A stretch of 64,000 nucleotides of DNA from Anaerolineae bacterium (GTDB lineage Bacteria > Chloroflexota > Anaerolineae > B4-G1 > DUEL01). Numbering within the stretch: the first letter of the stretch is position 1; each line of letters starts with the position of its first letter. Where the stretch lies: NCBI GenBank assembly GCA_016931695.1, contig JAFGEI010000159.1:18608-82607 (forward strand). The letters run 5' to 3'. The translations under genes and the position numbers were made by a program. Of this stretch, positions 1 to 64,000 are shown in pieces. Below the pieces are notes generated by a model. That model was not told where the DNA came from. It did no database searches and saw only the letters and a program-made list of their open reading frames with translations.

Positions 1-567
1 GGCGACCATCCGGCCCTGGTTGCTTACGTCGGCCTGCACGAGCCGCAGGAGGATTTCACCAGCGAGCAGCTGCGGGCCTTTTACCGCGGACTGAAAGAGA
101 TCGCCCCCCAGGTGCCGATTTTTCACTTTAACAACGATCTCTCCCGCTTTGAGCGCAGTTTGCGCTATCCTGGCCGGGATTTCAGCGACGACATCTGCGA
201 CATCTGCGCCGTCTTTTACTATCCCTTTCGCATCGAGAACGGGCAGACGGTCTTTGAGCGGCAGGAACTGTTGGCGGTCGTTTCCGCCAACGCCGAGCTG
301 GTCCACGCCCGCGACCCCGACGCCCAGTTCTGGTTCCTGGGCCAGGCCTTTGCCGACGCCGACAACCCCCACGCCTTTCGCGCGCCGGCGCCGGAGGAGA
401 TGCTGGAGCTGGCGCGGATGGTGCTGGATGTGCCGGGGGTCGACGGGTTCCTCTGGTACCCCTACCAGCACGGCGCCTACGATTTGGTCCTGAGCGATCC
501 CGAGATGGCCTCCCAGCGCCAGGCGGTCCGGGAGGCGTACGAGCGGTACGTGGAAAGGGCCCCCTGA
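1..567 (+). CDS. hypothetical protein, 5'-truncated at window edge
   Basis: Frame 1 is open from nt 1 (GDHPALVAYVGLHEPQEDF...) through the listed 112..567 ORF to TGA 565-567. Codon usage matches neighbours. No family motif recognised. Confidence 0.5.
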   Translation, partial: GDHPALVAYVGLHEPQEDFTSEQLRAFYRGLKEIAPQVPIFHFNNDLSRFERSLRYPGRDFSDDICDICAVFYYPFRIENGQTVFERQELLAVVSANAELVHARDPDAQFWFLGQAFADADNPHAFRAPAPEEMLELARMVLDVPGVDGFLWYPYQHGAYDLVLSDPEMASQRQAVREAYERYVERAP

Positions 568-589
568 TCGATTCCGAAGGAGAAGCGAC

Positions 590-3500
590 ATGAACCGAAA
601 CCAAACGCCTGTCAAGACGCGCTATGCCAGTCTGCGCCTTGGCATAGCGCTGATTGCCCCCCTGATGTTGCTGCTCGTGCTGGGGTATCTGCTCACGGCC
701 CGGATTGCGTGGGCAAGTCCGGACACGTACTATGTTTCACCGGCCGGTCACGACGGCAACGACTGCCGCTCGGTGGCCCAGGCCTGCCGCACGGTGCAGG
801 CTGCTATCGACAGGGCCGCCGCCAACGACGAGGTCTATGTGGCGCAGGGGGCCTACACCGACGACGTCGGAACCGTCGTCTGGCTCACCAAGAGCCTGCT
901 CCTCCAGGGGGGATGGAACCTCGGCTTTACCGAAAACGACCCCGTTCTCTACCCCACCCGGCTGGACGCCCGGCAGGGCGGTCCCGTCGTCGTCCTGAGC
1001 GGGACGGTGGGCGAGGCGCCCATCACGCCGACCGTCGCGGGGTTTATCATCAGCGGCGGCGATGGCACCGGCGTCTCCGGCTGCATCGGCCTGTCCAGCG
1101 CGCCGGCCGGCGGCTGTGGGGGCGGGATCTTTGGCCGCCATGTGGCCCCTCGAATCCTGAACAATGTCATCACCGGCAACGTCGCGACGCGCTCGGGGGT
1201 CGGCTACGGCGGGGGCATCTGCCTGGAGGCCGGGGGCGTGACGGGGGTGATCAGCGGCAACATCATTGTCGGCAACGTCGCTGCCATCTCCAGCACGGGG
1301 GAAGTCACCGGCTACGGCGGGGGGATCAACCTGCTCGGGGCCCCGGCCATCGTCCAGCACAACGAAATCGTGGGCAACGTGGCGGCGATGGGGGTCGGGT
1401 TTGGCGGGGGGATCGCGATCCACCGCTGCGCTGGCACGGTTCTTTCCAACACCGTCCAGGGCAACCGGGCGGGCTTTGCCCCTGCCGAGGCCGCGTTTGG
1501 GGCTGGTGGTGGGATTTACGTCTGGCAGTCACGGCCGCCGTTCTCTCCGCAATCGACGATTGGCGGGAACCAGCTGCGCGCCAACGTCGCCAGCATCGGG
1601 GGACAGGGAGCTGGCGGGGGCATCGTCCTGTTGAACGCGGAGGCAACCATCGACGGGAACTGGATCGTATCCAACACCTCTGCCATGAGCTCGACCCGGC
1701 AGGGAGATGGCGGGGGCATCTTTGCGACCGAAAACGTCACGGCAGTGATCGCGAATAACCACATTCTCGGCAATACCTCTTCCGGCAGCGGGCGGGGGTT
1801 TGGCGGCGGGATGCAGTTGGAGGACAGCCAAGTTACCGTCGTGGATAACCGGGTCGCCGGCAACGTCGCCAGCCGGGCGGCGAGCGCCAGCCTGGCCTTT
1901 GGCGGGGGCATCAATCTCCTCCGCTGCAGCGGCGTCGTACAGGGCAACCGGGTAGAGGGGAATGCTGCTGCAATCGACCCGGTTGTCTCCGGTTACGGCG
2001 GGGGGATCAGCGTCCGCCTCCATCCGGTGGACATTGAGGGGAACATTATCGTCGGCAATACGGCCACCCGCTGGGGCGGGGGAGTGCGGGTCGACCGCGC
2101 TACGCCGGTGCGCATCTCGAACAATGTCGTCGTCGATAACGCCGCCCTGGTGCAGGGGGATGGGATCCACGTCAGCGGCAGCGGCCTGTCTCTCGCCTCG
2201 GCCTTGATTTCTCACAACACCCTGGTGCACAACAGCGACGGCACGGTCGGCGAAGGGGTTTGTGCCAGCGGCTTTGCTGCCATCTCGATGACCAACAACA
2301 TTCTGGTCAGCCACACTGTCTCCCTGGTCAACGCTGGGACGCCGCCGACCACGACCTTTGTCGCCGATTCCAACCTGCTGGTTGCCGACGAGGAAACAGC
2401 GGTCGGGCCGGTGACGGTCACGCGCCCCCTCGTCGGCGCGCCTGCGTTCGTGGACCCGGGAAACGGCGACTATCACATCCAGCTCGATTCCGCCGCCCGC
2501 GATGCGGGCACCAGTAGTTGGGTCGACGCCGATGTCGACGGCGACCCTCGACCCTGCGGCGCGGCCCCCGACGCTGGCGTCGACGAGATCCGCCTCTGGG
2601 GGGCAGAACTGGGGCCGGACCGGGTCGGCCTCGCGCCGCCGGGCCAGACGCTTTTTTACCCGCACACGCTGACCAACACCGGCAATTATACCGATACCTT
2701 TTCCCTCGCCGCCGCCAGCAGCGAGGGCTGGACGGTGAGCGTCGAGCCGTCGTTGCCGGTCGTGCTGGGCCCTGGGTCGGAGCAGGCAGTGGCGGTGACG
2801 GTGACCATTCCCGGCGATGCGCTGAGCGATACCGTCGACACGACGGCGGTGACGGCGACCTCGCAATCGGATGGGGCGGCCTATGACGTCGTCTTGGACC
2901 GCACGACGGTGCAGCGGGTGGTCGGCGTCGAGTTTGCAGCGGACGCCAGCGACAGCGGGCTTCCCGGGTCGGACGTCGATTACGTCCACTTTCTGACCAA
3001 CACCGGCAACAGTACGGACACCTTTGACGTCACCCCGGTCAGCAGCCAGGGGTGGATTGTGACCATATCGCCGTCCCCTGTCGTCCAGGTAGGGCCTGGG
3101 GCGATGCAGGTGGTCACGGTGACGGTGGGTATCCCCGGCGACGCGCTCAGCGGCACGGTCGACAGCGCTGCCGTGACCGCGCTCTCCCGGGCCGACGGGA
3201 ATACGTCCGCCAGCCTGGTGGATACGACGGTTGTCAATTTGCTCCATGCGCCGCCGGACCTGGTCCCGCTGGAAGGTTTTTCAATTGCCGATCCTGGCTG
3301 TCTCGTCGTCTTTACCCATACCCTGTTCAACAACTCGAACGTGGTCGGGAGCTTTGCCCTCGCGGCCCGCTCTCCGCACGGATGGCCCATTGCGGTTTCC
3401 GCCGCTCCGCCCGTCCCTGCTTTTGGTGCGGCGACGGTGGCGCTGTCGGTCACAGTGCCGGGAGATGCCCCGGGGGGGCTCGGCGACACGACGGTGCTCA

Positions 3501-3910
3501 CCGCCAGCGGTGCGGGGGGAATCGCCGTGGCGCTGGATACCGTTCGGGTGCGGGGCGTGGCAGGGGTCTCGCTGGCCCCCGACCATGACGTCGACGCCGT
3601 GGTGGGGGAGACGGTCCGGCTGGCCCACACCCTTGCCAACCTGGGCAATATCACCGACACTTTTGCCGTTTTTGCCGCCAGCGACCGCGGCTGGCCGGTG
3701 GTCAGCCGTCCGGCCAGCGTAATCCTGCCGGCGGGTGGTGCAGCTACTGTCTGGGTGACTATCACCGTGCCGGGGAGCACTCTCGGCTTGACCGATACGA
3801 CCGTGGTCAGCGCCGCCTCGCAGGCGCAGCCGGACGTGGTCGATACGGCGCGGGATGTGGTGGCAGTTACGTTATGCCGGCTCTATCTGCCCTTGATGAG
3901 GAGGAATTGA
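590..3910 (+). CDS. secreted/cell-surface right-handed beta-helix repeat protein with four C-terminal ~105-aa tandem Ig-like repeats
   Basis: ATG 590 follows GAAGGAG. N-terminal TM/signal segment LGIALIAPLMLLLVLGYLL. Many N-x-(I/V)-x-G-N-x-A repeats (NNVITGNVA, GNIIVGNVAA, HNEIVGNVAA, NNHILGNTS, DNRVAGNVAS). Four repeats of LTNTGN.TDTF...GW.V.V...VTV.(I/V)PGDA between about 2620 and 3880. Confidence 0.75.
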   Translation: MNRNQTPVKTRYASLRLGIALIAPLMLLLVLGYLLTARIAWASPDTYYVSPAGHDGNDCRSVAQACRTVQAAIDRAAANDEVYVAQGAYTDDVGTVVWLTKSLLLQGGWNLGFTENDPVLYPTRLDARQGGPVVVLSGTVGEAPITPTVAGFIISGGDGTGVSGCIGLSSAPAGGCGGGIFGRHVAPRILNNVITGNVATRSGVGYGGGICLEAGGVTGVISGNIIVGNVAAISSTGEVTGYGGGINLLGAPAIVQHNEIVGNVAAMGVGFGGGIAIHRCAGTVLSNTVQGNRAGFAPAEAAFGAGGGIYVWQSRPPFSPQSTIGGNQLRANVASIGGQGAGGGIVLLNAEATIDGNWIVSNTSAMSSTRQGDGGGIFATENVTAVIANNHILGNTSSGSGRGFGGGMQLEDSQVTVVDNRVAGNVASRAASASLAFGGGINLLRCSGVVQGNRVEGNAAAIDPVVSGYGGGISVRLHPVDIEGNIIVGNTATRWGGGVRVDRATPVRISNNVVVDNAALVQGDGIHVSGSGLSLASALISHNTLVHNSDGTVGEGVCASGFAAISMTNNILVSHTVSLVNAGTPPTTTFVADSNLLVADEETAVGPVTVTRPLVGAPAFVDPGNGDYHIQLDSAARDAGTSSWVDADVDGDPRPCGAAPDAGVDEIRLWGAELGPDRVGLAPPGQTLFYPHTLTNTGNYTDTFSLAAASSEGWTVSVEPSLPVVLGPGSEQAVAVTVTIPGDALSDTVDTTAVTATSQSDGAAYDVVLDRTTVQRVVGVEFAADASDSGLPGSDVDYVHFLTNTGNSTDTFDVTPVSSQGWIVTISPSPVVQVGPGAMQVVTVTVGIPGDALSGTVDSAAVTALSRADGNTSASLVDTTVVNLLHAPPDLVPLEGFSIADPGCLVVFTHTLFNNSNVVGSFALAARSPHGWPIAVSAAPPVPAFGAATVALSVTVPGDAPGGLGDTTVLTASGAGGIAVALDTVRVRGVAGVSLAPDHDVDAVVGETVRLAHTLANLGNITDTFAVFAASDRGWPVVSRPASVILPAGGAATVWVTITVPGSTLGLTDTTVVSAASQAQPDVVDTARDVVAVTLCRLYLPLMRRN

Positions 3911-4113
3911 TGAAAGACCGACCGGGTTGTCTATCTGGCCTGCTCAAGCTGGCCTTTCTCAACTGGATTTTCGACTGGCTGCAGGAGCGATTTGGGTTTG
4001 GCCGCGGACTCTCCTGTACCGGCTGTGGCTGCGGCATGATCCTGTTGATCCTGTTTATCGTCCTTTCGTGCCTGGTCATCACCGGCACGAATTGGGCTCA
4101 ATTGGGGTTCTAG
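3910..4113 (+). CDS. small Cys-rich membrane protein (hypothetical)
   Basis: ATG 3910 overlaps the upstream TGA (ATGA). MKDRPGCLSGLL...CTGCGCGMILLILFIVLSCLVITG contains one hydrophobic helix. No homology recognised. Confidence 0.35.
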   Translation: MKDRPGCLSGLLKLAFLNWIFDWLQERFGFGRGLSCTGCGCGMILLILFIVLSCLVITGTNWAQLGF

Positions 4114-4144
4114 TTACTCGAACAAGTAGGGGAGGGGAGGCGGT

Positions 4145-4702
4145 TTGGCGCAGCGCTATGTCGTGGTTGGCACGTCTGGGTCGGGCAAGACCACCCTGGC
4201 GCGGGAAATTTCCGTCGCGCTAGATATACCCCACGTGGAACTGGATGCGCTCCATTGGGGGCCTGACTGGACGCCGGTTCCCTTTGACGTTTTTCGGGCG
4301 CGCACGGCGGAAGCGTTGTCGGGAGAAGCCTGGTCGGTCGACGGCAATTACAGCAAGGTGCGCGGCCTGGTCTGGGGCCGTGCCGACACGCTGGTCTGGC
4401 TCGATTATCCCTTGCCCATCGTCCTGGCGCGGGTGGTCCGGCGCACCGTCAGCCGCTCCCTGACCGGTGAAGAGCTGTGGAGCGGCAACCGCGAGTCATT
4501 GCGCCGGGCGCTCTTTGACCGGGATTCAATTCTTCTCTGGGTGCTGCAGACGTATTGGCGACGCCGGCAGGAGTATCCGATTTTGCTGGCTCAACCCGAG
4601 TACGTTCACTTGGGTGTCGTTTGTTTGCGCTCGCCCCGCGCGGCGCGGGCCTGGCTGGCGGGCTTGCGGCCGCCTCAGACCCAGCTACCGAACTCTTCCT
4701 GA
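4145..4702 (+). CDS. P-loop NTPase, adenylate-kinase-like / AAA family
   Basis: Walker A motif VVVGTSGSGKTTLAREI near the N-terminus. Size (~185 aa) fits small nucleotide-kinase-like proteins. TTG start, so the start is uncertain. Confidence 0.6.
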   Translation: MAQRYVVVGTSGSGKTTLAREISVALDIPHVELDALHWGPDWTPVPFDVFRARTAEALSGEAWSVDGNYSKVRGLVWGRADTLVWLDYPLPIVLARVVRRTVSRSLTGEELWSGNRESLRRALFDRDSILLWVLQTYWRRRQEYPILLAQPEYVHLGVVCLRSPRAARAWLAGLRPPQTQLPNSS

Positions 4703-5049
4703 ATGCCGTGTGCCTTTTGCAGCTCTTGAAACTCGGTCACTGCTGCCTTGTGTCTGCCATTGCAAGAGTTGACGTGAATCATCCCCCCCATCATGCGATA
4801 ACCAGCCACCCGGGTGCGGATTTGTTGCACGAGTGCATCCTCCTCCAGGCTTTCGACCATATTCAGCGGGATGACCACGCCCGTCCGTCGCCAGCCAGGC
4901 TGATTCATCTCTCCTCTCTCGGCCTCGATTATCAGGCTTGCCTTGCCTGACGCGGGGTGGACGGTCCATTTCTCTTGCGGTATCTTTTCCGACAGCACCT
5001 TTTGCAGCCATTCTGCCCGCGCCTGGAGCAGGGTCAGTTCTTCACTCAT
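4675..5049 (-). CDS. hypothetical protein
   Basis: 124-aa ORF convergent with 4145..4702, with balanced composition unlike the Arg/Pro-rich shadow ORFs. No motif recognised. Confidence 0.4.
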   Translation of the reverse strand: MSEELTLLQARAEWLQKVLSEKIPQEKWTVHPASGKASLIIEAERGEMNQPGWRRTGVVIPLNMVESLEEDALVQQIRTRVAGYRMMGGMIHVNSCNGRHKAAVTEFQELQKAHGIQEEFGSWV

Positions 5050-5064
5050 TTCCGAGCCTCCTTG

Positions 5065-5754
5065 CTATGCCTCCCTGACAATACCCGTCAATTCTTGTAG
5101 CTTGCAAATCTCGTAGCGGATGGTGATCCCGGGCTCCCGCGCTTTTCCCTTCGGGTTGAACCAACACGTATCGATCCCGTATTCACTGCCCCCGCGCATG
5201 TCCGAGGTCAGGCTGTCTCCCACGATCAGCACTTTTCCCTTCTCTGGATGTCCCATCTTTTCGAATGCTGCGTCAAAAATCCGGCCGTCCGGTTTTGACG
5301 CCCCAACTTCCTCCGAGATGACCACGGCGGCAAAGTATTGCTTGATGGTCGATTTTGCCAGCCGCGAGCGCTGTACCCTGGCCAGTCCATTGGTGATGAG
5401 CACCAAACCGACCGTTCCATGCAACGATCTCACCACCTCTTCTGCTCCTTCGAAGAGGTCGGCGACCCCACCCAGGTTCTTTAGATACTGCTCGCTGAAC
5501 CGGCCGGCATCCAATGTTGCGCCGACCGCCTCGAGCAGTTGTTCGAACCGCTGTACCTTCAGGCGCTCCTGGGCAATCTTGCCCTGTTCGAAATCTAGCC
5601 ACAGCTGCCCGTTGATTTGCCGGTAGACCTCGACGTACTGCTGTTGGAAGGGATGTCCCGACTCGGTAAAAGTTTGGGCCAGAGCTTTTGTCTCGGCTCG
5701 GTCGTAATCGAACAAGGTTCCATCGGCGTCGAGCAGCAGCCACTTGTACTTCAT
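5065..5754 (-). CDS. HAD-superfamily hydrolase (YjjG/5'-nucleotidase or haloacid-dehalogenase-like subfamily IA)
   Basis: HAD motif I LLLDADGTLFD, motif II LVLITNG and motif IV LIVGDSLTSDMRGG. I chose the start at MKYKWLLLDADG (5754) over the ORF-track start 5784. Confidence 0.75.
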   Translation of the reverse strand: MKYKWLLLDADGTLFDYDRAETKALAQTFTESGHPFQQQYVEVYRQINGQLWLDFEQGKIAQERLKVQRFEQLLEAVGATLDAGRFSEQYLKNLGGVADLFEGAEEVVRSLHGTVGLVLITNGLARVQRSRLAKSTIKQYFAAVVISEEVGASKPDGRIFDAAFEKMGHPEKGKVLIVGDSLTSDMRGGSEYGIDTCWFNPKGKAREPGITIRYEICKLQELTGIVREA

Positions 5755-5899
5755 CTCCAGTATTGTAGCAAATTTTGAGTGCAATGTCCAGCCCGTGGTG
5801 GGTGCATTGCAGTCTGGGGGCAGCTTAGCGAATGGACGGGAGTTATACTCCCGTCCATTCGCTGCGTATTTGCTACGAAATCCCTGGCCCCGGCGCTGC

Positions 5900-5928
5900 T
5901 TGACATGTGTAAAGAAATTTGGTATAAT
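5900..5928 (+). promoter_or_regulatory. consensus sigma70-type promoter (TTGACA-17nt-TATAAT with TG extended -10)
   Basis: TTGACA at 5900-5905, a 17-nt spacer ending in TGG, then TATAAT at 5923-5928. It sits in a locally AT-rich island ~245 nt upstream of rpmJ. Confidence 0.55.
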
Positions 5929-6082
5929 ATATCAAATCGATATATACGTAAATCGAGATATCTGTGCGGCGGGCTTTGACGGTCCGCGCCGTGGGGTTGT
6001 ATATAGGGCGATTTGCCCTTGGAGGTGCATGTAGGGAAGCTTTTTAACCCGATGTTCCACACAAACCCAATCTGATTTTATC

Positions 6083-6144
6083 AGACCCGGTTGTTGCCGC
6101 AGCGCGTCGCGTAGATGCAGGCCAACCGGGTCTGTTGTGTTGTT
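6083..6144 (+). terminator. terminator/attenuator-like hairpin in the rpmJ leader
   Basis: AGACCCGGTTG (6083-6093) pairs perfectly with CAACCGGGTCT (6123-6133), with further inner pairs, and is followed by GTTGTGTTGTT. A competing TCTGA-TTTTA-TCAGA hairpin at 6071-6085 overlaps the left arm. Confidence 0.35.
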
Positions 6145-6171
6145 ACGCAGAGTTGTCAAGGAGGTCGAGTC

Positions 6172-6285
6172 GTGAAAGTTACACCATCTGTGAAGCGGCG
6201 TTGTCCCAAGTGCAAGATCGTCAAGCGCAAAGGTACGGTCTATGTGATCTGCAAGAATCCCAAGCACAAGCAGCGACAAGGGTAA
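6172..6285 (+). CDS. rpmJ: 50S ribosomal protein L36 (bL36), Zn-ribbon form
   Basis: GTG start 8 nt after AAGGAGG. Translation [37 protein letters not shown] matches the L36 signature (C-x2-C...C-x4-H, KHKQRQG end). Below the ORF-track length cutoff. Confidence 0.9.
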
Positions 6286-6310
6286 TTGCCAGATAAGAGG
6301 AGCGCGTAGA

Positions 6311-7438
6311 GTGAAAGGAATTGCACAACGAGAGAGCGAGGCGACGACGGATCGTCGTCGCCTGGCCATGTTGATTCGGAGCGAGTACGACTATGATCGC
6401 CCGCGACGCGATCAAGTGCGCGAGGCGGTTGTCCTGGCTGTGGGGGAAAAGGACCTGCTGGTTGACCTGGGGGCAAAACGCGATGGCTTTGTCCCTCCCC
6501 AAGACCTGGAACTGGTGGACGAGGCCTACCTGGCCGATTTGCAGGTGGGCGATCGAATACCGGTTGTGATTATGAAGGGACGTGGCCCTGAGGGAATCAG
6601 GGTTTCCCTCAATCTGGGCTTGAAGAAGCAAGACTGGCTGCGAGCCCAGGACTTTTTGGACAGCGGCGAGATCTGGGAGGGCAAAGTGACGGAATTGAAC
6701 CGCGGTGGAGTGATCGTCCCCTTTGGGCAGATCCGTGGTTTTGTCCCCAACTCCCACCTGACCTCAATCCCCAGGAACCTGAGAGGCAGCAAGCTGCACG
6801 ATGTGAAGGCCAGGCTGATGGGCAAAACGCTGTCGTTGCTCGTGATTGAGGTAGACCAGCGTCGGCGGCGTCTCATTCTATCCCAGCGCATGGCGAGCAA
6901 CCGCCTGCGCCAGCAACTGCTAAAGGAACTGCGGGAGGGCGACGTGCGAACCGGCGTTGTGGCCAGCATCGTCGATTTTGGCGCCTTTGTGGACCTCAAT
7001 GGTATGGACGGCCTGATCCACATCTCGGAATTGGACCATCAGCACGTCGATCATCCCAGCAAAGTGCTGAACGTAGGCGACGAAGTGGAGGTCTATGTGT
7101 TGAACATAGATCGGGAACGGAAACGCATTGGACTGAGCCGCAAACGGCTGATGCCTAATCCCTGGGATGTCGTGACCGAGGAGTTGAGCGTTGGCCAGGC
7201 TGTCGAAGGGAAAGTGGTGAGCGTCGTGGAATTCGGCGCCTTTGTGAACCTGGGCAAGGGGATCGAGGGTCTGGTCCACGTGTCGAACATGCCGTACGAG
7301 CAGTTCAGCCTCGTCGAGTTGGAGGTTGGGTCGCTCGTCGAGGTGCAGGTATTGTCGATCGATGACGATCGCCGGCAGATTGCGCTCAAGTTGCAAAAAA
7401 TCCTGGAGCCGGTGTCGTCCGAGCAGGCGCTGGCGTGA
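6311..7438 (+). CDS. S1 RNA-binding-domain protein (ribosomal protein S1-like, four S1 repeats)
   Basis: Four repeats of the S1/OB pattern (G..V.G.V......G..V..G....G..H.S). GTG 6311 follows AAGAGGAG. Shorter than a canonical six-domain RpsA. Confidence 0.8.
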   Translation: MKGIAQRESEATTDRRRLAMLIRSEYDYDRPRRDQVREAVVLAVGEKDLLVDLGAKRDGFVPPQDLELVDEAYLADLQVGDRIPVVIMKGRGPEGIRVSLNLGLKKQDWLRAQDFLDSGEIWEGKVTELNRGGVIVPFGQIRGFVPNSHLTSIPRNLRGSKLHDVKARLMGKTLSLLVIEVDQRRRRLILSQRMASNRLRQQLLKELREGDVRTGVVASIVDFGAFVDLNGMDGLIHISELDHQHVDHPSKVLNVGDEVEVYVLNIDRERKRIGLSRKRLMPNPWDVVTEELSVGQAVEGKVVSVVEFGAFVNLGKGIEGLVHVSNMPYEQFSLVELEVGSLVEVQVLSIDDDRRQIALKLQKILEPVSSEQALA

Positions 7439-7502
7439 AACTGTACAACCAGGTTGCGGCCATTCGCGGTCGATGAGTGATATCGGGCAAGGAGGTGAGG
7501 AC

Positions 7503-7604
7503 GTGGGATCAGATCGAAAATGGCGTAAAAGAAAGATGAAAAAGCACAAGCATCGCAAGAAGCTGAAAAGGACGCGCTGGGACCGGCGCAGGCAGAAAAA
7601 GTAG
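7503..7604 (+). CDS. small basic ribosomal protein bS22-like (AURKAIP1/COX24-domain type)
   Basis: GTG 7503 follows AAGGAGGTGAGG. The 33-aa product VGSDRKWRKRKMKKHKHRKKLKRTRWDRRRQKK resembles, from memory, mycobacterial bS22 (MGSVIKKRRKRM.KKKHRKLL..TR.QRR). It is hidden as the tail of a longer track ORF. Confidence 0.6.
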   Translation: MGSDRKWRKRKMKKHKHRKKLKRTRWDRRRQKK

Positions 7605-7666
7605 CATCTCGCAGCAGCAGTTGCAAAATCAGCGCAGCAGCGTCGGTGTTTTGAAAAAGGAGCAAG

Positions 7667-7894
7667 ATGATGGACGAACGAATACATGGAAAAATCAAGT
7701 GGTTCAACCATACCAAGCGGTATGGCTTCATCCAGCGCGATGACGGAAAACCGGATGCTTTTGTGCACCGGAACGACTTTCGCGATCAACAGGATATCTA
7801 TTGGCTAAACGAGGGAGACAGGGTGGATTTTGATGTCGTACAGGCAGCCAAGGGCCCCAGGGCTTCGGACGTCGTGGTGTTACCCGCTGCGTAA
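7667..7894 (+). CDS. cold-shock domain protein (CspA family)
   Basis: GKIKWFNHTKRYGFIQ (RNP1-like) and DAFVH (RNP2-like) motifs. About 75 aa. AAAGGAG RBS. Confidence 0.9.
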   Translation: MMDERIHGKIKWFNHTKRYGFIQRDDGKPDAFVHRNDFRDQQDIYWLNEGDRVDFDVVQAAKGPRASDVVVLPAA

Positions 7895-7905
7895 GGAGCA
7901 ATAAG

Positions 7906-8238
7906 GTGAGAGGACGGGAGGTAATCAAGCGCTACAAGGCGGGTGAGCGGGACTTTTCCCGCGTCAGCATGCACGCGGTTGACCTGGAAGGTGTCGACCT
8001 GCAAGGTGCGGATCTGAGCTGGGTCTTGTTACGACGGTCCAACTTGAGAGAAACAAATCTGGAGGGAGTCAACCTGATGGGGGGCGATCTGTTGGGGGCC
8101 GACTTGCACGAAGCGAATCTGAAGGAAGCCGACCTCCGTGGGGCAAACCTGTACGACGCAAACGTGACTACTGCACAACTTGCTCAGGCTGCGTCCATCA
8201 AGGGGGCGATCATGCCGGATGGTACGCGGCATGAGTAA
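7906..8238 (+). CDS. pentapeptide-repeat protein
   Basis: Continuous A(D/N)LxX pentads: DLQGADLSWVLLRRSNLRETNLEGVNLMGGDLLGADLHEANLKEADLRGANLYDANV. TAAGGAG RBS before GTG. Confidence 0.8.
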   Translation: MRGREVIKRYKAGERDFSRVSMHAVDLEGVDLQGADLSWVLLRRSNLRETNLEGVNLMGGDLLGADLHEANLKEADLRGANLYDANVTTAQLAQAASIKGAIMPDGTRHE

Positions 8239-8357
8239 CATGCGAGGCAATGCACTGTCGTGACGGCATCCTCCCCAGGCGCACGCTCATCCGGTAGAGT
8301 GCGGTCATCAGTACCCCTCCGACCAGCATCGCGGCAAAGTTGATCCAGGCGATCGCC

Positions 8358-9854
8358 TTACTCTTCCCATCCGGCAGTTTTCAAGGCCAGCATTGCCCCT
8401 AACAGGGCATGGCCCTGTTCCAGCCCAAACGCTTCGTCGACGAGCAGGCGGGTCACCGTCCCCTTTTGCTCAAAGCCGGGCAGGCTGGCGACCACGCGCT
8501 CAAAGTCGGCAACTTGATTGGCGGCATAGTCCATGTACCCGCCTTTGCTCGCCCCCAGGTCCCAGGCGACGTCAATCGACGGGCCTCTCTTGCCCTTTGG
8601 CGCTGCCAGCACGACCAGGTTGAAGCGGTGGGATTGAATCCCGGCCTCGCCAAACTGGTGCTCGCGGGTCTGGAACTTGAGGTAGATGCGGCCGGGGCGC
8701 ATGCACTGGACGATGCCCCCGGCCTGGCCCCAACCGTCGACCAGCAGTGCGTAAAGCTGTTGCACGTGGGGCTCGCACACCAGCAGGGTCTCGTGGATGT
8801 TTGCTCGCGTCTTGGGGCCCACCTGGGACTCGAGCTGGGGCAGGCTCGGGCCCCAGACCGGGGGAGGCTCTGGCTCGGGCTCCCGCGCTTTTTTGGCCAG
8901 ATTGTCCAGGGCGTGCACGAGCTTGCGCGCGCTCTCGCGGGTAAACGTTTCCGTGACCTCAATGTGGACTGTGCTCTCGGTGATCTTGAGCGGACCGATC
9001 CGGGAGACTGCTGCCTGGAAACGGTCGACATCTTTGTCGGAGAACATGCCCCGCTTTCGCAGCCCCTCCCAGCCAAGGACGATGATCTGCCGCCCCTTGC
9101 CGCTCCCCGGGCGCATGCCGCCCAGGCTGTAAGAGGTGGAACCCACTGCGATCCTGAGCCCAACGCCGCTCGTCCCGGCCTCGACGATATGCCCTGCTTT
9201 CTGCCAGCGCTCCATCAGGTAGCTCAGGATTTCTCGCCCGTGCTTGTCGCAGGCGCTCAGCACGGCGATAATGACCCGGGCATCTTGCGGCGTTACCTGG
9301 ATGTTGGGCAGCTTGGACAGGGGAAGTGGCGCCCGTCGCAGAAATGCCATCAAGGCCGTCTGCAACCATTCGTCATAATGATCGGCTACCATCATGACGG
9401 AGCGGATTGCGTCGTCCACTTCCACGTCGTCTAGGCCCCGGATGGGGCGGACCAGGCTGACGTGAACGCTGCCTTCGTAGATGGACAGGCGGGCAGCCAT
9501 CGTGTCGAGGTGGTTGAGCTCTAGTAGCAGCCGGTAAAAGTTGTGGATTCCTGGCGTGTTGGGTGGGGGCATCTTGAGGATAGGGGCAGAGACGACGAGG
9601 TAGTGGACCCCCGGTTGCCACTCGACCAGGCCGGCAACGCCGATGACCGAGCCTAGAAAGATGTGCCGCCAGCCGCCGCGGCTGGTCAGTTCTGCCGGGT
9701 CCATGCCGTAGCTGCGGAGCACGTCGTCGATGAGGGCGTACGCGACGTCGGGGGTCATTTTGGCTGCTTTCTTTTGCCAGGGCAAGTGTCTGGCTGTGTC
9801 AAGCGTCCGTATCCGTCCGTTGCCGCCATTTCCGCCATTCCCGTCGTTTGCCAT
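8358..9854 (-). CDS. hypothetical protein; YbjN-like N-terminal domain plus an internally duplicated uncharacterised domain
   Basis: The N-terminal ~170 aa resemble the YbjN/T3SS-chaperone-like fold family (weak call, by eye). Two ~120-aa segments share a W..AG..V...G..L...VL....I.V.W pattern. Confidence 0.45.
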   Translation of the reverse strand: MANDGNGGNGGNGRIRTLDTARHLPWQKKAAKMTPDVAYALIDDVLRSYGMDPAELTSRGGWRHIFLGSVIGVAGLVEWQPGVHYLVVSAPILKMPPPNTPGIHNFYRLLLELNHLDTMAARLSIYEGSVHVSLVRPIRGLDDVEVDDAIRSVMMVADHYDEWLQTALMAFLRRAPLPLSKLPNIQVTPQDARVIIAVLSACDKHGREILSYLMERWQKAGHIVEAGTSGVGLRIAVGSTSYSLGGMRPGSGKGRQIIVLGWEGLRKRGMFSDKDVDRFQAAVSRIGPLKITESTVHIEVTETFTRESARKLVHALDNLAKKAREPEPEPPPVWGPSLPQLESQVGPKTRANIHETLLVCEPHVQQLYALLVDGWGQAGGIVQCMRPGRIYLKFQTREHQFGEAGIQSHRFNLVVLAAPKGKRGPSIDVAWDLGASKGGYMDYAANQVADFERVVASLPGFEQKGTVTRLLVDEAFGLEQGHALLGAMLALKTAGWEE

Positions 9855-10096
9855 ATCATCCTCCTGTTCTATTTAGGGCTGGGTTGATGGTACACCAAAC
9901 CGGCTGAGGAGGCAAATTGGCTGAGTGGAGCGCGAATGGCAGGGGCGCTTTCTGACCCGTCCCGGGCTTGTCACGGGAAGCATCCCTACAGGGCGTTTGC
10001 TTTGAAATCCCAAACTGGCGCTCCACTAGCAGTACAGACAGATTTGAGTATAATTTGCTTGTAATTTCGCTTAATGGCCGCAAGGAGAAACAAGAA

Positions 10097-11302
10097 ATGG
10101 ATGAAAAAAGAGCTTGGATCTGGGTTTGTTTGGCCGTGGCGACGCTGTTCCTGACCGGGCTGGCCTGCGGACGGCAGGATGCTGGTCCGACGGCGACGCC
10201 GATCGTCTATGTCGCCACGCCGACGCCGGGCGGGGCAGGCGCGCCGCCGACGCTGGCCCCTACCACGCCGCCCGAGCCGACGTCGACCTCGGTGCCCGGC
10301 AGCTGTACCACCGCCATGCAGTTTGTCGCCGACGTCAGTATACCGGACGGAACGACCGTCGCGGCCGGGGAGACGTTCGTCAAGACCTGGCGGGTGCGCA
10401 ACAGCGGCACCTGTGACTGGAGCGGCTACCACCTGGTCTTTGATCACGGCGAGCCGATGGGTACGCTGGAACTTGTGATCCCCGACATGCCGGCCGGCGA
10501 AGAGTTCGATCTATCGATCGAGATGACGTCTCCGGGCGGGGCGGGCCACTACCGCGGCTACTGGCGCGTCGAGTCGGCTGAAGGAGCCAACCTGGGCGCG
10601 CTCTACTGCGACATTGTCGTGGCGGGTGCCGAAGGGCCGACCGAGGAGCCGACCGAAGAGGTGACCGAGGAGCCGAGCGAGGAACCGACGGAAGAACCGA
10701 CCGTGGTTGCCCCCCCTGCTAACCTGCGCCTGGAAACGTGGGGCCTGGACAGCATGACCTTTGCCTGGGACGATGCTGCCGGGGAGACGGGCTATATCTT
10801 GATGATGGGGGCGGAAAGTGCCAGCTTGCCCGCTGACACGACCTCCTACATGTGGGAGAATCCCCCCTGCGGCACGTCGGTGAACGTTACCCTCATTGCC
10901 CGGGCCGGCTCGGCCGAGATCGGACGGTTGGATTTGTTTGGCGTCAGCACTCCCCCCTGTGTGCTGCCCAACCTGGTTGTCGTCGAGGCCTACTTCCAGC
11001 CCGAAGAGGTGGAAGCGGGCCAGGTCTTTGTGGCGCGCTTTACGGTCAGCAACAACAGCCCGACCGCCACCGGCCCGTTCAGTATCGGGTGGACGTTCCA
11101 CGCCAATCTGGGCCTGGAACCATGTACCTGGCGCCACGACGGCCTGGCTCCTGGCGAGCAGGCCCAGGGCAGCTGCGAGCGCAGGACGAACGCACCGCCC
11201 GGTGGGTACCGCACCGATTTGAGGATCGACGTCAATGAGGAGGTGGGTGAGAGCGACGAGACCGACAACGCGATCAACCTGCCGCTTCGGGTTGTCGAAT
11301 AG
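10097..11302 (+). CDS. secreted (lipo)protein with NBR1/FW-like Ig domain, acidic PTEE linker, FN3-like and CARDB-like domains
   Basis: ATG 10097 follows AAGGAGA. Signal peptide MDEKRAWIWVCLAVATLFLTGLACG. FVKTWRVRNSGTCDWSGYHLVF is typical of NBR1-like domains. EEPTEEVTEEPSEEPTEEPT linker. The C-terminal ESDETDNAINL resembles CARDB ends. Confidence 0.6.
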   Translation: MDEKRAWIWVCLAVATLFLTGLACGRQDAGPTATPIVYVATPTPGGAGAPPTLAPTTPPEPTSTSVPGSCTTAMQFVADVSIPDGTTVAAGETFVKTWRVRNSGTCDWSGYHLVFDHGEPMGTLELVIPDMPAGEEFDLSIEMTSPGGAGHYRGYWRVESAEGANLGALYCDIVVAGAEGPTEEPTEEVTEEPSEEPTEEPTVVAPPANLRLETWGLDSMTFAWDDAAGETGYILMMGAESASLPADTTSYMWENPPCGTSVNVTLIARAGSAEIGRLDLFGVSTPPCVLPNLVVVEAYFQPEEVEAGQVFVARFTVSNNSPTATGPFSIGWTFHANLGLEPCTWRHDGLAPGEQAQGSCERRTNAPPGGYRTDLRIDVNEEVGESDETDNAINLPLRVVE

Positions 11303-11395
11303 CGGCTTGTTGAGACCGGGCGATTTCAGAATGCAAACAGCTTGAGCAGGCCGTCGCCGTCCTCAAAGCGCAGTGGGTGGCCCTGAGCGGCGCAA

Positions 11396-12280
11396 TCAAC
11401 TGCCGCGCGGCCCGACCAGCCCGGCCCCCACGGCCAGCCCCTGCATCTCGCGCGTGATCTCCTGGCGGCGGGCATCCTGCACTGCCATCGTCATTTCTTC
11501 GACCAGGCGCTCGGTGTTTTTCGTCGCTCCGTCCATGATCTGGTAGCGCGTGGACTGCTCGGCTGCGGCCGAGTCGAGCAGCAGGCCGTAGAGGCCCGTC
11601 GCGGCCCACTGCTCGACGATCCGTGCATAGATGCGCAGCGGGTCGGTTTCGATGATCGGCGGCGGCCAGGCTGCACCGGTCGCCGGCGCGGCTTCCAGGC
11701 GAGGGGGGATCAGGCGGGTTACCTGCGGCGCATAGCGGCCTGGGCCTTGATAGTGGTTGTGGATGATGTCGACCGCGTCCACCTCGTGGGCCTCGTACTG
11801 CATCAGCCAGCGGCGGGCCAGTTCAAAAGCCAACTGCAGCGGGGGGAGGGAGGTGGTGGGGAGCGGCGCGCTCCAGGCCGGCGGATGCCCGTCCCGGCGC
11901 AACAGGCGCGCCGCGCGGCTGCCCAAGGCCGCCAGCTCCAGCGGCCCGGCAGCGGGCTGGCTGACCAGGTAGCCCATTGCATATTCGACGACGGCCTCGT
12001 TGAAGCGGCCGCAGAGACCGCGCTCGCTGCCCACTACCATAATCACGCGCTGCGCCGGCGGGCGCGCCCGGCGCGGCCGCTGCGCTGCGCCCTGTGCCTG
12101 CAGGGTGGGCAGCAGCGGCGGCAGCATGCCGAGTAGCCGATCGCTGTAACGGCGCAGGTTGCTGGCCTGGCGCAGCGCAGCCTGCCAGCTGCCCAGCGAA
12201 ATCGTGCGCAGCGCACCGAGGATCGGTTCTACAGCACGGATATTGTCCAGGCGTTCCCGCACGCGCTCCAGGTCTTCCAC
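11396..12280 (-). CDS. atpG: N-type ATP synthase gamma subunit
   Basis: Last gene of the atpDCQRBEFAG array. N-terminal L..V..RL.NIR....I..A.R.IS helix and C-terminal ITREMQGL helix are typical of gamma. The GTG start overlaps the upstream TAG by 1 nt. Confidence 0.8.
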   Translation of the reverse strand: MEDLERVRERLDNIRAVEPILGALRTISLGSWQAALRQASNLRRYSDRLLGMLPPLLPTLQAQGAAQRPRRARPPAQRVIMVVGSERGLCGRFNEAVVEYAMGYLVSQPAAGPLELAALGSRAARLLRRDGHPPAWSAPLPTTSLPPLQLAFELARRWLMQYEAHEVDAVDIIHNHYQGPGRYAPQVTRLIPPRLEAAPATGAAWPPPIIETDPLRIYARIVEQWAATGLYGLLLDSAAAEQSTRYQIMDGATKNTERLVEEMTMAVQDARRQEITREMQGLAVGAGLVGPRGS

Positions 12281-12612
12281 TAATATACCTCCGCGCGCTC
12301 CAGCGGCCAGACAAAGACCACCGCGCTACCTAGCTGTTCCTTTCTCGACACGTTGTGTGACAGGGGTAAGGGAAACGCCTCGCTCTCTCCTGTGCTTGCC
12401 TCGACGCGAATGTGCGTATGGCAGTTTTGGCGGATGATCCCCAACACCTGGTCCACGTCTCGCTTCTTGGTGGCGATAAAGAGCGTATATTGGGCCTGGC
12501 GCAGCATGCCGCCGCGGCTCTCGGTAAACGTCGCCGTAAAGCCAGCGGTAACCAGGGCGTCCAGGACGCCATCGGCTTCGTCTCGCGAGATGACTGCCAT
12601 CACCATTTTCAT
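12280..12612 (-). CDS. PII-like signal-transduction protein of the DarA/PstA (DUF970, cyclic-di-AMP receptor) family
   Basis: MKMVMAVISRDEADGVLDALVTAGFTATFTESRGGMLRQAQYTLFIATKK...GSAVVFVWPLERAEVY parallels, from memory, B. subtilis DarA ([50 protein letters not shown]...GGATVFVLPVDEF). Its ATG overlaps the atpA stop (ATGA at 12609-12612). Confidence 0.75.
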   Translation of the reverse strand: MKMVMAVISRDEADGVLDALVTAGFTATFTESRGGMLRQAQYTLFIATKKRDVDQVLGIIRQNCHTHIRVEASTGESEAFPLPLSHNVSRKEQLGSAVVFVWPLERAEVY

Positions 12613-14300
12613 GGTTCCTTGCTCCTTTTGTTCCCGTTGCGGCGGTGCCATTGCTGGTGAAAGTCGGCGATGGCCGCCAGCAGTGACGTGTGCAGTTCGT
12701 CGGACATTTCGCACGTGCGGTCGAGTTGGTAGCAAAATGCGAGGTGGTTGCGCTCGAGGAAGGTGTACAACTCTTGCTCGTAGCGCGGCACGTCCGCCAC
12801 GTCCACGTCGTCGAGAAAGCCTTGTGTTGCCGACAGCAGCACGGCGATCTGCTGGTCCAGCGAAAGCGGCTGGTGAGCGGGCTGGCCGAGCGCGGCCTGC
12901 AGGCGCTGCCCGCGCCGGATTTGGTGCCGGGTTGCTTCGTCAACGTCCGCGCCAAAGCGGGCAAAAGCGGCAACTTCCTCGTATTGCGCCATCTCCAGGC
13001 GCAGCGGGCCTGACACGGCGCGCATGGCGTGTGTCTGCGCTGCGCCGCCGACCCGCGAGACCGAGCGGCCGACGTTGACCGCCGGTTTGATCCCCCGGTT
13101 GAAAAGCGCGCTGTCGAGCACGATCTGGCCGTCGGTGATCGAGATCAGGTTGGTGGGGATGTAGGCCGACACGTTGCCGCGCTGCGTTTCGATGATCGGC
13201 AGCGCGGTCAGCGAGCCCCCGCCAGACGCCTCGTTTAGCTTGCATGCCCGCTCCAGCAGCCGGGCGTGCAGGTAAAAGATGTCGCCAGGATAGGCCTCGC
13301 GCCCCGGCGTCCGGCGTAGCAGGAGGCTCAACTCGCGGTAGGCGTCAGCGTGCTTGGTCAGATCGTCATAGACGATCATCACGTCCCGCCCCTCCCGGGT
13401 CAGAAACTCGGCCATCGTGCAGCCGGCGTAGGGCGCCAGGTAGCGCAGCGCAGGCGGGTCGTTGGGACTGGCCATCACGACGATCGTGTGTGCCAGCGCC
13501 TCGTTGCGGCGCAGCGTTTCGATCACGGCGAGGACGGTCGATTTTTTCTGGCCGACGGCGACATAGACACATGCGACCCCGCTGTCACGCTGGCTGAGAA
13601 TGGCGTCGACAGCCATCGTCGTCTTGCCGCTCTGCCGGTCGCCGAGGATCAGCTCGCGCTGCCCGCGGCCAATCGGCACCAGCGCATCAATCACCTTGGA
13701 GCCGGTGTGCAGCGGTTCGTTGACCGGTGTACGACTGACGATGCCCGGTGCTTCTTGCTCCAGGTAGTCAAATGCAGCCGCCTCGACTGACCCGCGGTTG
13801 TCCAGGGGCCTGCCCAGCGGGTTGACCACCCGTCCCAGCAGCAGGTGGCCTACCGGCACTTGCAGGCGCTCCCCGGTGGCTACCACCAGGTCGCCGCCCT
13901 GGATGCCCTCCTCGCTGTCGAGCAAGATCACGTCGACCTGGGTGTGGTCGAGGTTGAGCACCATTCCCTGGGCGCCGGTGGGGAAAGTGACCAGCTCCTC
14001 GGTGCGCGCGCGGGGCAGGCCGGAGAGCGTCGCGACCCCCTCGCCGATGTGCTGCACCGTACCGACGTCGAGAAGGCGCACGCCTGGTTCGATCTGCTGC
14101 ACCTGGCGGCGCAGCTCGTCCGACAGGTAGTTGATGGTGAAGCGGGCGCGATGTAGACCGGGGAGCGCGGCGATGGTGCGGCTGAGGTGGCGAACCAGGT
14201 CGGCCGCCGGGAGGCGGCCCTGGCGGTCGATGCCCTCTGTCTGCTCGTGCAGCTCGCGCAGCAGCAGGGCGACGTCGGGTCGCCGGGAGCGTTCAGGCAT
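12609..14300 (-). CDS. atpA: N-type ATP synthase alpha subunit
   Basis: Walker A GDRQSGKTTMAVD and alpha-type C-terminal domain. About 60-aa N-terminal extension relative to typical alpha. The start overlaps the atpF stop by 8 nt. Confidence 0.9.
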   Translation of the reverse strand: MPERSRRPDVALLLRELHEQTEGIDRQGRLPAADLVRHLSRTIAALPGLHRARFTINYLSDELRRQVQQIEPGVRLLDVGTVQHIGEGVATLSGLPRARTEELVTFPTGAQGMVLNLDHTQVDVILLDSEEGIQGGDLVVATGERLQVPVGHLLLGRVVNPLGRPLDNRGSVEAAAFDYLEQEAPGIVSRTPVNEPLHTGSKVIDALVPIGRGQRELILGDRQSGKTTMAVDAILSQRDSGVACVYVAVGQKKSTVLAVIETLRRNEALAHTIVVMASPNDPPALRYLAPYAGCTMAEFLTREGRDVMIVYDDLTKHADAYRELSLLLRRTPGREAYPGDIFYLHARLLERACKLNEASGGGSLTALPIIETQRGNVSAYIPTNLISITDGQIVLDSALFNRGIKPAVNVGRSVSRVGGAAQTHAMRAVSGPLRLEMAQYEEVAAFARFGADVDEATRHQIRRGQRLQAALGQPAHQPLSLDQQIAVLLSATQGFLDDVDVADVPRYEQELYTFLERNHLAFCYQLDRTCEMSDELHTSLLAAIADFHQQWHRRNGNKRSKEP

Positions 14301-15075
14301 TGGCTATCCGTTCCTTGAGTGCCTGGAGCACGCTCTCGCGCAGCTCGGCCATTCGCCCGCCGATCGAGTTGTCGACGAGCATGTCGCCCAGGCGGACGCG
14401 GGCCCCGGCCACCAGCTTGGGATCGATCTCGAGCTCCAGGTTTACGTGATGATCGGCCAGCGCGGTAAAAGTCCGCGCCAGCTGGCCTTGCTGCTCCGGC
14501 GAGAGGGGGAGCACGGTGGTCACGTAGGCTATCGGGGTTCGCTCGCCCATCGAGCGGCGGAACGCCTCCACGCGCTGGATCTCGCCGCGCCCCAGCTCCC
14601 AGATTCTCTCGTTGATCTGCTCGATCAGCGCCTTGTGCAGGTCGGGGGGGACGGTGCGCGTCACCAGTTGCCCGCTGATTTCCAGTATGGCATCCAATAA
14701 CACCTGGTAAAAGCTGTCCATTTCCTGTTGTTGCAGGCGGATGGCATCGCTGTGGGCCTCGACCAGGACGCGCTCGGCCTCGGCGCGGGCGGCCTGCAAA
14801 AGATCGGCGTGCTCCAGATCCGCGTTTTTGTACGCCTGGGCCAGGATCGCATTTACTTCCTGGTCCAGGTTGGACAGGCGCGCTTCCAGCTCCTCGCGCA
14901 TGCGGATGGCCTCCAGGCGCTCTTGCTCGACCTCTTGCATGATCCGCTCCTTCTCTGCCGCCCGTTCTTGTACCTTTTTCATGACCGGACGGAAGAGGAG
15001 GTAGTACAGCAGAATGCTCAGGACGATGAAATTAAAGAGCTCGAAGAGAATTGTGGCGGCATCCAAATCCAGCAT
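14293..15075 (-). CDS. atpF: N-type ATP synthase b subunit with delta/OSCP-like C-terminal domain
   Basis: N-terminal TM helix FNFIVLSILLYYLLF followed by a long charged coiled coil. The C-terminal ~90 aa (DPKLVAGARVRLGDMLVDNSIGGRMAEL) look like the delta C-terminal domain. No separate atpH gene is present. Confidence 0.75.
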   Translation of the reverse strand: MLDLDAATILFELFNFIVLSILLYYLLFRPVMKKVQERAAEKERIMQEVEQERLEAIRMREELEARLSNLDQEVNAILAQAYKNADLEHADLLQAARAEAERVLVEAHSDAIRLQQQEMDSFYQVLLDAILEISGQLVTRTVPPDLHKALIEQINERIWELGRGEIQRVEAFRRSMGERTPIAYVTTVLPLSPEQQGQLARTFTALADHHVNLELEIDPKLVAGARVRLGDMLVDNSIGGRMAELRESVLQALKERIANA

Positions 15076-15084
15076 CGCTGACCC

Positions 15085-15357
15085 CTAGAAGAAACGGTCG
15101 AGCAGCGGGTTGGCAAAGATGAGGATCAGGATAATCAGCAGCACGTAAATTGCCGTCGATTCGAGCAGGGCCATGGCAATCAGCAGCGTCGTGCGCAGGT
15201 TGCCGGCGACCTCGGGCTGGCGTGTCATGCCCTCCAGCGCCCGCACCACTGCCCGTCCCTCGGCCAGGGCCGGGGTAATCGTTCCCACGACAATGCTGAC
15301 GCCAGCGACGAGGATGGTTACGATGGTGACCAAAGTGCCTGGGTCCATTTCTGTCAT
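15085..15357 (-). CDS. atpE: N-type ATP synthase c subunit (ion-binding E33 / E66-S67-T68 / Y71)
   Basis: 90-aa two-helix hairpin with an RQPE loop. Helix 2 LLESTAIYVLL matches the Ilyobacter Na+-site pattern ESTxIY. The start is taken at MTEMDPG (15357); the longer track ORF runs into the palindromic element. Confidence 0.85.
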   Translation of the reverse strand: MTEMDPGTLVTIVTILVAGVSIVVGTITPALAEGRAVVRALEGMTRQPEVAGNLRTTLLIAMALLESTAIYVLLIILILIFANPLLDRFF

Positions 15358-15390
15358 TCTGTTAACTCCCTTCTGGTATGTTCGATTTTT

Positions 15391-15543
15391 GTAACTGCTC
15401 AGCCGGTCGCCCCTGGACGCCCTCCCGAGCCCGGAAAGGGGAAGGATGTGGGTGTCACGGGCGGCAAAGCCGCCCGTGACACCCACATTTTCCCTCCTTC
15501 TCCAGCGCGGCAGGGCATCCGGGCAGGCGGCCTGAGCAGTTAC
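15391..15543. mobile_element. 153-bp palindromic MITE-like element flanked by 8-bp direct repeats (CGATTTTT)
   Basis: The 12-nt ends GTAACTGCTCAG / CTGAGCAGTTAC are perfect inverted repeats. The central 20-bp stem ATGTGGGTGTCACGGGCGGC-AAA-GCCGCCCGTGACACCCACAT (15446-15488) is also perfect, and the arms between are ~65% complementary. CGATTTTT occurs directly at 15383-15390 and 15544-15551. Removing the element and one repeat leaves a ~40-nt atpB-atpE spacer. Confidence 0.5.
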
Positions 15544-15558
15544 CGATTTTTAGCAACT

Positions 15559-16230
15559 TTACTGTTCGTCCCGTTCAACCGCCTTGATGGCAGCGGCGAT
15601 ATATACCGCGGCGAGCGCGGTGAAAATATAGGCTTGCAGGAGGCCGGTGAACATGCTAAAGCCGACCAGCGGCAACGGCACCAGGAGCGGTACCAGGGCA
15701 AAGATGACCGCGACAATCATCTCTGTGCTGATGATATTGCCAAAAAGGCGCAAGGTGAGTGACAGGGTACGACTCAGCTGGCCAATGATCTCTAGGGGCA
15801 GAACATAGATTGGCGAGGCCAGCTCTTTCAGATAGCCGCGCAGCCCGTACGAGCGGATGCCGAAATAGTGAACGGAGAAAAAGACGGCCAGGGCCAAGGC
15901 CAGCGGCGTGTTGATGTCACGCGTCGGTGAGACGAGAAAGGGGATGACGCCGACGAGGTTGGCCGCGGCAATAAAGATGGCCATGGCGCCGAGAAAGGGC
16001 AGGTAGGTGGCAGCGGGACGGTTCATCACGCTGGAGACGAGATCGTTCAGGAAATCAGCCAGCATCTCGAGCGCCATTGGCCGCCGGCGGCCAACGATCG
16101 CTGCTACGACGACGATCAGCGCCATCATCGCCCACGTCGAGACGACCGTGTCCCGCACCGGGATGCCGAAAAGGGTAAAGGCTACTTGTGGGAAAATGTC
16201 GTCCACGAGAACTCTCCTGAACCGAACCAT
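15559..16230 (-). CDS. atpB: N-type ATP synthase a subunit
   Basis: Polytopic membrane protein with the a-subunit signature LSLTLRLFGNIISTEM (conserved stator Arg). The start is estimated at MVRFRR (16230); the upstream part of the 301-aa ORF is Pro/Arg/Gly-rich and overlaps atpR. Confidence 0.75.
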   Translation of the reverse strand: MVRFRRVLVDDIFPQVAFTLFGIPVRDTVVSTWAMMALIVVVAAIVGRRRPMALEMLADFLNDLVSSVMNRPAATYLPFLGAMAIFIAAANLVGVIPFLVSPTRDINTPLALALAVFFSVHYFGIRSYGLRGYLKELASPIYVLPLEIIGQLSRTLSLTLRLFGNIISTEMIVAVIFALVPLLVPLPLVGFSMFTGLLQAYIFTALAAVYIAAAIKAVERDEQ

Positions 16231-16472
16231 GCGACGCCAAGCGAACGGGCCAGCCACAGGCCCAGGAAGGCGGACAGCCCCGGCAGGATGCCGCGCTGCA
16301 GCGCCAGGCTCAGCACCAGGGCGGCCAGTCCCCAGCGCAGCACGGCTCCGCCCCACACTAGGGCCCTGGCGCGCCAGTGGCCTGTCTGCGGGTCCAGCCG
16401 CCGGACAGTCCAGGCCAGGTGCAGCAGGTTGGCCGCGCCAGCGGCCAGTCCTACCCATAGCCATACGATCAC
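16182..16472 (-). CDS. atpR: N-ATPase AtpR subunit (small membrane protein)
   Basis: 96-aa protein with 2-3 TM helices in the position diagnostic of N-ATPase operons (between atpQ and atpB). 4-nt overlap with atpQ. Confidence 0.6.
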   Translation of the reverse strand: MIVWLWVGLAAGAANLLHLAWTVRRLDPQTGHWRARALVWGGAVLRWGLAALVLSLALQRGILPGLSAFLGLWLARSLGVAWFGSGEFSWTTFSHK

Positions 16473-16733
16473 TGCAGCTCGTCTTCCTCCTCTTTCTTTG
16501 CCTCCGTCAGCGCCTGGTCTCGCTGCGCGACGCGGTGAATAAAGCGGCCAATGTTGTAAAAGCCGATGCCGATGCCGCCCATCAGCAGCCCAATGGTGAA
16601 AATGTACCGCGTCCCGAGCCAGCGGTCAACGTAGTAGCCCAGCAGCACGCCGCCAAAGATGGGCAGGGCCAGGTCCCAGCCGAGCGACATGGCCGACAGC
16701 CCTTCGCGTAGCAAAAAGCCCCACGTGTTGGTC

Positions 16734-16753
<20 letters not shown>
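16469..16753 (-). CDS. atpQ: AtpQ / AtpI(AtpZ)-like small membrane subunit
   Basis: LGWDLALPIFGGVLLGYYVDRWLGT...GLLMGGIGIGFYN is the typical two-helix AtpZ/AtpI-family pattern. Lies between atpC and atpR. Confidence 0.7.
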
Positions 16754-18531
<1,778 letters not shown>

Positions 18532-18576
18532 TCATCGCTCAGTCCATTGCCCCTGGATGAGCAGCGATCTTGACCG

Positions 18577-18640
18577 GTAACTGCTCAGGCAAGTCGCCTG
18601 GATGCCGCCCTCAATGTTGGAGGGGGGGAAAATTGTCGCC
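18577..18640 (+). repeat. partial copy of the GTAACTGCTCAGG-type repeat
   Basis: GTAACTGCTCAGGCAAGTCGCCTGGATGCCGCCCTC...GGAGGGGGGGAAAATTGTCGCC aligns with one arm of the 15391-15543 element (GTAACTGCTCAGGCCGCCTGCCCGGATGCCCTGCC...GGAGAAGGAGGGAAAATGTGGGTG). Confidence 0.35.
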
Positions 18641-18704
18641 TTGATCGTATAACAGAAAGCCCGTCAGCGTTTCACATCTGGCGAGCGATTTTTGTCCTGC
18701 TGCC

Positions 18705-18782
18705 GTAACTGCTCGGGCTGCCGCCTGAAAGCTCCCCCTTTCCGTGCTTGAGAAGGCGTCGGGGGGGCTGCCGGGCAGTTGC
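18705..18782 (+). repeat. short palindromic relative of the GTAACTGCTC element
   Basis: GTAACTGCTCGGGCTGCC at 18705 and its imperfect inverse GGCTGCCGGGCAGTTGC ending at 18782. CGATTTTT occurs 11 nt upstream (18686-18693). Confidence 0.3.
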
Positions 18783-18959
18783 CCGCGACCATCGTCGGCT
18801 TTGGCCCGGCAGGCAGCGAGTGCAGTGGCCGGCGCAGTGATGTAGCCGCTGGAAGTATAGCCGAAAGCGACAAAAAAGTCAAAGTGAGGGCCAATTTTGA
18901 GTGCATGTCAAGCTCCGGTGGGACGGACACGCCGGTGATGTGCGAAGGAAAAGAGATTT

Positions 18960-18977
18960 ATAGTCCCTATGGACTAT
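18960..18977. promoter_or_regulatory. 18-bp palindromic operator candidate ATAGTCC-CTAT-GGACTAT
   Basis: Perfect 7-bp inverted repeat. Further ATAGTC (18990-18995) and CTATAGAC (19004-19011) half-sites lie just upstream of, or overlap, the predicted -35 of the 19067 gene. Confidence 0.35.
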
Positions 18978-19006
18978 TATCCGCAAAAGATAGTCGTTTT
19001 GTGCTA

Positions 19007-19035
19007 TAGACAGCGGCGGGCGATTGGGGGATAAT
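19007..19035 (+). promoter_or_regulatory. putative promoter of the Wood-Ljungdahl cluster leader gene
   Basis: TAGACA (19007-19012), a 17-nt spacer, then GATAAT (19030-19035). This is ~30 nt upstream of ATG 19067. Confidence 0.4.
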
Positions 19036-19066
19036 AACTCCGGTCGATAGCTGACCGGCGGTCAGT

Positions 19067-20188
19067 ATGCATTCTTGTCGAGTTTTTATTCTCACTAGCC
19101 ACCCGCTCTTTGCCGAAAGCGTCGAGACCCTGTTGCAGGAACAACCGGGTCTTGAGGTCATTGGGGTGGGTGAGGTATCCCCCGAAACCCTGCTCAGCAT
19201 CCAAGAGACGGTTCCCGACGTTGTCGTGTTGGGTGCCTCGGGTGAAGACCAGGGTATGTTGGTCTCCCACATCTTTACCGAATTATCCGGCATCAAGGTT
19301 GTCGGTCTCAACTTGGACGATAACCGCATCCATATCTATTATCAGCAGACAAAAGTGGGGCGCCAGGTCGAAGACCTGGTCGAGGCCATCCGCCAGCCGC
19401 TCGAATGGGGCGGGCATCGACCGGCAACGATGCACATCTTTGCCTTGATCCAGGGCCGATATGGCCAGCGGGTCGTCGAAAATATCCGCAATCATGGGCC
19501 ACAGGGCTGGGCGATCGAATCGTGGCGGCCGCCAGACTTGCCAGCGGTGCTTGACGATCCAGAGTATTATTTGCCACCCCGCGTTCCGCCATCTGACCTG
19601 ATCCTTTCTCTTGGCGAGAGCCCTTCGGCTGCGCAGCTGCTGCCCGACATTGCCCGCCGGGCCGGCGCCCATGCGGCGATTGCCCCGGTCGACCATAGCG
19701 CGTGGTTGCCGGAGGGGTTGATCCGCCAGTTGCAAGAGTGCCTTGGTCGGATGGGGATCGCTGCGGCTTTTCCGCGCCCTTTTTGTTCCCTTACCGAGGA
19801 TGGCTACAACCTGCGCCACCAGCGCGTCGCGTATGCCAACCCGTGGATTTCCGAGTTTGCCCGTCACTTTGGCCGCCCGGTTTTCCGGGTGAGCTGCCAG
19901 GACGACACGATTCAAGAGGTGGTAATCGAACGGGATTCGGCCTGTGGCTGTGCTCGCTTTGTCGCCGACCGCCTGGTCGGTACTCCGGTCAGCGAGGCGG
20001 TTTTTCAGGCCGGAATGTTTCACCACCACTATCCCTGCCTGGCCGGGGTGGCGCAGGAGCGCAGCCTGGGGGATTCCTTGCTCCACCTGGCCGGGCAGTT
20101 GACGCGCCAGGCGGTCGAGGTTGAAATTGCTCCCCTGTTGCCCCGCGCGGCTTATCTGGTTCCCGAGGGGCGCAGCGAATTGCCGTAG
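19067..20188 (+). CDS. pseudo-receiver domain protein fused to a Cys/His-rich domain (possibly DUF166/COG1810-like)
   Basis: The N-terminus RVFILTSHPLFAESVETLL...PDVVVLGASGED follows the NarL-type REC pattern but lacks the acidic pocket (DD replaced by TS) and the phospho-acceptor Asp (replaced by G). The C-terminal half has PFCSL, SACGCARF and HHHYPCLAG motifs. The DUF166 assignment is tentative. Confidence 0.45.
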   Translation: MHSCRVFILTSHPLFAESVETLLQEQPGLEVIGVGEVSPETLLSIQETVPDVVVLGASGEDQGMLVSHIFTELSGIKVVGLNLDDNRIHIYYQQTKVGRQVEDLVEAIRQPLEWGGHRPATMHIFALIQGRYGQRVVENIRNHGPQGWAIESWRPPDLPAVLDDPEYYLPPRVPPSDLILSLGESPSAAQLLPDIARRAGAHAAIAPVDHSAWLPEGLIRQLQECLGRMGIAAAFPRPFCSLTEDGYNLRHQRVAYANPWISEFARHFGRPVFRVSCQDDTIQEVVIERDSACGCARFVADRLVGTPVSEAVFQAGMFHHHYPCLAGVAQERSLGDSLLHLAGQLTRQAVEVEIAPLLPRAAYLVPEGRSELP

Positions 20189-20248
20189 GCGCCCTGTGTT
20201 GCGTGCTAAAGGATTTGATTCACTTATCAAAAAAAGGAGGTTTCACAA

Positions 20249-22036
<1,788 letters not shown>

Positions 22037-22127
22037 GTTGGTTAGCCGTCAGGCACGTTGTTGAAAACGAGTCGGCAGTAAATGCGGAATTGTCTGCTGC
22101 CTGCCAGGTCACATATCGAAGGAGGTA

Positions 22128-22469
22128 ATGGTAATGGAGAAGGTGGTACTTGACGTACCGACCCTCTGGGCGGATCATCACGTGCTCAAGGTGCGCGAGG
22201 CGCTGCTTCCGCTGGAGGGGGTGAAGGATGTATATGCCAGTTCGGCCTGGAAAAAGGTCTTGGTCTCTTATGATCCCGGAAAGGTCAATGTGGCGGCGCT
22301 TGAAAAGGCGCTGGCTGACGCCAACTATCCGGTCGGCGAGGGCAAAATGCCCATGTTGGTGCAGCCCACCGAAAAGCGCCGCGATCCGGCCTGGGCGGAG
22401 ATGGCCTATCGGGTCACCGAGACCAACAGGGTCGATCTCGAGATGTCGGGCGAGTTCCGACGATACTAA
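22128..22469 (+). CDS. HMA (heavy-metal-associated)-fold-like small protein lacking the CxxC site
   Basis: A beta-alpha-beta-beta-alpha-beta pattern VVLDVPTLWADHHVLKVREALLPLEGVKDVYASSAWKKVLVSYDPGKVNVAALEKALADANY, with W-A-D-H-H where HMA domains carry M-x-C-x-x-C. The start may be 22134. Confidence 0.45.
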   Translation: MVMEKVVLDVPTLWADHHVLKVREALLPLEGVKDVYASSAWKKVLVSYDPGKVNVAALEKALADANYPVGEGKMPMLVQPTEKRRDPAWAEMAYRVTETNRVDLEMSGEFRRY

Positions 22470-22484
22470 TGAGGAGTCTGAGAT

Positions 22485-24479
22485 ATGGCAAAGAAAGAAC
22501 GAACACCTGAAGAGTCCAGCCGGGACGAGGCTGCGATTCGTCTGCTAGAACATGCCTGTGCCATCGAGGTGGAAACCGCTTTTACCCGCGCCGACGCGAT
22601 CGCTGCCTGCAATATCGGCAGCCAAGGCTTGTGCTGCAAGAATTGCTCTATGGGCCCGTGCCGGCTGGTTGGCAAGACCGTGCGCGGCGTCTGCGGCGCC
22701 ACGATAGCAACGGTTGCCGCGCGCAACTTTGCCCGCGCCGTGGCGGCAGGTGCGTCGGCTCACTCGGACCATGGCCGTGGCCTGGCGTACACGCTGTTGG
22801 AGGCGGCTGAGGGCAAGGCGCCGGACTATGTGGTGCGCGATCCGGTCAAGCTAAACGAGATGGCGCGCTACCTGGGCGTCAAGACTGCTGATCGCAGTAT
22901 TGAAGAGATTGCCAAGGACGTCGCGCTGGCGTCGCTGACCGAGTTCGGCAAAGTAGAAGGCACAGTGTCCTACTTGAAGCGCGCGCCGGTCAAGCGCCAG
23001 AAAATCTGGCAAGAGCAAGGTATCGAGCCCCGCAGCATCGACCGGGAAATCGTCGAGATGCTGCACCGCACCCACATCGGCAACGACCAGGACGCCGAGC
23101 ACATCCTGGACCAGGCCCTGCGCTGTGCCCTGGGCGATGGATGGGGTGGGTCGATGCTGGCCACGGATCTGAGCGACGTGCTCTTTGGCACGCCCGCTCC
23201 CGTACGTTCCGGGGCAAACCTGGGCATCCTGAACAACAACAAGGTCAACATTGTCGTTCACGGTCACGAGCCGACGCTCTCCGAGATGATTGTAGCGGCC
23301 TCGCTGGACCCCGAGCTGATCGAGTACGCCAGGAGCAAGGGCGCTGATGGCATCCAGTTGTCCGGCATTTGCTGCACGGCCAACGAAACGCTGATGCGCC
23401 AGGGGGTGCCGCTGGCAGGGAACTTTTTGCAGCAAGAGCTGGCAATCCTCACCGGCGCGGTCGAAGCGATGGTGGTGGACATCCAGTGCATCATGCAGGG
23501 CATCGTGCCCGTGGCGGAAAGGTACCACACCGAGATCATTACCACCTCGCCCAAGGTCAAGATCACCGGCGCGACGCACATCGAGTTCGAGGAGCACCGG
23601 GCGCTCGAGATCGCCAAGGAGATTGTCCGCCGGGCCATCGATCACTTCCCGGAACGCGGGGAGATGATCGTGCCAGACGTACAGGCATCGGTGGTGCCGG
23701 GCTTTTCCCACGAGTACATCACCTACGCGTTGGGCGGCTTCTATCGCGGCTCGCTGCGCCCTCTGAACGACGCCATTGCTGCGGGCCGCATCCGCGGCGT
23801 GGTGGCCAATATCGGCTGCAACAACGCCCGTGTCTGCCACGACGAGTTGTTCCGCTACGTGGCTACCGAGTTCCTCAAGAATGACGTGCTGTTGGTCGAG
23901 ACCGGATGCGGGGCCATCGCCAGCGCCAAGCAAGGCTACATGACCCCCGAAGCGGCGCTGGAAGTCGCCGGCCCCGGCCTGCGCGAGGTCTGCGAGACGG
24001 TGGGCATCCCGCCGGTGCTGCACCTGGGCTCGTGCGTCGACAACTCGCGTATCCTGACGGTGCTGGCGCAGATGGCGACAGAGGGCGGCCTGGGCCAGGA
24101 TATTGCGGACATCCCCGCTGTCGGTATGGCGCCCGAGTGGATGAGCGAAAAGGCGATTTCGATTGCCACTTACTGCGTGGCTTCCGGGGCATATGTCATC
24201 ATGGGCGGCAGTACCGGCCCCGTTTCGGGCAGCGAAGAAGTGCTGCATATCCTGAGCGAGGTCTGGGAGAGCAAGATCGGCGGTCGGCTCGAGTTTGTGG
24301 TCGAAGGCGAAGAGATTGTGCGCCGCTCGTTGGAGCACATCGACAAGAAACGCGCTGCGTTGGGCCTGCCCGAGTACGATGCGTCCAAGTGGGGCAAGAG
24401 TGGCGACTGGCGCATGCCGGAATTGCTCGAGTTGCCCTTTGAGAAGCAGATCGAAGCGGTCTATGGCGTGAATCGCTGA
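22485..24479 (+). CDS. cooS: anaerobic Ni-Fe carbon-monoxide dehydrogenase catalytic subunit
   Basis: N-terminal B/D-cluster cysteines (CNIGSQGLCCKNCSMGPCR, GVCGA). C-cluster-region motifs (HGHEP, GICCTANE, GCNNAR, LGSCVDNSR). 664 aa. Confidence 0.95.
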   Translation: MAKKERTPEESSRDEAAIRLLEHACAIEVETAFTRADAIAACNIGSQGLCCKNCSMGPCRLVGKTVRGVCGATIATVAARNFARAVAAGASAHSDHGRGLAYTLLEAAEGKAPDYVVRDPVKLNEMARYLGVKTADRSIEEIAKDVALASLTEFGKVEGTVSYLKRAPVKRQKIWQEQGIEPRSIDREIVEMLHRTHIGNDQDAEHILDQALRCALGDGWGGSMLATDLSDVLFGTPAPVRSGANLGILNNNKVNIVVHGHEPTLSEMIVAASLDPELIEYARSKGADGIQLSGICCTANETLMRQGVPLAGNFLQQELAILTGAVEAMVVDIQCIMQGIVPVAERYHTEIITTSPKVKITGATHIEFEEHRALEIAKEIVRRAIDHFPERGEMIVPDVQASVVPGFSHEYITYALGGFYRGSLRPLNDAIAAGRIRGVVANIGCNNARVCHDELFRYVATEFLKNDVLLVETGCGAIASAKQGYMTPEAALEVAGPGLREVCETVGIPPVLHLGSCVDNSRILTVLAQMATEGGLGQDIADIPAVGMAPEWMSEKAISIATYCVASGAYVIMGGSTGPVSGSEEVLHILSEVWESKIGGRLEFVVEGEEIVRRSLEHIDKKRAALGLPEYDASKWGKSGDWRMPELLELPFEKQIEAVYGVNR

Positions 24480-24506
24480 TCGCGATAGCAATTCAAGAAA
24501 GAGAGG

Positions 24507-26783
24507 TTGAACGATATGTCACGATATATAGCTACACGAGCGATCCGCGGCTCCAACGCCCTCGTCGCCGAAGCTGAAGCCCTGTTGAAGCAAGCAGTCG
24601 AGGAGAAGGGGGCCGACACACCTGTCGCGTTCCCCAACACGGCCTATTTCCTGCCGGTGACGTTTGGCATGCTCGCCCACGAGGTGAATACCCTGGGCGA
24701 CCTGGAGTTTTCGCTGGCGCACGCCAAGAAACTGCTGCATCCTCTGCCGGAGGACAACCTGTGGGTGCCCTACCTGGGCGAGACCCTCGACTCGGGCATG
24801 GCCACGCTCCTGGCGGCCGAAGCGATCGAGGGCGTCCGCTTTGCCTATGGCGAGGAGCCGACGCTTTATCCCGGTTTGGAACTGGCGGGGAGCACGAGTT
24901 ATCCCCAGCTGAACGGCACAGGCCACCTCAACGGCCCCATCGACGACATCCAGCTCCGCTCCTGGGGTATCCAGCTGGTAGACGGCCGTATGCCCGGCTT
25001 TGCCGCACTCGTCGGCGCGGCGCACTCGAACGAGGCCGCCGTCGCCATCGTCCGCGAGTTGCAGCGGCGCAACATCCTCACTTTCCTCTGCGGCAACACC
25101 AACGGCCGTTCGGTCATCGACCAGCTGCACGAGGAAGGGGTAGAGATGGGCTATGATACCTATATCGTCCCCTTTGGCACGGACACCATCTCGGCCATCT
25201 ACCCCCTGGGCTTTGCCACCCGCTCGGCACTGACCTTTGGCGGCCTCAAGGCCGGCCAGTGGCGCGACATTCTCATCTACAACAAGTTCCGCGTCTTTGC
25301 CTTTGTCCTGGCCTTGGGCGAGGTCGACGATCTCAAGTACGCCGCGGCAGCGGGGGCCATTTCCTACGGCTTCCCGACCATCGCCGACACGGTCATCCCC
25401 GAGATTCTGCCCACCGGCGTCACCCGCTACGAACACGTCATCTCGATGCCGTGGAACGAGATCGAGGCCGAGACCGAGGAGGAACGGGCGGCCAAGATGG
25501 TACAGCGGGCGATCGAGGTGCGCGGGGTCAAGGTCAAGATCACCGAGGTGCCGGTCCCGGTGGCCTACGGCTCCGCCTTTGAGGGCGAGGTTGTGCGCCG
25601 CGCCGACATGCGGGCCGAGTTTGGCGGCAAGAACAGCCGCGCCTTCGAGTATCTGCTCATGGCGCCTATGGATGAGGTCGAAGACGGCAAGATCGAGCTC
25701 ATCGGCCCCGGCCTCGACACGCTCGATGAAGGCGGGTCGATGGACTTGGCTCTCGTCGTCGAGGTAGCCGGGCGCAAGATGCAGGAAGACTTTGAGCCGG
25801 TCCTGGAGCGGCAGTTTCACTACTTTATCAACGGCGCTTCCGGCATCCAGCACATCGGCCAGCGCGACATCACCTGGATCCGCATCTCCAAGGCCGCGGC
25901 GGAAAAAGGCTTTGACCTCAAGCACTTTGGCGACATTCTCTATGCTCGCTTCCACGCCGACTTTGGCGCGATCGTCGACAAGCTCCAGATCAAGATCATC
26001 ACCGACCCGGACCTGCACGCCGAGTGGCTGGCCAAGGCCCGCGAGGCCTACGATTTTCGTAACCGCCGCTTGGCCGACCTGACCGACGATGCAGTGGACA
26101 CGTTCTACTCGTGCATTCTTTGCCAGTCGTTTGCCCCCACCCACGTCTGCGTGGTCAGCCCGCAGCGGTTGGGGCTCTGCGGCGCCTACAACTGGCTCGA
26201 CTGCAAGGCTTCTTACGAGATCAACCCCACGGGGCCGAATCAGCCGATTCAGAAAGGCCAGTGCCTTGACGACGATAAAGGCTACTTTGCCGGCGTCAAC
26301 GAGTATGCCAAGATGGCCTCGCAGGGCACGGTGGAAGAGGTGACCATGTACTCGATCATGGAGAACCCCATGACCGCCTGCGGCTGTTTCGAGTGCATCG
26401 TTATGGTCATCCCCGAGGCCAACGGCGTGATGGTCGTCAGCCGTGAGGACCCGAGCATGACCCCGGCCGGTATGACGTTTTCCACCCTGGCCGGCATCGC
26501 CGGCGGCGGCCTGCAGACCCCGGGTATCATGGGCGTGGGCAAGTTTTACCTGACCAGCCCCAAGTTCGTCTCGGCCGACGGTGGGTTCAAGCGGATTGTT
26601 TGGATGTCGTCCTTCCTCAAGGAGACGATGGCCGAGGAATTCAAGCAGGTCGCCGAGCGCGAGGGCGACCCCGACCTGATCGCCAAGATCGCGGACGAAA
26701 CGATCTGCACCGACGTCGAGGGGTTGCTGGCGTATCTGGAGAGCGTCGGACATCCCGCCTTGACCATGGACATGATGTTCTAA
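24507..26783 (+). CDS. acsB: CO-methylating acetyl-CoA synthase (ACS alpha / CdhC-type)
   Basis: A-cluster motifs CILCQSFAPTHVCVVSPQRLGLCGA and MTACGCFECI (Cys-Gly-Cys). 758 aa, directly after cooS. The start may be ATG 24516. Confidence 0.95.
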   Translation: MNDMSRYIATRAIRGSNALVAEAEALLKQAVEEKGADTPVAFPNTAYFLPVTFGMLAHEVNTLGDLEFSLAHAKKLLHPLPEDNLWVPYLGETLDSGMATLLAAEAIEGVRFAYGEEPTLYPGLELAGSTSYPQLNGTGHLNGPIDDIQLRSWGIQLVDGRMPGFAALVGAAHSNEAAVAIVRELQRRNILTFLCGNTNGRSVIDQLHEEGVEMGYDTYIVPFGTDTISAIYPLGFATRSALTFGGLKAGQWRDILIYNKFRVFAFVLALGEVDDLKYAAAAGAISYGFPTIADTVIPEILPTGVTRYEHVISMPWNEIEAETEEERAAKMVQRAIEVRGVKVKITEVPVPVAYGSAFEGEVVRRADMRAEFGGKNSRAFEYLLMAPMDEVEDGKIELIGPGLDTLDEGGSMDLALVVEVAGRKMQEDFEPVLERQFHYFINGASGIQHIGQRDITWIRISKAAAEKGFDLKHFGDILYARFHADFGAIVDKLQIKIITDPDLHAEWLAKAREAYDFRNRRLADLTDDAVDTFYSCILCQSFAPTHVCVVSPQRLGLCGAYNWLDCKASYEINPTGPNQPIQKGQCLDDDKGYFAGVNEYAKMASQGTVEEVTMYSIMENPMTACGCFECIVMVIPEANGVMVVSREDPSMTPAGMTFSTLAGIAGGGLQTPGIMGVGKFYLTSPKFVSADGGFKRIVWMSSFLKETMAEEFKQVAEREGDPDLIAKIADETICTDVEGLLAYLESVGHPALTMDMMF

Positions 26784-26794
26784 GTGTGTTTCGC

Positions 26795-26833
26795 TTCACC
26801 CTCCCGCAGGTTTCAGCCCTGCGGGAGGGTGAA
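26795..26833 (+). other. 16-bp perfect intercistronic stem-loop (acsB-acsD spacer)
   Basis: TTCACCCTCCCGCAGG - TTTCAGC - CCTGCGGGAGGGTGAA. No downstream T-tract, so it is more likely an mRNA processing or stability element than a terminator. Confidence 0.4.
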
Positions 26834-26866
26834 AGGTAACACGTTTGATTAAGGAGGTAATTTCCT

Positions 26867-27829
26867 ATGACTGTAGAAATCCCTGTGGAGAAATGGTCGG
26901 GGAAAGTAATCGAAGTGGCTCTCGGAGCAACGGCGGAGGAAGGCGGCACGCGCACGCATGCGGTGACGGTGGGCGGACAGACAACTCTTCCCTTCCTGCA
27001 CTTTGAGGGCGCAATCCCCTACCCGCCGCGCATTGCGATCGAGATTTCTGATCAGCGCCCTGGCGACTGGTCGCCGCTTTTGCTTGAGGCCTGGGGAGAC
27101 GTGGTAAAGGACCCGGCGGCGTGGGCCAAGGCAGCCGAAGAAGCCGGTGCGGAGTTGATTCTCTTGCAGCTCAGCCTGACCAAGGATGGCGATACCCCGG
27201 TCACGGTGGCGGATGCCCAGGCGGTGACCCGCCAGGTGCTGGATGCCACCGGGCTGCCGCTCATCGTCTTTGGTCCGGGGCAGGTCGATGCGGACAACGA
27301 GCTGCTGGTGGCGGTCGCCGAGGAGGCGTCAGGCGAGCGGCTCTTGCTGGGCATTTGCGAGGAAAAGAACTATCGCACCATCGTTGCTGCCGCGCTGGCC
27401 CATAATCACCTGGTCACTGCGCGCACGGCAATGGACGTCAACCTGGCCAAGCAGCTGAACATTCTCATCTCGGACATGGGCCTGCCGCTCAACCGTATTG
27501 TGATGGACCCCACCTCGGCGGCCCTGGGGTATGGGATGGAGTATGGCTACTCGGTGATGGAGCGGCTGCGCATCGCGGCCCTGCAGGGTGACAAGATGAC
27601 CCAGTTGCCGATGCTGGTGACTGTCGGCTATGAGGCCTGGCGACAAAAAGAGTCCAAGGTCGGCGTGGGTGTGCCGGAAGCCTGGGGCGAGTGGGAGGAG
27701 CGTGCCATTCTCTGGGAAACGCTCACGACGACGACTTTGATCGAGTCGGGCGCCGATATTGTCATCATGCGCCATCCTGAAGCGGTCCGCCGCGCCAGGG
27801 TGTTCATCGATCGGTTGATGGGGAAATAG
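26867..27829 (+). CDS. acsD: corrinoid iron-sulfur protein small subunit (CdhD/AcsD)
   Basis: ~320-aa TIM-barrel-type protein between acsB and acsC. The MTVEIPVEKWSGKV N-terminus and overall pattern are typical of AcsD. The context is decisive. Confidence 0.85.
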   Translation: MTVEIPVEKWSGKVIEVALGATAEEGGTRTHAVTVGGQTTLPFLHFEGAIPYPPRIAIEISDQRPGDWSPLLLEAWGDVVKDPAAWAKAAEEAGAELILLQLSLTKDGDTPVTVADAQAVTRQVLDATGLPLIVFGPGQVDADNELLVAVAEEASGERLLLGICEEKNYRTIVAAALAHNHLVTARTAMDVNLAKQLNILISDMGLPLNRIVMDPTSAALGYGMEYGYSVMERLRIAALQGDKMTQLPMLVTVGYEAWRQKESKVGVGVPEAWGEWEERAILWETLTTTTLIESGADIVIMRHPEAVRRARVFIDRLMGK

Positions 27830-27840
27830 GAGGAGAAGCG

Positions 27841-29187
27841 ATGGCACTGACAGGGCTTCAGATTTACAAGTTGTTGCCGCAGACCAACTGCAAGGAGTGT
27901 GGCTATCCGACCTGCCTGGCCTTTGCCATGAAGCTGGCGGCCAAGCAGGCGGAACTGGCCGATTGCCCTTACGTCTCGGAAGAGGCCAAGGCGCAACTGG
28001 CCGCGGCAGCCGCGCCGCCGGTTCGCCTGGTGACTGTCGAAGGCCCAGGGCACAAGATCGAGGTGGGTAACGAGACCGTTCTCTTCCGCCACGAAAAGAC
28101 CTTTTTTCATCAACCGGGCCTCTTTGTGCGTGTGAAGGATACGACCCCGGTTGCAGAGATCAAGGCCGCGGTCGAAGCGGCGATGGGCTATGCCGTGGAG
28201 TATGTCGGTATGAGCCTGCACCTCGATGGGGTTGCCGTCGAGGCGGCCTCGGGTGACGCCGCGACGTTCAAAGCGGCCGTTGCTGCCGTGCTGGAAGTGA
28301 CGGATCGGGCACTGATTCTCATGGCTGCGGACGCCGCACTGCTCGAAACCGGCCTGTCTGCTACGAACGGCACCCGCCCGCTGCTCTACGCCGCCACTGC
28401 CGAGAACTGGGAGCCGGTCGCTGCGTTGGCCAAGGCCAAGAACTCGCCCCTCGTTGTGCGGGCCGATTCGCTGGACGAGATGGCTGAGCTGACTGAAAAG
28501 ATCAAGGGCGCTGGCGTGCAGGACATGGTACTCGATCCTGCCGTGCGGGGCCTGGCGGATACGCTGGTGACACTGACCCAGCTGCGCCGCCTGGCGCTCA
28601 AAAAGAACTTTCGCCCGTTGGGCTTTCCGCTCATCACTTTCCCGGGCGAAGTGGCGGAAGACTTGCTGGACGAGGCAGCTTTTGCCTCGCAGCACATTGC
28701 CAAGTATGGCGGCTTTATCGTCTTGGATCGCTTCACGCCGGCTTCGGCCTATGCACTGCTGGCGCTGCGGGCCAACATCTATACCAATCCGCAGGAACCG
28801 ATCAAGGTACAACCGGGTATCTATGAGATCAACGATCCCAAGCCAGCATCGCCGCTCATGGTCACCACCAACTTTTCCATCACCTACTTCTCGGTGGCCA
28901 ACGAGGTCGATGGCAGCGGGGTTCCCGGTTGGCTGTTGGTCGCTGACGCGGAGGGGATGAGTGTGCTCACCGCCTGGGCTGCTGGCAAGTTTGACGCCGA
29001 GCGCATTGCCAAGGCGGTCAAATCGACGGGAATCGAGGACAAGATCAGCCACAAAAAACTGGTCATCCCGGGCCACGTTTCCGTGCTCTTGGGTGAGCTG
29101 GAGGAGGAACTGCCGGGTTGGGAGATCCTGGTCGGGCCGCGCGAGGCGGTTGACCTGGCGGGCTTTCTCAAGCTGTGGAACGCGTAA
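27841..29187 (+). CDS. acsC: corrinoid iron-sulfur protein large subunit (CdhE/AcsC)
   Basis: N-terminal [4Fe-4S] motif LPQTNCKECGYPTCLAFAMKLA...CPYV. 448 aa. Confidence 0.9.
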   Translation: MALTGLQIYKLLPQTNCKECGYPTCLAFAMKLAAKQAELADCPYVSEEAKAQLAAAAAPPVRLVTVEGPGHKIEVGNETVLFRHEKTFFHQPGLFVRVKDTTPVAEIKAAVEAAMGYAVEYVGMSLHLDGVAVEAASGDAATFKAAVAAVLEVTDRALILMAADAALLETGLSATNGTRPLLYAATAENWEPVAALAKAKNSPLVVRADSLDEMAELTEKIKGAGVQDMVLDPAVRGLADTLVTLTQLRRLALKKNFRPLGFPLITFPGEVAEDLLDEAAFASQHIAKYGGFIVLDRFTPASAYALLALRANIYTNPQEPIKVQPGIYEINDPKPASPLMVTTNFSITYFSVANEVDGSGVPGWLLVADAEGMSVLTAWAAGKFDAERIAKAVKSTGIEDKISHKKLVIPGHVSVLLGELEEELPGWEILVGPREAVDLAGFLKLWNA

Positions 29188-29193
29188 CAAGTT

Positions 29194-29243
29194 GTTTCAG
29201 GTTTCAGGTTTGAGGTTGTCTCACCTGAAACCTGAAACCTTTT
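29194..29243 (+). terminator. 16-bp perfect hairpin plus T-run after acsC (partial terminator/attenuator candidate)
   Basis: GTTTCAGGTTTCAGGT (29194-29209), a 13-nt loop, ACCTGAAACCTGAAAC (29223-29238), then CTTTT. The left arm and the start of the loop contain three tandem heptamers: GTTTCAG, GTTTCAG, GTTTGAG. Confidence 0.45.
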
Positions 29244-29253
29244 AACTTTAAGG

Positions 29254-31173
29254 ATGACAACGTACAAAGTTCGTTTTTTGCCGCAAGACGTTACAGTGGA
29301 GGTGCCCGAGGGCACGCTCTTGGGTGAAGCTGCTCGCCTGGCGGGCATTGACGTACAGATGCCTTGCGGGGGACAAGGGCGCTGCGGGCGATGCGCCGTC
29401 ATCGTCAAGGAGGGGAACGTCCACCGCCGCCCTACGCAACGTCTCTCGCCCGACGACGTCGCCATTGGCCTGGCCCTGGCCTGCCAGGCGACGGTCGTGG
29501 AGGACGTCGTCGTCTCGATCCCGCCCCAGGAAAAGATCGAGCGCAAGATCCGGGAGGGCAAGCGGGCGGCCAGGGTCGAGCTGCCCTTTCCCTACGACAG
29601 CCACGACCAGCCGCTGCGCAAGGTCGCGGTTACGTTGGACCTGCCCTCGCTCCACGATCAGACGGACGACTGGTCGCGCCTGCAGCGGGAATTGGCCCGT
29701 CGCTACGCCATGCGCGACGTCGAGGTCTCGCTGACCGTGCTGCGCAAGCTGGGCCGCGTGCTGCGGGATGGCGAGTGGACGGTCACCGTGGTGCTCGAGA
29801 CGGACGCCTGGGACCGTCCCAACGGGCCGCCGCGCATCATCGACGTGCTCCCTGGCGAGCGGTTGGAGAACCTCTGGGCCGCCGCCATCGACATTGGCAC
29901 GACGAGCAATGTTGTCTGGCTGGTCGACCTGCTCGGCGGGAGGGTGATGGCCCAGGCCGTCGACTATAACGGCCAGATCGCCCGTGGCGAGGACGTGATC
30001 TCGCGCATCATCTATGCTTCCAAGGGGGATGGGCTGCAGGATTTGCAGCGCTTGGTGATCGAGACCCTCAACCGGCTTTTGCAGCAGGCCGCCGACGAAC
30101 GCAATATCCCGCCCGAAGAGATCTACAAGGTCGTCGTGGCCGGCAACAGCACCATGCTTCACCTCTTTGCCGCGATTTCCCCCGAACCGATCCGCTTGAT
30201 GCCGTTTATCACCACTGTCAACCAGCTGCCGACCTTTCCCGCGCGCGAGATCGGCCTGCGGGTTTGTCCCGAGGCGACAGTTGACTGCTTGCCGGGTATC
30301 GCCTCCTACGTCGGTGCCGACATTACCGCCGGGGTCATTAGCTCCGGCATGTGCAACATGGCCCAGGAGCTGATTCTCTTTGTCGACATCGGCACCAACG
30401 GCGAGATCGTTCTGGGCGACTGTAGCTGGCTCATCTCTTGTGCCTGCTCGGCCGGCCCGGCTTTCGAGGGCGCCGGCGTGGTGCACGGGATGCGGGCGAC
30501 GGCGGGGGCCATCGAGGAGGTGTGGGTCAATGCCGAGACGTACGAGGCAACCTACCGCGTGATCGGCGGCGAAAAGCCGCGTGGAATCTGTGGCTCGGGG
30601 CTGATTGGGCTGCTGGCGGACATGTTTATCACCGGTGTGATGGACAAGAGCGGCAACATCAACCTGAATCTGCCGACAAAGCGTGTGCGCCAGGGGGAAC
30701 ACGGTCCCGAGTACGTGGTTGCCTGGGCGGACGAGTCGGCGACAGGTGAGGATATCGTGATCACCGGGGTCGACGTCGACAACTTGATGCGGGCCAAGGC
30801 GGCGGTTTACGCCGGCTTTTCCGTGCTGGCGCGCAGCGTGGGTCTGACGATCAACGACGTGGGCCAGGTGCTCATCGGCGGTGCCTTTGGCCAGTACATC
30901 AACGTCGAAAAGGCGATCCAGATTGGCATGCTGCCCGATCGGCCGTACGATCGCTTTCAATTCCTGGGCAATACCTCGGTGCGCGGGGCCTACATGGCGC
31001 TGCTGGCGCGCGAGATGCGCCACCGGGTGACGGAAGTGGGCCAGATGATGACCTACCTGGAGCTGTCGGCCGACAACACCTTTTTCGACGAGTTCAACGC
31101 GGCCATGTTCTTGCCCCACACGGACCTGGACCAGTTCCCCTCGATGAAAGAGTTTTTGGAGGGAGCGGGATGA
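29254..31173 (+). CDS. acsV: reductive activator of corrinoid enzymes (RACo; 2Fe-2S ferredoxin + ASKHA/DUF4445 ATPase)
   Basis: N-terminal plant-type ferredoxin CGGQGRCGRCAV. ASKHA phosphate-1 motif AAIDIGTTS and VDIGTNGEI. 639 aa. Confidence 0.85.
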   Translation: MTTYKVRFLPQDVTVEVPEGTLLGEAARLAGIDVQMPCGGQGRCGRCAVIVKEGNVHRRPTQRLSPDDVAIGLALACQATVVEDVVVSIPPQEKIERKIREGKRAARVELPFPYDSHDQPLRKVAVTLDLPSLHDQTDDWSRLQRELARRYAMRDVEVSLTVLRKLGRVLRDGEWTVTVVLETDAWDRPNGPPRIIDVLPGERLENLWAAAIDIGTTSNVVWLVDLLGGRVMAQAVDYNGQIARGEDVISRIIYASKGDGLQDLQRLVIETLNRLLQQAADERNIPPEEIYKVVVAGNSTMLHLFAAISPEPIRLMPFITTVNQLPTFPAREIGLRVCPEATVDCLPGIASYVGADITAGVISSGMCNMAQELILFVDIGTNGEIVLGDCSWLISCACSAGPAFEGAGVVHGMRATAGAIEEVWVNAETYEATYRVIGGEKPRGICGSGLIGLLADMFITGVMDKSGNINLNLPTKRVRQGEHGPEYVVAWADESATGEDIVITGVDVDNLMRAKAAVYAGFSVLARSVGLTINDVGQVLIGGAFGQYINVEKAIQIGMLPDRPYDRFQFLGNTSVRGAYMALLAREMRHRVTEVGQMMTYLELSADNTFFDEFNAAMFLPHTDLDQFPSMKEFLEGAG

Positions 31174-32087
31174 TTGCCTTGACCAGCCTGCACCTTCTCC
31201 TGACCTACCAGTGCAATTACGAGTGCGATCACTGTTTTGTCTGGGGCAGTCCCTTGCAGGATGGCGTGATGACCATGGCCCAGGTCCGCGACATCTACCG
31301 GCAGGGGCAGGAACTGGGCACGGTTACGTCGATCTATCTCGAGGGCGGCGAGCCGTTTCTCTACTACCCCATTATGGTGTGGGCTGCCCGGGAAGCGGCT
31401 GAGCGCGGTTTCCAGGTCGGCGTGTTGTCCAACAATTACTGGGCGACGACGGTCGAGGACGCGATGGAATGGCTGCGCCCCTTTGCCGGGATTGTGCACG
31501 ACCTTTCCATCTCGACCGATCTCTTTCACTCCGATGCGGTGATGGACGATCACGCCCGTAATGCCCTGGCGGCGGCCGAACAGCTCGGCATTCCCGTGGG
31601 CACGCTGATTTGCGACGTGCCGGAGGGGGTGGCGGGATACCCGGCCCAGGAGAAGGGGGCGCCCGTCGAAAGCGGCGCCATCATGTTCAAGGGGCGCGCG
31701 GCGGTCAAGCTGGTCGATGGCGTGGCGCGCCGGCCCTGGTCGGCGTTCGACGCGTGTCCCTATGAAACACTGGACGACCCGGGGCGGGTGCACGTCGATC
31801 CGCTGGGCTACCTCCATCTTTGCCAGGGGATCAACATGGGTAACTTGTTCGAGCGGCCGCTGGCCGAGCTGGTAGCTGCCTACGACCCCCAGGCGCACCC
31901 GGTCGTCGGCCCACTGTTGCGGGGAGGCCCGGCGGCGCTGGTGGCGGCGTACGACCTCCCACATGGGGACGCATACGTCGACGCATGTCACCTCTGCTAT
32001 ACGGCGCGGCTGGCGTTGCGCGAACGGTTTCCCCAGGTGTTGGGGCCAGACCAGATGTATGGAGATTTCCGGGAGGAGCTGCGTTGA
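31170..32087 (+). CDS. radical SAM protein of unknown function embedded in the acs operon
   Basis: CxxxCxxC motif in LLLTYQCNYECDHCFVW, GGEPF SAM-binding motif, and additional C-terminal cysteines (ACPYE, HLCQG, DACHLCY). ATGA overlap with acsV and TTGA overlap with cooC. Confidence 0.8.
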   Translation: MIALTSLHLLLTYQCNYECDHCFVWGSPLQDGVMTMAQVRDIYRQGQELGTVTSIYLEGGEPFLYYPIMVWAAREAAERGFQVGVLSNNYWATTVEDAMEWLRPFAGIVHDLSISTDLFHSDAVMDDHARNALAAAEQLGIPVGTLICDVPEGVAGYPAQEKGAPVESGAIMFKGRAAVKLVDGVARRPWSAFDACPYETLDDPGRVHVDPLGYLHLCQGINMGNLFERPLAELVAAYDPQAHPVVGPLLRGGPAALVAAYDLPHGDAYVDACHLCYTARLALRERFPQVLGPDQMYGDFREELR

Positions 32088-32860
32088 CGACAATCGCTTT
32101 GGCGGGTAAAGGCGGCACGGGCAAGACGACCATTGCGGCACTCTTGATTCGCTACCTGTTGGAGGAGCGGGACGGGGCCATTTTGGCCATCGACGCCGAT
32201 CCGGCCAGCAATCTCAACATGGTGCTGGGGGTCGAGATTGGCCAAACGGTGGGCGATATCCGTGAAGACATGCTCGACATTGTCCAATCCAGCAGCGCGA
32301 TGGCCGGGTCGATGCCCGGCGGGATGAGCAAGCAAGACTATCTCGACTACCAGGTCCAGATGGCGTTGGTGGAGGGCGACCGGGTCGACATGCTCTCGAT
32401 GGGCCGCCCCGAGGGGCCTGGCTGCTATTGCGCCGCCAACCAGATGCTGCGGGTGATCATCGACCGGCTGGGTAAACAGTACGATTACGTCGTCATCGAT
32501 AACGAGGCCGGAATGGAACACCTGAGCCGCCGCACGACCCGTGACGTCGATACGCTGCTCCTGGTCACCGATCCTACCCAGCGGGGACTGGTCGCCGCCG
32601 AGCAAATGGCCAGGATGGTGCCGGGCCTCGAGATCGGCGTTGCCCGCATGTACCTGGTGATCAATCGGCTGCGGGGAGAGCTACCTGCCCCGTTGGCCAC
32701 GACGGTTGAGCGCACCGGATTGCCCCTGATCAAGACGGTACCGGAGGATTCTTCCCTGGCCGAGTTCGAGTTTGCAGGGCGTCCGCTGTTGGATCTGCCC
32801 CTGGATATCCCTGCCTATCGAGCGGTGCACGAGATCGCTGAACGAATCCTAAATCATTGA
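32084..32860 (+). CDS. cooC: CODH/ACS nickel-insertion accessory ATPase
   Basis: Deviant Walker A ALAGKGGTGKTT and the Ni-binding CxC motif GPGCYCAAN. TTG start after GGGAGGAG; the longer track ORF is an out-of-context extension. Confidence 0.85.
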   Translation: MTTIALAGKGGTGKTTIAALLIRYLLEERDGAILAIDADPASNLNMVLGVEIGQTVGDIREDMLDIVQSSSAMAGSMPGGMSKQDYLDYQVQMALVEGDRVDMLSMGRPEGPGCYCAANQMLRVIIDRLGKQYDYVVIDNEAGMEHLSRRTTRDVDTLLLVTDPTQRGLVAAEQMARMVPGLEIGVARMYLVINRLRGELPAPLATTVERTGLPLIKTVPEDSSLAEFEFAGRPLLDLPLDIPAYRAVHEIAERILNH

Positions 32861-32889
32861 GCATCCATTTCATTTAGGAGGTAATCAGA

Positions 32890-33813
32890 ATGTATATCAT
32901 TGCCGAGAATATCCACATCATATCGCCCAAGATCAAGCAGGCGATTGCCGACCGGGACGCCGGGTTCTTTCAGGATTTGGCGGTTCGCCTGGTGGACGCT
33001 GGAGCCGACGCCGTTGATCTGAATGTTGGCCCCCAGAAAAAACACGGCCACGAGATCTTGCCCTGGCTGGTCGAGGTTGTCGAAGCGGTCGTCGACGTGC
33101 CCCTGGTTTTCGACACGACCAACTTGAAGGCCATCGAGGCGGCCTGCGAGACGGTCTCCAAGGCCCAGCCGATCGTCAATTCGACCGACGCGCGGGCAGA
33201 GCGGCTGGAGACGGTGCCGCCCCTGGCCAAGAAATATGGCACCAAGCTGGTCGCCCTGACGATGGCGGAGGGCATGATCCCCGTCGGCGCTGACGAGCGG
33301 GTGAGCATCGCCCTCGAGAGGTTGATCCCCTACATGCTCGAGATCGATTTCCCGATCGACGACTTGATCATCGATCCGTTGGTGCTGACCGTTTCCGGCT
33401 GCCAGGAGTACTGCCCTGAATGCATCGACGCGGTGCGCACGCTCAAGTTTGCCTGGGACCCGCCCCCATTGACCAACGGCGGCTTGTCCAACGTCTCGAA
33501 CGCCGTCCCGAACGAGATGCGCCCGCTGCTCGACCGCACCTACATGGTCATGTTGATGGGCGCTGCGATCGACATGGTCATCGCCAACCCGCTGGATACC
33601 GAGTTGATGGAATGGATTCGCGTGGTGGAGGAACGGGACGAGAGCAGCGCCCTCAACCGCCTGCTTGTCAAGCTGCACGATCGGGTTGCTGCAATGGAAG
33701 AGCTCCAGCCGGAGGATGTCGACATGTCCGATCCGGAGCAGGAGGCGATCTGGAAGACGGTGCAGGTCTTGCTGAACAAGGTTATTTACACCGATCAGTA
33801 CCTGCGCCTGTAA
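32890..33813 (+). CDS. acsE: methyltetrahydrofolate:corrinoid/iron-sulfur protein methyltransferase (pterin-binding)
   Basis: MYIIAENIHIISPKIKQAI, DLNVGP and a pterin-binding TIM-barrel pattern. Position between cooC and folD. Confidence 0.8.
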   Translation: MYIIAENIHIISPKIKQAIADRDAGFFQDLAVRLVDAGADAVDLNVGPQKKHGHEILPWLVEVVEAVVDVPLVFDTTNLKAIEAACETVSKAQPIVNSTDARAERLETVPPLAKKYGTKLVALTMAEGMIPVGADERVSIALERLIPYMLEIDFPIDDLIIDPLVLTVSGCQEYCPECIDAVRTLKFAWDPPPLTNGGLSNVSNAVPNEMRPLLDRTYMVMLMGAAIDMVIANPLDTELMEWIRVVEERDESSALNRLLVKLHDRVAAMEELQPEDVDMSDPEQEAIWKTVQVLLNKVIYTDQYLRL

Positions 33814-33822
33814 GGAGGGAAA

Positions 33823-34707
33823 ATGACTGCACAGTTGATTGATGGTGACGCGACTTCGAAAACGATTCAACAAGAGATTCAGGATCAAGTGGAGCAATTG
33901 CGTGCCGACCACGGCATCGTGCCGGGCCTGGCGACAGTTTTGGTGGGCGAGGACCCTGCCTCCCAGTTCTATGTCCGCTCCAAGCAAAAGCGCTGTGCCG
34001 AGGTCGGCATTCGCTCCTTTGGTCACAAACTGGACGCGGATGCCACTCAAGAAGAAGTGGAGGGGTTGGTGGCGGAGCTCAACGCCAATCCCGAGGTGCA
34101 TGGCATCCTGGTACAGCTGCCCATGCCCCGCCATATCGACGAGGAAAGCGTGTTGGCCAAGATCAGCCTGGGCAAGGACGTCGACGGCTTTCATCCGGTC
34201 AACATTGGCCGCCTGGCGATGAAGGGGCGCGAGCCGATGTTTGTCCCTTGCACCCCCGCTGGCTGCATCGAGCTGTTGGACCGCTATGGGGTCGAGATTG
34301 GGGGTAAGGAAGCCGTGGTTCTCGGCCGCAGCAACATTGTCGGTTTGCCGGTGGCGATGCTCCTGCTGCACCGCAACGCCACCATTACCATTTGCCACTC
34401 GCGCACCGCGGACCTGCCGGCCACCTGCCGCCGCGCCGACATTCTTATCGCCGCTGTTGGCCGGCCCGAGATGGTCAAGGGAAGCTGGATCAAGCCGGGA
34501 GCGGTGGTCATTGACGTCGGCATTAACCGCGTCGACGATCCTTCTGCCAAGCGCGGCTATCGTCTGGTGGGCGACGTGGCCTTTGAAGAGGCCAGGGAAA
34601 TCGCTGGATACATCACCCCCGTCCCTGGCGGTGTGGGCCCGATGACGATTGCCATGCTGCTGAACAATACGCTCACCTCGGCCAAACGGGCAGCCGGGTT
34701 GATTTAG
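33823..34707 (+). CDS. folD: bifunctional methylene-THF dehydrogenase / methenyl-THF cyclohydrolase
   Basis: [36 protein letters not shown] and [14 protein letters not shown] motifs. Confidence 0.95.
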
Positions 34708-34798
34708 CCGGCTGGCGCTGATCGCAAATCGCCTGTCGCCAACTGCATGCCGCGGGGACAATGGGCGATTTGCGACGCGTGTTGTCCGATACAGGCAG

Positions 34799-35209
34799 AT
34801 GATGATGCGAACGACAATTTCGTCGAACAAGGTGCGCAGCAAATTTGTCCAGGATGTTCAGGACATTAGCGGCCAAGACCTGCTGAGCTGTAATCAGTGT
34901 GGCAAGTGCAGTGCCGGATGCCCGGTGGCGGGGACGATGGACTTGCTCCCCAGCCAGGTCGTCCGCATGGCCCAGCTGGGCATGGAGGAGGTCCTCTCCA
35001 GCCGGACAATTTGGACTTGTGCTTCTTGCCTGACCTGCGTCACTCGTTGTCCAAAAGGCGTTGATCTCCCGCGGATGATGGAGGCGCTGCGAGAAATCTC
35101 GCTGCGCGCGGGCGTGTCCAAGATTGACTTGAACAGCTTGCCGCCGGAGCTGTTGCGAGAGTTGCCACAGCTGGCCATCGTCGGCGGTTTTCGCAAGTAT
35201 ATCAAGTAG
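34799..35209 (+). CDS. hdrC: heterodisulfide reductase subunit C-like (2x[4Fe-4S])
   Basis: CNQCGKCSAGCPV and CASCLTCVTRCPKGV ferredoxin motifs. 136 aa. Followed by an HdrB-like gene. Confidence 0.8.
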   Translation: MMMRTTISSNKVRSKFVQDVQDISGQDLLSCNQCGKCSAGCPVAGTMDLLPSQVVRMAQLGMEEVLSSRTIWTCASCLTCVTRCPKGVDLPRMMEALREISLRAGVSKIDLNSLPPELLRELPQLAIVGGFRKYIK

Positions 35210-35263
35210 GTAGGGCGGCAGTGGCGCGAATGGCGTCGGGCCATTCGTGTTGTGGAGATGTTT

Positions 35264-36121
35264 ATGGGCATACCGTATTATCCTGGATGTACGCTTTCGA
35301 CCAAGGCCGGGGGCTATGACCGCTCTGGCCGGGCGGTCGCTGCCGCTTTGGGGATGGATCTGGTCGAGCTACCCAACTGGCAGTGTTGCGGGGCGACGTT
35401 CCCGCTGGCGACCGATAACAGCCTGGCCTTGATCGCCCCGACGCGGGTGCTTTACGAGGCGGAACAGGCTGGCGAGCAGGTGGCGACGTTGTGCGCCATT
35501 TGCTATCACGTTCTCAAACGGACGCAGACGACCCTGGCCAAAGACACCGAGATGCTGGAGCGCATCAATTGGTTCACCGAGCAGGACTATGAAGGGCGGG
35601 TCGAGGTGGTCCACTTTCTCCAGCTCTTGCGCGACCAGTTGGGCTGGGAGGCGTTGGCTGAGCGGGTGGTTCGTCCTTTGACGGGGTTGCGGGCTGCCCC
35701 TTACTATGGCTGCCTGCTGCTGCGCCCTTACAACGAAATCGGCCTCGACGATCCCGAAGCGCCTTTGATCTTGCACGACCTGCTCCGCGCCTTGGGCGCC
35801 GAGCCGGTCGATTTTCCGTACAACATTGAATGCTGCGGCTCCTACCTGACGGTCAGGGAGCCAGAAATATCAGAGGGCTTGTCGCGCGAGATTGTCGCTT
35901 CCTCGCGCGAGCACGGCGCCCAGGTCTTGGTCACTGCCTGTCCGCTTTGCCAGTTCAACCTGGAGTATCCGCAGCGCGCGACTGGTTTTGGGCGCACCGG
36001 CAACGAAACCCCCATCCTCTACTTTACGCAGCTGATGGCGGTCGCCTTGGGTCTGCCGGAAGAGGACTGGGGGATGGAGGACCACTATGTGGACCCGCGC
36101 CCGTTGTTTGAAACGGCGTGA
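35264..36121 (+). CDS. hdrB: heterodisulfide reductase subunit B-like (two CCG domains)
   Basis: PYYPGCT...NWQCCGATF and APYYGCLLLRP...NIECCGSYL CCG-domain motifs. The start is chosen at ATG 35264 (GGAG 6 nt upstream). Confidence 0.8.
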   Translation: MGIPYYPGCTLSTKAGGYDRSGRAVAAALGMDLVELPNWQCCGATFPLATDNSLALIAPTRVLYEAEQAGEQVATLCAICYHVLKRTQTTLAKDTEMLERINWFTEQDYEGRVEVVHFLQLLRDQLGWEALAERVVRPLTGLRAAPYYGCLLLRPYNEIGLDDPEAPLILHDLLRALGAEPVDFPYNIECCGSYLTVREPEISEGLSREIVASSREHGAQVLVTACPLCQFNLEYPQRATGFGRTGNETPILYFTQLMAVALGLPEEDWGMEDHYVDPRPLFETA

Positions 36122-36153
36122 GCAATTTGCGGCCACTTGTCGAGAGGTAAGCC

Positions 36154-37305
36154 ATGCAGTATAAACTGTTTATCCCCGGCCCCTGCGAGGTCGACGAGGC
36201 CGTCTTGTCGGCGATGGCGCAACAGACCCGCCCGCATTATGGCGCCGAGTGGCTGGAGGTCCATCGGGAGGTATCGAGCCTCCTGCGGCAGATCTTTGAA
36301 ACTGAGAACGACATATTCTTGGTGCCGGGTGCTGGCTCAGCGCTGCTCGACATGGCCTTGGGCAGTATGCTGGCGACAGGGGAGACGGTTATCGTCGGGG
36401 ACAATGGTTTTTTCGGCTCTCGCTTGCAGGCGATGGCCAGGGGCTATGGGTTGCGGGTCGTTTCGTTGCTTGCGGAGCATGGCCATCCGCTCGATCCCGA
36501 CGACTTGCGGCGCTTGTTAGCCCGCGAGCCGGCGGCGCGGGCAGTCGCGGTGATTCACCACGAGACGGCGACGACGGTACTCAACCCCCTCCAGGAGCTG
36601 GCAGCCGTGACCCACGAAGCGGGGCTGCCCATCATTGTCGACGCGATCTCTTCCCTGGGCGGGGTCTCTCTCCCGGTGGATGCGTGGGGGATTGACGTCT
36701 GCGTCTCGGTCGCCAACAAGTGCCTGGAATGTCCGCCGGGAGTGGCCTTTATCTCGGTGGGGCCCCGTGCATGGGAGTGGGTGGACGGCCACGAGAACCA
36801 GCATCACGGCTGGTATCTGGACCTGCGGACTTGGCGCCAGTACGCGACCGAGTGGGCCGACTGGCACCCGTCCCCGGTCACGATGCCGACCAACAACATC
36901 TTGGGGCTGCGCGTCAGCCTGCGCAACATCGTCGGCAAGGGGCTGGAGAATCACTTTGCCCACTTTCGGCAGGCGGCTCACGCGGTGCGGCAGGGGCTGG
37001 GGGCGATGGGTTTTGCGCAGATGGTCGCCGAGCCGTACGCTTCCCCCATCGCCACGGCGTTCAAGGCCCGGCCCGAGTTTGCGGTCAAGGAGCTGATCGA
37101 CTACCTGGCTCAATCGCAGGGGATACTGGTTTCCGGCGGGCTGGGCCCGCTGGCGGGCAGGGTCTTTCGCGTCGGGCACATGGGCAAGGCGGCGACGCCG
37201 CCCTACATCAAAGAGTTCTTGTCCGCTGTCGCCTTGTTTATGCGCCAACGCGGCTTCGAGTTCTCGGAGGCGGATGTCTACTCCGGCCTGGTGGAGAAGG
37301 TATGA
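36154..37305 (+). CDS. class V pyridoxal-phosphate aminotransferase (serine-pyruvate/alanine-glyoxylate type)
   Basis: LFIPGPCEV N-terminus, DAISSLGG, and a 'SVANKCL' PLP-Lys region. 383 aa. The stop overlaps the hdrA ATG (ATGA). Confidence 0.75.
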   Translation: MQYKLFIPGPCEVDEAVLSAMAQQTRPHYGAEWLEVHREVSSLLRQIFETENDIFLVPGAGSALLDMALGSMLATGETVIVGDNGFFGSRLQAMARGYGLRVVSLLAEHGHPLDPDDLRRLLAREPAARAVAVIHHETATTVLNPLQELAAVTHEAGLPIIVDAISSLGGVSLPVDAWGIDVCVSVANKCLECPPGVAFISVGPRAWEWVDGHENQHHGWYLDLRTWRQYATEWADWHPSPVTMPTNNILGLRVSLRNIVGKGLENHFAHFRQAAHAVRQGLGAMGFAQMVAEPYASPIATAFKARPEFAVKELIDYLAQSQGILVSGGLGPLAGRVFRVGHMGKAATPPYIKEFLSAVALFMRQRGFEFSEADVYSGLVEKV

Positions 37306-39026
37306 GCAGGATTGGCGTATTTGTCTGCCATTGTGGCATCAATATCGCGGCGACGGTTGACGTCGAGCGGGTTGCCAGGGAGTTGGGGCAGGATGCCAAT
37401 GTCGTCTTTGCCACCGACTACAAGTACATGTGCTCCGATCCGGGCCAGCAGTTGATCAAAGACGCCATTGCCGAGCACGACCTGGACGGCGTCGTCGTCG
37501 CCGCCTGCTCGCCGTCGATGCACGAACGCACTTTTCGCCAGGCAGCCGGCGATGCCGGAGTCAATCCTTACCGCTGCGAAATGGCCAATATCCGCGAGCA
37601 GTGTTCCTGGGTCCACCAGCGGGAGCCTGAGCAGGCTACCGAGAAGGCGTCCGAAATCGTGCGCACGCTGGTCGCAAAAGTGCAGCAGGACGAAGAACTG
37701 GCCCCTTCCTACTTCCCCTTGACCCGCCGCGCGCTCGTGATCGGCGGGGGAATTTCTGGCCTGGAGGCGGCCCTGGGCATTGCGCGTTCGGGCTATCCGG
37801 TTGTCCTGGTGGAGCGCCAGGATCACCTGGGCGGCAAGATGGCCCGCCTGTCAGGAACCTATCTCAACTTTGAGGCGGCGCCGGGGCTGCTGCAGCGGCG
37901 CGTCGAGCAGGTCCTGAGCCACCCCCATATCGAGGTCATGTTGCAGGCGCAGGTTACTGGCCTCGATGGGTATGTAGGCAATTTCCAGGCCTGGGTTGCA
38001 GACGTTTCAGCGCGGGAGGCCGGCGAGCCGCCCGCGGAACCGAGGCGCATCGACGTCGGCGCCATTGTCGTCGCCACGGGATGGGACCCGTATCCCCTCA
38101 ATCGCCTGCCCGAGTATGGCGGCGGCAAGATTCTGGACGTGGTCGACGGCCTGACTTTTGAGCAGATGCTGCAGCCGGGCGCCGAGATTCGCCGTCCCTC
38201 CGATGGGCGGGTGCCGCAGGAAGTGGTTTTCGTCCAATGTGCAGGCTCCCGTGACCCTGAACGCGGTGTCTCGTACTGCTCCAAGGTCTGTTGTATGTAC
38301 GTTGCCAAGCAGGCGATGTTGTTCAAGCAGCGCGTGCCAGAGGGGCAGGCGTATGTCTTTTACATCGACATTCGCTCGGCCGGAAAGGGGTACGACGAGT
38401 TTGTCCAGCAGGCGATGGAAGCGTATGATGTGCTGTACCTGCGGGGCAAGGTGAGCAAGATCTTTGCCCGCGGCGACCGGGTGGTGGTCTGGGGTGCCGA
38501 TACGCTGGTTGGCCGGCCGGTAGAAGTGGAGGCGGACCTGGTCGTGCTGGCGACGCCAATGCTGCCCGGGTCAGGTGCCTTGACCCTGGCGCAGACCCTG
38601 CACATCAGCGCGGATGGCTATGGGTTTTACAACGAAGCGCATCCCAAGCTGCGTCCGGTCGAAAGCCTGACTGCCGGCGTCTATCTGGCCGGCGCCGGGC
38701 AGGGGCCCAAGGATATTCCGGAGGCAGTGTCGCAGGCGGGTGGGGCGGTGGCCAAGGTGCTCCAGCTTTTTGCTCAGGAGACGATGGTGCAGGACCCGAC
38801 AGTCGCTTACGTGGTGGAGGATATCTGTTCCTTTTGCGGTGTCTGTGTGCCTGCCTGCCCGTACGAGGCGCGGGAGCTCGATCCCCTGCGCAGGGTGGCT
38901 ACGGTGAACGCCGCGCTCTGTCAGACCTGCGGAGCGTGTGTCGTTGCCTGCCCCAACAAGGCCAGCCGCATCCATAATTGGGAACCGGGCCAGGTGCTGG
39001 CCATGGCGGATTTGTTGGTCAAGTGA
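37302..39026 (+). CDS. hdrA: heterodisulfide reductase subunit A (canonical single-module HdrA)
   Basis: N-terminal domain RIGVFVCHCGINIAATVD, FAD fold ALVIGGGISGLEAAL, VFVQCAGSRD...YCSKVCCMY, and C-terminal CSFCGVCVPACPY / CQTCGACVVACPN. The 768-aa track ORF includes a non-coding-frame extension across the aminotransferase gene. Confidence 0.9.
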   Translation: MSRIGVFVCHCGINIAATVDVERVARELGQDANVVFATDYKYMCSDPGQQLIKDAIAEHDLDGVVVAACSPSMHERTFRQAAGDAGVNPYRCEMANIREQCSWVHQREPEQATEKASEIVRTLVAKVQQDEELAPSYFPLTRRALVIGGGISGLEAALGIARSGYPVVLVERQDHLGGKMARLSGTYLNFEAAPGLLQRRVEQVLSHPHIEVMLQAQVTGLDGYVGNFQAWVADVSAREAGEPPAEPRRIDVGAIVVATGWDPYPLNRLPEYGGGKILDVVDGLTFEQMLQPGAEIRRPSDGRVPQEVVFVQCAGSRDPERGVSYCSKVCCMYVAKQAMLFKQRVPEGQAYVFYIDIRSAGKGYDEFVQQAMEAYDVLYLRGKVSKIFARGDRVVVWGADTLVGRPVEVEADLVVLATPMLPGSGALTLAQTLHISADGYGFYNEAHPKLRPVESLTAGVYLAGAGQGPKDIPEAVSQAGGAVAKVLQLFAQETMVQDPTVAYVVEDICSFCGVCVPACPYEARELDPLRRVATVNAALCQTCGACVVACPNKASRIHNWEPGQVLAMADLLVK

Positions 39027-39051
39027 CCCGGCCTGCTTGCCTGGCCGGGTC
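39025..39051 (+). terminator. stem-loop immediately after the hdrA stop
   Basis: GACCCGGCC - 9-nt loop - GGCCGGGTC. Only a weak U-tract follows (GTTATG). Confidence 0.3.
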
Positions 39052-39092
39052 GTTATGCACGCTCGTCGGCAACTATTGAGAGGGAGGTTTCA

Positions 39093-39665
39093 ATGGCGGA
39101 TGTTTGGGATCAAATCGCGCGCTATCGCAAGGTAAAAGTTTTGGCTGATGGTTCTCGCCTGCTGCTGCGACCGCTGCAGGAGGCGGACGAAGAAGCCCTG
39201 GTCGAGCTGTTTGCCCGCGCGTCGCGTGAGGATATCGAGTGGTTCCGCAGCGATGCGGCCGACCCCAATGTCGTGCGGCGATGGGTCGACCATCTCGATT
39301 ATCGGCGCGTTTTCCCCTTGATCGCCTTGGTTGGCGACCAGTTGGTGGGTGATGCGACGCTCCATTTTGGTGAGCACTATCACCGCCACCTGGCGTGGGT
39401 GCGCATCTTTTTGGACAAGCAGTACCGGCGGCAGGGAATTGGCACGTTGATGATGCACAGCATGATCGAAATTTCCCAGTTGATCGGCCTGCAGCAGTTG
39501 TACGGTGAGGTGGTCATCAACCAGGCGCACGTCATCCGCGGCTTTCAGGATATGGGCTTTCGACACGAGGTGACCCTGCAGGATTATTTTATCACCAGCA
39601 AGGGCGATCTGTTGGACATGGCGATCCTGGTGCTGCGGATGGTCGATCACACAGGGCAGTTTTAG
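39093..39665 (+). CDS. GNAT-family N-acetyltransferase
   Basis: Acetyl-CoA-binding motif QYRRQGIGTLMM and LRPLQEADEEALVELF N-terminal pattern. 190 aa. Confidence 0.75.
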   Translation: MADVWDQIARYRKVKVLADGSRLLLRPLQEADEEALVELFARASREDIEWFRSDAADPNVVRRWVDHLDYRRVFPLIALVGDQLVGDATLHFGEHYHRHLAWVRIFLDKQYRRQGIGTLMMHSMIEISQLIGLQQLYGEVVINQAHVIRGFQDMGFRHEVTLQDYFITSKGDLLDMAILVLRMVDHTGQF

Positions 39666-39682
39666 GCTGCCAGGAGGTGTCA

Positions 39683-40258
39683 ATGGGTGCGAGCCGGGAC
39701 CTGTCGTTCGCCGAGATGGTTCAGGAACAGAGTGGGGAGCCGGTCCAGCGCTGCTACTTTTGCCAAAAGTGTACCGCTGGCTGCCCGGTCGCCTACGCGA
39801 TGGACGTGAAACCGGCCCAGCTTTTGCGCTTGATTCAACTGGGAGAGAAGGAGGCGGTGCTGGGCAGTTCCGCCATTTGGCTTTGTGTGAACTGCCAAAC
39901 GTGCGGGGCGCGCTGTCCCAACCAGATTTACCTGGCGGGGATGTATGACGCCCTGCGGCAAATGGCGCTGGGCGAGGGATATGCGCCGGAGCCTTCTGTC
40001 TATGCCCTTCACCGCTCGTTCCTCGACAGCATCAAGATGTGGGGCCGCGTGCACGAGTTGACAATGTTGATGGAGTACAAGATGCGCTTGTTGCCCAAGC
40101 CAGCTATCTTTTTTGACGGGCTGGTTTCGGACTTGATGATGGGCGGGGGCCTGATTGCCAAGGGCAAGATATCGTTCGTTCCGGAACGGGTCAAGCGCCT
40201 GAAGGAAGTACGCCGGCTTTACGAGACGAATAGTCCTGGCACGGAGGTGGAGCCGTGA
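39683..40258 (+). CDS. hdrC: heterodisulfide reductase subunit C-like
   Basis: CYFCQKCTAGCPV and CVNCQTCGARCPN. ATG 39683 lies 5 nt after CAGGAGG. Confidence 0.8.
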   Translation: MGASRDLSFAEMVQEQSGEPVQRCYFCQKCTAGCPVAYAMDVKPAQLLRLIQLGEKEAVLGSSAIWLCVNCQTCGARCPNQIYLAGMYDALRQMALGEGYAPEPSVYALHRSFLDSIKMWGRVHELTMLMEYKMRLLPKPAIFFDGLVSDLMMGGGLIAKGKISFVPERVKRLKEVRRLYETNSPGTEVEP

Positions 40259-41097
40259 AGTACGCCTACTATCCTGGTTGCACCATCGAGACCACGGCGG
40301 TCGAGTTCGGCCGTTCCACCAATGCGGTCTGCGAGGCGTTGGGCATCGAATTGGTCGAGATCGAGGACTGGAACTGCTGCGGCGCGTCTTCGGCACACAG
40401 TCTCGACCACGAACTCTCCCTGCGCCTCCCGGCGCGGAACGTTGTCCTGGCCCAAGAGATCGGGGGCGACATTGTTGCCCCGTGCCCGGCCTGCTACCAA
40501 AACGTCCTCGCCGCCGACAACCGTCTGCGGGAGGACGAGGCCTGGCGGCGGCAGATGGAAGAGGTCGTTGGGGCAGCCTACACCGGGCAGGGACGCCCGC
40601 GCCACTTGTTGGAAGTGCTCAGCGAGCCTGAGGCCTTGGCTGCGGTCCGCGCCCGGGTCAAGCGCCCCTTGGCAGGGCTCAAGGTTGCTTCTTACTATGG
40701 CTGCGTGCTTGTCCGCCCGCCAGAGATCACCGGGTGGGACGACCCGGAGCACCCAGTGCGGATGGACGTACTGATGGCTGCCCTGGGGGCCGAAGCGGTC
40801 GATTGGTCTTATAAGGTTGACTGCTGCGGCGCCAGCCTGACCTTGAGCCGCAGTGAAATCGTCGTTCACCTGTCTACCCGCCTGGCCGAAGCGGCGGTGG
40901 AGGCGGGGGCGGACGTGGTTGCTGCGGCCTGTGGCATCTGCCAGATCAATCTCGACACGCGCCAGAAGCATATTCCTGCTCTCTATTTTACCGAGTTGAT
41001 GGCCCTCGCCTTTGACTTGCCCAACCTGGATCGATTGTTCAAGAAACACGGGGTCGATCCCCGCCCGGTGCTGCGGCGGCGCGGGTTGTTTGCGTAG
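40255..41097 (+). CDS. hdrB: heterodisulfide reductase subunit B-like
   Basis: YYPGCT...DWNCCGASS and SYYGCVLVRP...KVDCCGASL CCG motifs. The GTG start overlaps the hdrC TGA. Confidence 0.8.
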   Translation: MKYAYYPGCTIETTAVEFGRSTNAVCEALGIELVEIEDWNCCGASSAHSLDHELSLRLPARNVVLAQEIGGDIVAPCPACYQNVLAADNRLREDEAWRRQMEEVVGAAYTGQGRPRHLLEVLSEPEALAAVRARVKRPLAGLKVASYYGCVLVRPPEITGWDDPEHPVRMDVLMAALGAEAVDWSYKVDCCGASLTLSRSEIVVHLSTRLAEAAVEAGADVVAAACGICQINLDTRQKHIPALYFTELMALAFDLPNLDRLFKKHGVDPRPVLRRRGLFA

Positions 41098-41105
41098 GGG
41101 GATGT

Positions 41106-44100
41106 ATGACAAACGAGAAGCAAGTCTCTGAGCAAAACAAGGCGGTCCTGGTTGTCGGCGCGGGTATCAGCGGCATGCAGTCGGCGCTGCTGCTGGCGGA
41201 AGCCGGCTATCCTGTCCATTTGCTGGACGCAGCCCCGGCGATTGGCGGTGCCTTTCACCTGCTGGACCGCACCTTCCCTACCGACTCGTGTGGCATCTGT
41301 CACATGCTGCCGGGACGGGCGGCCTACTGCCCGACCATTGAGTGCGACTTGCACCCCAACATCGACATCCTGCCCTATGCCGAGGTGATTGGCCTGGAAG
41401 GAGAACCGGGCGCCTTTACCGTGCGGGTGCGGCACAAGCCGCGCTATGTCTCGGTCGAGCGCTGTATCGACTGCGCCCGCTGCGCCGGGGTCTGCCCGGA
41501 GGAGCGCTCCAGCCAGTACGAGGGCACGCTGCACATGGAGCGGGCAATTTACCGCCCGCCGCTGCGGGGGGTGCCGGGCACCTATGTGATCGACATGGAT
41601 GTCTGCACTCGCTGCGGCAAGTGCATTGAGGTTTGCCCCACCGATGCCATCGACCTGGACATGGCGCCTGTCGAGAGCACGCTGCAGGTGGGGGCGGTGA
41701 TCCTCAGCCCCGGCTTTGAGCCCTTTGACGCCCGGCTCAAGGGCGAGTTCGGGTTTGGTCACTATGACAATGTCCTCTCCAGCGTCCAGCTCGAGCGCAT
41801 GATCAGCTTTGCCGGCTCCACCAGCGCCCACGTCCTGCGCCCGTCCGACGGCGCTACGCCCCGCCGCGTCGCTTTTATCCACTGCGTCGGCTCGCGGGAC
41901 GTGTCAATTGGTAAGGGCTACTGCTCTTCCGTCTGCTGCATGTACGCTGCCAAGCAGGTCAAGGTGCTCAAGAGCCTGGAGCCGGATGTCGACGTGACGG
42001 TCTTTTTTATGGACATCCGCGCGCACGGCAAGGATTTTGACGCCTACTTTGACCAGGTCGAGGCGCTGCCGGGGGTGACCTATCGCCGCAGCATGGTCTC
42101 GGCGGTTCACCAACTCCAGCAAAGCCGCAATCTCTTGTTGACCTATGTGGCGGAGGACGGCAGCCCGGTCGAGGCAGAGTTCGACATGGTCGTGCTGGTG
42201 GTTGGATTTGGCGCACCGGAAGGCGTCCAGGCGCTGGGCGAGACGCTGGGCGTCGCGCTGAACGAGTACGGATTTGGCCGGACAGGGTACTTTGCGCCCG
42301 ACCGCAGCTCGCGCCCCGGCATCTTTTTGGCCGGTTCGTTCCGCGAGCCGAAGGACATTCCCGAGACGGTGGTGGAAGCTTCGGCGGTGGCGGGCAGCGC
42401 AGCCCGCCTGTTGAACGGCGGGTCGCAGTCCCCCCTGGCCTCGCCGGAGGCGGAGGAGCGCGACGTGTCGGAGGAATGGCCGCGGGTCGGCGTCTTTATC
42501 GGCGACTGCGCCGGCACCCTGGCCGAAACGGTCGATCTGGAGGCGGTGGCAGCGCACGCCCGGGGGCTGCGCCACGTCGCCCTGGCGCAGATCGTCGCTG
42601 ACGGGTTTGCTGCCGCCGGGCTGGCTGCCGTTGCCCGGACAGTGCAGGAGGAAAAGATCAACCGCGTCGTCGTCGCTGGACCGGTGGACCTGCGCCTGTC
42701 GGACGCTTTGCGGGCCATGATGGCCGAGGCTGCCCTCAACGCCAACCTGCTGGAGGTCGTGAATTTGGGCGGCGAGGTTGCCTGGCCCCACGCCGGCAAC
42801 GGTGCCGCGACGACCAAGGCCATGCGCCTGGTCGAAATGGCGGTGGCGGGCGCGATCTACCGCCAGCCCTTCCGCCCGCCGGCAGAACCGTTGGACCAGC
42901 GCGTGCTGGTGATCGGCGGTGGGCTGGCAGGGATGACCGCTGCCCTGGCCGCGGCCGAGATGGGCCACCCGGTCGACCTGGTGGAGCGCGATGATGTTCT
43001 TGGTGGACAGCTGCGTCACCTGCGCTTTGTGCTGGGCGGCAGCGATCCCCAGGCGGCGTTGACGGCGCTGCTGGAGCAGGTGCGGGATCAGCCTCGCATC
43101 CGTGTCCGGTTGCAGACCGCGGTGCAGGGGGTGACGGGACGGCTGGGCCAGTTCCAGGCTGCGCTGGCCCCCGTCGACGGCGAGCCGGAAGAAGAGACCT
43201 ACGGCGCGGTGATTGTCGCCACTGGCGGGCGGGAGGTTACGCCGGCCGAGTACCTGTACGGCCAGGACGAGCGGGTGCTCACCCAGCGCGAGCTGGAACA
43301 GCGGATGGCGGACTTGGATCCTCAGTCCATCGTCATGATCCAATGCGTCGGCTCCCGCGAGCCGGAGCGGCCCTATTGCAGCCGCATCTGCTGTACCAAG
43401 GCGGTGACCAACGCGCTGGCGGTCAAGGAGCGCAATCCCGCGGCCCGCGTCTATGTGCTGTACCGCGAGATTCGCACGTACGGGTTCCGCGAGGATGCCT
43501 ACCGCCAGGCGCGGGAAAAGGGCGTGATCTTTATGCGCTACGACCTCGATCACAAGCCGGAGGTCGAGGCGCTGGAAGAAGGCCTGCGGGTCCGGCTGGT
43601 CGAACCGATCAGCGGCCGCAAAGTGACCTTGCTAAGCGATCTCGTCGTGCTCAGCAATGGCATCGCGGCCAACGACAACCGGGCCCTGGCCGAGAGCATG
43701 GGGTTGGAGCTGGACGACTATGGCTTTTTCCGCGAGGAGCATGTCAAGATGCGCCCGCTCGACCTGGGCCAGCGCGGCATCTTTGTCGCCGGCCTGGCCC
43801 ACTCGCCGCGGGCAGCAGACGAGACCATCGCCATGGCCCAGGGCGCGGCGATGCGGGCGGTATGCCTGCTGGCGCCCGCCCGCGTCGAGGCGCAGCGGAC
43901 CGTGGCGCGGGTCAACCCTCGCCTCTGCTCCACCTGCGGTCTCTGCGTCGAGGCCTGCCCCTACGGGGCGCGCCGCTTGGGCCCCGATGACGCTTACGCC
44001 GAGGTCCTGGAGACGGTCTGCCAGGGCTGTGGGGTCTGCCTGATGGTCTGCCCTAACGGCGCTACCGAGCAGGTGGGCTTTGCCATGCGCCGGGTGTATG

Positions 44101-44126
44101 ACATGCTCGACGCGGCGGTGTCTTAG
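41106..44126 (+). CDS. double-module HdrA-like flavoprotein (1006 aa)
   Basis: Two FAD folds (VLVVGAGISGMQSAL; VLVIGGGLAGMTAAL). Two HdrA signatures (AFIHCVGSRD..YCSSVCCMY; VMIQCVGSREPERPYCSRICC). A degenerate N-domain linker (RVGVFIGDCAG). C-terminal CSTCGLCVEACPY / CQGCGVCLMVCPN. Confidence 0.8.
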   Translation: MTNEKQVSEQNKAVLVVGAGISGMQSALLLAEAGYPVHLLDAAPAIGGAFHLLDRTFPTDSCGICHMLPGRAAYCPTIECDLHPNIDILPYAEVIGLEGEPGAFTVRVRHKPRYVSVERCIDCARCAGVCPEERSSQYEGTLHMERAIYRPPLRGVPGTYVIDMDVCTRCGKCIEVCPTDAIDLDMAPVESTLQVGAVILSPGFEPFDARLKGEFGFGHYDNVLSSVQLERMISFAGSTSAHVLRPSDGATPRRVAFIHCVGSRDVSIGKGYCSSVCCMYAAKQVKVLKSLEPDVDVTVFFMDIRAHGKDFDAYFDQVEALPGVTYRRSMVSAVHQLQQSRNLLLTYVAEDGSPVEAEFDMVVLVVGFGAPEGVQALGETLGVALNEYGFGRTGYFAPDRSSRPGIFLAGSFREPKDIPETVVEASAVAGSAARLLNGGSQSPLASPEAEERDVSEEWPRVGVFIGDCAGTLAETVDLEAVAAHARGLRHVALAQIVADGFAAAGLAAVARTVQEEKINRVVVAGPVDLRLSDALRAMMAEAALNANLLEVVNLGGEVAWPHAGNGAATTKAMRLVEMAVAGAIYRQPFRPPAEPLDQRVLVIGGGLAGMTAALAAAEMGHPVDLVERDDVLGGQLRHLRFVLGGSDPQAALTALLEQVRDQPRIRVRLQTAVQGVTGRLGQFQAALAPVDGEPEEETYGAVIVATGGREVTPAEYLYGQDERVLTQRELEQRMADLDPQSIVMIQCVGSREPERPYCSRICCTKAVTNALAVKERNPAARVYVLYREIRTYGFREDAYRQAREKGVIFMRYDLDHKPEVEALEEGLRVRLVEPISGRKVTLLSDLVVLSNGIAANDNRALAESMGLELDDYGFFREEHVKMRPLDLGQRGIFVAGLAHSPRAADETIAMAQGAAMRAVCLLAPARVEAQRTVARVNPRLCSTCGLCVEACPYGARRLGPDDAYAEVLETVCQGCGVCLMVCPNGATEQVGFAMRRVYDMLDAAVS

Positions 44127-44135
44127 GAGGCGCGC

Positions 44136-45452
44136 ATGAGCTCTGACAAGCCAGCGGCGTTGATCATTGGGGCGGGAATTGCCGGCATCCAGGCTGCGTT
44201 GGATATCGCGGACGCTGGCTACCCGGTCTATCTCGTCGAGCGAGAGCCCAGTGTCGGCGGTCGCATGGCGCAGCTGGACAAGACTTTTCCTACCCTGGAT
44301 TGCTCTTCTTGCATCCTCACGCCCAAGATGGTCGACGTGGGGCAGCATCCCAACATTCGTTTGATGACCTACGCCGAGGTTGTTTCCGTGAGTGGGGAAA
44401 AGGGGGCTTTCCGCGCCTTGGTGCGCAAAAAACCCCGTTACGTGGACGAGGAAAAGTGTACCGGCTGCGGGGCCTGCGCCGAGGCCTGCCGCATGCACGG
44501 GCGGATCATCGATACCTTCAACCAGGGGCTGGGAATGCGGGCTTCGATCTATGTGCCCTTCCCGCAGGCGGTTCCGCTGATCTATACCGTGGACCCCGAG
44601 GCCTGCCTCTACCTGACCCGTGGCAAGTGTGGTAATACCTTCAAGTGTAAGGATGCCTGTCCGGCTGACGCCATCGACTTTGAGCAGAAGGAAAAGTTGG
44701 TCGAGCTCGACGTGGCGACGGTCATTGTCGCCACGGGATTCGACCTGGTCGATCCGGCAACCAAGCCCGAGTTTGGGTATGGCGTCTATCCGAACGTCCT
44801 CACCGGGCTCGAGTTCGAGCGACTGTCGTCCGCCTCCGGCCCGACGGCAGGCAAGATCGTGCTCGATGGTAAGGAACCGGAGGACGTCGTGTTCATTCAC
44901 TGCGTCGGCTCGCGCGATCCGCACGGCGGGATTCCCTACTGCTCCCGCATTTGTTGCATGTACACGGCCAAGCACGCTCACCTGGTGCGGGACCGGCTGC
45001 CCGATGCCCGCATCACTGTCTTTTACATCGACATGCGCGCTTTTGGCAAGGGCTATGAAGAGTTTTACGACCGGGTCAAGCACGAAGGTGTGCTCTACCG
45101 GCGCGGTGAACCGTCCGAGGTCTACCGGCGCGGGGAAAAACTGGTCGTCCGTGCGGAGGATACGCTGCTCCGCCGTACGGTTGAGGTGGAGGCGGACATG
45201 GTGGTGCTGGCGACGGCGGTCGTGCCGCGTGCTGACGAGGCCCAGCTTGCCGAGTCGTTGAGCCTGGAGCGGTCGCCGGAGGGCTTTTTCCGGGAGGCAC
45301 ATCCCAAGATCCGTCCCGTCGAAAGCAGCCGTGCGGGTTTCTTTTTGGCTGGCTGCTGCCAGGGCCCCAAGGATATTCCGGATACCGTCGCCCAGGCCAA
45401 GGCTGCAGCAGCATCGGCGATGGTCGTCTTGGCCGCAGCGAACCGCGCCTAG
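44136..45452 (+). CDS. short HdrA-like flavoprotein (FAD module only, 438 aa)
   Basis: ALIIGAGIAGIQAAL, CTGCGACAEAC, and VFIHCVGSRDPHGGIPYCSRICCMY. It lacks both the N-terminal domain and the C-terminal ferredoxin domain. Confidence 0.8.
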   Translation: MSSDKPAALIIGAGIAGIQAALDIADAGYPVYLVEREPSVGGRMAQLDKTFPTLDCSSCILTPKMVDVGQHPNIRLMTYAEVVSVSGEKGAFRALVRKKPRYVDEEKCTGCGACAEACRMHGRIIDTFNQGLGMRASIYVPFPQAVPLIYTVDPEACLYLTRGKCGNTFKCKDACPADAIDFEQKEKLVELDVATVIVATGFDLVDPATKPEFGYGVYPNVLTGLEFERLSSASGPTAGKIVLDGKEPEDVVFIHCVGSRDPHGGIPYCSRICCMYTAKHAHLVRDRLPDARITVFYIDMRAFGKGYEEFYDRVKHEGVLYRRGEPSEVYRRGEKLVVRAEDTLLRRTVEVEADMVVLATAVVPRADEAQLAESLSLERSPEGFFREAHPKIRPVESSRAGFFLAGCCQGPKDIPDTVAQAKAAAASAMVVLAAANRA

Positions 45453-45480
45453 CGCGGAACCGCCATCCACAGGAGGCGAA

Positions 45481-46626
45481 ATGCAGGATATTCAGCAGTT
45501 TGCGAACGAGATCGGCCTTGATCTGGACCTGTTGGCCTGTATCCAGTGTGGCAAGTGCAGCGGTGGCTGTCCGGTTTCCATCACCACTGCCCTCAACATT
45601 CGCTTTCTCGTCTACGAGAGCCTGTTGGATGCGCTGCCGGAACTGGTGCACATGGAGGAGTTGTGGGATTGCACCTGCTGCTTTACCTGCGTCGAGCGCT
45701 GTCCCAAGGACGTGCGCCCGGCAGAGCTGATCATTACCCTGCGCAACCAGTTGGTCGAGAGCGGCAAGATTCCGGGCACGATTGGCGAGGCGCTGATGGG
45801 TATTTTCCGCCAGGGCAATCCGCTGGGGCTTGCGCGCGAAGATCGGGCGCTGTGGGCGGAGGGGCTCGACGTCAAGCCGGCGCGGGAAGGCTGCGACACG
45901 CTGCTGTTCACCTGCTGTTACTCGGCCTACGACGTCCAGTCCCAGCCAGCGACAAAGGCCCTGGTGCGCATCCTCCACGCCGCAGGGGTCGACCTGGGCT
46001 ACCTGGGCACGGAGGAGACGTGCTGTGGCAACGAAGTGAAGCGGGTCGGGGAAAAAGCCATGTTCGACGAAATGCTGGTCGAGGAGGGGAAGGCGCTCTT
46101 GGAGAGCGTCGGCGCCCGCTGTATCGTGACCACTTCTCCCCACTGCTACAATACCTTCAAGAACGAGTATGGCCTGGAAGGAATCGAGGTGCTGCACTAT
46201 ACCCAGGTCCTCGCCCGGCTGCTGGAGGAAGGCCAGTTAAAGCTTTCCGTGCCGGTGGAGAAAACTGTCACCTATCACGATCCCTGCTTCCTGGGCAAGC
46301 AGAACAAGGTCTTTGACGAACCGCGGGCAGTGCTGCGGGCGATCCCAGGGCTGAATTTCGTCGAGATGGACCGCATCCGCGAGCGCAGTCTCTGCTGCGA
46401 GGGAGGCGGCGGGCGGATGTGGTTCGAGGGCACAAACACCGAGGATCGCCTGGCATTCCAGCGGGTGCAGGAGGCGGTCGACACGGGGGCCGAGGTCCTT
46501 GCAGTCGCCTGTCCGTTCTGCCTGGCCATGCTCGCCGACGCGGCGAAGGTGAAGGGGCTGGAGGAGCAGCTCAAGGTGATGGACATTTCCGAGCTGGTGG
46601 TGCAGGCATTGGGAGATGGCGGGTAG
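45481..46626 (+). CDS. HdrD-like Fe-S protein (HdrC-type ferredoxin fused to two CCG domains)
   Basis: CIQCGKCSGGCPV, CTCCFTCVERCPKDV, then CCG motifs (FTCCYSAY, ETCCGNE, YHDPCFLGK, SLCCEGGGG). ATG 45481 follows ACAGGAGG. Confidence 0.8.
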   Translation: MQDIQQFANEIGLDLDLLACIQCGKCSGGCPVSITTALNIRFLVYESLLDALPELVHMEELWDCTCCFTCVERCPKDVRPAELIITLRNQLVESGKIPGTIGEALMGIFRQGNPLGLAREDRALWAEGLDVKPAREGCDTLLFTCCYSAYDVQSQPATKALVRILHAAGVDLGYLGTEETCCGNEVKRVGEKAMFDEMLVEEGKALLESVGARCIVTTSPHCYNTFKNEYGLEGIEVLHYTQVLARLLEEGQLKLSVPVEKTVTYHDPCFLGKQNKVFDEPRAVLRAIPGLNFVEMDRIRERSLCCEGGGGRMWFEGTNTEDRLAFQRVQEAVDTGAEVLAVACPFCLAMLADAAKVKGLEEQLKVMDISELVVQALGDGG

Positions 46627-46634
46627 GGGAAAAG

Positions 46635-48335
46635 ATGATGAGTGAGAAGTCAAAACCGCGCATCGGCGTCTATGTTTGCCACTGCGGCACCAACATTGCT
46701 GCGACGGTCGACGTGGAAGCGGTGGCCGAGTATGCCCAGAACCTGCCGGGCGTCGTGCAGGCGCGGCACTATACCTACATGTGCTCGGATCCGGGACAGA
46801 CGCTGATCAAGGAGGACTGCCGGGCATTGGGCTTGAACCGCGTCGTCGTGGCTTCTTGCTCTCCACGCATGCACGAACCGACCTTTCGCGCTGCGGCCCA
46901 GGAGGGCGGGGTCAATTCCTATCGCACCGAGATGGCCAATATCCGCGAGCAGTGCTCCTGGGTCCACCACGACAAGGAGGCGGCCACGCGCAAGGCCAAG
47001 GTGCTGGTCGCTTCGGCGGTGGCCAAGGTGACCCATCTCGAACCGCTGGAGGAGCGGGAGGCGGGCGTGCATCCGGGGACGCTCGTTATCGGCGGCGGCG
47101 TGGCCGGGCTGTCTGCCGCGCTGGACGTCGCGGAGGCTGGCTTTCCGGCCTATATCGTCGAAAAGAGCGATCGCCTGGGCGGGCACGTGGCCGAACTGGG
47201 ACACACCTTTCCCGACCTGGAGCCGACGGCGGACTGGCTGGCGCCGCTGATTCGCCGGGTGGAGGAGCACCCCGCGATCACGGTCATGCTCGACGCGCAG
47301 GTGGAAGAGGTGGCGGGCTTTGTCGGCAATTTTGAGGTTACTGTCTTGCAGGGCGGGCAGGCGCAGCAGATTGACGTGGGGACGATCGTTATCGCCACCG
47401 GCTACCAGCTTTTCGACCCCAGCCGCAAGCCCGAGTTCGGTTATGGCCGCTACCCGGGCGTGCTCACGACCTGGGAATTGGAGCAGCGGCTGGCCACGGG
47501 CGACCTGGTCGTGGCGGGCCGGGCGCCGCAGGACGTTGCCTTTATCAAGTGTGTTGGCTCCCGCGACATTCAACTGGGCAACCCCTACTGCTCGCGCGTC
47601 TGCTGCATGGTCGCGGCCAAGCAGGCCCAGATGGTGCGCCAGGCGCTGCCCGAGACGCGGGTCACCGTGTTCTACATCGACGTGCGCGCTTTTGGCAAGC
47701 GCGGCGAAGAGTTTTACGATGAGGCGCGCGAGGCCGGCGTGCGCTACCGCCGCGGCAACGTCTCCGAGGTCTATCGCCGGGGCGAGCGGCTGGTGCTGCG
47801 GGTGGAGGACACGTTCTTGCGCCGCACGGTGGAGCACGAAACGGACATGGTGGTGCTGGCGGTGGGGATGGAGCCGCGTGACGACACGGGCGTGATCTCG
47901 GCGCTGCTCAAGCTGCCGCGCTCTGCCGACGGCTTTTTCCTCGAGGCGCATCCCAAGTTGGGGCCGGTGGATACGACGACGAACGGGGTCTTTTTGGCCG
48001 GCTGCTGCCAGGCCCCCAAGGATATTCCTGATACCGTGGCCCAGGCCAAGGCGGCAGCCTCGTCGGCGCTGATCCCGTTGATTCGGGGGACGGTGCCGGT
48101 CATCTCGGAGACGGCAATTGTGGATGCCGAGCTCTGCGCCGGCTGTGGGATGTGTGTCGATGTCTGTCCCTACGGCGCGCCGGCGCTCGACCCGCTGTGG
48201 GGTGTCTCGCGCATCAATGCCGTGTTGTGTAAGGGGTGCGGCGCCTGTGCCGTGACCTGTCCGTCCAAGGCGATTTGCCTGCAGCAGTTTACGCCGGAAC
48301 AGATCATGGCCCAGGTCGACGTACTGACGGTCTAG
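46635..48335 (+). CDS. hdrA: heterodisulfide reductase subunit A (canonical)
   Basis: RIGVYVCHCGTNIAATVD, LVIGGGVAGLSAAL, AFIKCVGSRD..YCSRVCCMV, CAGCGMCVDVCPY / CKGCGACAVTCPS. The start is at ATG 46635, after the upstream stop at 46626. Confidence 0.9.
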   Translation: MMSEKSKPRIGVYVCHCGTNIAATVDVEAVAEYAQNLPGVVQARHYTYMCSDPGQTLIKEDCRALGLNRVVVASCSPRMHEPTFRAAAQEGGVNSYRTEMANIREQCSWVHHDKEAATRKAKVLVASAVAKVTHLEPLEEREAGVHPGTLVIGGGVAGLSAALDVAEAGFPAYIVEKSDRLGGHVAELGHTFPDLEPTADWLAPLIRRVEEHPAITVMLDAQVEEVAGFVGNFEVTVLQGGQAQQIDVGTIVIATGYQLFDPSRKPEFGYGRYPGVLTTWELEQRLATGDLVVAGRAPQDVAFIKCVGSRDIQLGNPYCSRVCCMVAAKQAQMVRQALPETRVTVFYIDVRAFGKRGEEFYDEAREAGVRYRRGNVSEVYRRGERLVLRVEDTFLRRTVEHETDMVVLAVGMEPRDDTGVISALLKLPRSADGFFLEAHPKLGPVDTTTNGVFLAGCCQAPKDIPDTVAQAKAAASSALIPLIRGTVPVISETAIVDAELCAGCGMCVDVCPYGAPALDPLWGVSRINAVLCKGCGACAVTCPSKAICLQQFTPEQIMAQVDVLTV

Positions 48336-48380
48336 AATTTTCTCGGTATACTCGTGTAATTTGACGTGGAGGGAAACAGC

Positions 48381-48809
48381 ATGAGCGATGAGTCGTTCGA
48401 GCCCAAGATCGTTGCTTTCCTGTGCAACTGGTGCACCTATACCGGCGCTGACCTGGCTGGCACGTCGCGCATTCAGTATCCGCCCAACGTGCGGATCATC
48501 CGCCTGATGTGTTCGGGTTCGGTGGACCCCACCTACGTGCTCAAGGCGCTCCTGGATGGCGCGGACGGAGTGTTGATCGGCGGCTGTCACCCCGGTGACT
48601 GCCACTACCAGTCGGGCAACTACAAGGCCCGGCGGCGGATCATTGCCTTGAAAGAGATTGTCAAGCAGGCCGGGCTGGACGAGGAACGGGTCTGGCTGCG
48701 CTGGGTATCGGCCTCGGAGGGGCAGCGCTTTGCCGACGTGGTGACCCAGATGGTCGGGGCCTTGAAAGAGAAGGGCCCCAATCCGCTGCGGCAGGAGTGG
48801 GCGGTATAG
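48381..48809 (+). CDS. mvhD: MvhD-like [2Fe-2S] electron-transfer protein (copy 1, all-Cys)
   Basis: PKIVAFLCNWCTYTGADLAG, YPPNVRIIRLMCSGSVD, and DGVLIGGCHPGDCHY. Confidence 0.9.
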   Translation: MSDESFEPKIVAFLCNWCTYTGADLAGTSRIQYPPNVRIIRLMCSGSVDPTYVLKALLDGADGVLIGGCHPGDCHYQSGNYKARRRIIALKEIVKQAGLDEERVWLRWVSASEGQRFADVVTQMVGALKEKGPNPLRQEWAV

Positions 48810-48831
48810 CAAAACTCGCCGAGAGGGAGAT

Positions 48832-49950
48832 ATGATGAGAACTGTAATTCCAGTTGAGAACAATGATGTGCTGGGCGCCGCGCGCGGTTTTCTCAAGCAG
48901 TTATTGGAAAAAGAGATCGTGGAGGCCGTCCTGGCGCCGATGGAGACGCCGTCGGGCTCTGTGACTCCTGCCCTGGTCGCGGACCCCGCGCTGCTGGACG
49001 CCGCCAACCCGTTCGCCCCGGTGATGGGGCTGAACGCGGCGCGGGTGGTTGGCCCGGTCTCGGCGCGCGAGCCGCGCGGCCGGATCGCGGCGGTCCTGCG
49101 CCCCTGCGAGATGCGGGCCCTGGTCGAGCTGGTCAAGCTGCAGCAGGCGGCGCTGGAGGATCTGGTGACTATCGTCGTCGATTGTCCTGGCACCTACCGC
49201 GTGACCGATTACGATGCCATGCGCGCGAACGGCGGCGTGAACCAGGACGACCTGCTGGCGGCAATGCAATCGGGCGAGGCGGCGCCGCGAGAGGGCTATG
49301 TCTTCCGCGACGGCTGTCAGATGTGCGAAAAGCCGCACGCCGAAGGGGCGGACATCACCTTCGAGCTGTTTGGGGCAAATCTCAGCGCGGGGATTCCCCT
49401 CTCGCTGCCCGACGAACTGGCGGAAAAGCTGGGGCTGGCACCGGCCGATGGGCCGGGCGGCCGAGCCGAGGTCGTCGAGAAGGTGGCGGCGGCGCGGCGG
49501 CAGGCGCGGGACACCCGCTTTTCCGAGATTCGCCAGCGTTTGGCGAATGAGGGGATCGCCGGGGTTTTTGCCTCTTGCATCCGCTGTCACAATTGTATGA
49601 CTACCTGCCCGATCTGCTATTGCAAAACTTGCCTCTTCAAGTCGCCCATTTTTGACCACGATCCGGCCCAGTACCTGAACTGGGCGCAGCGCAAGGGCGC
49701 CTATCGCCTGCCGGCCGATACGACGATCTTTCATCTGACGCGCTTGAACCACATGGTTCTCTCTTGTATTGGCTGTGGCGTCTGCAGCGACGCCTGCCCG
49801 GCGGACTTGCCGGTGGCGCGGGTGTTCCGCGCCGTGGGCCAGGATCTGCAGGCGCTCTTTGAGTACGAGCCTGGCCGGAGCGTCGACGATCCACTGCCGC
49901 TCATCACCTTCCGCGAGGATGAGTGGACAGGTGTCGGAGAAGAACGATAG
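48832..49950 (+). CDS. Fe-S oxidoreductase subunit, FrhB/AsrA(HydB)-like with C-terminal 2x[4Fe-4S]
   Basis: AVLRPCEMRALVEL (FrhB-like PC-motif), CIRCHNCMTTCPICYC and CIGCGVCSDACPADL. The family assignment is approximate. Confidence 0.45.
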   Translation: MMRTVIPVENNDVLGAARGFLKQLLEKEIVEAVLAPMETPSGSVTPALVADPALLDAANPFAPVMGLNAARVVGPVSAREPRGRIAAVLRPCEMRALVELVKLQQAALEDLVTIVVDCPGTYRVTDYDAMRANGGVNQDDLLAAMQSGEAAPREGYVFRDGCQMCEKPHAEGADITFELFGANLSAGIPLSLPDELAEKLGLAPADGPGGRAEVVEKVAAARRQARDTRFSEIRQRLANEGIAGVFASCIRCHNCMTTCPICYCKTCLFKSPIFDHDPAQYLNWAQRKGAYRLPADTTIFHLTRLNHMVLSCIGCGVCSDACPADLPVARVFRAVGQDLQALFEYEPGRSVDDPLPLITFREDEWTGVGEER

Positions 49951-49958
49951 GAGGATGT

Positions 49959-50660
49959 ATGGCAACTGAAACTCGAGTCGCTGACAACAAGATGATCCCG
50001 ATCTATATCATGGGGAAGCAGTATCTCGTTCCCCCCGCACTGACGATCATGAAAGCGATGGAGTATGCCGGCTACAAGCTGATCCGGGGGGTGGGCTGCC
50101 GCGGCGGGTTCTGCGGCGCGTGCGGCACTGCGTATCGCATTCAGGGCGATCCCAAGCTCTACTTTGGCCTGGCCTGCCAGACGGTGGTGCAGCCGGGAAT
50201 GTACCTGGCCCAACTGCCGTTTTTCCCCGCCCGGCGCGAGACGTATGACATCAGCCAGCTGGAGCCGACGGCGACGACGTTGTTCAGCCTGTACCCCGAA
50301 GTCCTGCGCTGCCTGGGCTGTGGCGCCTGCACCAAGGCTTGCCCGCAGGAAATTGACGTGCGCGACTATATGGCCGCGGCGATGCGCGGCGACCTGGCCA
50401 AGCTGGCGGACACGTCGTTTGACTGCATTATGTGCGGCCTCTGCGCGGCGCGATGCCCGGCAGAGGAGGCGCAGTATAACATCGCCATCCTTGCCCGGCG
50501 CCTGTACGGCCGCTATCTTGCCCCCCGCTCCGAGCATCTGGAAAGGCGGCTGGAAGAGATCGAGACGGGCAAGTTTACGGTCGACCTGGAAGAGTTAAAG
50601 GGGTTGGGTGAAGAGGAACTCAAGGTGCGGTACAAGGCGCGGGACATTGAACCCAAGTGA
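49959..50660 (+). CDS. succinate dehydrogenase/fumarate reductase iron-sulfur subunit-like protein
   Basis: 2Fe-2S-type CRGGFCGACG, then CLGCGACTKACP and CIMCGLCAARCP. ATG 49959 follows TAGGAGGA. Confidence 0.6.
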   Translation: MATETRVADNKMIPIYIMGKQYLVPPALTIMKAMEYAGYKLIRGVGCRGGFCGACGTAYRIQGDPKLYFGLACQTVVQPGMYLAQLPFFPARRETYDISQLEPTATTLFSLYPEVLRCLGCGACTKACPQEIDVRDYMAAAMRGDLAKLADTSFDCIMCGLCAARCPAEEAQYNIAILARRLYGRYLAPRSEHLERRLEEIETGKFTVDLEELKGLGEEELKVRYKARDIEPK

Positions 50661-50673
50661 GAGGAGTGGTAGA

Positions 50674-52281
50674 ATGAGTGGCTATCCGCCTGAAATGCAA
50701 GAATCGATTCGCTCTGTCGAGGCCACCCGCGCCCGGCGAGTGGGCGAGACCTTTCCCGCCATGAGTATGGAACAGCGCGAGAAAATCCTCAGCGGCTTTC
50801 ACCCGGACTATCGGGAAGAAACCTTTCACGCCGTGCGCGTCGGTGTCAGCAAGGGGCAGCGCATGCCGGTTGAGCTGGCCCGCGTGGTGGAAGCGCGACC
50901 ACACGTTGGCGCGGATTTCGACCTGAGCGCTCCGGTTGCCGAGACGGACGTGTTGGTGATCGGCGGGGGCGGCGGCGGGGCCTCGGCTGCCCTCCTGGCC
51001 CAGGAGAGCGGGGCCAGGGTCATCTTGGTGACCAAGCTCCGCTTCGGCGATGCCAACACGGTGATGGCCCAAGGCGGCATCCAGGCTGCCGACCGGCCGG
51101 AAGACAGCCCGTCGATTCACTACCTGGACGTGATTGGGGGCGGGCACTTTACCAACGTCCCCGACCTGGTCGAAGCGCTGGTTACGGATGCGCCATGTGT
51201 CATCAAGTGGCTCGAGGACCTGGGTATGATGTTTGATAAAGAGCCCGATGGCACGATGATGGAAGAGCACGGCGGCGGCACCAGCCGCAAGCGGATGCAC
51301 TCGGCGCGGGATTATTCGGGGGCCGAGATCATGCGCACGCTGCGGGACGAGGTGCGCAACCGGGAAGAGCATATTGCCGTCGTCGAGTTCTCGCCTGCCG
51401 TGGAGCTGGTGCTGGACGACCAGGGCCGGATTGCCGGGGCAGTGGTGGTGAACCTAGAGACCGGCGTGTACGGTTACATCAAGGCCAAGGCGGTGGTTTT
51501 GGCCACCGGCGGCGGCGGCCGGCTGCATTATCAGGACTTTCCCACGACCAACCACTATGGCGCGACGGCTGACGGCGTGGTCCTGGCCTATCGCGTTGGC
51601 GCACCGTTGGGCTACCTGGAATCGATGCAGTACCATCCCACTGGCGCGGCTTTTCCGGAACAAATCTTGGGCCTGCTGGTCACGGAAAAGGTGCGCGGGT
51701 TGGGGGCTCAACCGGTCAACAAACGCGGCGAGCAATTTGTCTACCCCCTGGAGCCGCGCGACGTGGAGGCGGCGGCGCTGATCCGCGAGTGTTCGGAGCG
51801 CGGCAATGGCGTCGTGACCCTGACTGGCCAGCCTGGCGTGTGGCTTGATTCGCCAATGATCGACATGATTCACGGTCCCGGCACGATTCAGCGTGCTTTG
51901 CCGGCGATGGTGCGCCAGTTTGCCCGCTTTGACATCGACATTGCCCAGGAACCGATCTTGGTCTACCCCACGCTGCACTATCAGAACGGCGGCGTGCGGC
52001 TGAAGGCTGACGCCTCGACCGACATACCGGGCCTTTTTATTGCCGGCGAGGTGAGCGGCGGAGTTCACGGGCACAACCGGTTGATGGGCAACAGCTTGCT
52101 GGAGATCACTGTCTTTGGCCGGCGAGCGGGCCGTACCGCCGCTCACTATGCCGGGCAGGTGATGCTGGCCGCGCCGAACCTGGCGCACGTCGCAGCCTGG
52201 AACCGGGAGATGGAGGCGGCCGGAATCGACACCGACGTCATCTCCCCCATCCTGCTGCCTGATTACGTTCATCGGGAATAG
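50674..52281 (+). CDS. FAD-binding flavoprotein of the succinate dehydrogenase/fumarate reductase/L-aspartate oxidase family
   Basis: DVLVIGGGGGGASAALLA, NTVMAQGGIQAA (no His at the covalent-FAD position), MQYHPTG, TEKVRGLGA, and IPGLFIAGEVSGGVHGHNRL. About 90-aa N-terminal extension. Confidence 0.7.
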   Translation: MSGYPPEMQESIRSVEATRARRVGETFPAMSMEQREKILSGFHPDYREETFHAVRVGVSKGQRMPVELARVVEARPHVGADFDLSAPVAETDVLVIGGGGGGASAALLAQESGARVILVTKLRFGDANTVMAQGGIQAADRPEDSPSIHYLDVIGGGHFTNVPDLVEALVTDAPCVIKWLEDLGMMFDKEPDGTMMEEHGGGTSRKRMHSARDYSGAEIMRTLRDEVRNREEHIAVVEFSPAVELVLDDQGRIAGAVVVNLETGVYGYIKAKAVVLATGGGGRLHYQDFPTTNHYGATADGVVLAYRVGAPLGYLESMQYHPTGAAFPEQILGLLVTEKVRGLGAQPVNKRGEQFVYPLEPRDVEAAALIRECSERGNGVVTLTGQPGVWLDSPMIDMIHGPGTIQRALPAMVRQFARFDIDIAQEPILVYPTLHYQNGGVRLKADASTDIPGLFIAGEVSGGVHGHNRLMGNSLLEITVFGRRAGRTAAHYAGQVMLAAPNLAHVAAWNREMEAAGIDTDVISPILLPDYVHRE

Positions 52282-52379
52282 GGGGAAGAGCCGGCCCGGC
52301 TAGCTGAAAGATGCGAGATCTGCCGCATTAACTGTACCCAAAAACGGGTATGGTGCTTGAGGAAATAGCGAGGGATTTT

Positions 52380-55300
52380 ATGCCATTCGGAACAAGACAA
52401 GACTCGGTGGGGAATGTGCTGGTCGTTGGCGGCGGCGTGGGGGGCATGCGGGCGGCAATGGACCTGGCCGAGGCGGGGCTAAAAGTTTACCTGATCGAAA
52501 ACCTGCCCTGGTTGGGGGGACGGGTCGCCCAGCTGGGATACATGTTCCCGACCCACGACTGCGTTCTGTGCCGCGGTTCGTCGGATCACGGCTATGGTTG
52601 CACCCGGCCGGCGATCTCTCCCGCCTTTCTCGATTTCAACCGTCATCCCAACATCGAGATCATGGCCAATACAGACCTGATCAAAGCCGAAGGGCAGGCG
52701 GGGGATTTTACCGTTACCGTCCGCCATCGCCCGACACACGTCGATAACGCGCGCTGCATCAACTGCAGCCTCTGTACGGCGGTCTGCCCGGTCGATCTAC
52801 CCAGCCCCTTTGAGGCCGGTCTGGCAGCGCGAAAGGCGGTCTACAAGATGGCCCCCCGCGCGCTGCCGGATTCCTACGTGGTCGACAAGGTGCCGCGCTG
52901 TGATACCTGCCGCCGCTGCGAATCTATCTGCCCTACCGGGGCGATTGACCTGGATGAGGAACCCTACGAAGTCGATCTGTCTGTTGGGGCAATTATCCTC
53001 TCGGTTGGCTACACCCTCTCCGATCCTGGCGAGTACGAGGAGCTGGGCTACGGTCGCTACCCGAACGTCATTCACTCTATGCAGTACGAGCGGCTCGTCA
53101 GCCGCTCCGGGCCGACGGAGGGCGTCGTTCTGCGGCCTTCGGATGGCAAGCTGCCGAAGCGTATCGCGTGGCTGCAGTGTATTGGTTCCCGCGACGAAAA
53201 GTATCCCTACTGCTCCTCCATCTGCTGCATGTACTCGACCAAAGAGGCTATCCTGGCGAAGGAGCGCATTGAGGGTGTGCATTGCCAGGTCTTTATCATG
53301 GACGAACGGGCCTTTAACAAGGAGTTTAACGCCTATTACGAGCAGGCGCGGACCCACTACGAGGTGGAGTATACGCGCTGTCGCATTCAGCAGGTGCTCC
53401 AAGACCCCAAGACCCACGATCTCATCCTGCGCTATCCTGACGAGGGCGGCGTGGTCAAGGAAGAGCGCTTTGACATCGTGGTGTTGTCCGTTGGCTCGCG
53501 CCCGCCGTCGACTGCCGAGGAGCTGGCCCAGGTGCTGGGCATCGAGCTGAATCCGTACGGCTTTTGCGAGACGGACCCCTTTGCCCCGCTACAGACCAGC
53601 GAGCCGGGCATCTATGTCTGTGGCACCTTTTCTTCGCCCAAAGAGATCGCCGAGACCATCCTCGACGCGGCTGGCGCGGCCGGCGACGTGATGCGGCTGA
53701 TGCGCCGCCACCTTGGTGCTGCCCCCTCCAGCCGCGAGCATCCCTTTCTCTGGCAACCGAACGGCATGGTTCCCGAGCGGGACGTGAGCGGAGAGCCGCT
53801 GCGGATCGGCGTCTTTCTCTGCCGCTGTCGCCCGACGCTGGACGGCATCGTCCAGGTTGACGAACTGGACCGGTTTGCCCAGGGGTTGGAGGACGTGGTG
53901 CACGTACAGCCGCTCGACTATGGCTGCTTCGAGGCGGGCCTGGAGGCAATTCGCACGGCGATTGAGGACCTGCGCCTCAACCGCGTGGTGATCGGCGCCT
54001 GCAGCCACCGCACCCACGAACCGCTCTTTCAGCGCACGGTGCGGGAAGCGGCGCTGAATCCGTACCTGCTGGAGATGGTCAACTTGCGCGAGCAGTGTGC
54101 GTGGGTTCACGTTGGCGATCCGGATCGAGCGACTCGCAAAGCGCAAGAGATGATCCGCATGGCAGTTGCGCGGGTTCGCGTCGCCCAGCCGGTACACAAG
54201 CTGGCTGTCCAAACCGAGCCCTCAGCCCTGGTCATCGGCGGGGGGGTGTCGGGGATGACCGCCGCCCTCTCTATCGCCGATGCCGGCTACAACGTCTTTT
54301 TGGTGGAGCGGGATGCAGAGCTGGGGGGCAACTTGCGTCACGTTTACTACACTGCCAGCGGGCAGAATCCGCAGCGGCTGTTGCGTGATTTGGTGAACCG
54401 GGTCATCGGGCACGAACGAGTGCAGGTCTTTACCCGCACCAAAGTCGTTTCTCACGACGGGTATGTGGGGGCGTTTCGCTCCTTGCTGCGCCGGCAGCCG
54501 CGCGACAACCAGGACCCGGTTGAGGTAGAGATTTCCCACGCGGTGACGGTCGTGGCGACGGGCGGGCAGGAATGGCGCGGCGATGTCTACCTGCTCGGTC
54601 AAGACCCGCGCGTCGTCACGACGTTGGAACTGGAAGACACCATCGCCCATCGCCCCGAACAAATTGTCGGCATGAAGCAGGCGGTCTTTATCCAGTGCGT
54701 GCGCCCGCCGAGCGAGGTCGAGTACTGCAGCCGCATCTGTTGCACCAATACCATCAAGAACGCGATCCGGATCAAGATGCTCAATCCCGACTGCCAGGTT
54801 GTGGTTCTCTACAAGGATATTATCACCTATGGCTTCCGCGAGGCGTATTATACCGAAGCCCGCCGACGGGGGGTGCTCTTTATGCGCTACGACGACGAGC
54901 ACTTGCCCGGCATTCGCCAGGAGGACGGGCAGCTGCGGCTCGTCGCCTGGGATGCGGTCCTGGGACAAGATGTCCTGTTCCAGCCCGACCTGGTGGTCCT
55001 GAGCATGGCAATCGAGCCTTCCGCGGGGATCGAGGAGCTGGCGCAGGTGTTGGGGGTGCCGCTTTCTGTCGAGGGCTTTTTTATGGAGGCCCATCTCAAG
55101 ATGCGGCCAATGGACTTTGTGAAGGAGGGGCTCTTTTTCTGCGGCATCGCCCATTACCCCAAGTTCCTGGACGAGTGTATCACCAATGCCCAGGCAACTG
55201 CCGGGCGGGCGCTCACGATTCTGACCAAGGATCGCCTCTATGTGGGCGGCGTCGTGGCCGAGGTGGACCAGTCGCTCTGTGTCGGCTGCCTGACCTGCGT

Positions 55301-55508
55301 GCGCACCTGTCCCTTTGAGATTCCCAAGGTGCGGTATTCGGACGTGGGAGTGGGCAAGATCAAGGGCGCGGCCTACATCGAGCCGGCCTTGTGCCAGGGC
55401 TGCGGGACGTGCGTGGCCGAGTGCCCGGCCAAGGCGATCCAGTTGGCGACGTATCGCGACGAGCAGATTATGGCCCAGCCGCTGGGGAGTTGGGTAAAAG
55501 ATGCGTGA
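52380..55508 (+). CDS. double-module HdrA-like flavoprotein (~1042-1052 aa)
   Basis: VLVVGGGVGGMRAAM and ALVIGGGVSGMTAAL FAD folds. AWLQCIGSRD..YCSSICCMY and VFIQCVRPPSEVEYCSRICC. Central RIGVFLCRCRPTLDG. C-terminal CVGCLTCVRTCPF / CQGCGTCVAECPA. The start is either 52380 (AGGGA upstream) or 52350. Confidence 0.8.
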   Translation: MPFGTRQDSVGNVLVVGGGVGGMRAAMDLAEAGLKVYLIENLPWLGGRVAQLGYMFPTHDCVLCRGSSDHGYGCTRPAISPAFLDFNRHPNIEIMANTDLIKAEGQAGDFTVTVRHRPTHVDNARCINCSLCTAVCPVDLPSPFEAGLAARKAVYKMAPRALPDSYVVDKVPRCDTCRRCESICPTGAIDLDEEPYEVDLSVGAIILSVGYTLSDPGEYEELGYGRYPNVIHSMQYERLVSRSGPTEGVVLRPSDGKLPKRIAWLQCIGSRDEKYPYCSSICCMYSTKEAILAKERIEGVHCQVFIMDERAFNKEFNAYYEQARTHYEVEYTRCRIQQVLQDPKTHDLILRYPDEGGVVKEERFDIVVLSVGSRPPSTAEELAQVLGIELNPYGFCETDPFAPLQTSEPGIYVCGTFSSPKEIAETILDAAGAAGDVMRLMRRHLGAAPSSREHPFLWQPNGMVPERDVSGEPLRIGVFLCRCRPTLDGIVQVDELDRFAQGLEDVVHVQPLDYGCFEAGLEAIRTAIEDLRLNRVVIGACSHRTHEPLFQRTVREAALNPYLLEMVNLREQCAWVHVGDPDRATRKAQEMIRMAVARVRVAQPVHKLAVQTEPSALVIGGGVSGMTAALSIADAGYNVFLVERDAELGGNLRHVYYTASGQNPQRLLRDLVNRVIGHERVQVFTRTKVVSHDGYVGAFRSLLRRQPRDNQDPVEVEISHAVTVVATGGQEWRGDVYLLGQDPRVVTTLELEDTIAHRPEQIVGMKQAVFIQCVRPPSEVEYCSRICCTNTIKNAIRIKMLNPDCQVVVLYKDIITYGFREAYYTEARRRGVLFMRYDDEHLPGIRQEDGQLRLVAWDAVLGQDVLFQPDLVVLSMAIEPSAGIEELAQVLGVPLSVEGFFMEAHLKMRPMDFVKEGLFFCGIAHYPKFLDECITNAQATAGRALTILTKDRLYVGGVVAEVDQSLCVGCLTCVRTCPFEIPKVRYSDVGVGKIKGAAYIEPALCQGCGTCVAECPAKAIQLATYRDEQIMAQPLGSWVKDA

Positions 55509-55968
55509 GGAGGGGAGCTTGACTGACGCAGGAAATAACGGCCAGGGGGAATTTGAGCCCGAGATCACGGCATTTACCTGTATCTACTGTGGCTACATGG
55601 CAGCAGATACCGCCGGCGCGCTGCGGCTCAAGTATCCGCCCAACGTGAAACTGGTACGCATGCCGTGCACTGGCAAGGTCGATGTGCGTTACATCTTGCA
55701 GGCCTTTGAACAGGGCGCGGACGGCGTCTATATCGTCGCTTGCCCAATTGGCAACTGTCACCATATTCATGGCAATGAGCGTGCAGTGGCGCGCGTCAAG
55801 TACACCAAAAGGCTCCTGGACGAGGTGGGGGTTGGAGGGGATCGGCTAGAGATTCTCTTTGCTTCGGGTGGAATGGGGGCGACCTTTGCTGAATCCGCTC
55901 ACGCGATGGTGGAGCGGGTCAAGCAGATAGGGCCGAATCCATTGAAGCTGGCGCCCGGAGCCGGGTAA
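55501..55968 (+). CDS. mvhD: MvhD-like protein (copy 2, all-Cys)
   Basis: PEITAFTCIYCGYMAADTAG, YPPNVKLVRMPCTGKVD, and DGVYIVACPIGNCHH. The start overlaps the upstream stop by 8 nt. Confidence 0.85.
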   Translation: MREEGSLTDAGNNGQGEFEPEITAFTCIYCGYMAADTAGALRLKYPPNVKLVRMPCTGKVDVRYILQAFEQGADGVYIVACPIGNCHHIHGNERAVARVKYTKRLLDEVGVGGDRLEILFASGGMGATFAESAHAMVERVKQIGPNPLKLAPGAG

Positions 55969-56006
55969 CTGGACGCTTCTGACTGGCCAGGAGGCTGGGG
56001 GGGGGT

Positions 56007-59000
56007 ATGAGAGACGACGTGACTCAGCAAGAAAAAGTTGTCGGTGCTGCGATGGTCGTCGGCGGCGGAATCGCCGGCATTCAGGCGTCCCTCGACCTGG
56101 CCGAGGCGGGCTTCAAGGTCTACCTGGTGGAGCTTCAGTCGGCGATTGGCGGCCACATGGCGCAGTTGGACAAGACCTTCCCCACCAACGATTGCTCGAT
56201 GTGCATCATCAGCCCCAAGCTGGTCGAGACGGGGCGCCATCGCAATGTCGAGCTGCTGGTTGACAGCGAGGTCATTGGCGTGCGGGGAGAAGCGGGGAAT
56301 TTTTCCGTTCGCCTGCGCACCAGGCCCCGCTACATCGACCTGGACAGGTGCACCGGCTGCGGCGAGTGCGCCGAGGCTTGCCCGGTAGTGATTCCAAACT
56401 ATTTTGACCAGGGGTTGGCAGACCAGCGCGCGGTGTACAAGCTCTACCCCCAGGCGGTTCCAAATGCCTACGCTATCGAAAAACTCGGCATCGCTCCTTG
56501 CCGCGATGCCTGCCCAACCGGCCAGCGCGTACAGGGTTATATCGCATTGATCCGCGAAGGACGGTATCACGATGCACTGCGCGTGATCAAGGAGGATAAT
56601 CCGTTTCCCGGTATCTGTGGACGAATCTGTAACCACCGCTGTGAGGATGCTTGCAACCGGCGCAAACTCGACGAGGCAATCAACATCCGCGCCCTGAAGC
56701 GGTTTGTCACCGACACGGTCTATGCCGAACCGCGAATGCCCCCGCAGCCGGCGGAGCGAAAATATGCCGAGCGCGTAGCCGTGATCGGCGCGGGCCCCTG
56801 TGGACTGACTGCCGCTCAAGACTTGTGTCAGCTGGGTTATGGGGTCGCTGTTTTTGAAGCGCTCCCCGTGGCTGGTGGAATGTTGCGGGTGGGTGTGCCC
56901 GAGTATCGCCTGCCAGCCTCGATTGTCGACCGGGAAGTGCAGGATATTGTCGATCTGGGGGTCGAGCTGCGGCTGAATACTTTTGTCGATAACCTGGACG
57001 ACATCTTTGACGAGGGCTTTCATGCGGTCTTGATTGCAGTTGGTGCGCACGAGGGAATTCGACCGCCTATTCCAGGGGCAGATTTAAATGGCGTTTTGAT
57101 TAACACCACCTTTTTGCGTGACGTCCGCCTGGGGAACCTGCCGTCTTTGGGCGAACGGGTGGCCGTCGTTGGGGCGGGGGACGTTGCGATGGACGTGGCG
57201 CGCACGGCTGTGCGCATGGGGGCGGAGGTTCACGTCTATTATCGCCGCACTCGCGGGGAGGCGACGGCGGGCGCGGAAGAACTGCGGCACGCAGAAGAGG
57301 AAGGCGTCAACTTTCATTTCCAGACCACTCCAATCGAGATTGTCGGCGACGAGGAGAGGTGTGTGGTGGGGATGAAGTGTGTTCGTACTGAGCAGGGGCT
57401 TGTTGACGAAACAGGCCGGAGTCGGCCTGTACAGCTGCCTGGCTCGGAGCATTTTGTTCCTTGTGACACGGTGATCTTTTCTATCGGTCAACGGGCTGGC
57501 CTGGCTTTTATCCCCGAAAGCGCCGGCGTCGGCATCACCGGCCAAGCCACGATTGCGGTCAATCCCAACACCCTGGCGGCAACCCGTTCGGGGGTCTTTG
57601 CCGCTGGAGACGCCACTACCGGTACTTCTTTTGTCATCGAAGCTGTGGCGGCGGGACATCGGGCGGCCGAGTCGATCGATCGCTATTTGCAGGGAAAAGA
57701 GATGGAGCCGCCGCCCAAGCCCCAGCTGCCGGTCGTAGAGTTGAATCGCCTCGAAATTGAGGAGCGAGTAAAGAGCGGCCAGGTTTGTGTTCAACCCCGC
57801 GTGCCAATGGACGAACTGCCGGTCGATCAGCGCTCGCAAACCTTTGAGGAAGTAGTTGCCGGTTACACTCACGAGCAGGCGCAGGCCGAGGCGGCGCGCT
57901 GCCTGGCGTGCGGCATCTGTTCCGAGTGCCTGAGCTGCGTATATGCCTGCCAGGCCGAGGCAATCGATCACGACATGGTAGAGCAGGTGCAGGACTTGAA
58001 CGTCGGGGCAATCCTCCTCGCCCCGGGCTTTGCGCCCTACGACGCCGCCCGTTCGGAGGAGTATGGCTGGGGGCGCTATGCTAACGTCGTGACCTCCCTC
58101 CAGTTCGAGCGGCTGCTCAGCGCCTCCGGCCCAACCCACGGTCACGTCAGGCGCCCGTCCGATGGGGCGACGCCGCGGCGAATTGCCTTTCTCCAGTGCG
58201 TCGGCTCGCGGGATCAAGAACACAATTATTGCTCCTCCGTCTGTTGCATGTACGCGACCAAGGAGGCGATCCTGGCCTGCGAGCACGAGCCGGATACCCG
58301 TATCTCGGTCTTTATGATGGACATGCGCTCCTTCAGCAAGGGCTATGAAGAATACTACCGCCGCGCGCGAGAGCGGTACGGCGTTCGCTACATTCGCTCG
58401 CGCGTCTCGGCGATCGTGGAGGACCCCCAGAGCAGGGATCTGCGGATTCGCTATGTCGACGAGGAGAACGCCGCCGCGCCGATCGTCGAAGAGACCTTTG
58501 ACATGGTCGTGCTGGCGGTGGGGATGGAGATTCCGGAGGCCGTGCGCGACCTGGGCCGCCGGTTGGGAATCGAGCTGGACGGCAATGGCTTTTGCCGCAC
58601 CTTGCCCTTCGCCCCGCTGCAGACCAGCCGCCCCGGCATATATGCGCTGGGCCCCTTCCGCGAGCCGAAGGATATCCCCGAATCGGTCGTGGAGGCAAGC
58701 GGGGCGGCGGGCGTGGCGGGCGCGTTGTTGGCGCCCGCCCGCTGGACGCTGGCCGATGTGCCACCCGACATTCCCGAGCGGGACGTGACGGGGGAGGAGC
58801 CGCGCATCGGCGTCTTTGTCTGTCACTGCGGTTCCAACATTGCCGGCGCGTTGGATGTACCCAAGGTGGCCGAGTACGCCGCCACACTGCCAGGAGTTGT
58901 GCATGCCGAGAGCAATCTCTACACCTGCTCCCAGGATACGGTTGCCCACATCACCGAGGTGACGCGGGAGCAGGGCCTCAACCGCGTCGTCGTCGCTTCT

Positions 59001-60512
59001 TGCAGTCCCTTGACCCACGAACCACTTTTCCAGGACGCCATCCGCGAAGCAGGATTGAACCCCAACTTGTTCGAGATGGCCAACATCCGCAATCAATGCT
59101 CCTGGGTCCATCCCGATAACTGGGATGTTGCCACTGAGAAAGCGCAGGACCTGGTGCGCATGGCCGTGGCCAAGGCGGCGCAGCTGGAACCGCTGTACAA
59201 GACGACAGTAAAGGTCGAAAAAGCAGCGCTGATCGTTGGCGGCGGCGCTGCGGGGATGACCGCCGCGCTGACGCTGGCGCAGCAGGGCTTTCCCGTCCAT
59301 CTGGTCGAGCGGGAGAATCGCTTGGGTGGCAACTTGCTGCAGCTGCGCCATTATCTCCAGGAAGCGACGGGCGAGGGAGAGCGAATCTGGCTCGATCCCC
59401 AGGCCTATGCCCAAGAGTTGGTGCGGCAGGTCGAAGCGGAACCGCTGGTTACGGTCCACCTGAATACCCATCTGGTGGATACCGGCGGCTTTTTGGGCCA
59501 CTTTACCTCGCGTCTCCAGGGCCCCGATGGGGAACTGGAAATTTCCCACGGCGCGGCGATCATCGCCACCGGCGGGCAGGAGTATCGCGGCCCCGAGTAT
59601 GGCTATGGCAGCGATTCGCGCATCGTCACCCAACAAGAGTTCGAGCATCTGTTGAGCGCGAGGCAGGACTTGCCCGACTCGGTGGCGATGATCCAGTGTG
59701 TGGGACCGGCGGAAGCGTTTTGTTCCCGCATCTGTTGTACCACGGCGCTCAAAAACGCACTGATGCTCAAGCGGCACAAGCCGGAGGCGCAGGTGGTTGT
59801 CCTCTACCGGGACGTGCGCACCTTTGGTTTCAAGGAGCGGGTCTACCAGGAGGCGCGGCGGGCTGGGGTGTTGTTCGTCCGCTTCGAGTTTGACCGCAAG
59901 CCCGAGGTGCAAATTGGCGACGACGGGCTGCGAGTCGCGGTCTGGGAGCACAGCCTGGGACAAGAAGTCATTCTGCGGCCCGACATGCTCGTCTTGAGCA
60001 TGCCGGTGGTGCCTTCCGAAGGAGCGCAGGAATTGGCAAGCCGGCTCAGGATTCCGGTCGACCTGGACGGCTTTTTCCTCGAGGCCCACGTCAAGCTGCG
60101 ACCGGTCGATTTCTCTTCCGACGGCTTTTTCCTGGCTGGCATGGCTCACTATCCCAAGTTTCTCGACGAAGCGGTAGCCCAGGCCCAGGCGGCTGCGGCC
60201 CGCGCGGCGACGATCTTGAGCCGGGATGAGCTGGAGGTCGGCGGCATTGTCGCCCAGGTCGATGAGGAGAGATGCGTCGGCTGCCTGACCTGTGTGCGTA
60301 TTTGCCCCTACCACGCGCCCCGGGTCCAGGCCGACTTGCCGGGAGTGGGGTCGATTATGGGTGCGGCCTACATCGAGCCGGCCCAGTGTCACGGCTGTGG
60401 CATCTGTGTCGCAGAGTGTCCGGCCAAGGCAATCCAGCTGCTCCATTACCGGAGCGAGCAGATGGAGGCCAAGATCGCCGCGCTGATGCTGCCATCGCCG
60501 ATCTGTAGTTGA
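56007..60512 (+). CDS. giant HdrA-GltD-HdrA fusion flavoprotein (HdrL-type, 1501 aa)
   Basis: HdrA FAD module (AMVVGGGIAGIQASL). Inserted NADPH-dependent glutamate-synthase small-subunit-like unit (CRDACPTGQRVQGYI..EDNPFPGICGRICNHRCEDAC, VAVIGAGPCGLTAA, VAVVGAGDVAMD). AFLQCVGSRD..YCSSVCCMY. Second N-domain RIGVFVCHCGSNIAGALD and second FAD module ALIVGGGAAGMTAAL. C-terminal CVGCLTCVRICPY / CHGCGICVAECPA. Confidence 0.85.
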   Translation: MRDDVTQQEKVVGAAMVVGGGIAGIQASLDLAEAGFKVYLVELQSAIGGHMAQLDKTFPTNDCSMCIISPKLVETGRHRNVELLVDSEVIGVRGEAGNFSVRLRTRPRYIDLDRCTGCGECAEACPVVIPNYFDQGLADQRAVYKLYPQAVPNAYAIEKLGIAPCRDACPTGQRVQGYIALIREGRYHDALRVIKEDNPFPGICGRICNHRCEDACNRRKLDEAINIRALKRFVTDTVYAEPRMPPQPAERKYAERVAVIGAGPCGLTAAQDLCQLGYGVAVFEALPVAGGMLRVGVPEYRLPASIVDREVQDIVDLGVELRLNTFVDNLDDIFDEGFHAVLIAVGAHEGIRPPIPGADLNGVLINTTFLRDVRLGNLPSLGERVAVVGAGDVAMDVARTAVRMGAEVHVYYRRTRGEATAGAEELRHAEEEGVNFHFQTTPIEIVGDEERCVVGMKCVRTEQGLVDETGRSRPVQLPGSEHFVPCDTVIFSIGQRAGLAFIPESAGVGITGQATIAVNPNTLAATRSGVFAAGDATTGTSFVIEAVAAGHRAAESIDRYLQGKEMEPPPKPQLPVVELNRLEIEERVKSGQVCVQPRVPMDELPVDQRSQTFEEVVAGYTHEQAQAEAARCLACGICSECLSCVYACQAEAIDHDMVEQVQDLNVGAILLAPGFAPYDAARSEEYGWGRYANVVTSLQFERLLSASGPTHGHVRRPSDGATPRRIAFLQCVGSRDQEHNYCSSVCCMYATKEAILACEHEPDTRISVFMMDMRSFSKGYEEYYRRARERYGVRYIRSRVSAIVEDPQSRDLRIRYVDEENAAAPIVEETFDMVVLAVGMEIPEAVRDLGRRLGIELDGNGFCRTLPFAPLQTSRPGIYALGPFREPKDIPESVVEASGAAGVAGALLAPARWTLADVPPDIPERDVTGEEPRIGVFVCHCGSNIAGALDVPKVAEYAATLPGVVHAESNLYTCSQDTVAHITEVTREQGLNRVVVASCSPLTHEPLFQDAIREAGLNPNLFEMANIRNQCSWVHPDNWDVATEKAQDLVRMAVAKAAQLEPLYKTTVKVEKAALIVGGGAAGMTAALTLAQQGFPVHLVERENRLGGNLLQLRHYLQEATGEGERIWLDPQAYAQELVRQVEAEPLVTVHLNTHLVDTGGFLGHFTSRLQGPDGELEISHGAAIIATGGQEYRGPEYGYGSDSRIVTQQEFEHLLSARQDLPDSVAMIQCVGPAEAFCSRICCTTALKNALMLKRHKPEAQVVVLYRDVRTFGFKERVYQEARRAGVLFVRFEFDRKPEVQIGDDGLRVAVWEHSLGQEVILRPDMLVLSMPVVPSEGAQELASRLRIPVDLDGFFLEAHVKLRPVDFSSDGFFLAGMAHYPKFLDEAVAQAQAAAARAATILSRDELEVGGIVAQVDEERCVGCLTCVRICPYHAPRVQADLPGVGSIMGAAYIEPAQCHGCGICVAECPAKAIQLLHYRSEQMEAKIAALMLPSPICS

Positions 60513-60533
60513 GCGCTTGCGGGTGAGGTCGAT

Positions 60534-60959
60534 ATGAATGATCTGACGTACGAGCCCAAAATTCTCGCCTTTTGCTGCCGTCACTGCGCCTACGCGGCGG
60601 CCGACCTGGCCGGGGCGATGCGCCTGCGCTACCCGCCCAACGTGCGCGTTGTCGAGGTGCCCTGCACTGGCCGGGTTGACGTGGTCGAGGTGTTGCACGC
60701 TTTTGAGCGGGGCATCGACGGCGTCGTCGTCGCCGGCTGACTGGAGGGCGAGTGTCATTACCTGGAAGGTAATACAAATGCCCGGCGCAGGATCGAGTAT
60801 CTGGCCCACATTCTGGACCAGGTTGGATTGGGCGGCGAGCGAGTGCGGATGGTCAATCTCTCCGCTGCCATGGCGGTCCATTTCGTTGCCATGGTGGAAG
60901 AAATGACCGAGACTTTGTCGAACTTGGGCCCGAACCCCCTTTGTGAAGCGGGGGAGTAA
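60534..60959 (+). CDS. mvhD: MvhD-like protein (copy 3), predicted selenoprotein with UGA-Sec at 60738-60740
   Basis: The 68-aa track ORF stops at TGA exactly where copies 1 and 2 have Cys (DGVLIGGC-HPGDCHY and DGVYIVAC-PIGNCHH versus DGVVVAG[TGA]LEGECHY). The same frame stays open for 72 more codons with an MvhD-like sequence (CHYLEGNTNARRRIEYLAHILDQVGLGGERVRMVNLSA) to TAA 60957-60959. Confidence 0.75.
60753..60776 (+). other. putative bacterial SECIS hairpin
   Basis: Starts 12 nt after the UGA. UGU-(bulged C)-AUUACC / loop UGGAA / GGUAAU-ACA gives a 9-bp stem with a GG-containing apical loop. A possible 3-bp lower stem is GGC(60747-49)/GCC(60780-82). Confidence 0.5.
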
Positions 60960-61042
60960 AGAATTTGGCCGGCCGGGCGGAGGGTCGAATTGGCCGCTAA
61001 AATCGAGTCTGCCCGAGCCCATGAATAAAAACGGAGGTTGCA

Positions 61043-61720
61043 ATGATTGTCGGCGAACAGAAACCGCTGGAAGAGATCGTCGGGTTGTTGGGCGATGCCC
61101 GCAAGGTACTGGTGCTGGGCTGCGGCACGTGTGTGACCGTTTGCTTTGCCGGAGGGGAAAAGGAGGTCGGCATCCTGGCCTCGATGCTGCGAATGAAAAG
61201 CAAGTTGGCCGGCCACCCGATGGAGGTCGACGAGGCGACCGTCCAGCGGCAGTGTGAATGGGAATACATCGACCCGTTGCGGGAGCGGCTGTCCCAGTAC
61301 GACGCCGTGCTCAGCCTGGCTTGTGGCATTGGCGTGCAGGCGATGAACGAGCGCTTCCCCAAGCACTTGACCCTACCGGGAATCAACACCACCTCTCTCA
61401 GCCTGCCGACAGAACAGGGGGTGTGGGAAGAGCGCTGCCAGGCCTGCGGCGATTGCATCCTGGGCATCACGTTTGGCATCTGCCCGATCACCCGCTGTTC
61501 CAAGCAGCTCTTGAACGGGCCCTGCGGCGGGTCTCAGCGCGGGGTCTGCGAGATCAACCCCGATATCCCTTGTGCCTGGCAGCTGATCTGGGAGCGCGCG
61601 GTCGCGCTGGGGCAGGTAGAGCGCTTGCTGGAGATTCAGGCGGCCAAGGATTGGTCGCGTAGCCGAGATGGCGGGCCGCGCAAGATCGTGCGCGAGGACC
61701 TGCAGCTCGAGACAGCTTAG
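61043..61720 (+). CDS. metV: methylene-THF reductase-associated zinc-ribbon/Fe-S subunit MetV (MTHFR C-terminal-domain protein)
   Basis: VLVLGCGTCVTVCFAGG, CQACGDCILG..GICPITRCSKQLLNGPCGG and CAWQLIWERA are typical of MetV as in the Moorella metVF pair. ACGGAGG RBS. Confidence 0.85.
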   Translation: MIVGEQKPLEEIVGLLGDARKVLVLGCGTCVTVCFAGGEKEVGILASMLRMKSKLAGHPMEVDEATVQRQCEWEYIDPLRERLSQYDAVLSLACGIGVQAMNERFPKHLTLPGINTTSLSLPTEQGVWEERCQACGDCILGITFGICPITRCSKQLLNGPCGGSQRGVCEINPDIPCAWQLIWERAVALGQVERLLEIQAAKDWSRSRDGGPRKIVREDLQLETA

Positions 61721-61735
61721 CGAGGTGGGCGAACG

Positions 61736-62719
61736 ATGACAGAGCGAACAAACGGTTATAAATCGGGCAGCAACCTGGAAAAAATTCTGCGCGCCGGGCA
61801 CTTTGCTGTGACCGGGGAGTTGGGGCCGCCGCAGAGCGCTGACGGCGAAGAAATTCGCCACAAGGCCCGGCTGCTCAAGGGCGTGGTCGATGCGGTGAAC
61901 ATTACCGACAACCAGACCGCCATCGTGCGCATGTCCAGTATCGGCTCTGGCGTGCTGGCCATCGACGAGGGGCTGGAGCCAATCGTGCAGATGACCTGCC
62001 GTGATCGCAACCGGCTGGCGATCCAGGCGGACCTGTTGGGAGCCTACGCCCTGGGCATGCGCAACCTGCTTTGCCTGACCGGTGATCACCAGAGTTTTGG
62101 CAATCATCCGACGGCCAAGAACGTCCACGATCTGGACTCGGTGCAGCTGGTGCACATGGTCAAGAACATGCGGGACGAGGCCTGCTTCCAGTGCGGTGAT
62201 GCGATCAAGGGCACGGCGCCGCGCATGCTCATCGGCGCGGCGGTCAACCCCTTTGCCGATCCCTTCGAATTTCGTCCCTATCGGCTGGCAAAAAAGGTCG
62301 CCGCCGGGGCGGATTTTGTCCAGACCCAGCTCATTTACGACATCCCCCGCTTTCGCGAGTATATGGCCAAGGTCGTCGACATGGGTCTGCACGAAAAGGT
62401 CTATATCCTGGCTGGAGTGGGCCCCATCAAATCCTCCGGGGCGGCGCGCTACATGCGCGACAAGGTGCCGGGGATGATCGTCCGTGACGAGTACGTCGAA
62501 CGCATGAACGCAGTGGTCGCCGATATTCCAAAGGAAGAGAAAAAAGCGCGCCGTGATACCTGGGCTCAAGAGGGCATCCAAATCTGTGTCGAGCAGATTC
62601 AAGAAATCCGCGAGATCGAAGGAGTTGCCGGAGTGCACATCATGGCGATTGAGTGGGAGGAGGCGGTGCGGTCGATTGTCGAAGGGACGGGGCTGTTCCC
62701 CCGTCCAGCAGTGGAGTAG
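61736..62719 (+). CDS. metF: methylenetetrahydrofolate reductase
   Basis: FAVTGELGPP, AVNITDNQTAIVRMSS, LLCLTGDH, and FVQTQLIYD. 327 aa, directly after metV. Confidence 0.9.
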   Translation: MTERTNGYKSGSNLEKILRAGHFAVTGELGPPQSADGEEIRHKARLLKGVVDAVNITDNQTAIVRMSSIGSGVLAIDEGLEPIVQMTCRDRNRLAIQADLLGAYALGMRNLLCLTGDHQSFGNHPTAKNVHDLDSVQLVHMVKNMRDEACFQCGDAIKGTAPRMLIGAAVNPFADPFEFRPYRLAKKVAAGADFVQTQLIYDIPRFREYMAKVVDMGLHEKVYILAGVGPIKSSGAARYMRDKVPGMIVRDEYVERMNAVVADIPKEEKKARRDTWAQEGIQICVEQIQEIREIEGVAGVHIMAIEWEEAVRSIVEGTGLFPRPAVE

Positions 62720-62723
62720 GGAT

Positions 62724-63938
62724 ATGGCGATTACGTTGCATACAGACCTGGCCAAGTTTATCCGCGAGGAATGCGGCGAGAACGTCTACCTTTGCTACCA
62801 GTGTGAACGTTGCTCCTCTGGTTGCCCGACCGCGGCGGCGATGCGTTATCGCCCGGCCCAGATGATGCGCCTGGCCCAGTTCGGCCTGACCGACCAGATT
62901 GAGATGGATGCCAGCATCTGGCGCTGCCTTGGCTGCGATACCTGCACCGCTCACTGCCCACATAACCTGAGCGTCCGCCGCCTGGTGGAGGTCATGCGGC
63001 AGAAGGTGATGCAGGAGCGATACCTGGCCGGCGGCAATGGCATGTTGGGCGATGACGAGGCGCTGCAAAAGGGCATGCGGGCTCTCGGCATGCTGGGTTC
63101 TCGCATCGACGCGTACCACAACGTCTCGGGTGAGGATAACGCGTCGCGCCTGTCGTGGACAGAGAACCTGGCGGAAAAGCCGGAGGGATTGGTCGGCGAT
63201 ACGGGGGCAGAGATGGCCTACTTTGTCGGCTGCGTCTCGGCCATGTTCCCCATGAGCTATGGGATTCCCCAGGGCTTTGCAGCAGTGCTGGGAAAAGCCC
63301 AGGTCCGCTTCACAACCCTCGGCGGCGACGAATGGTGCTGCGGTTTCCCGCAGATGATGGCGGGACAGCTCGAGCAGGCAAAGGAGTCGATCTATCACAA
63401 CGTCGAGCGGATGGAGGCGCTGGGGGTGCCGCGCCTGGTGACGACTTGCCCGTCTTGTTATCACATGTGGCACCACGTCTATCCCGAGATTATGGGCCGT
63501 GACCTTGCCTTTGAGGTGGTCCACGCCGTACAAGTGCTGCGCGACCTGGCGGTGGAAGAGCGCCTCTCCTTTGGAGAGGCCAAGCGCCCGGAGATTGTCA
63601 CCTATCACGACCCTTGCGACCTGGGCCGCAAGGCGGGGATCTATGACGAGCCGCGCGAGGTGCTGCAGCGCATCCCGGGCTATACGTTCGTCGAGATGCA
63701 GCAGTCGAGGGAGCATGCCCTCTGCTGCGGCGGCGGCGGCGATCTGGAGACCTTTGACCCCGACCTGGTGCAGGATGTAGCAGCGCGGCGTATCGCCCAG
63801 GCGGTAGAGATTGGCGCGTCGGTGCTGGTGTCGGCCTGTCCCCAGTGTGTCAGGACCCTGTCCAAAGCAGCGCGGGCTGAACGGGTGCGCGTGCGGGTGA
63901 TGGACCTGACCCAATTCGTTGAAATGGCGCTGGTGTGA
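62724..63938 (+). CDS. HdrD-like Fe-S protein (ferredoxin + two CCG domains)
   Basis: CYQCERCSSGCPT and CLGCDTCTAHCPH, then YFVGCVSAMF, EWCCGFP, YHDPCDLGRKAG and ALCCGGGGD. The start is ATG 62724, not the track start 62553. Confidence 0.8.
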   Translation: MAITLHTDLAKFIREECGENVYLCYQCERCSSGCPTAAAMRYRPAQMMRLAQFGLTDQIEMDASIWRCLGCDTCTAHCPHNLSVRRLVEVMRQKVMQERYLAGGNGMLGDDEALQKGMRALGMLGSRIDAYHNVSGEDNASRLSWTENLAEKPEGLVGDTGAEMAYFVGCVSAMFPMSYGIPQGFAAVLGKAQVRFTTLGGDEWCCGFPQMMAGQLEQAKESIYHNVERMEALGVPRLVTTCPSCYHMWHHVYPEIMGRDLAFEVVHAVQVLRDLAVEERLSFGEAKRPEIVTYHDPCDLGRKAGIYDEPREVLQRIPGYTFVEMQQSREHALCCGGGGDLETFDPDLVQDVAARRIAQAVEIGASVLVSACPQCVRTLSKAARAERVRVRVMDLTQFVEMALV

Positions 63939-63946
63939 GGTAAAAG

Positions 63947-64000
63947 ATGAGTGGCTTGCAAAAGATTGCAGTTACCGGAAAGGGTGGGGTGGGCAAGACG
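63947..64000 (+). CDS. CooC/MinD-type P-loop ATPase, 3'-truncated at window edge
   Basis: MSGLQKIAVTGKGGVGKT carries a deviant Walker A like cooC at 32084. Only 18 codons are visible. Confidence 0.5.
   Translation, partial: MSGLQKIAVTGKGGVGKT

Follow-up and report, generated by a model that had tools for sequence, protein, structure and literature searches.

The genome of the Anaerolineae bacterium GCA_016931695.1 contains a block of five genes, hdrL, a selenocysteine-encoding mvhD, metV, metF and a fused hdrCB, that on the basis of its sequence is probably the Anaerolineae version of the Moorella type IV (Hdr-type) methylene-THF reductase, and would serve the Wood-Ljungdahl pathway. The type IV enzyme is the least understood step of that pathway, its mechanism is unsolved and its third redox partner was still unknown as of 2026 (PMC13040438). 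The locus leaves this mechanistic picture unchanged; it does indicate that a giant HdrA of the Moorella type, together with MetVF, occurs widely among Chloroflexota and Desulfobacterota, it brings forward a second tandem HdrA, specific to the lineage, as a candidate ferredoxin-facing module, and in mvhD it provides a clean, testable Sec/Cys switch with a covarying SECIS.

The window analysed is a stretch of 64,000 nt from contig JAFGEI010000159.1 (positions 18,608-82,607, forward strand), in which the block, the cooC gene that follows it and a gene pair upstream are laid out as follows.

52350-55508, + strand: HdrAA, a tandem HdrA of 1052 aa with the layout of HdrL minus the GltD insert
55501-55968, + strand: MvhD paralogue (FlpD, E=2e-42), overlapping the HdrAA stop by 8 nt
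56007-60512, + strand: hdrL, Moorella-type giant HdrA, 1501 aa
60534-60959, + strand: mvhD, [2Fe-2S] electron-transfer subunit, 141 aa with U69 (FlpD, E=2.9e-48)
60738-60740, + strand: in-frame UGA codon of mvhD, Cys in homologues
60757-60773, + strand: SECIS-like hairpin, ATTACCT (60757-60763), loop GGA (60764-60766), AGGTAAT (60767-60773)
61043-61720, + strand: metV, Fe-S subunit of MetVF-type methylene-THF reductase (PF12225, E=7.9e-35)
61736-62719, + strand: metF, catalytic flavoprotein of methylene-THF reductase (PF02219, E=1e-36)
62724-63938, + strand: hdrCB fusion ("HdrD-like"), 404 aa (CCG, 1.1e-32, plus Fer4)
63947-64000 in the window, continuing on the contig to the equivalent of 64744, + strand: cooC, 265 aa, CbiA/ParA fold

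The positions, the shared + strand of the six genes from hdrL to cooC and the gaps between them (21, 83, 15, 4 and 8 nt in succession, the longest lying between mvhD and metV) are as the preliminary description gave them. The frames of the block read as coding, with third-position GC of 0.74-0.82, and domain scans of the encoded proteins gave very low E-values in agreement with the gene identities. For hdrCB the list of open reading frames runs back to a GTG at 62553, and the ATG at 62724 stands 4 nt past the metF stop. A scan for promoters and terminators returned counts not above those of shuffled sequence and no site inside the intergenic gaps of the block, the 83-nt spacer included. The sequencing run of the source DNA covers the mvhD region again with zero differences, and the only metatranscriptome from the same study yielded just 30-45-nt fragments of relatives and no reads from this organism.

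That hdrL encodes an HdrA-GltD-HdrA fusion of 1501 aa, as had been proposed, was borne out by domain scans of 56007-60512, which matched Pyr_redox_2 (1.7e-58), the HdrA2 model (948 bits over four stretches) and a Fer4_20 plus GltD-like region at residues 163-565. The first TrxR-like flavin domain is made up of residues 15-159 and 637-855, and its inserted ferredoxin domain is interrupted by a GltD/NfnB-like module carrying FAD, NAD(P)H and 2x[4Fe-4S] sites (residues 163-645); the second half of the protein begins with an HdrA N-domain (924-1084), continues with a second TrxR-like domain that lacks the inserted ferredoxin domain, and ends in a 2x[4Fe-4S] domain (1326-1494). Rossmann motifs were found at residues 19, 261, 389 and 1078 and the Cys clusters were located. 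The E/K signature of the bifurcating HdrA flavin, for which E356/K409 of Methanothermococcus thermolithotrophicus HdrA was the reference, is present at each of the two flavin sites, as E701/K752 and E1213/K1249, with E701 and K752 invariant in 80/80 homologues. The motif YYRR following the NAD(P)H Rossmann strand hints at NADPH as the substrate; homologues differ here between YRR and CLE, which is predicted to switch the specificity between NADPH and NADH. There is a single copy of hdrL in the genome, which is 93% complete.

This layout has previously been described in Moorella, where HdrA is a 162.8-kDa protein with the same GltD-interrupted tandem arrangement (Kremp et al. 2022, PMC9430772). 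The second HdrA of the Moorella protein spans residues 922-1487, again without the inserted ferredoxin domain, and the signatures lie at E696/K750 and E1204/K1246 (PMC9430772). By published positions rather than direct alignment, the second HdrA begins at 924 here and at 922 in Moorella, all landmarks fall within 9 positions of each other, and the 1501 aa of HdrL compare with at least 1487 in Moorella. The two proteins thus share a GltD FAD/NAD(P)H module within the ferredoxin domain of a TrxR-like domain and E/K at both flavin sites. As a giant HdrA with an NAD(P)H site also belongs to the Moorella enzyme, this locus is a good yet ordinary member of the class, and hdrL beside metVF repeats the arrangement known from Moorella and is not, as had been suggested from the NAD(P)H site on HdrA, a new architecture. 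One difference concerns the pyridine nucleotide: YYRR is a motif of NADPH type, and in Moorella it is NADH that HdrA oxidises (PMC9430772).

The resemblance extends to the whole of the Moorella MetFV-HdrABC-MvhD complex, the type IV enzyme as attributed to Mock et al. 2014 in later papers (PMC9430772, PMC8760232, PMC5861303). All of its subunit types are present here with cofactor motifs intact; the two share the same six protein functions, the MetF-MetV pairing and a Wood-Ljungdahl gene context. Unlike in Moorella, where the order is hdrCBA-mvhD-metVF with hdrCB before hdrA, HdrC and HdrB are here a single polypeptide encoded 3' of metF; MvhD contains Sec; and an extra tandem HdrA and MvhD lie upstream.

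MvhD, encoded between hdrL and metV, matches the VhuD model with 160 bits and solved MvhD chains with E=3e-39, and its residue U69 aligns with the non-standard residue X of the solved VhuD-like chain 9sfi_K. Across homologues the codon at the position of the UGA is Cys in 46 and TGA in 11. The hairpin, of 7 bp and located 19 nt 3' of the UGA, folds with -20.9 kcal/mol (z = -2.1); all seven pairs are kept in 12/12 TGA homologues, one compensatory A:T to T:A change among them, whereas a 7-pair hairpin is found in 0/65 Cys homologues, which have a mean of 3.9 pairs. The genome furthermore encodes the selenocysteine machinery, with tRNA-Sec (contig C15), SelB (351.8 bits, cut-off 242) and SelA (558.6 bits, cut-off 268). 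The reading of the in-frame UGA as selenocysteine, already made in the preliminary description, is well supported by this UGA-specific hairpin together with tRNA-Sec, SelA and SelB.

Both metV and metF have one tblastn match each in the genome and hence are the only copies at 93% completeness; MetVF is the sole methylene-THF reductase of the genome. The metF gene is 54-85% identical to those found 3' of hdrL at other loci. No structure containing MetV was found in the copy of the PDB that was searched. The protein encoded directly after metF had been taken for an HdrD-like replacement of HdrBC. The fusion itself is real, with residues 9-109 mapping to HdrC and 312-376 to HdrB, but it keeps every cluster motif of both, namely two CX2CX2CX3C motifs in the N-terminal HdrC part and two complete CCG motifs (C170-X34-CC-X35-CXXC and C298-X35-CC-X36-CXXC) in the HdrB part, and is therefore a fusion rather than a replacement. 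The best NCBIfam match of HdrCB is to TfrB of thiol:fumarate reductase, an assignment that was rejected as the main reading, since the score of 147 bits falls short of the 385-bit cut-off and a CCG protein is conserved beside hdrL and metF at loci without TfrA.

The last of the six genes encodes, by its motifs and its full-length similarity to CooC1, a true CooC nickel-insertion ATPase. Its best PDB match is CooC1 of Carboxydothermus hydrogenoformans (3kje, E=2.3e-43, residues 6-241), it has the deviant Walker A P-loop GKGGVGKT, and its GSGCMCPE aligns with GSQCYCRE, the CXC metal-binding motif. A cooC gene follows the CCG gene at only three of the best 80 loci, all of Anaerolineae/Chloroflexota, and as it is kept only in the closest relatives it is implausible as a subunit of the supercomplex in which it had been placed; most likely it matures CODH/ACS and is not a reductase subunit.

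Co-occurrence of the block was examined at the best 80 hdrL loci from a scan of contigs, all of them Chloroflexota- or Desulfobacterota-like and none from Moorella. Where there is enough flanking sequence, the order hdrL-mvhD-metV-metF is found at 8/9 Chloroflexota loci and 29/42 other loci, the latter mostly Desulfobacterota, with metVF not downstream of hdrL at the remaining 13 of the 42. A CCG protein is adjacent at 5/5 Chloroflexota and 28/30 other loci that have room on both sides, and lies 3' of metF in Anaerolineae loci; in related genomes hdrL adjoins metV in at least 16/30. At these loci the hdrL-mvhD-metV-metF block is conserved across two phyla. Of the gene set proposed, hdrL, mvhD, metV, metF and the CCG gene do form one conserved functional block, a candidate flavin-based bifurcating methylene-THF reductase, with CooC outside it.

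Upstream of the block and on the same strand are the Wood-Ljungdahl genes fhs, acsA/B/C/D, RACo, acsE and folD, in a 47-kb co-directional cluster that also includes genes for fumarase and a TfrA-like flavoprotein. Away from metVF, the window has two other mvhD genes, five or more other genes of HdrA type and several others of HdrB/HdrC/HdrD type, and the genome is rich in other HdrA, MvhD and CCG paralogues, so that adjacency alone is no proof that proteins are partners. One [NiFe] hydrogenase was found in the genome (93% complete, fragmented), and Rnf and dsrA were not.

Related gene clusters have been reported from several lineages. A fused HdrCB beside metVF is already known from marine Anaerolineae (Sewell, Kaster and Spormann 2017, PMC5736913), where DscP3, An-B22 and SM23_63, of the same phylum and class as the present organism, likewise have a translational hdrC-hdrB fusion associated with metVF and mvhD; compared by description, that paper does not seem to single out an HdrL-type layout, a Sec codon or an upstream second tandem HdrA. 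In HdrL of Desulfobacterium autotrophicum HRM2 an HdrA/GltD fusion is followed by mvhD as it is here (Strittmatter et al. 2009, PMC2702500), and in the HdrA-NfnB fusions of ANME-1 the insert likewise lies in the inserted ferredoxin domain and an mvhD gene follows (Chadwick et al. 2022, PMC9012536). Several of these HRM2 and ANME-1 fusion systems are selenoproteins, and these studies connected HdrL with the reduction of sulfite/DsrC or with CoM/CoB chemistry, and not with MetVF (PMC2702500, PMC9012536). By contrast, metVF is the usual neighbour of hdrL here and in the Desulfobacterota loci examined. The D. autotrophicum proposal that HdrL works in DsrC/sulfite reduction was rejected for the present organism as dsrA was not found in its genome.

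If the block does encode a type IV reductase, the GltD-like module of HdrL would oxidise NAD(P)H, and the electrons would travel over a series of Fe-S clusters to the flavins of HdrA, which bear the bifurcating-type E/K signature, and onward to MetV and then MetF, where methylene-THF would be reduced. A second redox partner would be reduced or oxidised by bifurcation or confurcation; it may be a ferredoxin, or it may act at the non-cubane clusters of HdrCB. No type IV enzyme has yet been shown to bifurcate, ferredoxin was not the acceptor in Moorella, and the complex of Sporomusa ovata is loosely bound and partly membrane-associated (PMC8760232, PMC9430772, PMC13040438).

It would seem very improbable that the locus encodes instead a self-contained NAD(P)H/ferredoxin reductase of non-Moorella architecture, in which HdrL takes the place of HdrA, an HdrD that of HdrBC, and the CooC-like protein joins a supercomplex. 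The fused HdrC-HdrB, the gene order, the Sec in MvhD and the presence of cooC only 8 nt further on might be cited in its favour, but with the GltD-type module in the same place in Moorella HdrA (PMC9430772), the Anaerolineae HdrCB fusion near metVF published in 2017 (PMC5736913), all HdrC and HdrB motifs kept and CooC matching a CODH nickel chaperone, this reading is already largely refuted. A different objection is that MetVF might act alone as a type II ferredoxin-dependent enzyme, with hdrL, mvhD and hdrCB encoding a separate NAD(P)H:disulfide/ferredoxin oxidoreductase and their adjacency due only to redox genes crowding together within a Wood-Ljungdahl super-cluster. Purified MetVF dimers from several acetogens do accept reduced ferredoxin in vitro (PMC8760232), many Hdr and MvhD paralogues of the window do not lie beside metVF, and the 83-nt spacer between mvhD and metV is the widest in the block. 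However, that spacer has no terminator-like site, the order hdrL-mvhD-metV-metF is the same in Desulfobacterota despite differing surrounding genes, and in both S. ovata and Moorella MetVF has been tied to Hdr and MvhD subunits by pull-downs and co-enrichment (PMC9430772), the S. ovata MetVF pulling down HdrA, HdrB and MvhD (PMC9430772, PMC8760232); we regard separate enzymes as distinctly unlikely.

It is possible, though on balance doubtful, that the same complex runs in reverse, oxidising methyl-THF derived from acetate or methyl-group catabolism and confurcating the electrons with a low-potential donor to NAD(P)H. Desulfobacterota that are complete oxidisers and use the pathway in the reverse direction commonly have the block (judged partly by record titles), and the fumarase and TfrA-like flavoprotein in the cluster would fit such a metabolism. 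Rnf and dsrA were not found and the genome showed a single [NiFe] hydrogenase, so that it gives no clear sign of an acetogenic energy scheme, although gene absences are weak evidence in a fragmented genome that is 93% complete. The sequence itself does not determine the direction, and marine Anaerolineae bearing an hdrA-mvhD-metVF-hdrCB cluster have been interpreted as homoacetogens (PMC5736913).

The type IV reductase of this lineage may not be limited to the Moorella set. HdrAA lies directly 5' of hdrL and is conserved there in Anaerolineae, the order HdrAA-MvhD-HdrL being found at eight of the compared loci and in the genomes of relatives. Residues 23-403 of HdrAA correspond to HdrA 146-515 without a break, 483-654 to HdrA 3-174 and 867-1045 to HdrA 474-647, and HdrAA is 48% identical to residues 638-1489 of HdrL; as it lacks the GltD insert, its inserted ferredoxin domain is intact. 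Its MvhD has Cys where the downstream MvhD has Sec (VACPIGNCHH versus VAGULEGECHY). The pair is a feature beyond the Moorella set. Although outside the coordinates of the preliminary description, it probably belongs to the same unit as the hdrL block and is co-expressed with it, and it may add a ferredoxin-facing module.

In methanogen complexes HdrA dimerises. By analogy, HdrL might take up NAD(P)H, its own ferredoxin domain being blocked by the GltD insert, and pair with HdrAA, which with its intact ferredoxin domain and its own Cys-MvhD would act as the ferredoxin-reducing exit of a two-HdrA machine. We consider this unlikely, but if true, type IV enzymes would have ferredoxin as their "missing second acceptor", reached via a partner HdrA, and Moorella would either lack such a partner or encode one elsewhere. 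A described counterpart of HdrAA is found in the Hdr-type reductase HdrCBA-MvhD-MetVF of S. ovata, whose tandem-TrxR HdrA has no GltD and resembles HdrAA (Kremp, Roth and Mueller 2022, PMC9430772). S. ovata has only this GltD-less HdrA, with five [4Fe-4S] clusters predicted, whereas here HdrAA, with its inserted ferredoxin domain intact, occurs alongside HdrL (PMC9430772).

The block at the end of the window encodes the complete subunit set of a type IV (Hdr-type) methylene-THF reductase with its cofactor motifs intact; it holds the sole MetVF of the genome and its linkage is conserved. The genes, gaps and domains claimed in the preliminary description from 56007 to the window end are confirmed, as gene positions, gaps, domain scans and third-position GC all agree: Pfam and NCBIfam scans bear out each gene assignment with very low E-values, the intergenic gaps from hdrL to cooC are, in order, 21, 83, 15, 4 and 8 nt, and a third-position GC of 0.74-0.82 in the block frames marks these as coding.

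Genes of the block and its flanks. Positions beyond 64000 are window-equivalents, with L003 coordinates beside them where given.
50608-52281: TfrA-like fumarate-reductase flavoprotein (NF004900, 333 bits, under its cut-off)
52350-55508, +: HdrAA, tandem HdrA, 1052 aa
55501-55968, +: Cys-MvhD, paired with HdrAA
56007-60512, +: hdrL, 1501 aa
60534-60959, +: mvhD, 141 aa, in-frame TGA at 60738-60740
61043-61720, +: metV
61736-62719, +: metF
62724-63938, +: ferredoxin-plus-CCG gene, hdrCB, 404 aa
63947-64744 (read from the contig beyond 64000), +: P-loop gene, cooC, 265 aa
64734-65480 (L003 1341-2087): C39-like peptidase, between cooC and fumarase, overlapping the cooC stop
65491-66993 (L003 2098-3600): class I fumarase alpha and beta, downstream of the block

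The source genome is a 3.87-Mb MAG, 93% complete, in which the window is C208:18608-82607 (C208 being the contig), and the nearest relatives of the window are Anaerolineales, Anaerolineae and Chloroflexota MAGs. The block forms the tail end of a ~47-kb super-cluster of co-directional Wood-Ljungdahl and Hdr genes that starts with fhs, acsA/cooS, acsB, acsD, acsC, RACo, a cooC/acsF-like gene, acsE and folD, followed by hdrC, hdrB, a class-V aminotransferase, hdrA and a GNAT gene, then by a second hdrC and hdrB, a 1006-aa tandem HdrA, an HdrA fragment, an HdrD-like gene, hdrA and mvhD, and finally by two Fe-S/unknown genes, the TfrA-like flavoprotein, HdrAA with Cys-MvhD, and the block; 3' of it lie cooC, the C39-like peptidase (also kept in the closest relative, L004), fumarase alpha and beta and an H+-pyrophosphatase. 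The extra Hdr sets between folD and the block (34799-48809) comprise two hdrC-hdrB pairs, a single hdrA, the 1006-aa tandem HdrA group and a 638-aa HdrA with its own MvhD, interleaved with the aminotransferase and GNAT genes. Genome-wide metV, metF and HdrL are single copies, there are at least seven MvhD genes, and HdrA and CCG paralogues are numerous. A [NiFe] hydrogenase is encoded on a separate contig; dsrA and RnfD were searched for in this 93%-complete genome and neither was found.

Alignment to solved methanogen HdrA chains gave the domain map of HdrL.

Domains of HdrL (residues).
15-159: HdrA 154-298, start of the thioredoxin-reductase-like (TrxR-like) FAD domain and first half of the inserted ferredoxin domain
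163-645: NfnB/GltD-type (4ylf_B, 5jca_L, 9n5u_A, glutamate synthase small chain), Rossmann motifs at 261 and 389, Fer4_20 cysteines
637-855: HdrA 300-517, inserted ferredoxin and TrxR-like domains resume
924-1084: HdrA 4-164, MvhD-like N-domain and start of the second FAD domain
1326-1494: HdrA 494-653, end of the TrxR-like domain and C-terminal 2x[4Fe-4S] domain

The second TrxR-like domain is without the inserted ferredoxin domain. Both halves carry the Glu/Lys pair of bifurcating HdrA flavins (E701/K752 and E1213/K1249, by reference to E356/K409 of the M. thermolithotrophicus enzyme), and E701/K752 is invariant in 80/80 fetched homologues. After the second Rossmann motif comes a strand whose end is 'YYRR' (residues 411-414, window ~57237-57248), a site that reads 'xYRR' in 56 and 'xCLE' in 23 of the 79 homologues tallied from L004-L083. 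An arginine pair here is typical of NADPH-binding GltD/NfnB proteins and an acidic residue at this strand end of NADH sites; by general Rossmann-fold rules this suggests that the two groups may be NADPH- and NADH-specific forms of one enzyme.

The preliminary description saw an architecture different from that of Moorella, a claim that does not survive comparison with the 162.8 kDa HdrA of M. thermoacetica (Kremp, Roth and Mueller 2022, PMC9430772). That account describes residues 922-1487 as a C-terminal HdrA in which the inserted ferredoxin domain is missing, places the E/K pairs at 696/750 and 1204/1246, predicts eight [4Fe-4S] clusters, three FAD and a single NAD(P)H site, and gives NADH oxidation at 190 U/mg with benzyl viologen. 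Set against this published description HdrL matches domain for domain, the GltD-type NAD(P)H module and its position included, with landmark residues no more than 9 positions apart, and is thus the HdrA of the type IV enzyme already established. HdrL as a name dates from 2009, when it was introduced for Desulfobacterium autotrophicum (PMC2702500), and a like insert was noted in ANME-1 HdrA (PMC9012536). Nor is HdrBC replaced by an HdrD-like protein, as had been proposed: residues 9-109 of HdrCB align with solved HdrC chains and 312-376 with HdrB, and both CX2CX2CX3C motifs and both HdrB-type CCG motifs (C170-X34-CC-X35-CXXC and C298-X35-CC-X36-CXXC) are complete, so that from its sequence the protein is recognisable as an HdrC-HdrB fusion. 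Sewell, Kaster and Spormann 2017 (PMC5736913) had already described this hdrC-hdrB translational fusion in hdrA-mvhD-metVF clusters of marine Anaerolineae.

Co-occurrence analysis, which had been put forward as a check, shows the arrangement to be common. A scan with HdrL, one genome per species, gave more than 554 related stretches, and the best 80 loci were analysed for gene content by tblastn and iterated HMM searches over every ORF; identity is 58-78% for those from Anaerolineae/Chloroflexota and ~48-51% in Desulfobacterales, Syntrophaceae and other Thermodesulfobacteriota. The order mvhD-metV-metF follows hdrL in 8/9 Chloroflexota loci with at least 2.4 kb downstream and in 29/42 other loci, and a CCG protein is adjacent in 5/5 and 28/30 respectively where there was room on both sides, downstream of metF in Anaerolineae and directly upstream of hdrL, as split hdrC and hdrB or as HdrD, in Desulfobacterota. 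MetV occurs in 26 of the 31 genomes of the window's own family and order, with hdrL directly beside it in at least 16. This conserved neighbourhood provides strong comparative support for the view that HdrL, MvhD, MetVF and HdrCB work together.

The sixth gene, which had been counted in the supercomplex, probably does not belong with them. It matches CooC1 of C. hydrogenoformans (3kje) over near full length (E=2.3e-43) with P-loop and CXC nickel site conserved, cooC follows the block in only three fetched loci among the best 80, and a second CooC/AcsF-like gene adjoins the ACS genes; the most probable reading is a maturation factor for CODH/ACS, carried along with the Wood-Ljungdahl cluster, and not a reductase subunit.

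What stands of the earlier interpretation is that the block is a candidate bifurcating methylene-THF reductase complex. Judging from its class, NAD(P)H would be oxidised at the GltD module of HdrL, electrons would move along Fe-S clusters to the flavins of HdrA, to MvhD, HdrCB and MetV and on to the MetF flavin, and the latter would reduce methylene-THF. The third redox partner may be ferredoxin or a disulfide (at the HdrB clusters), or else a quinone, which has been suggested for both S. ovata and Moorella. With its HdrC-HdrB fusion, its Sec-MvhD and the additional tandem HdrA, the locus is a clean natural variant of the type IV enzyme, and its interest is modest.

The in-frame TGA is codon 69 of mvhD and aligns with a Cys of the upstream MvhD paralogue; among 57 orthologues beside hdrL this codon is Cys in 46 and TGA in 11. 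A 7-bp hairpin, ATTACCT-GGA-AGGTAAT (60757-60773), begins 19 nt past the TGA, and its seven pairs are all kept in 12/12 TGA-bearing homologues and in 0/65 Cys-encoding ones, where the mean is 3.9. In Desulfobacterota the hairpin reads ATTTCCT/AGGAAAT, with a compensatory A:T to T:A change that couples a Tyr-to-Phe replacement with a synonymous Gly codon. The genome encodes tRNA-Sec, SelB and SelA, and in a solved VhuD-like chain, 9sfi_K, the residue aligned with this codon is non-standard. Selenoproteins of the Sec-MvhD/VhuD type are known and are listed for D. autotrophicum too (PMC2702500). In Desulfobacterota the MvhD ORFs are short (~114 aa) and HdrD is often broken into two ORFs (239 + 178 aa in, for example, L030, L031 and L052), which suggests further in-frame UGA (Sec) codons.

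A feature of the window beyond the Moorella subunit set is HdrAA with its Cys-MvhD, whose gene overlaps the HdrAA stop codon by 8 nt. HdrAA has the layout of HdrL minus the GltD insert, so its inserted ferredoxin domain is intact. The pair is conserved ahead of hdrL in most of the Anaerolineae loci and relatives, but not in Desulfobacterota. It may add a further module, for input or output, to the reductase, although this seems improbable.

Several minor observations concern the wider set of loci. A distant MetF-like gene (~292 aa, 23-24% identical to the window MetF) precedes hdrCB-hdrL, ~2.5 kb upstream of hdrL, in L016, L024, L027, L038, L053, L067 and most Desulfobacterota loci, and is usually present upstream where metV-metF is missing downstream. 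In two Anaerolineae loci metV-metF occurs twice in a row between mvhD and hdrCB (L012 ~15400-18700 and L015 ~15100-19000), matching the duplicated MetVF of DscP3 reported in the 2017 paper (PMC5736913). L013, a 10-kb contig of a Methanoregula sp. MAG, encodes an HdrL 60% identical to that of the window, with hdrC-hdrB of bacterial style and MetF-like genes ahead of it, and may reflect a binning error or lateral transfer. Finally, the best NCBIfam match of HdrCB is TfrB, and with TfrA-like upstream and fumarase downstream a thiol:fumarate-reductase-like link within the Wood-Ljungdahl cluster is conceivable.
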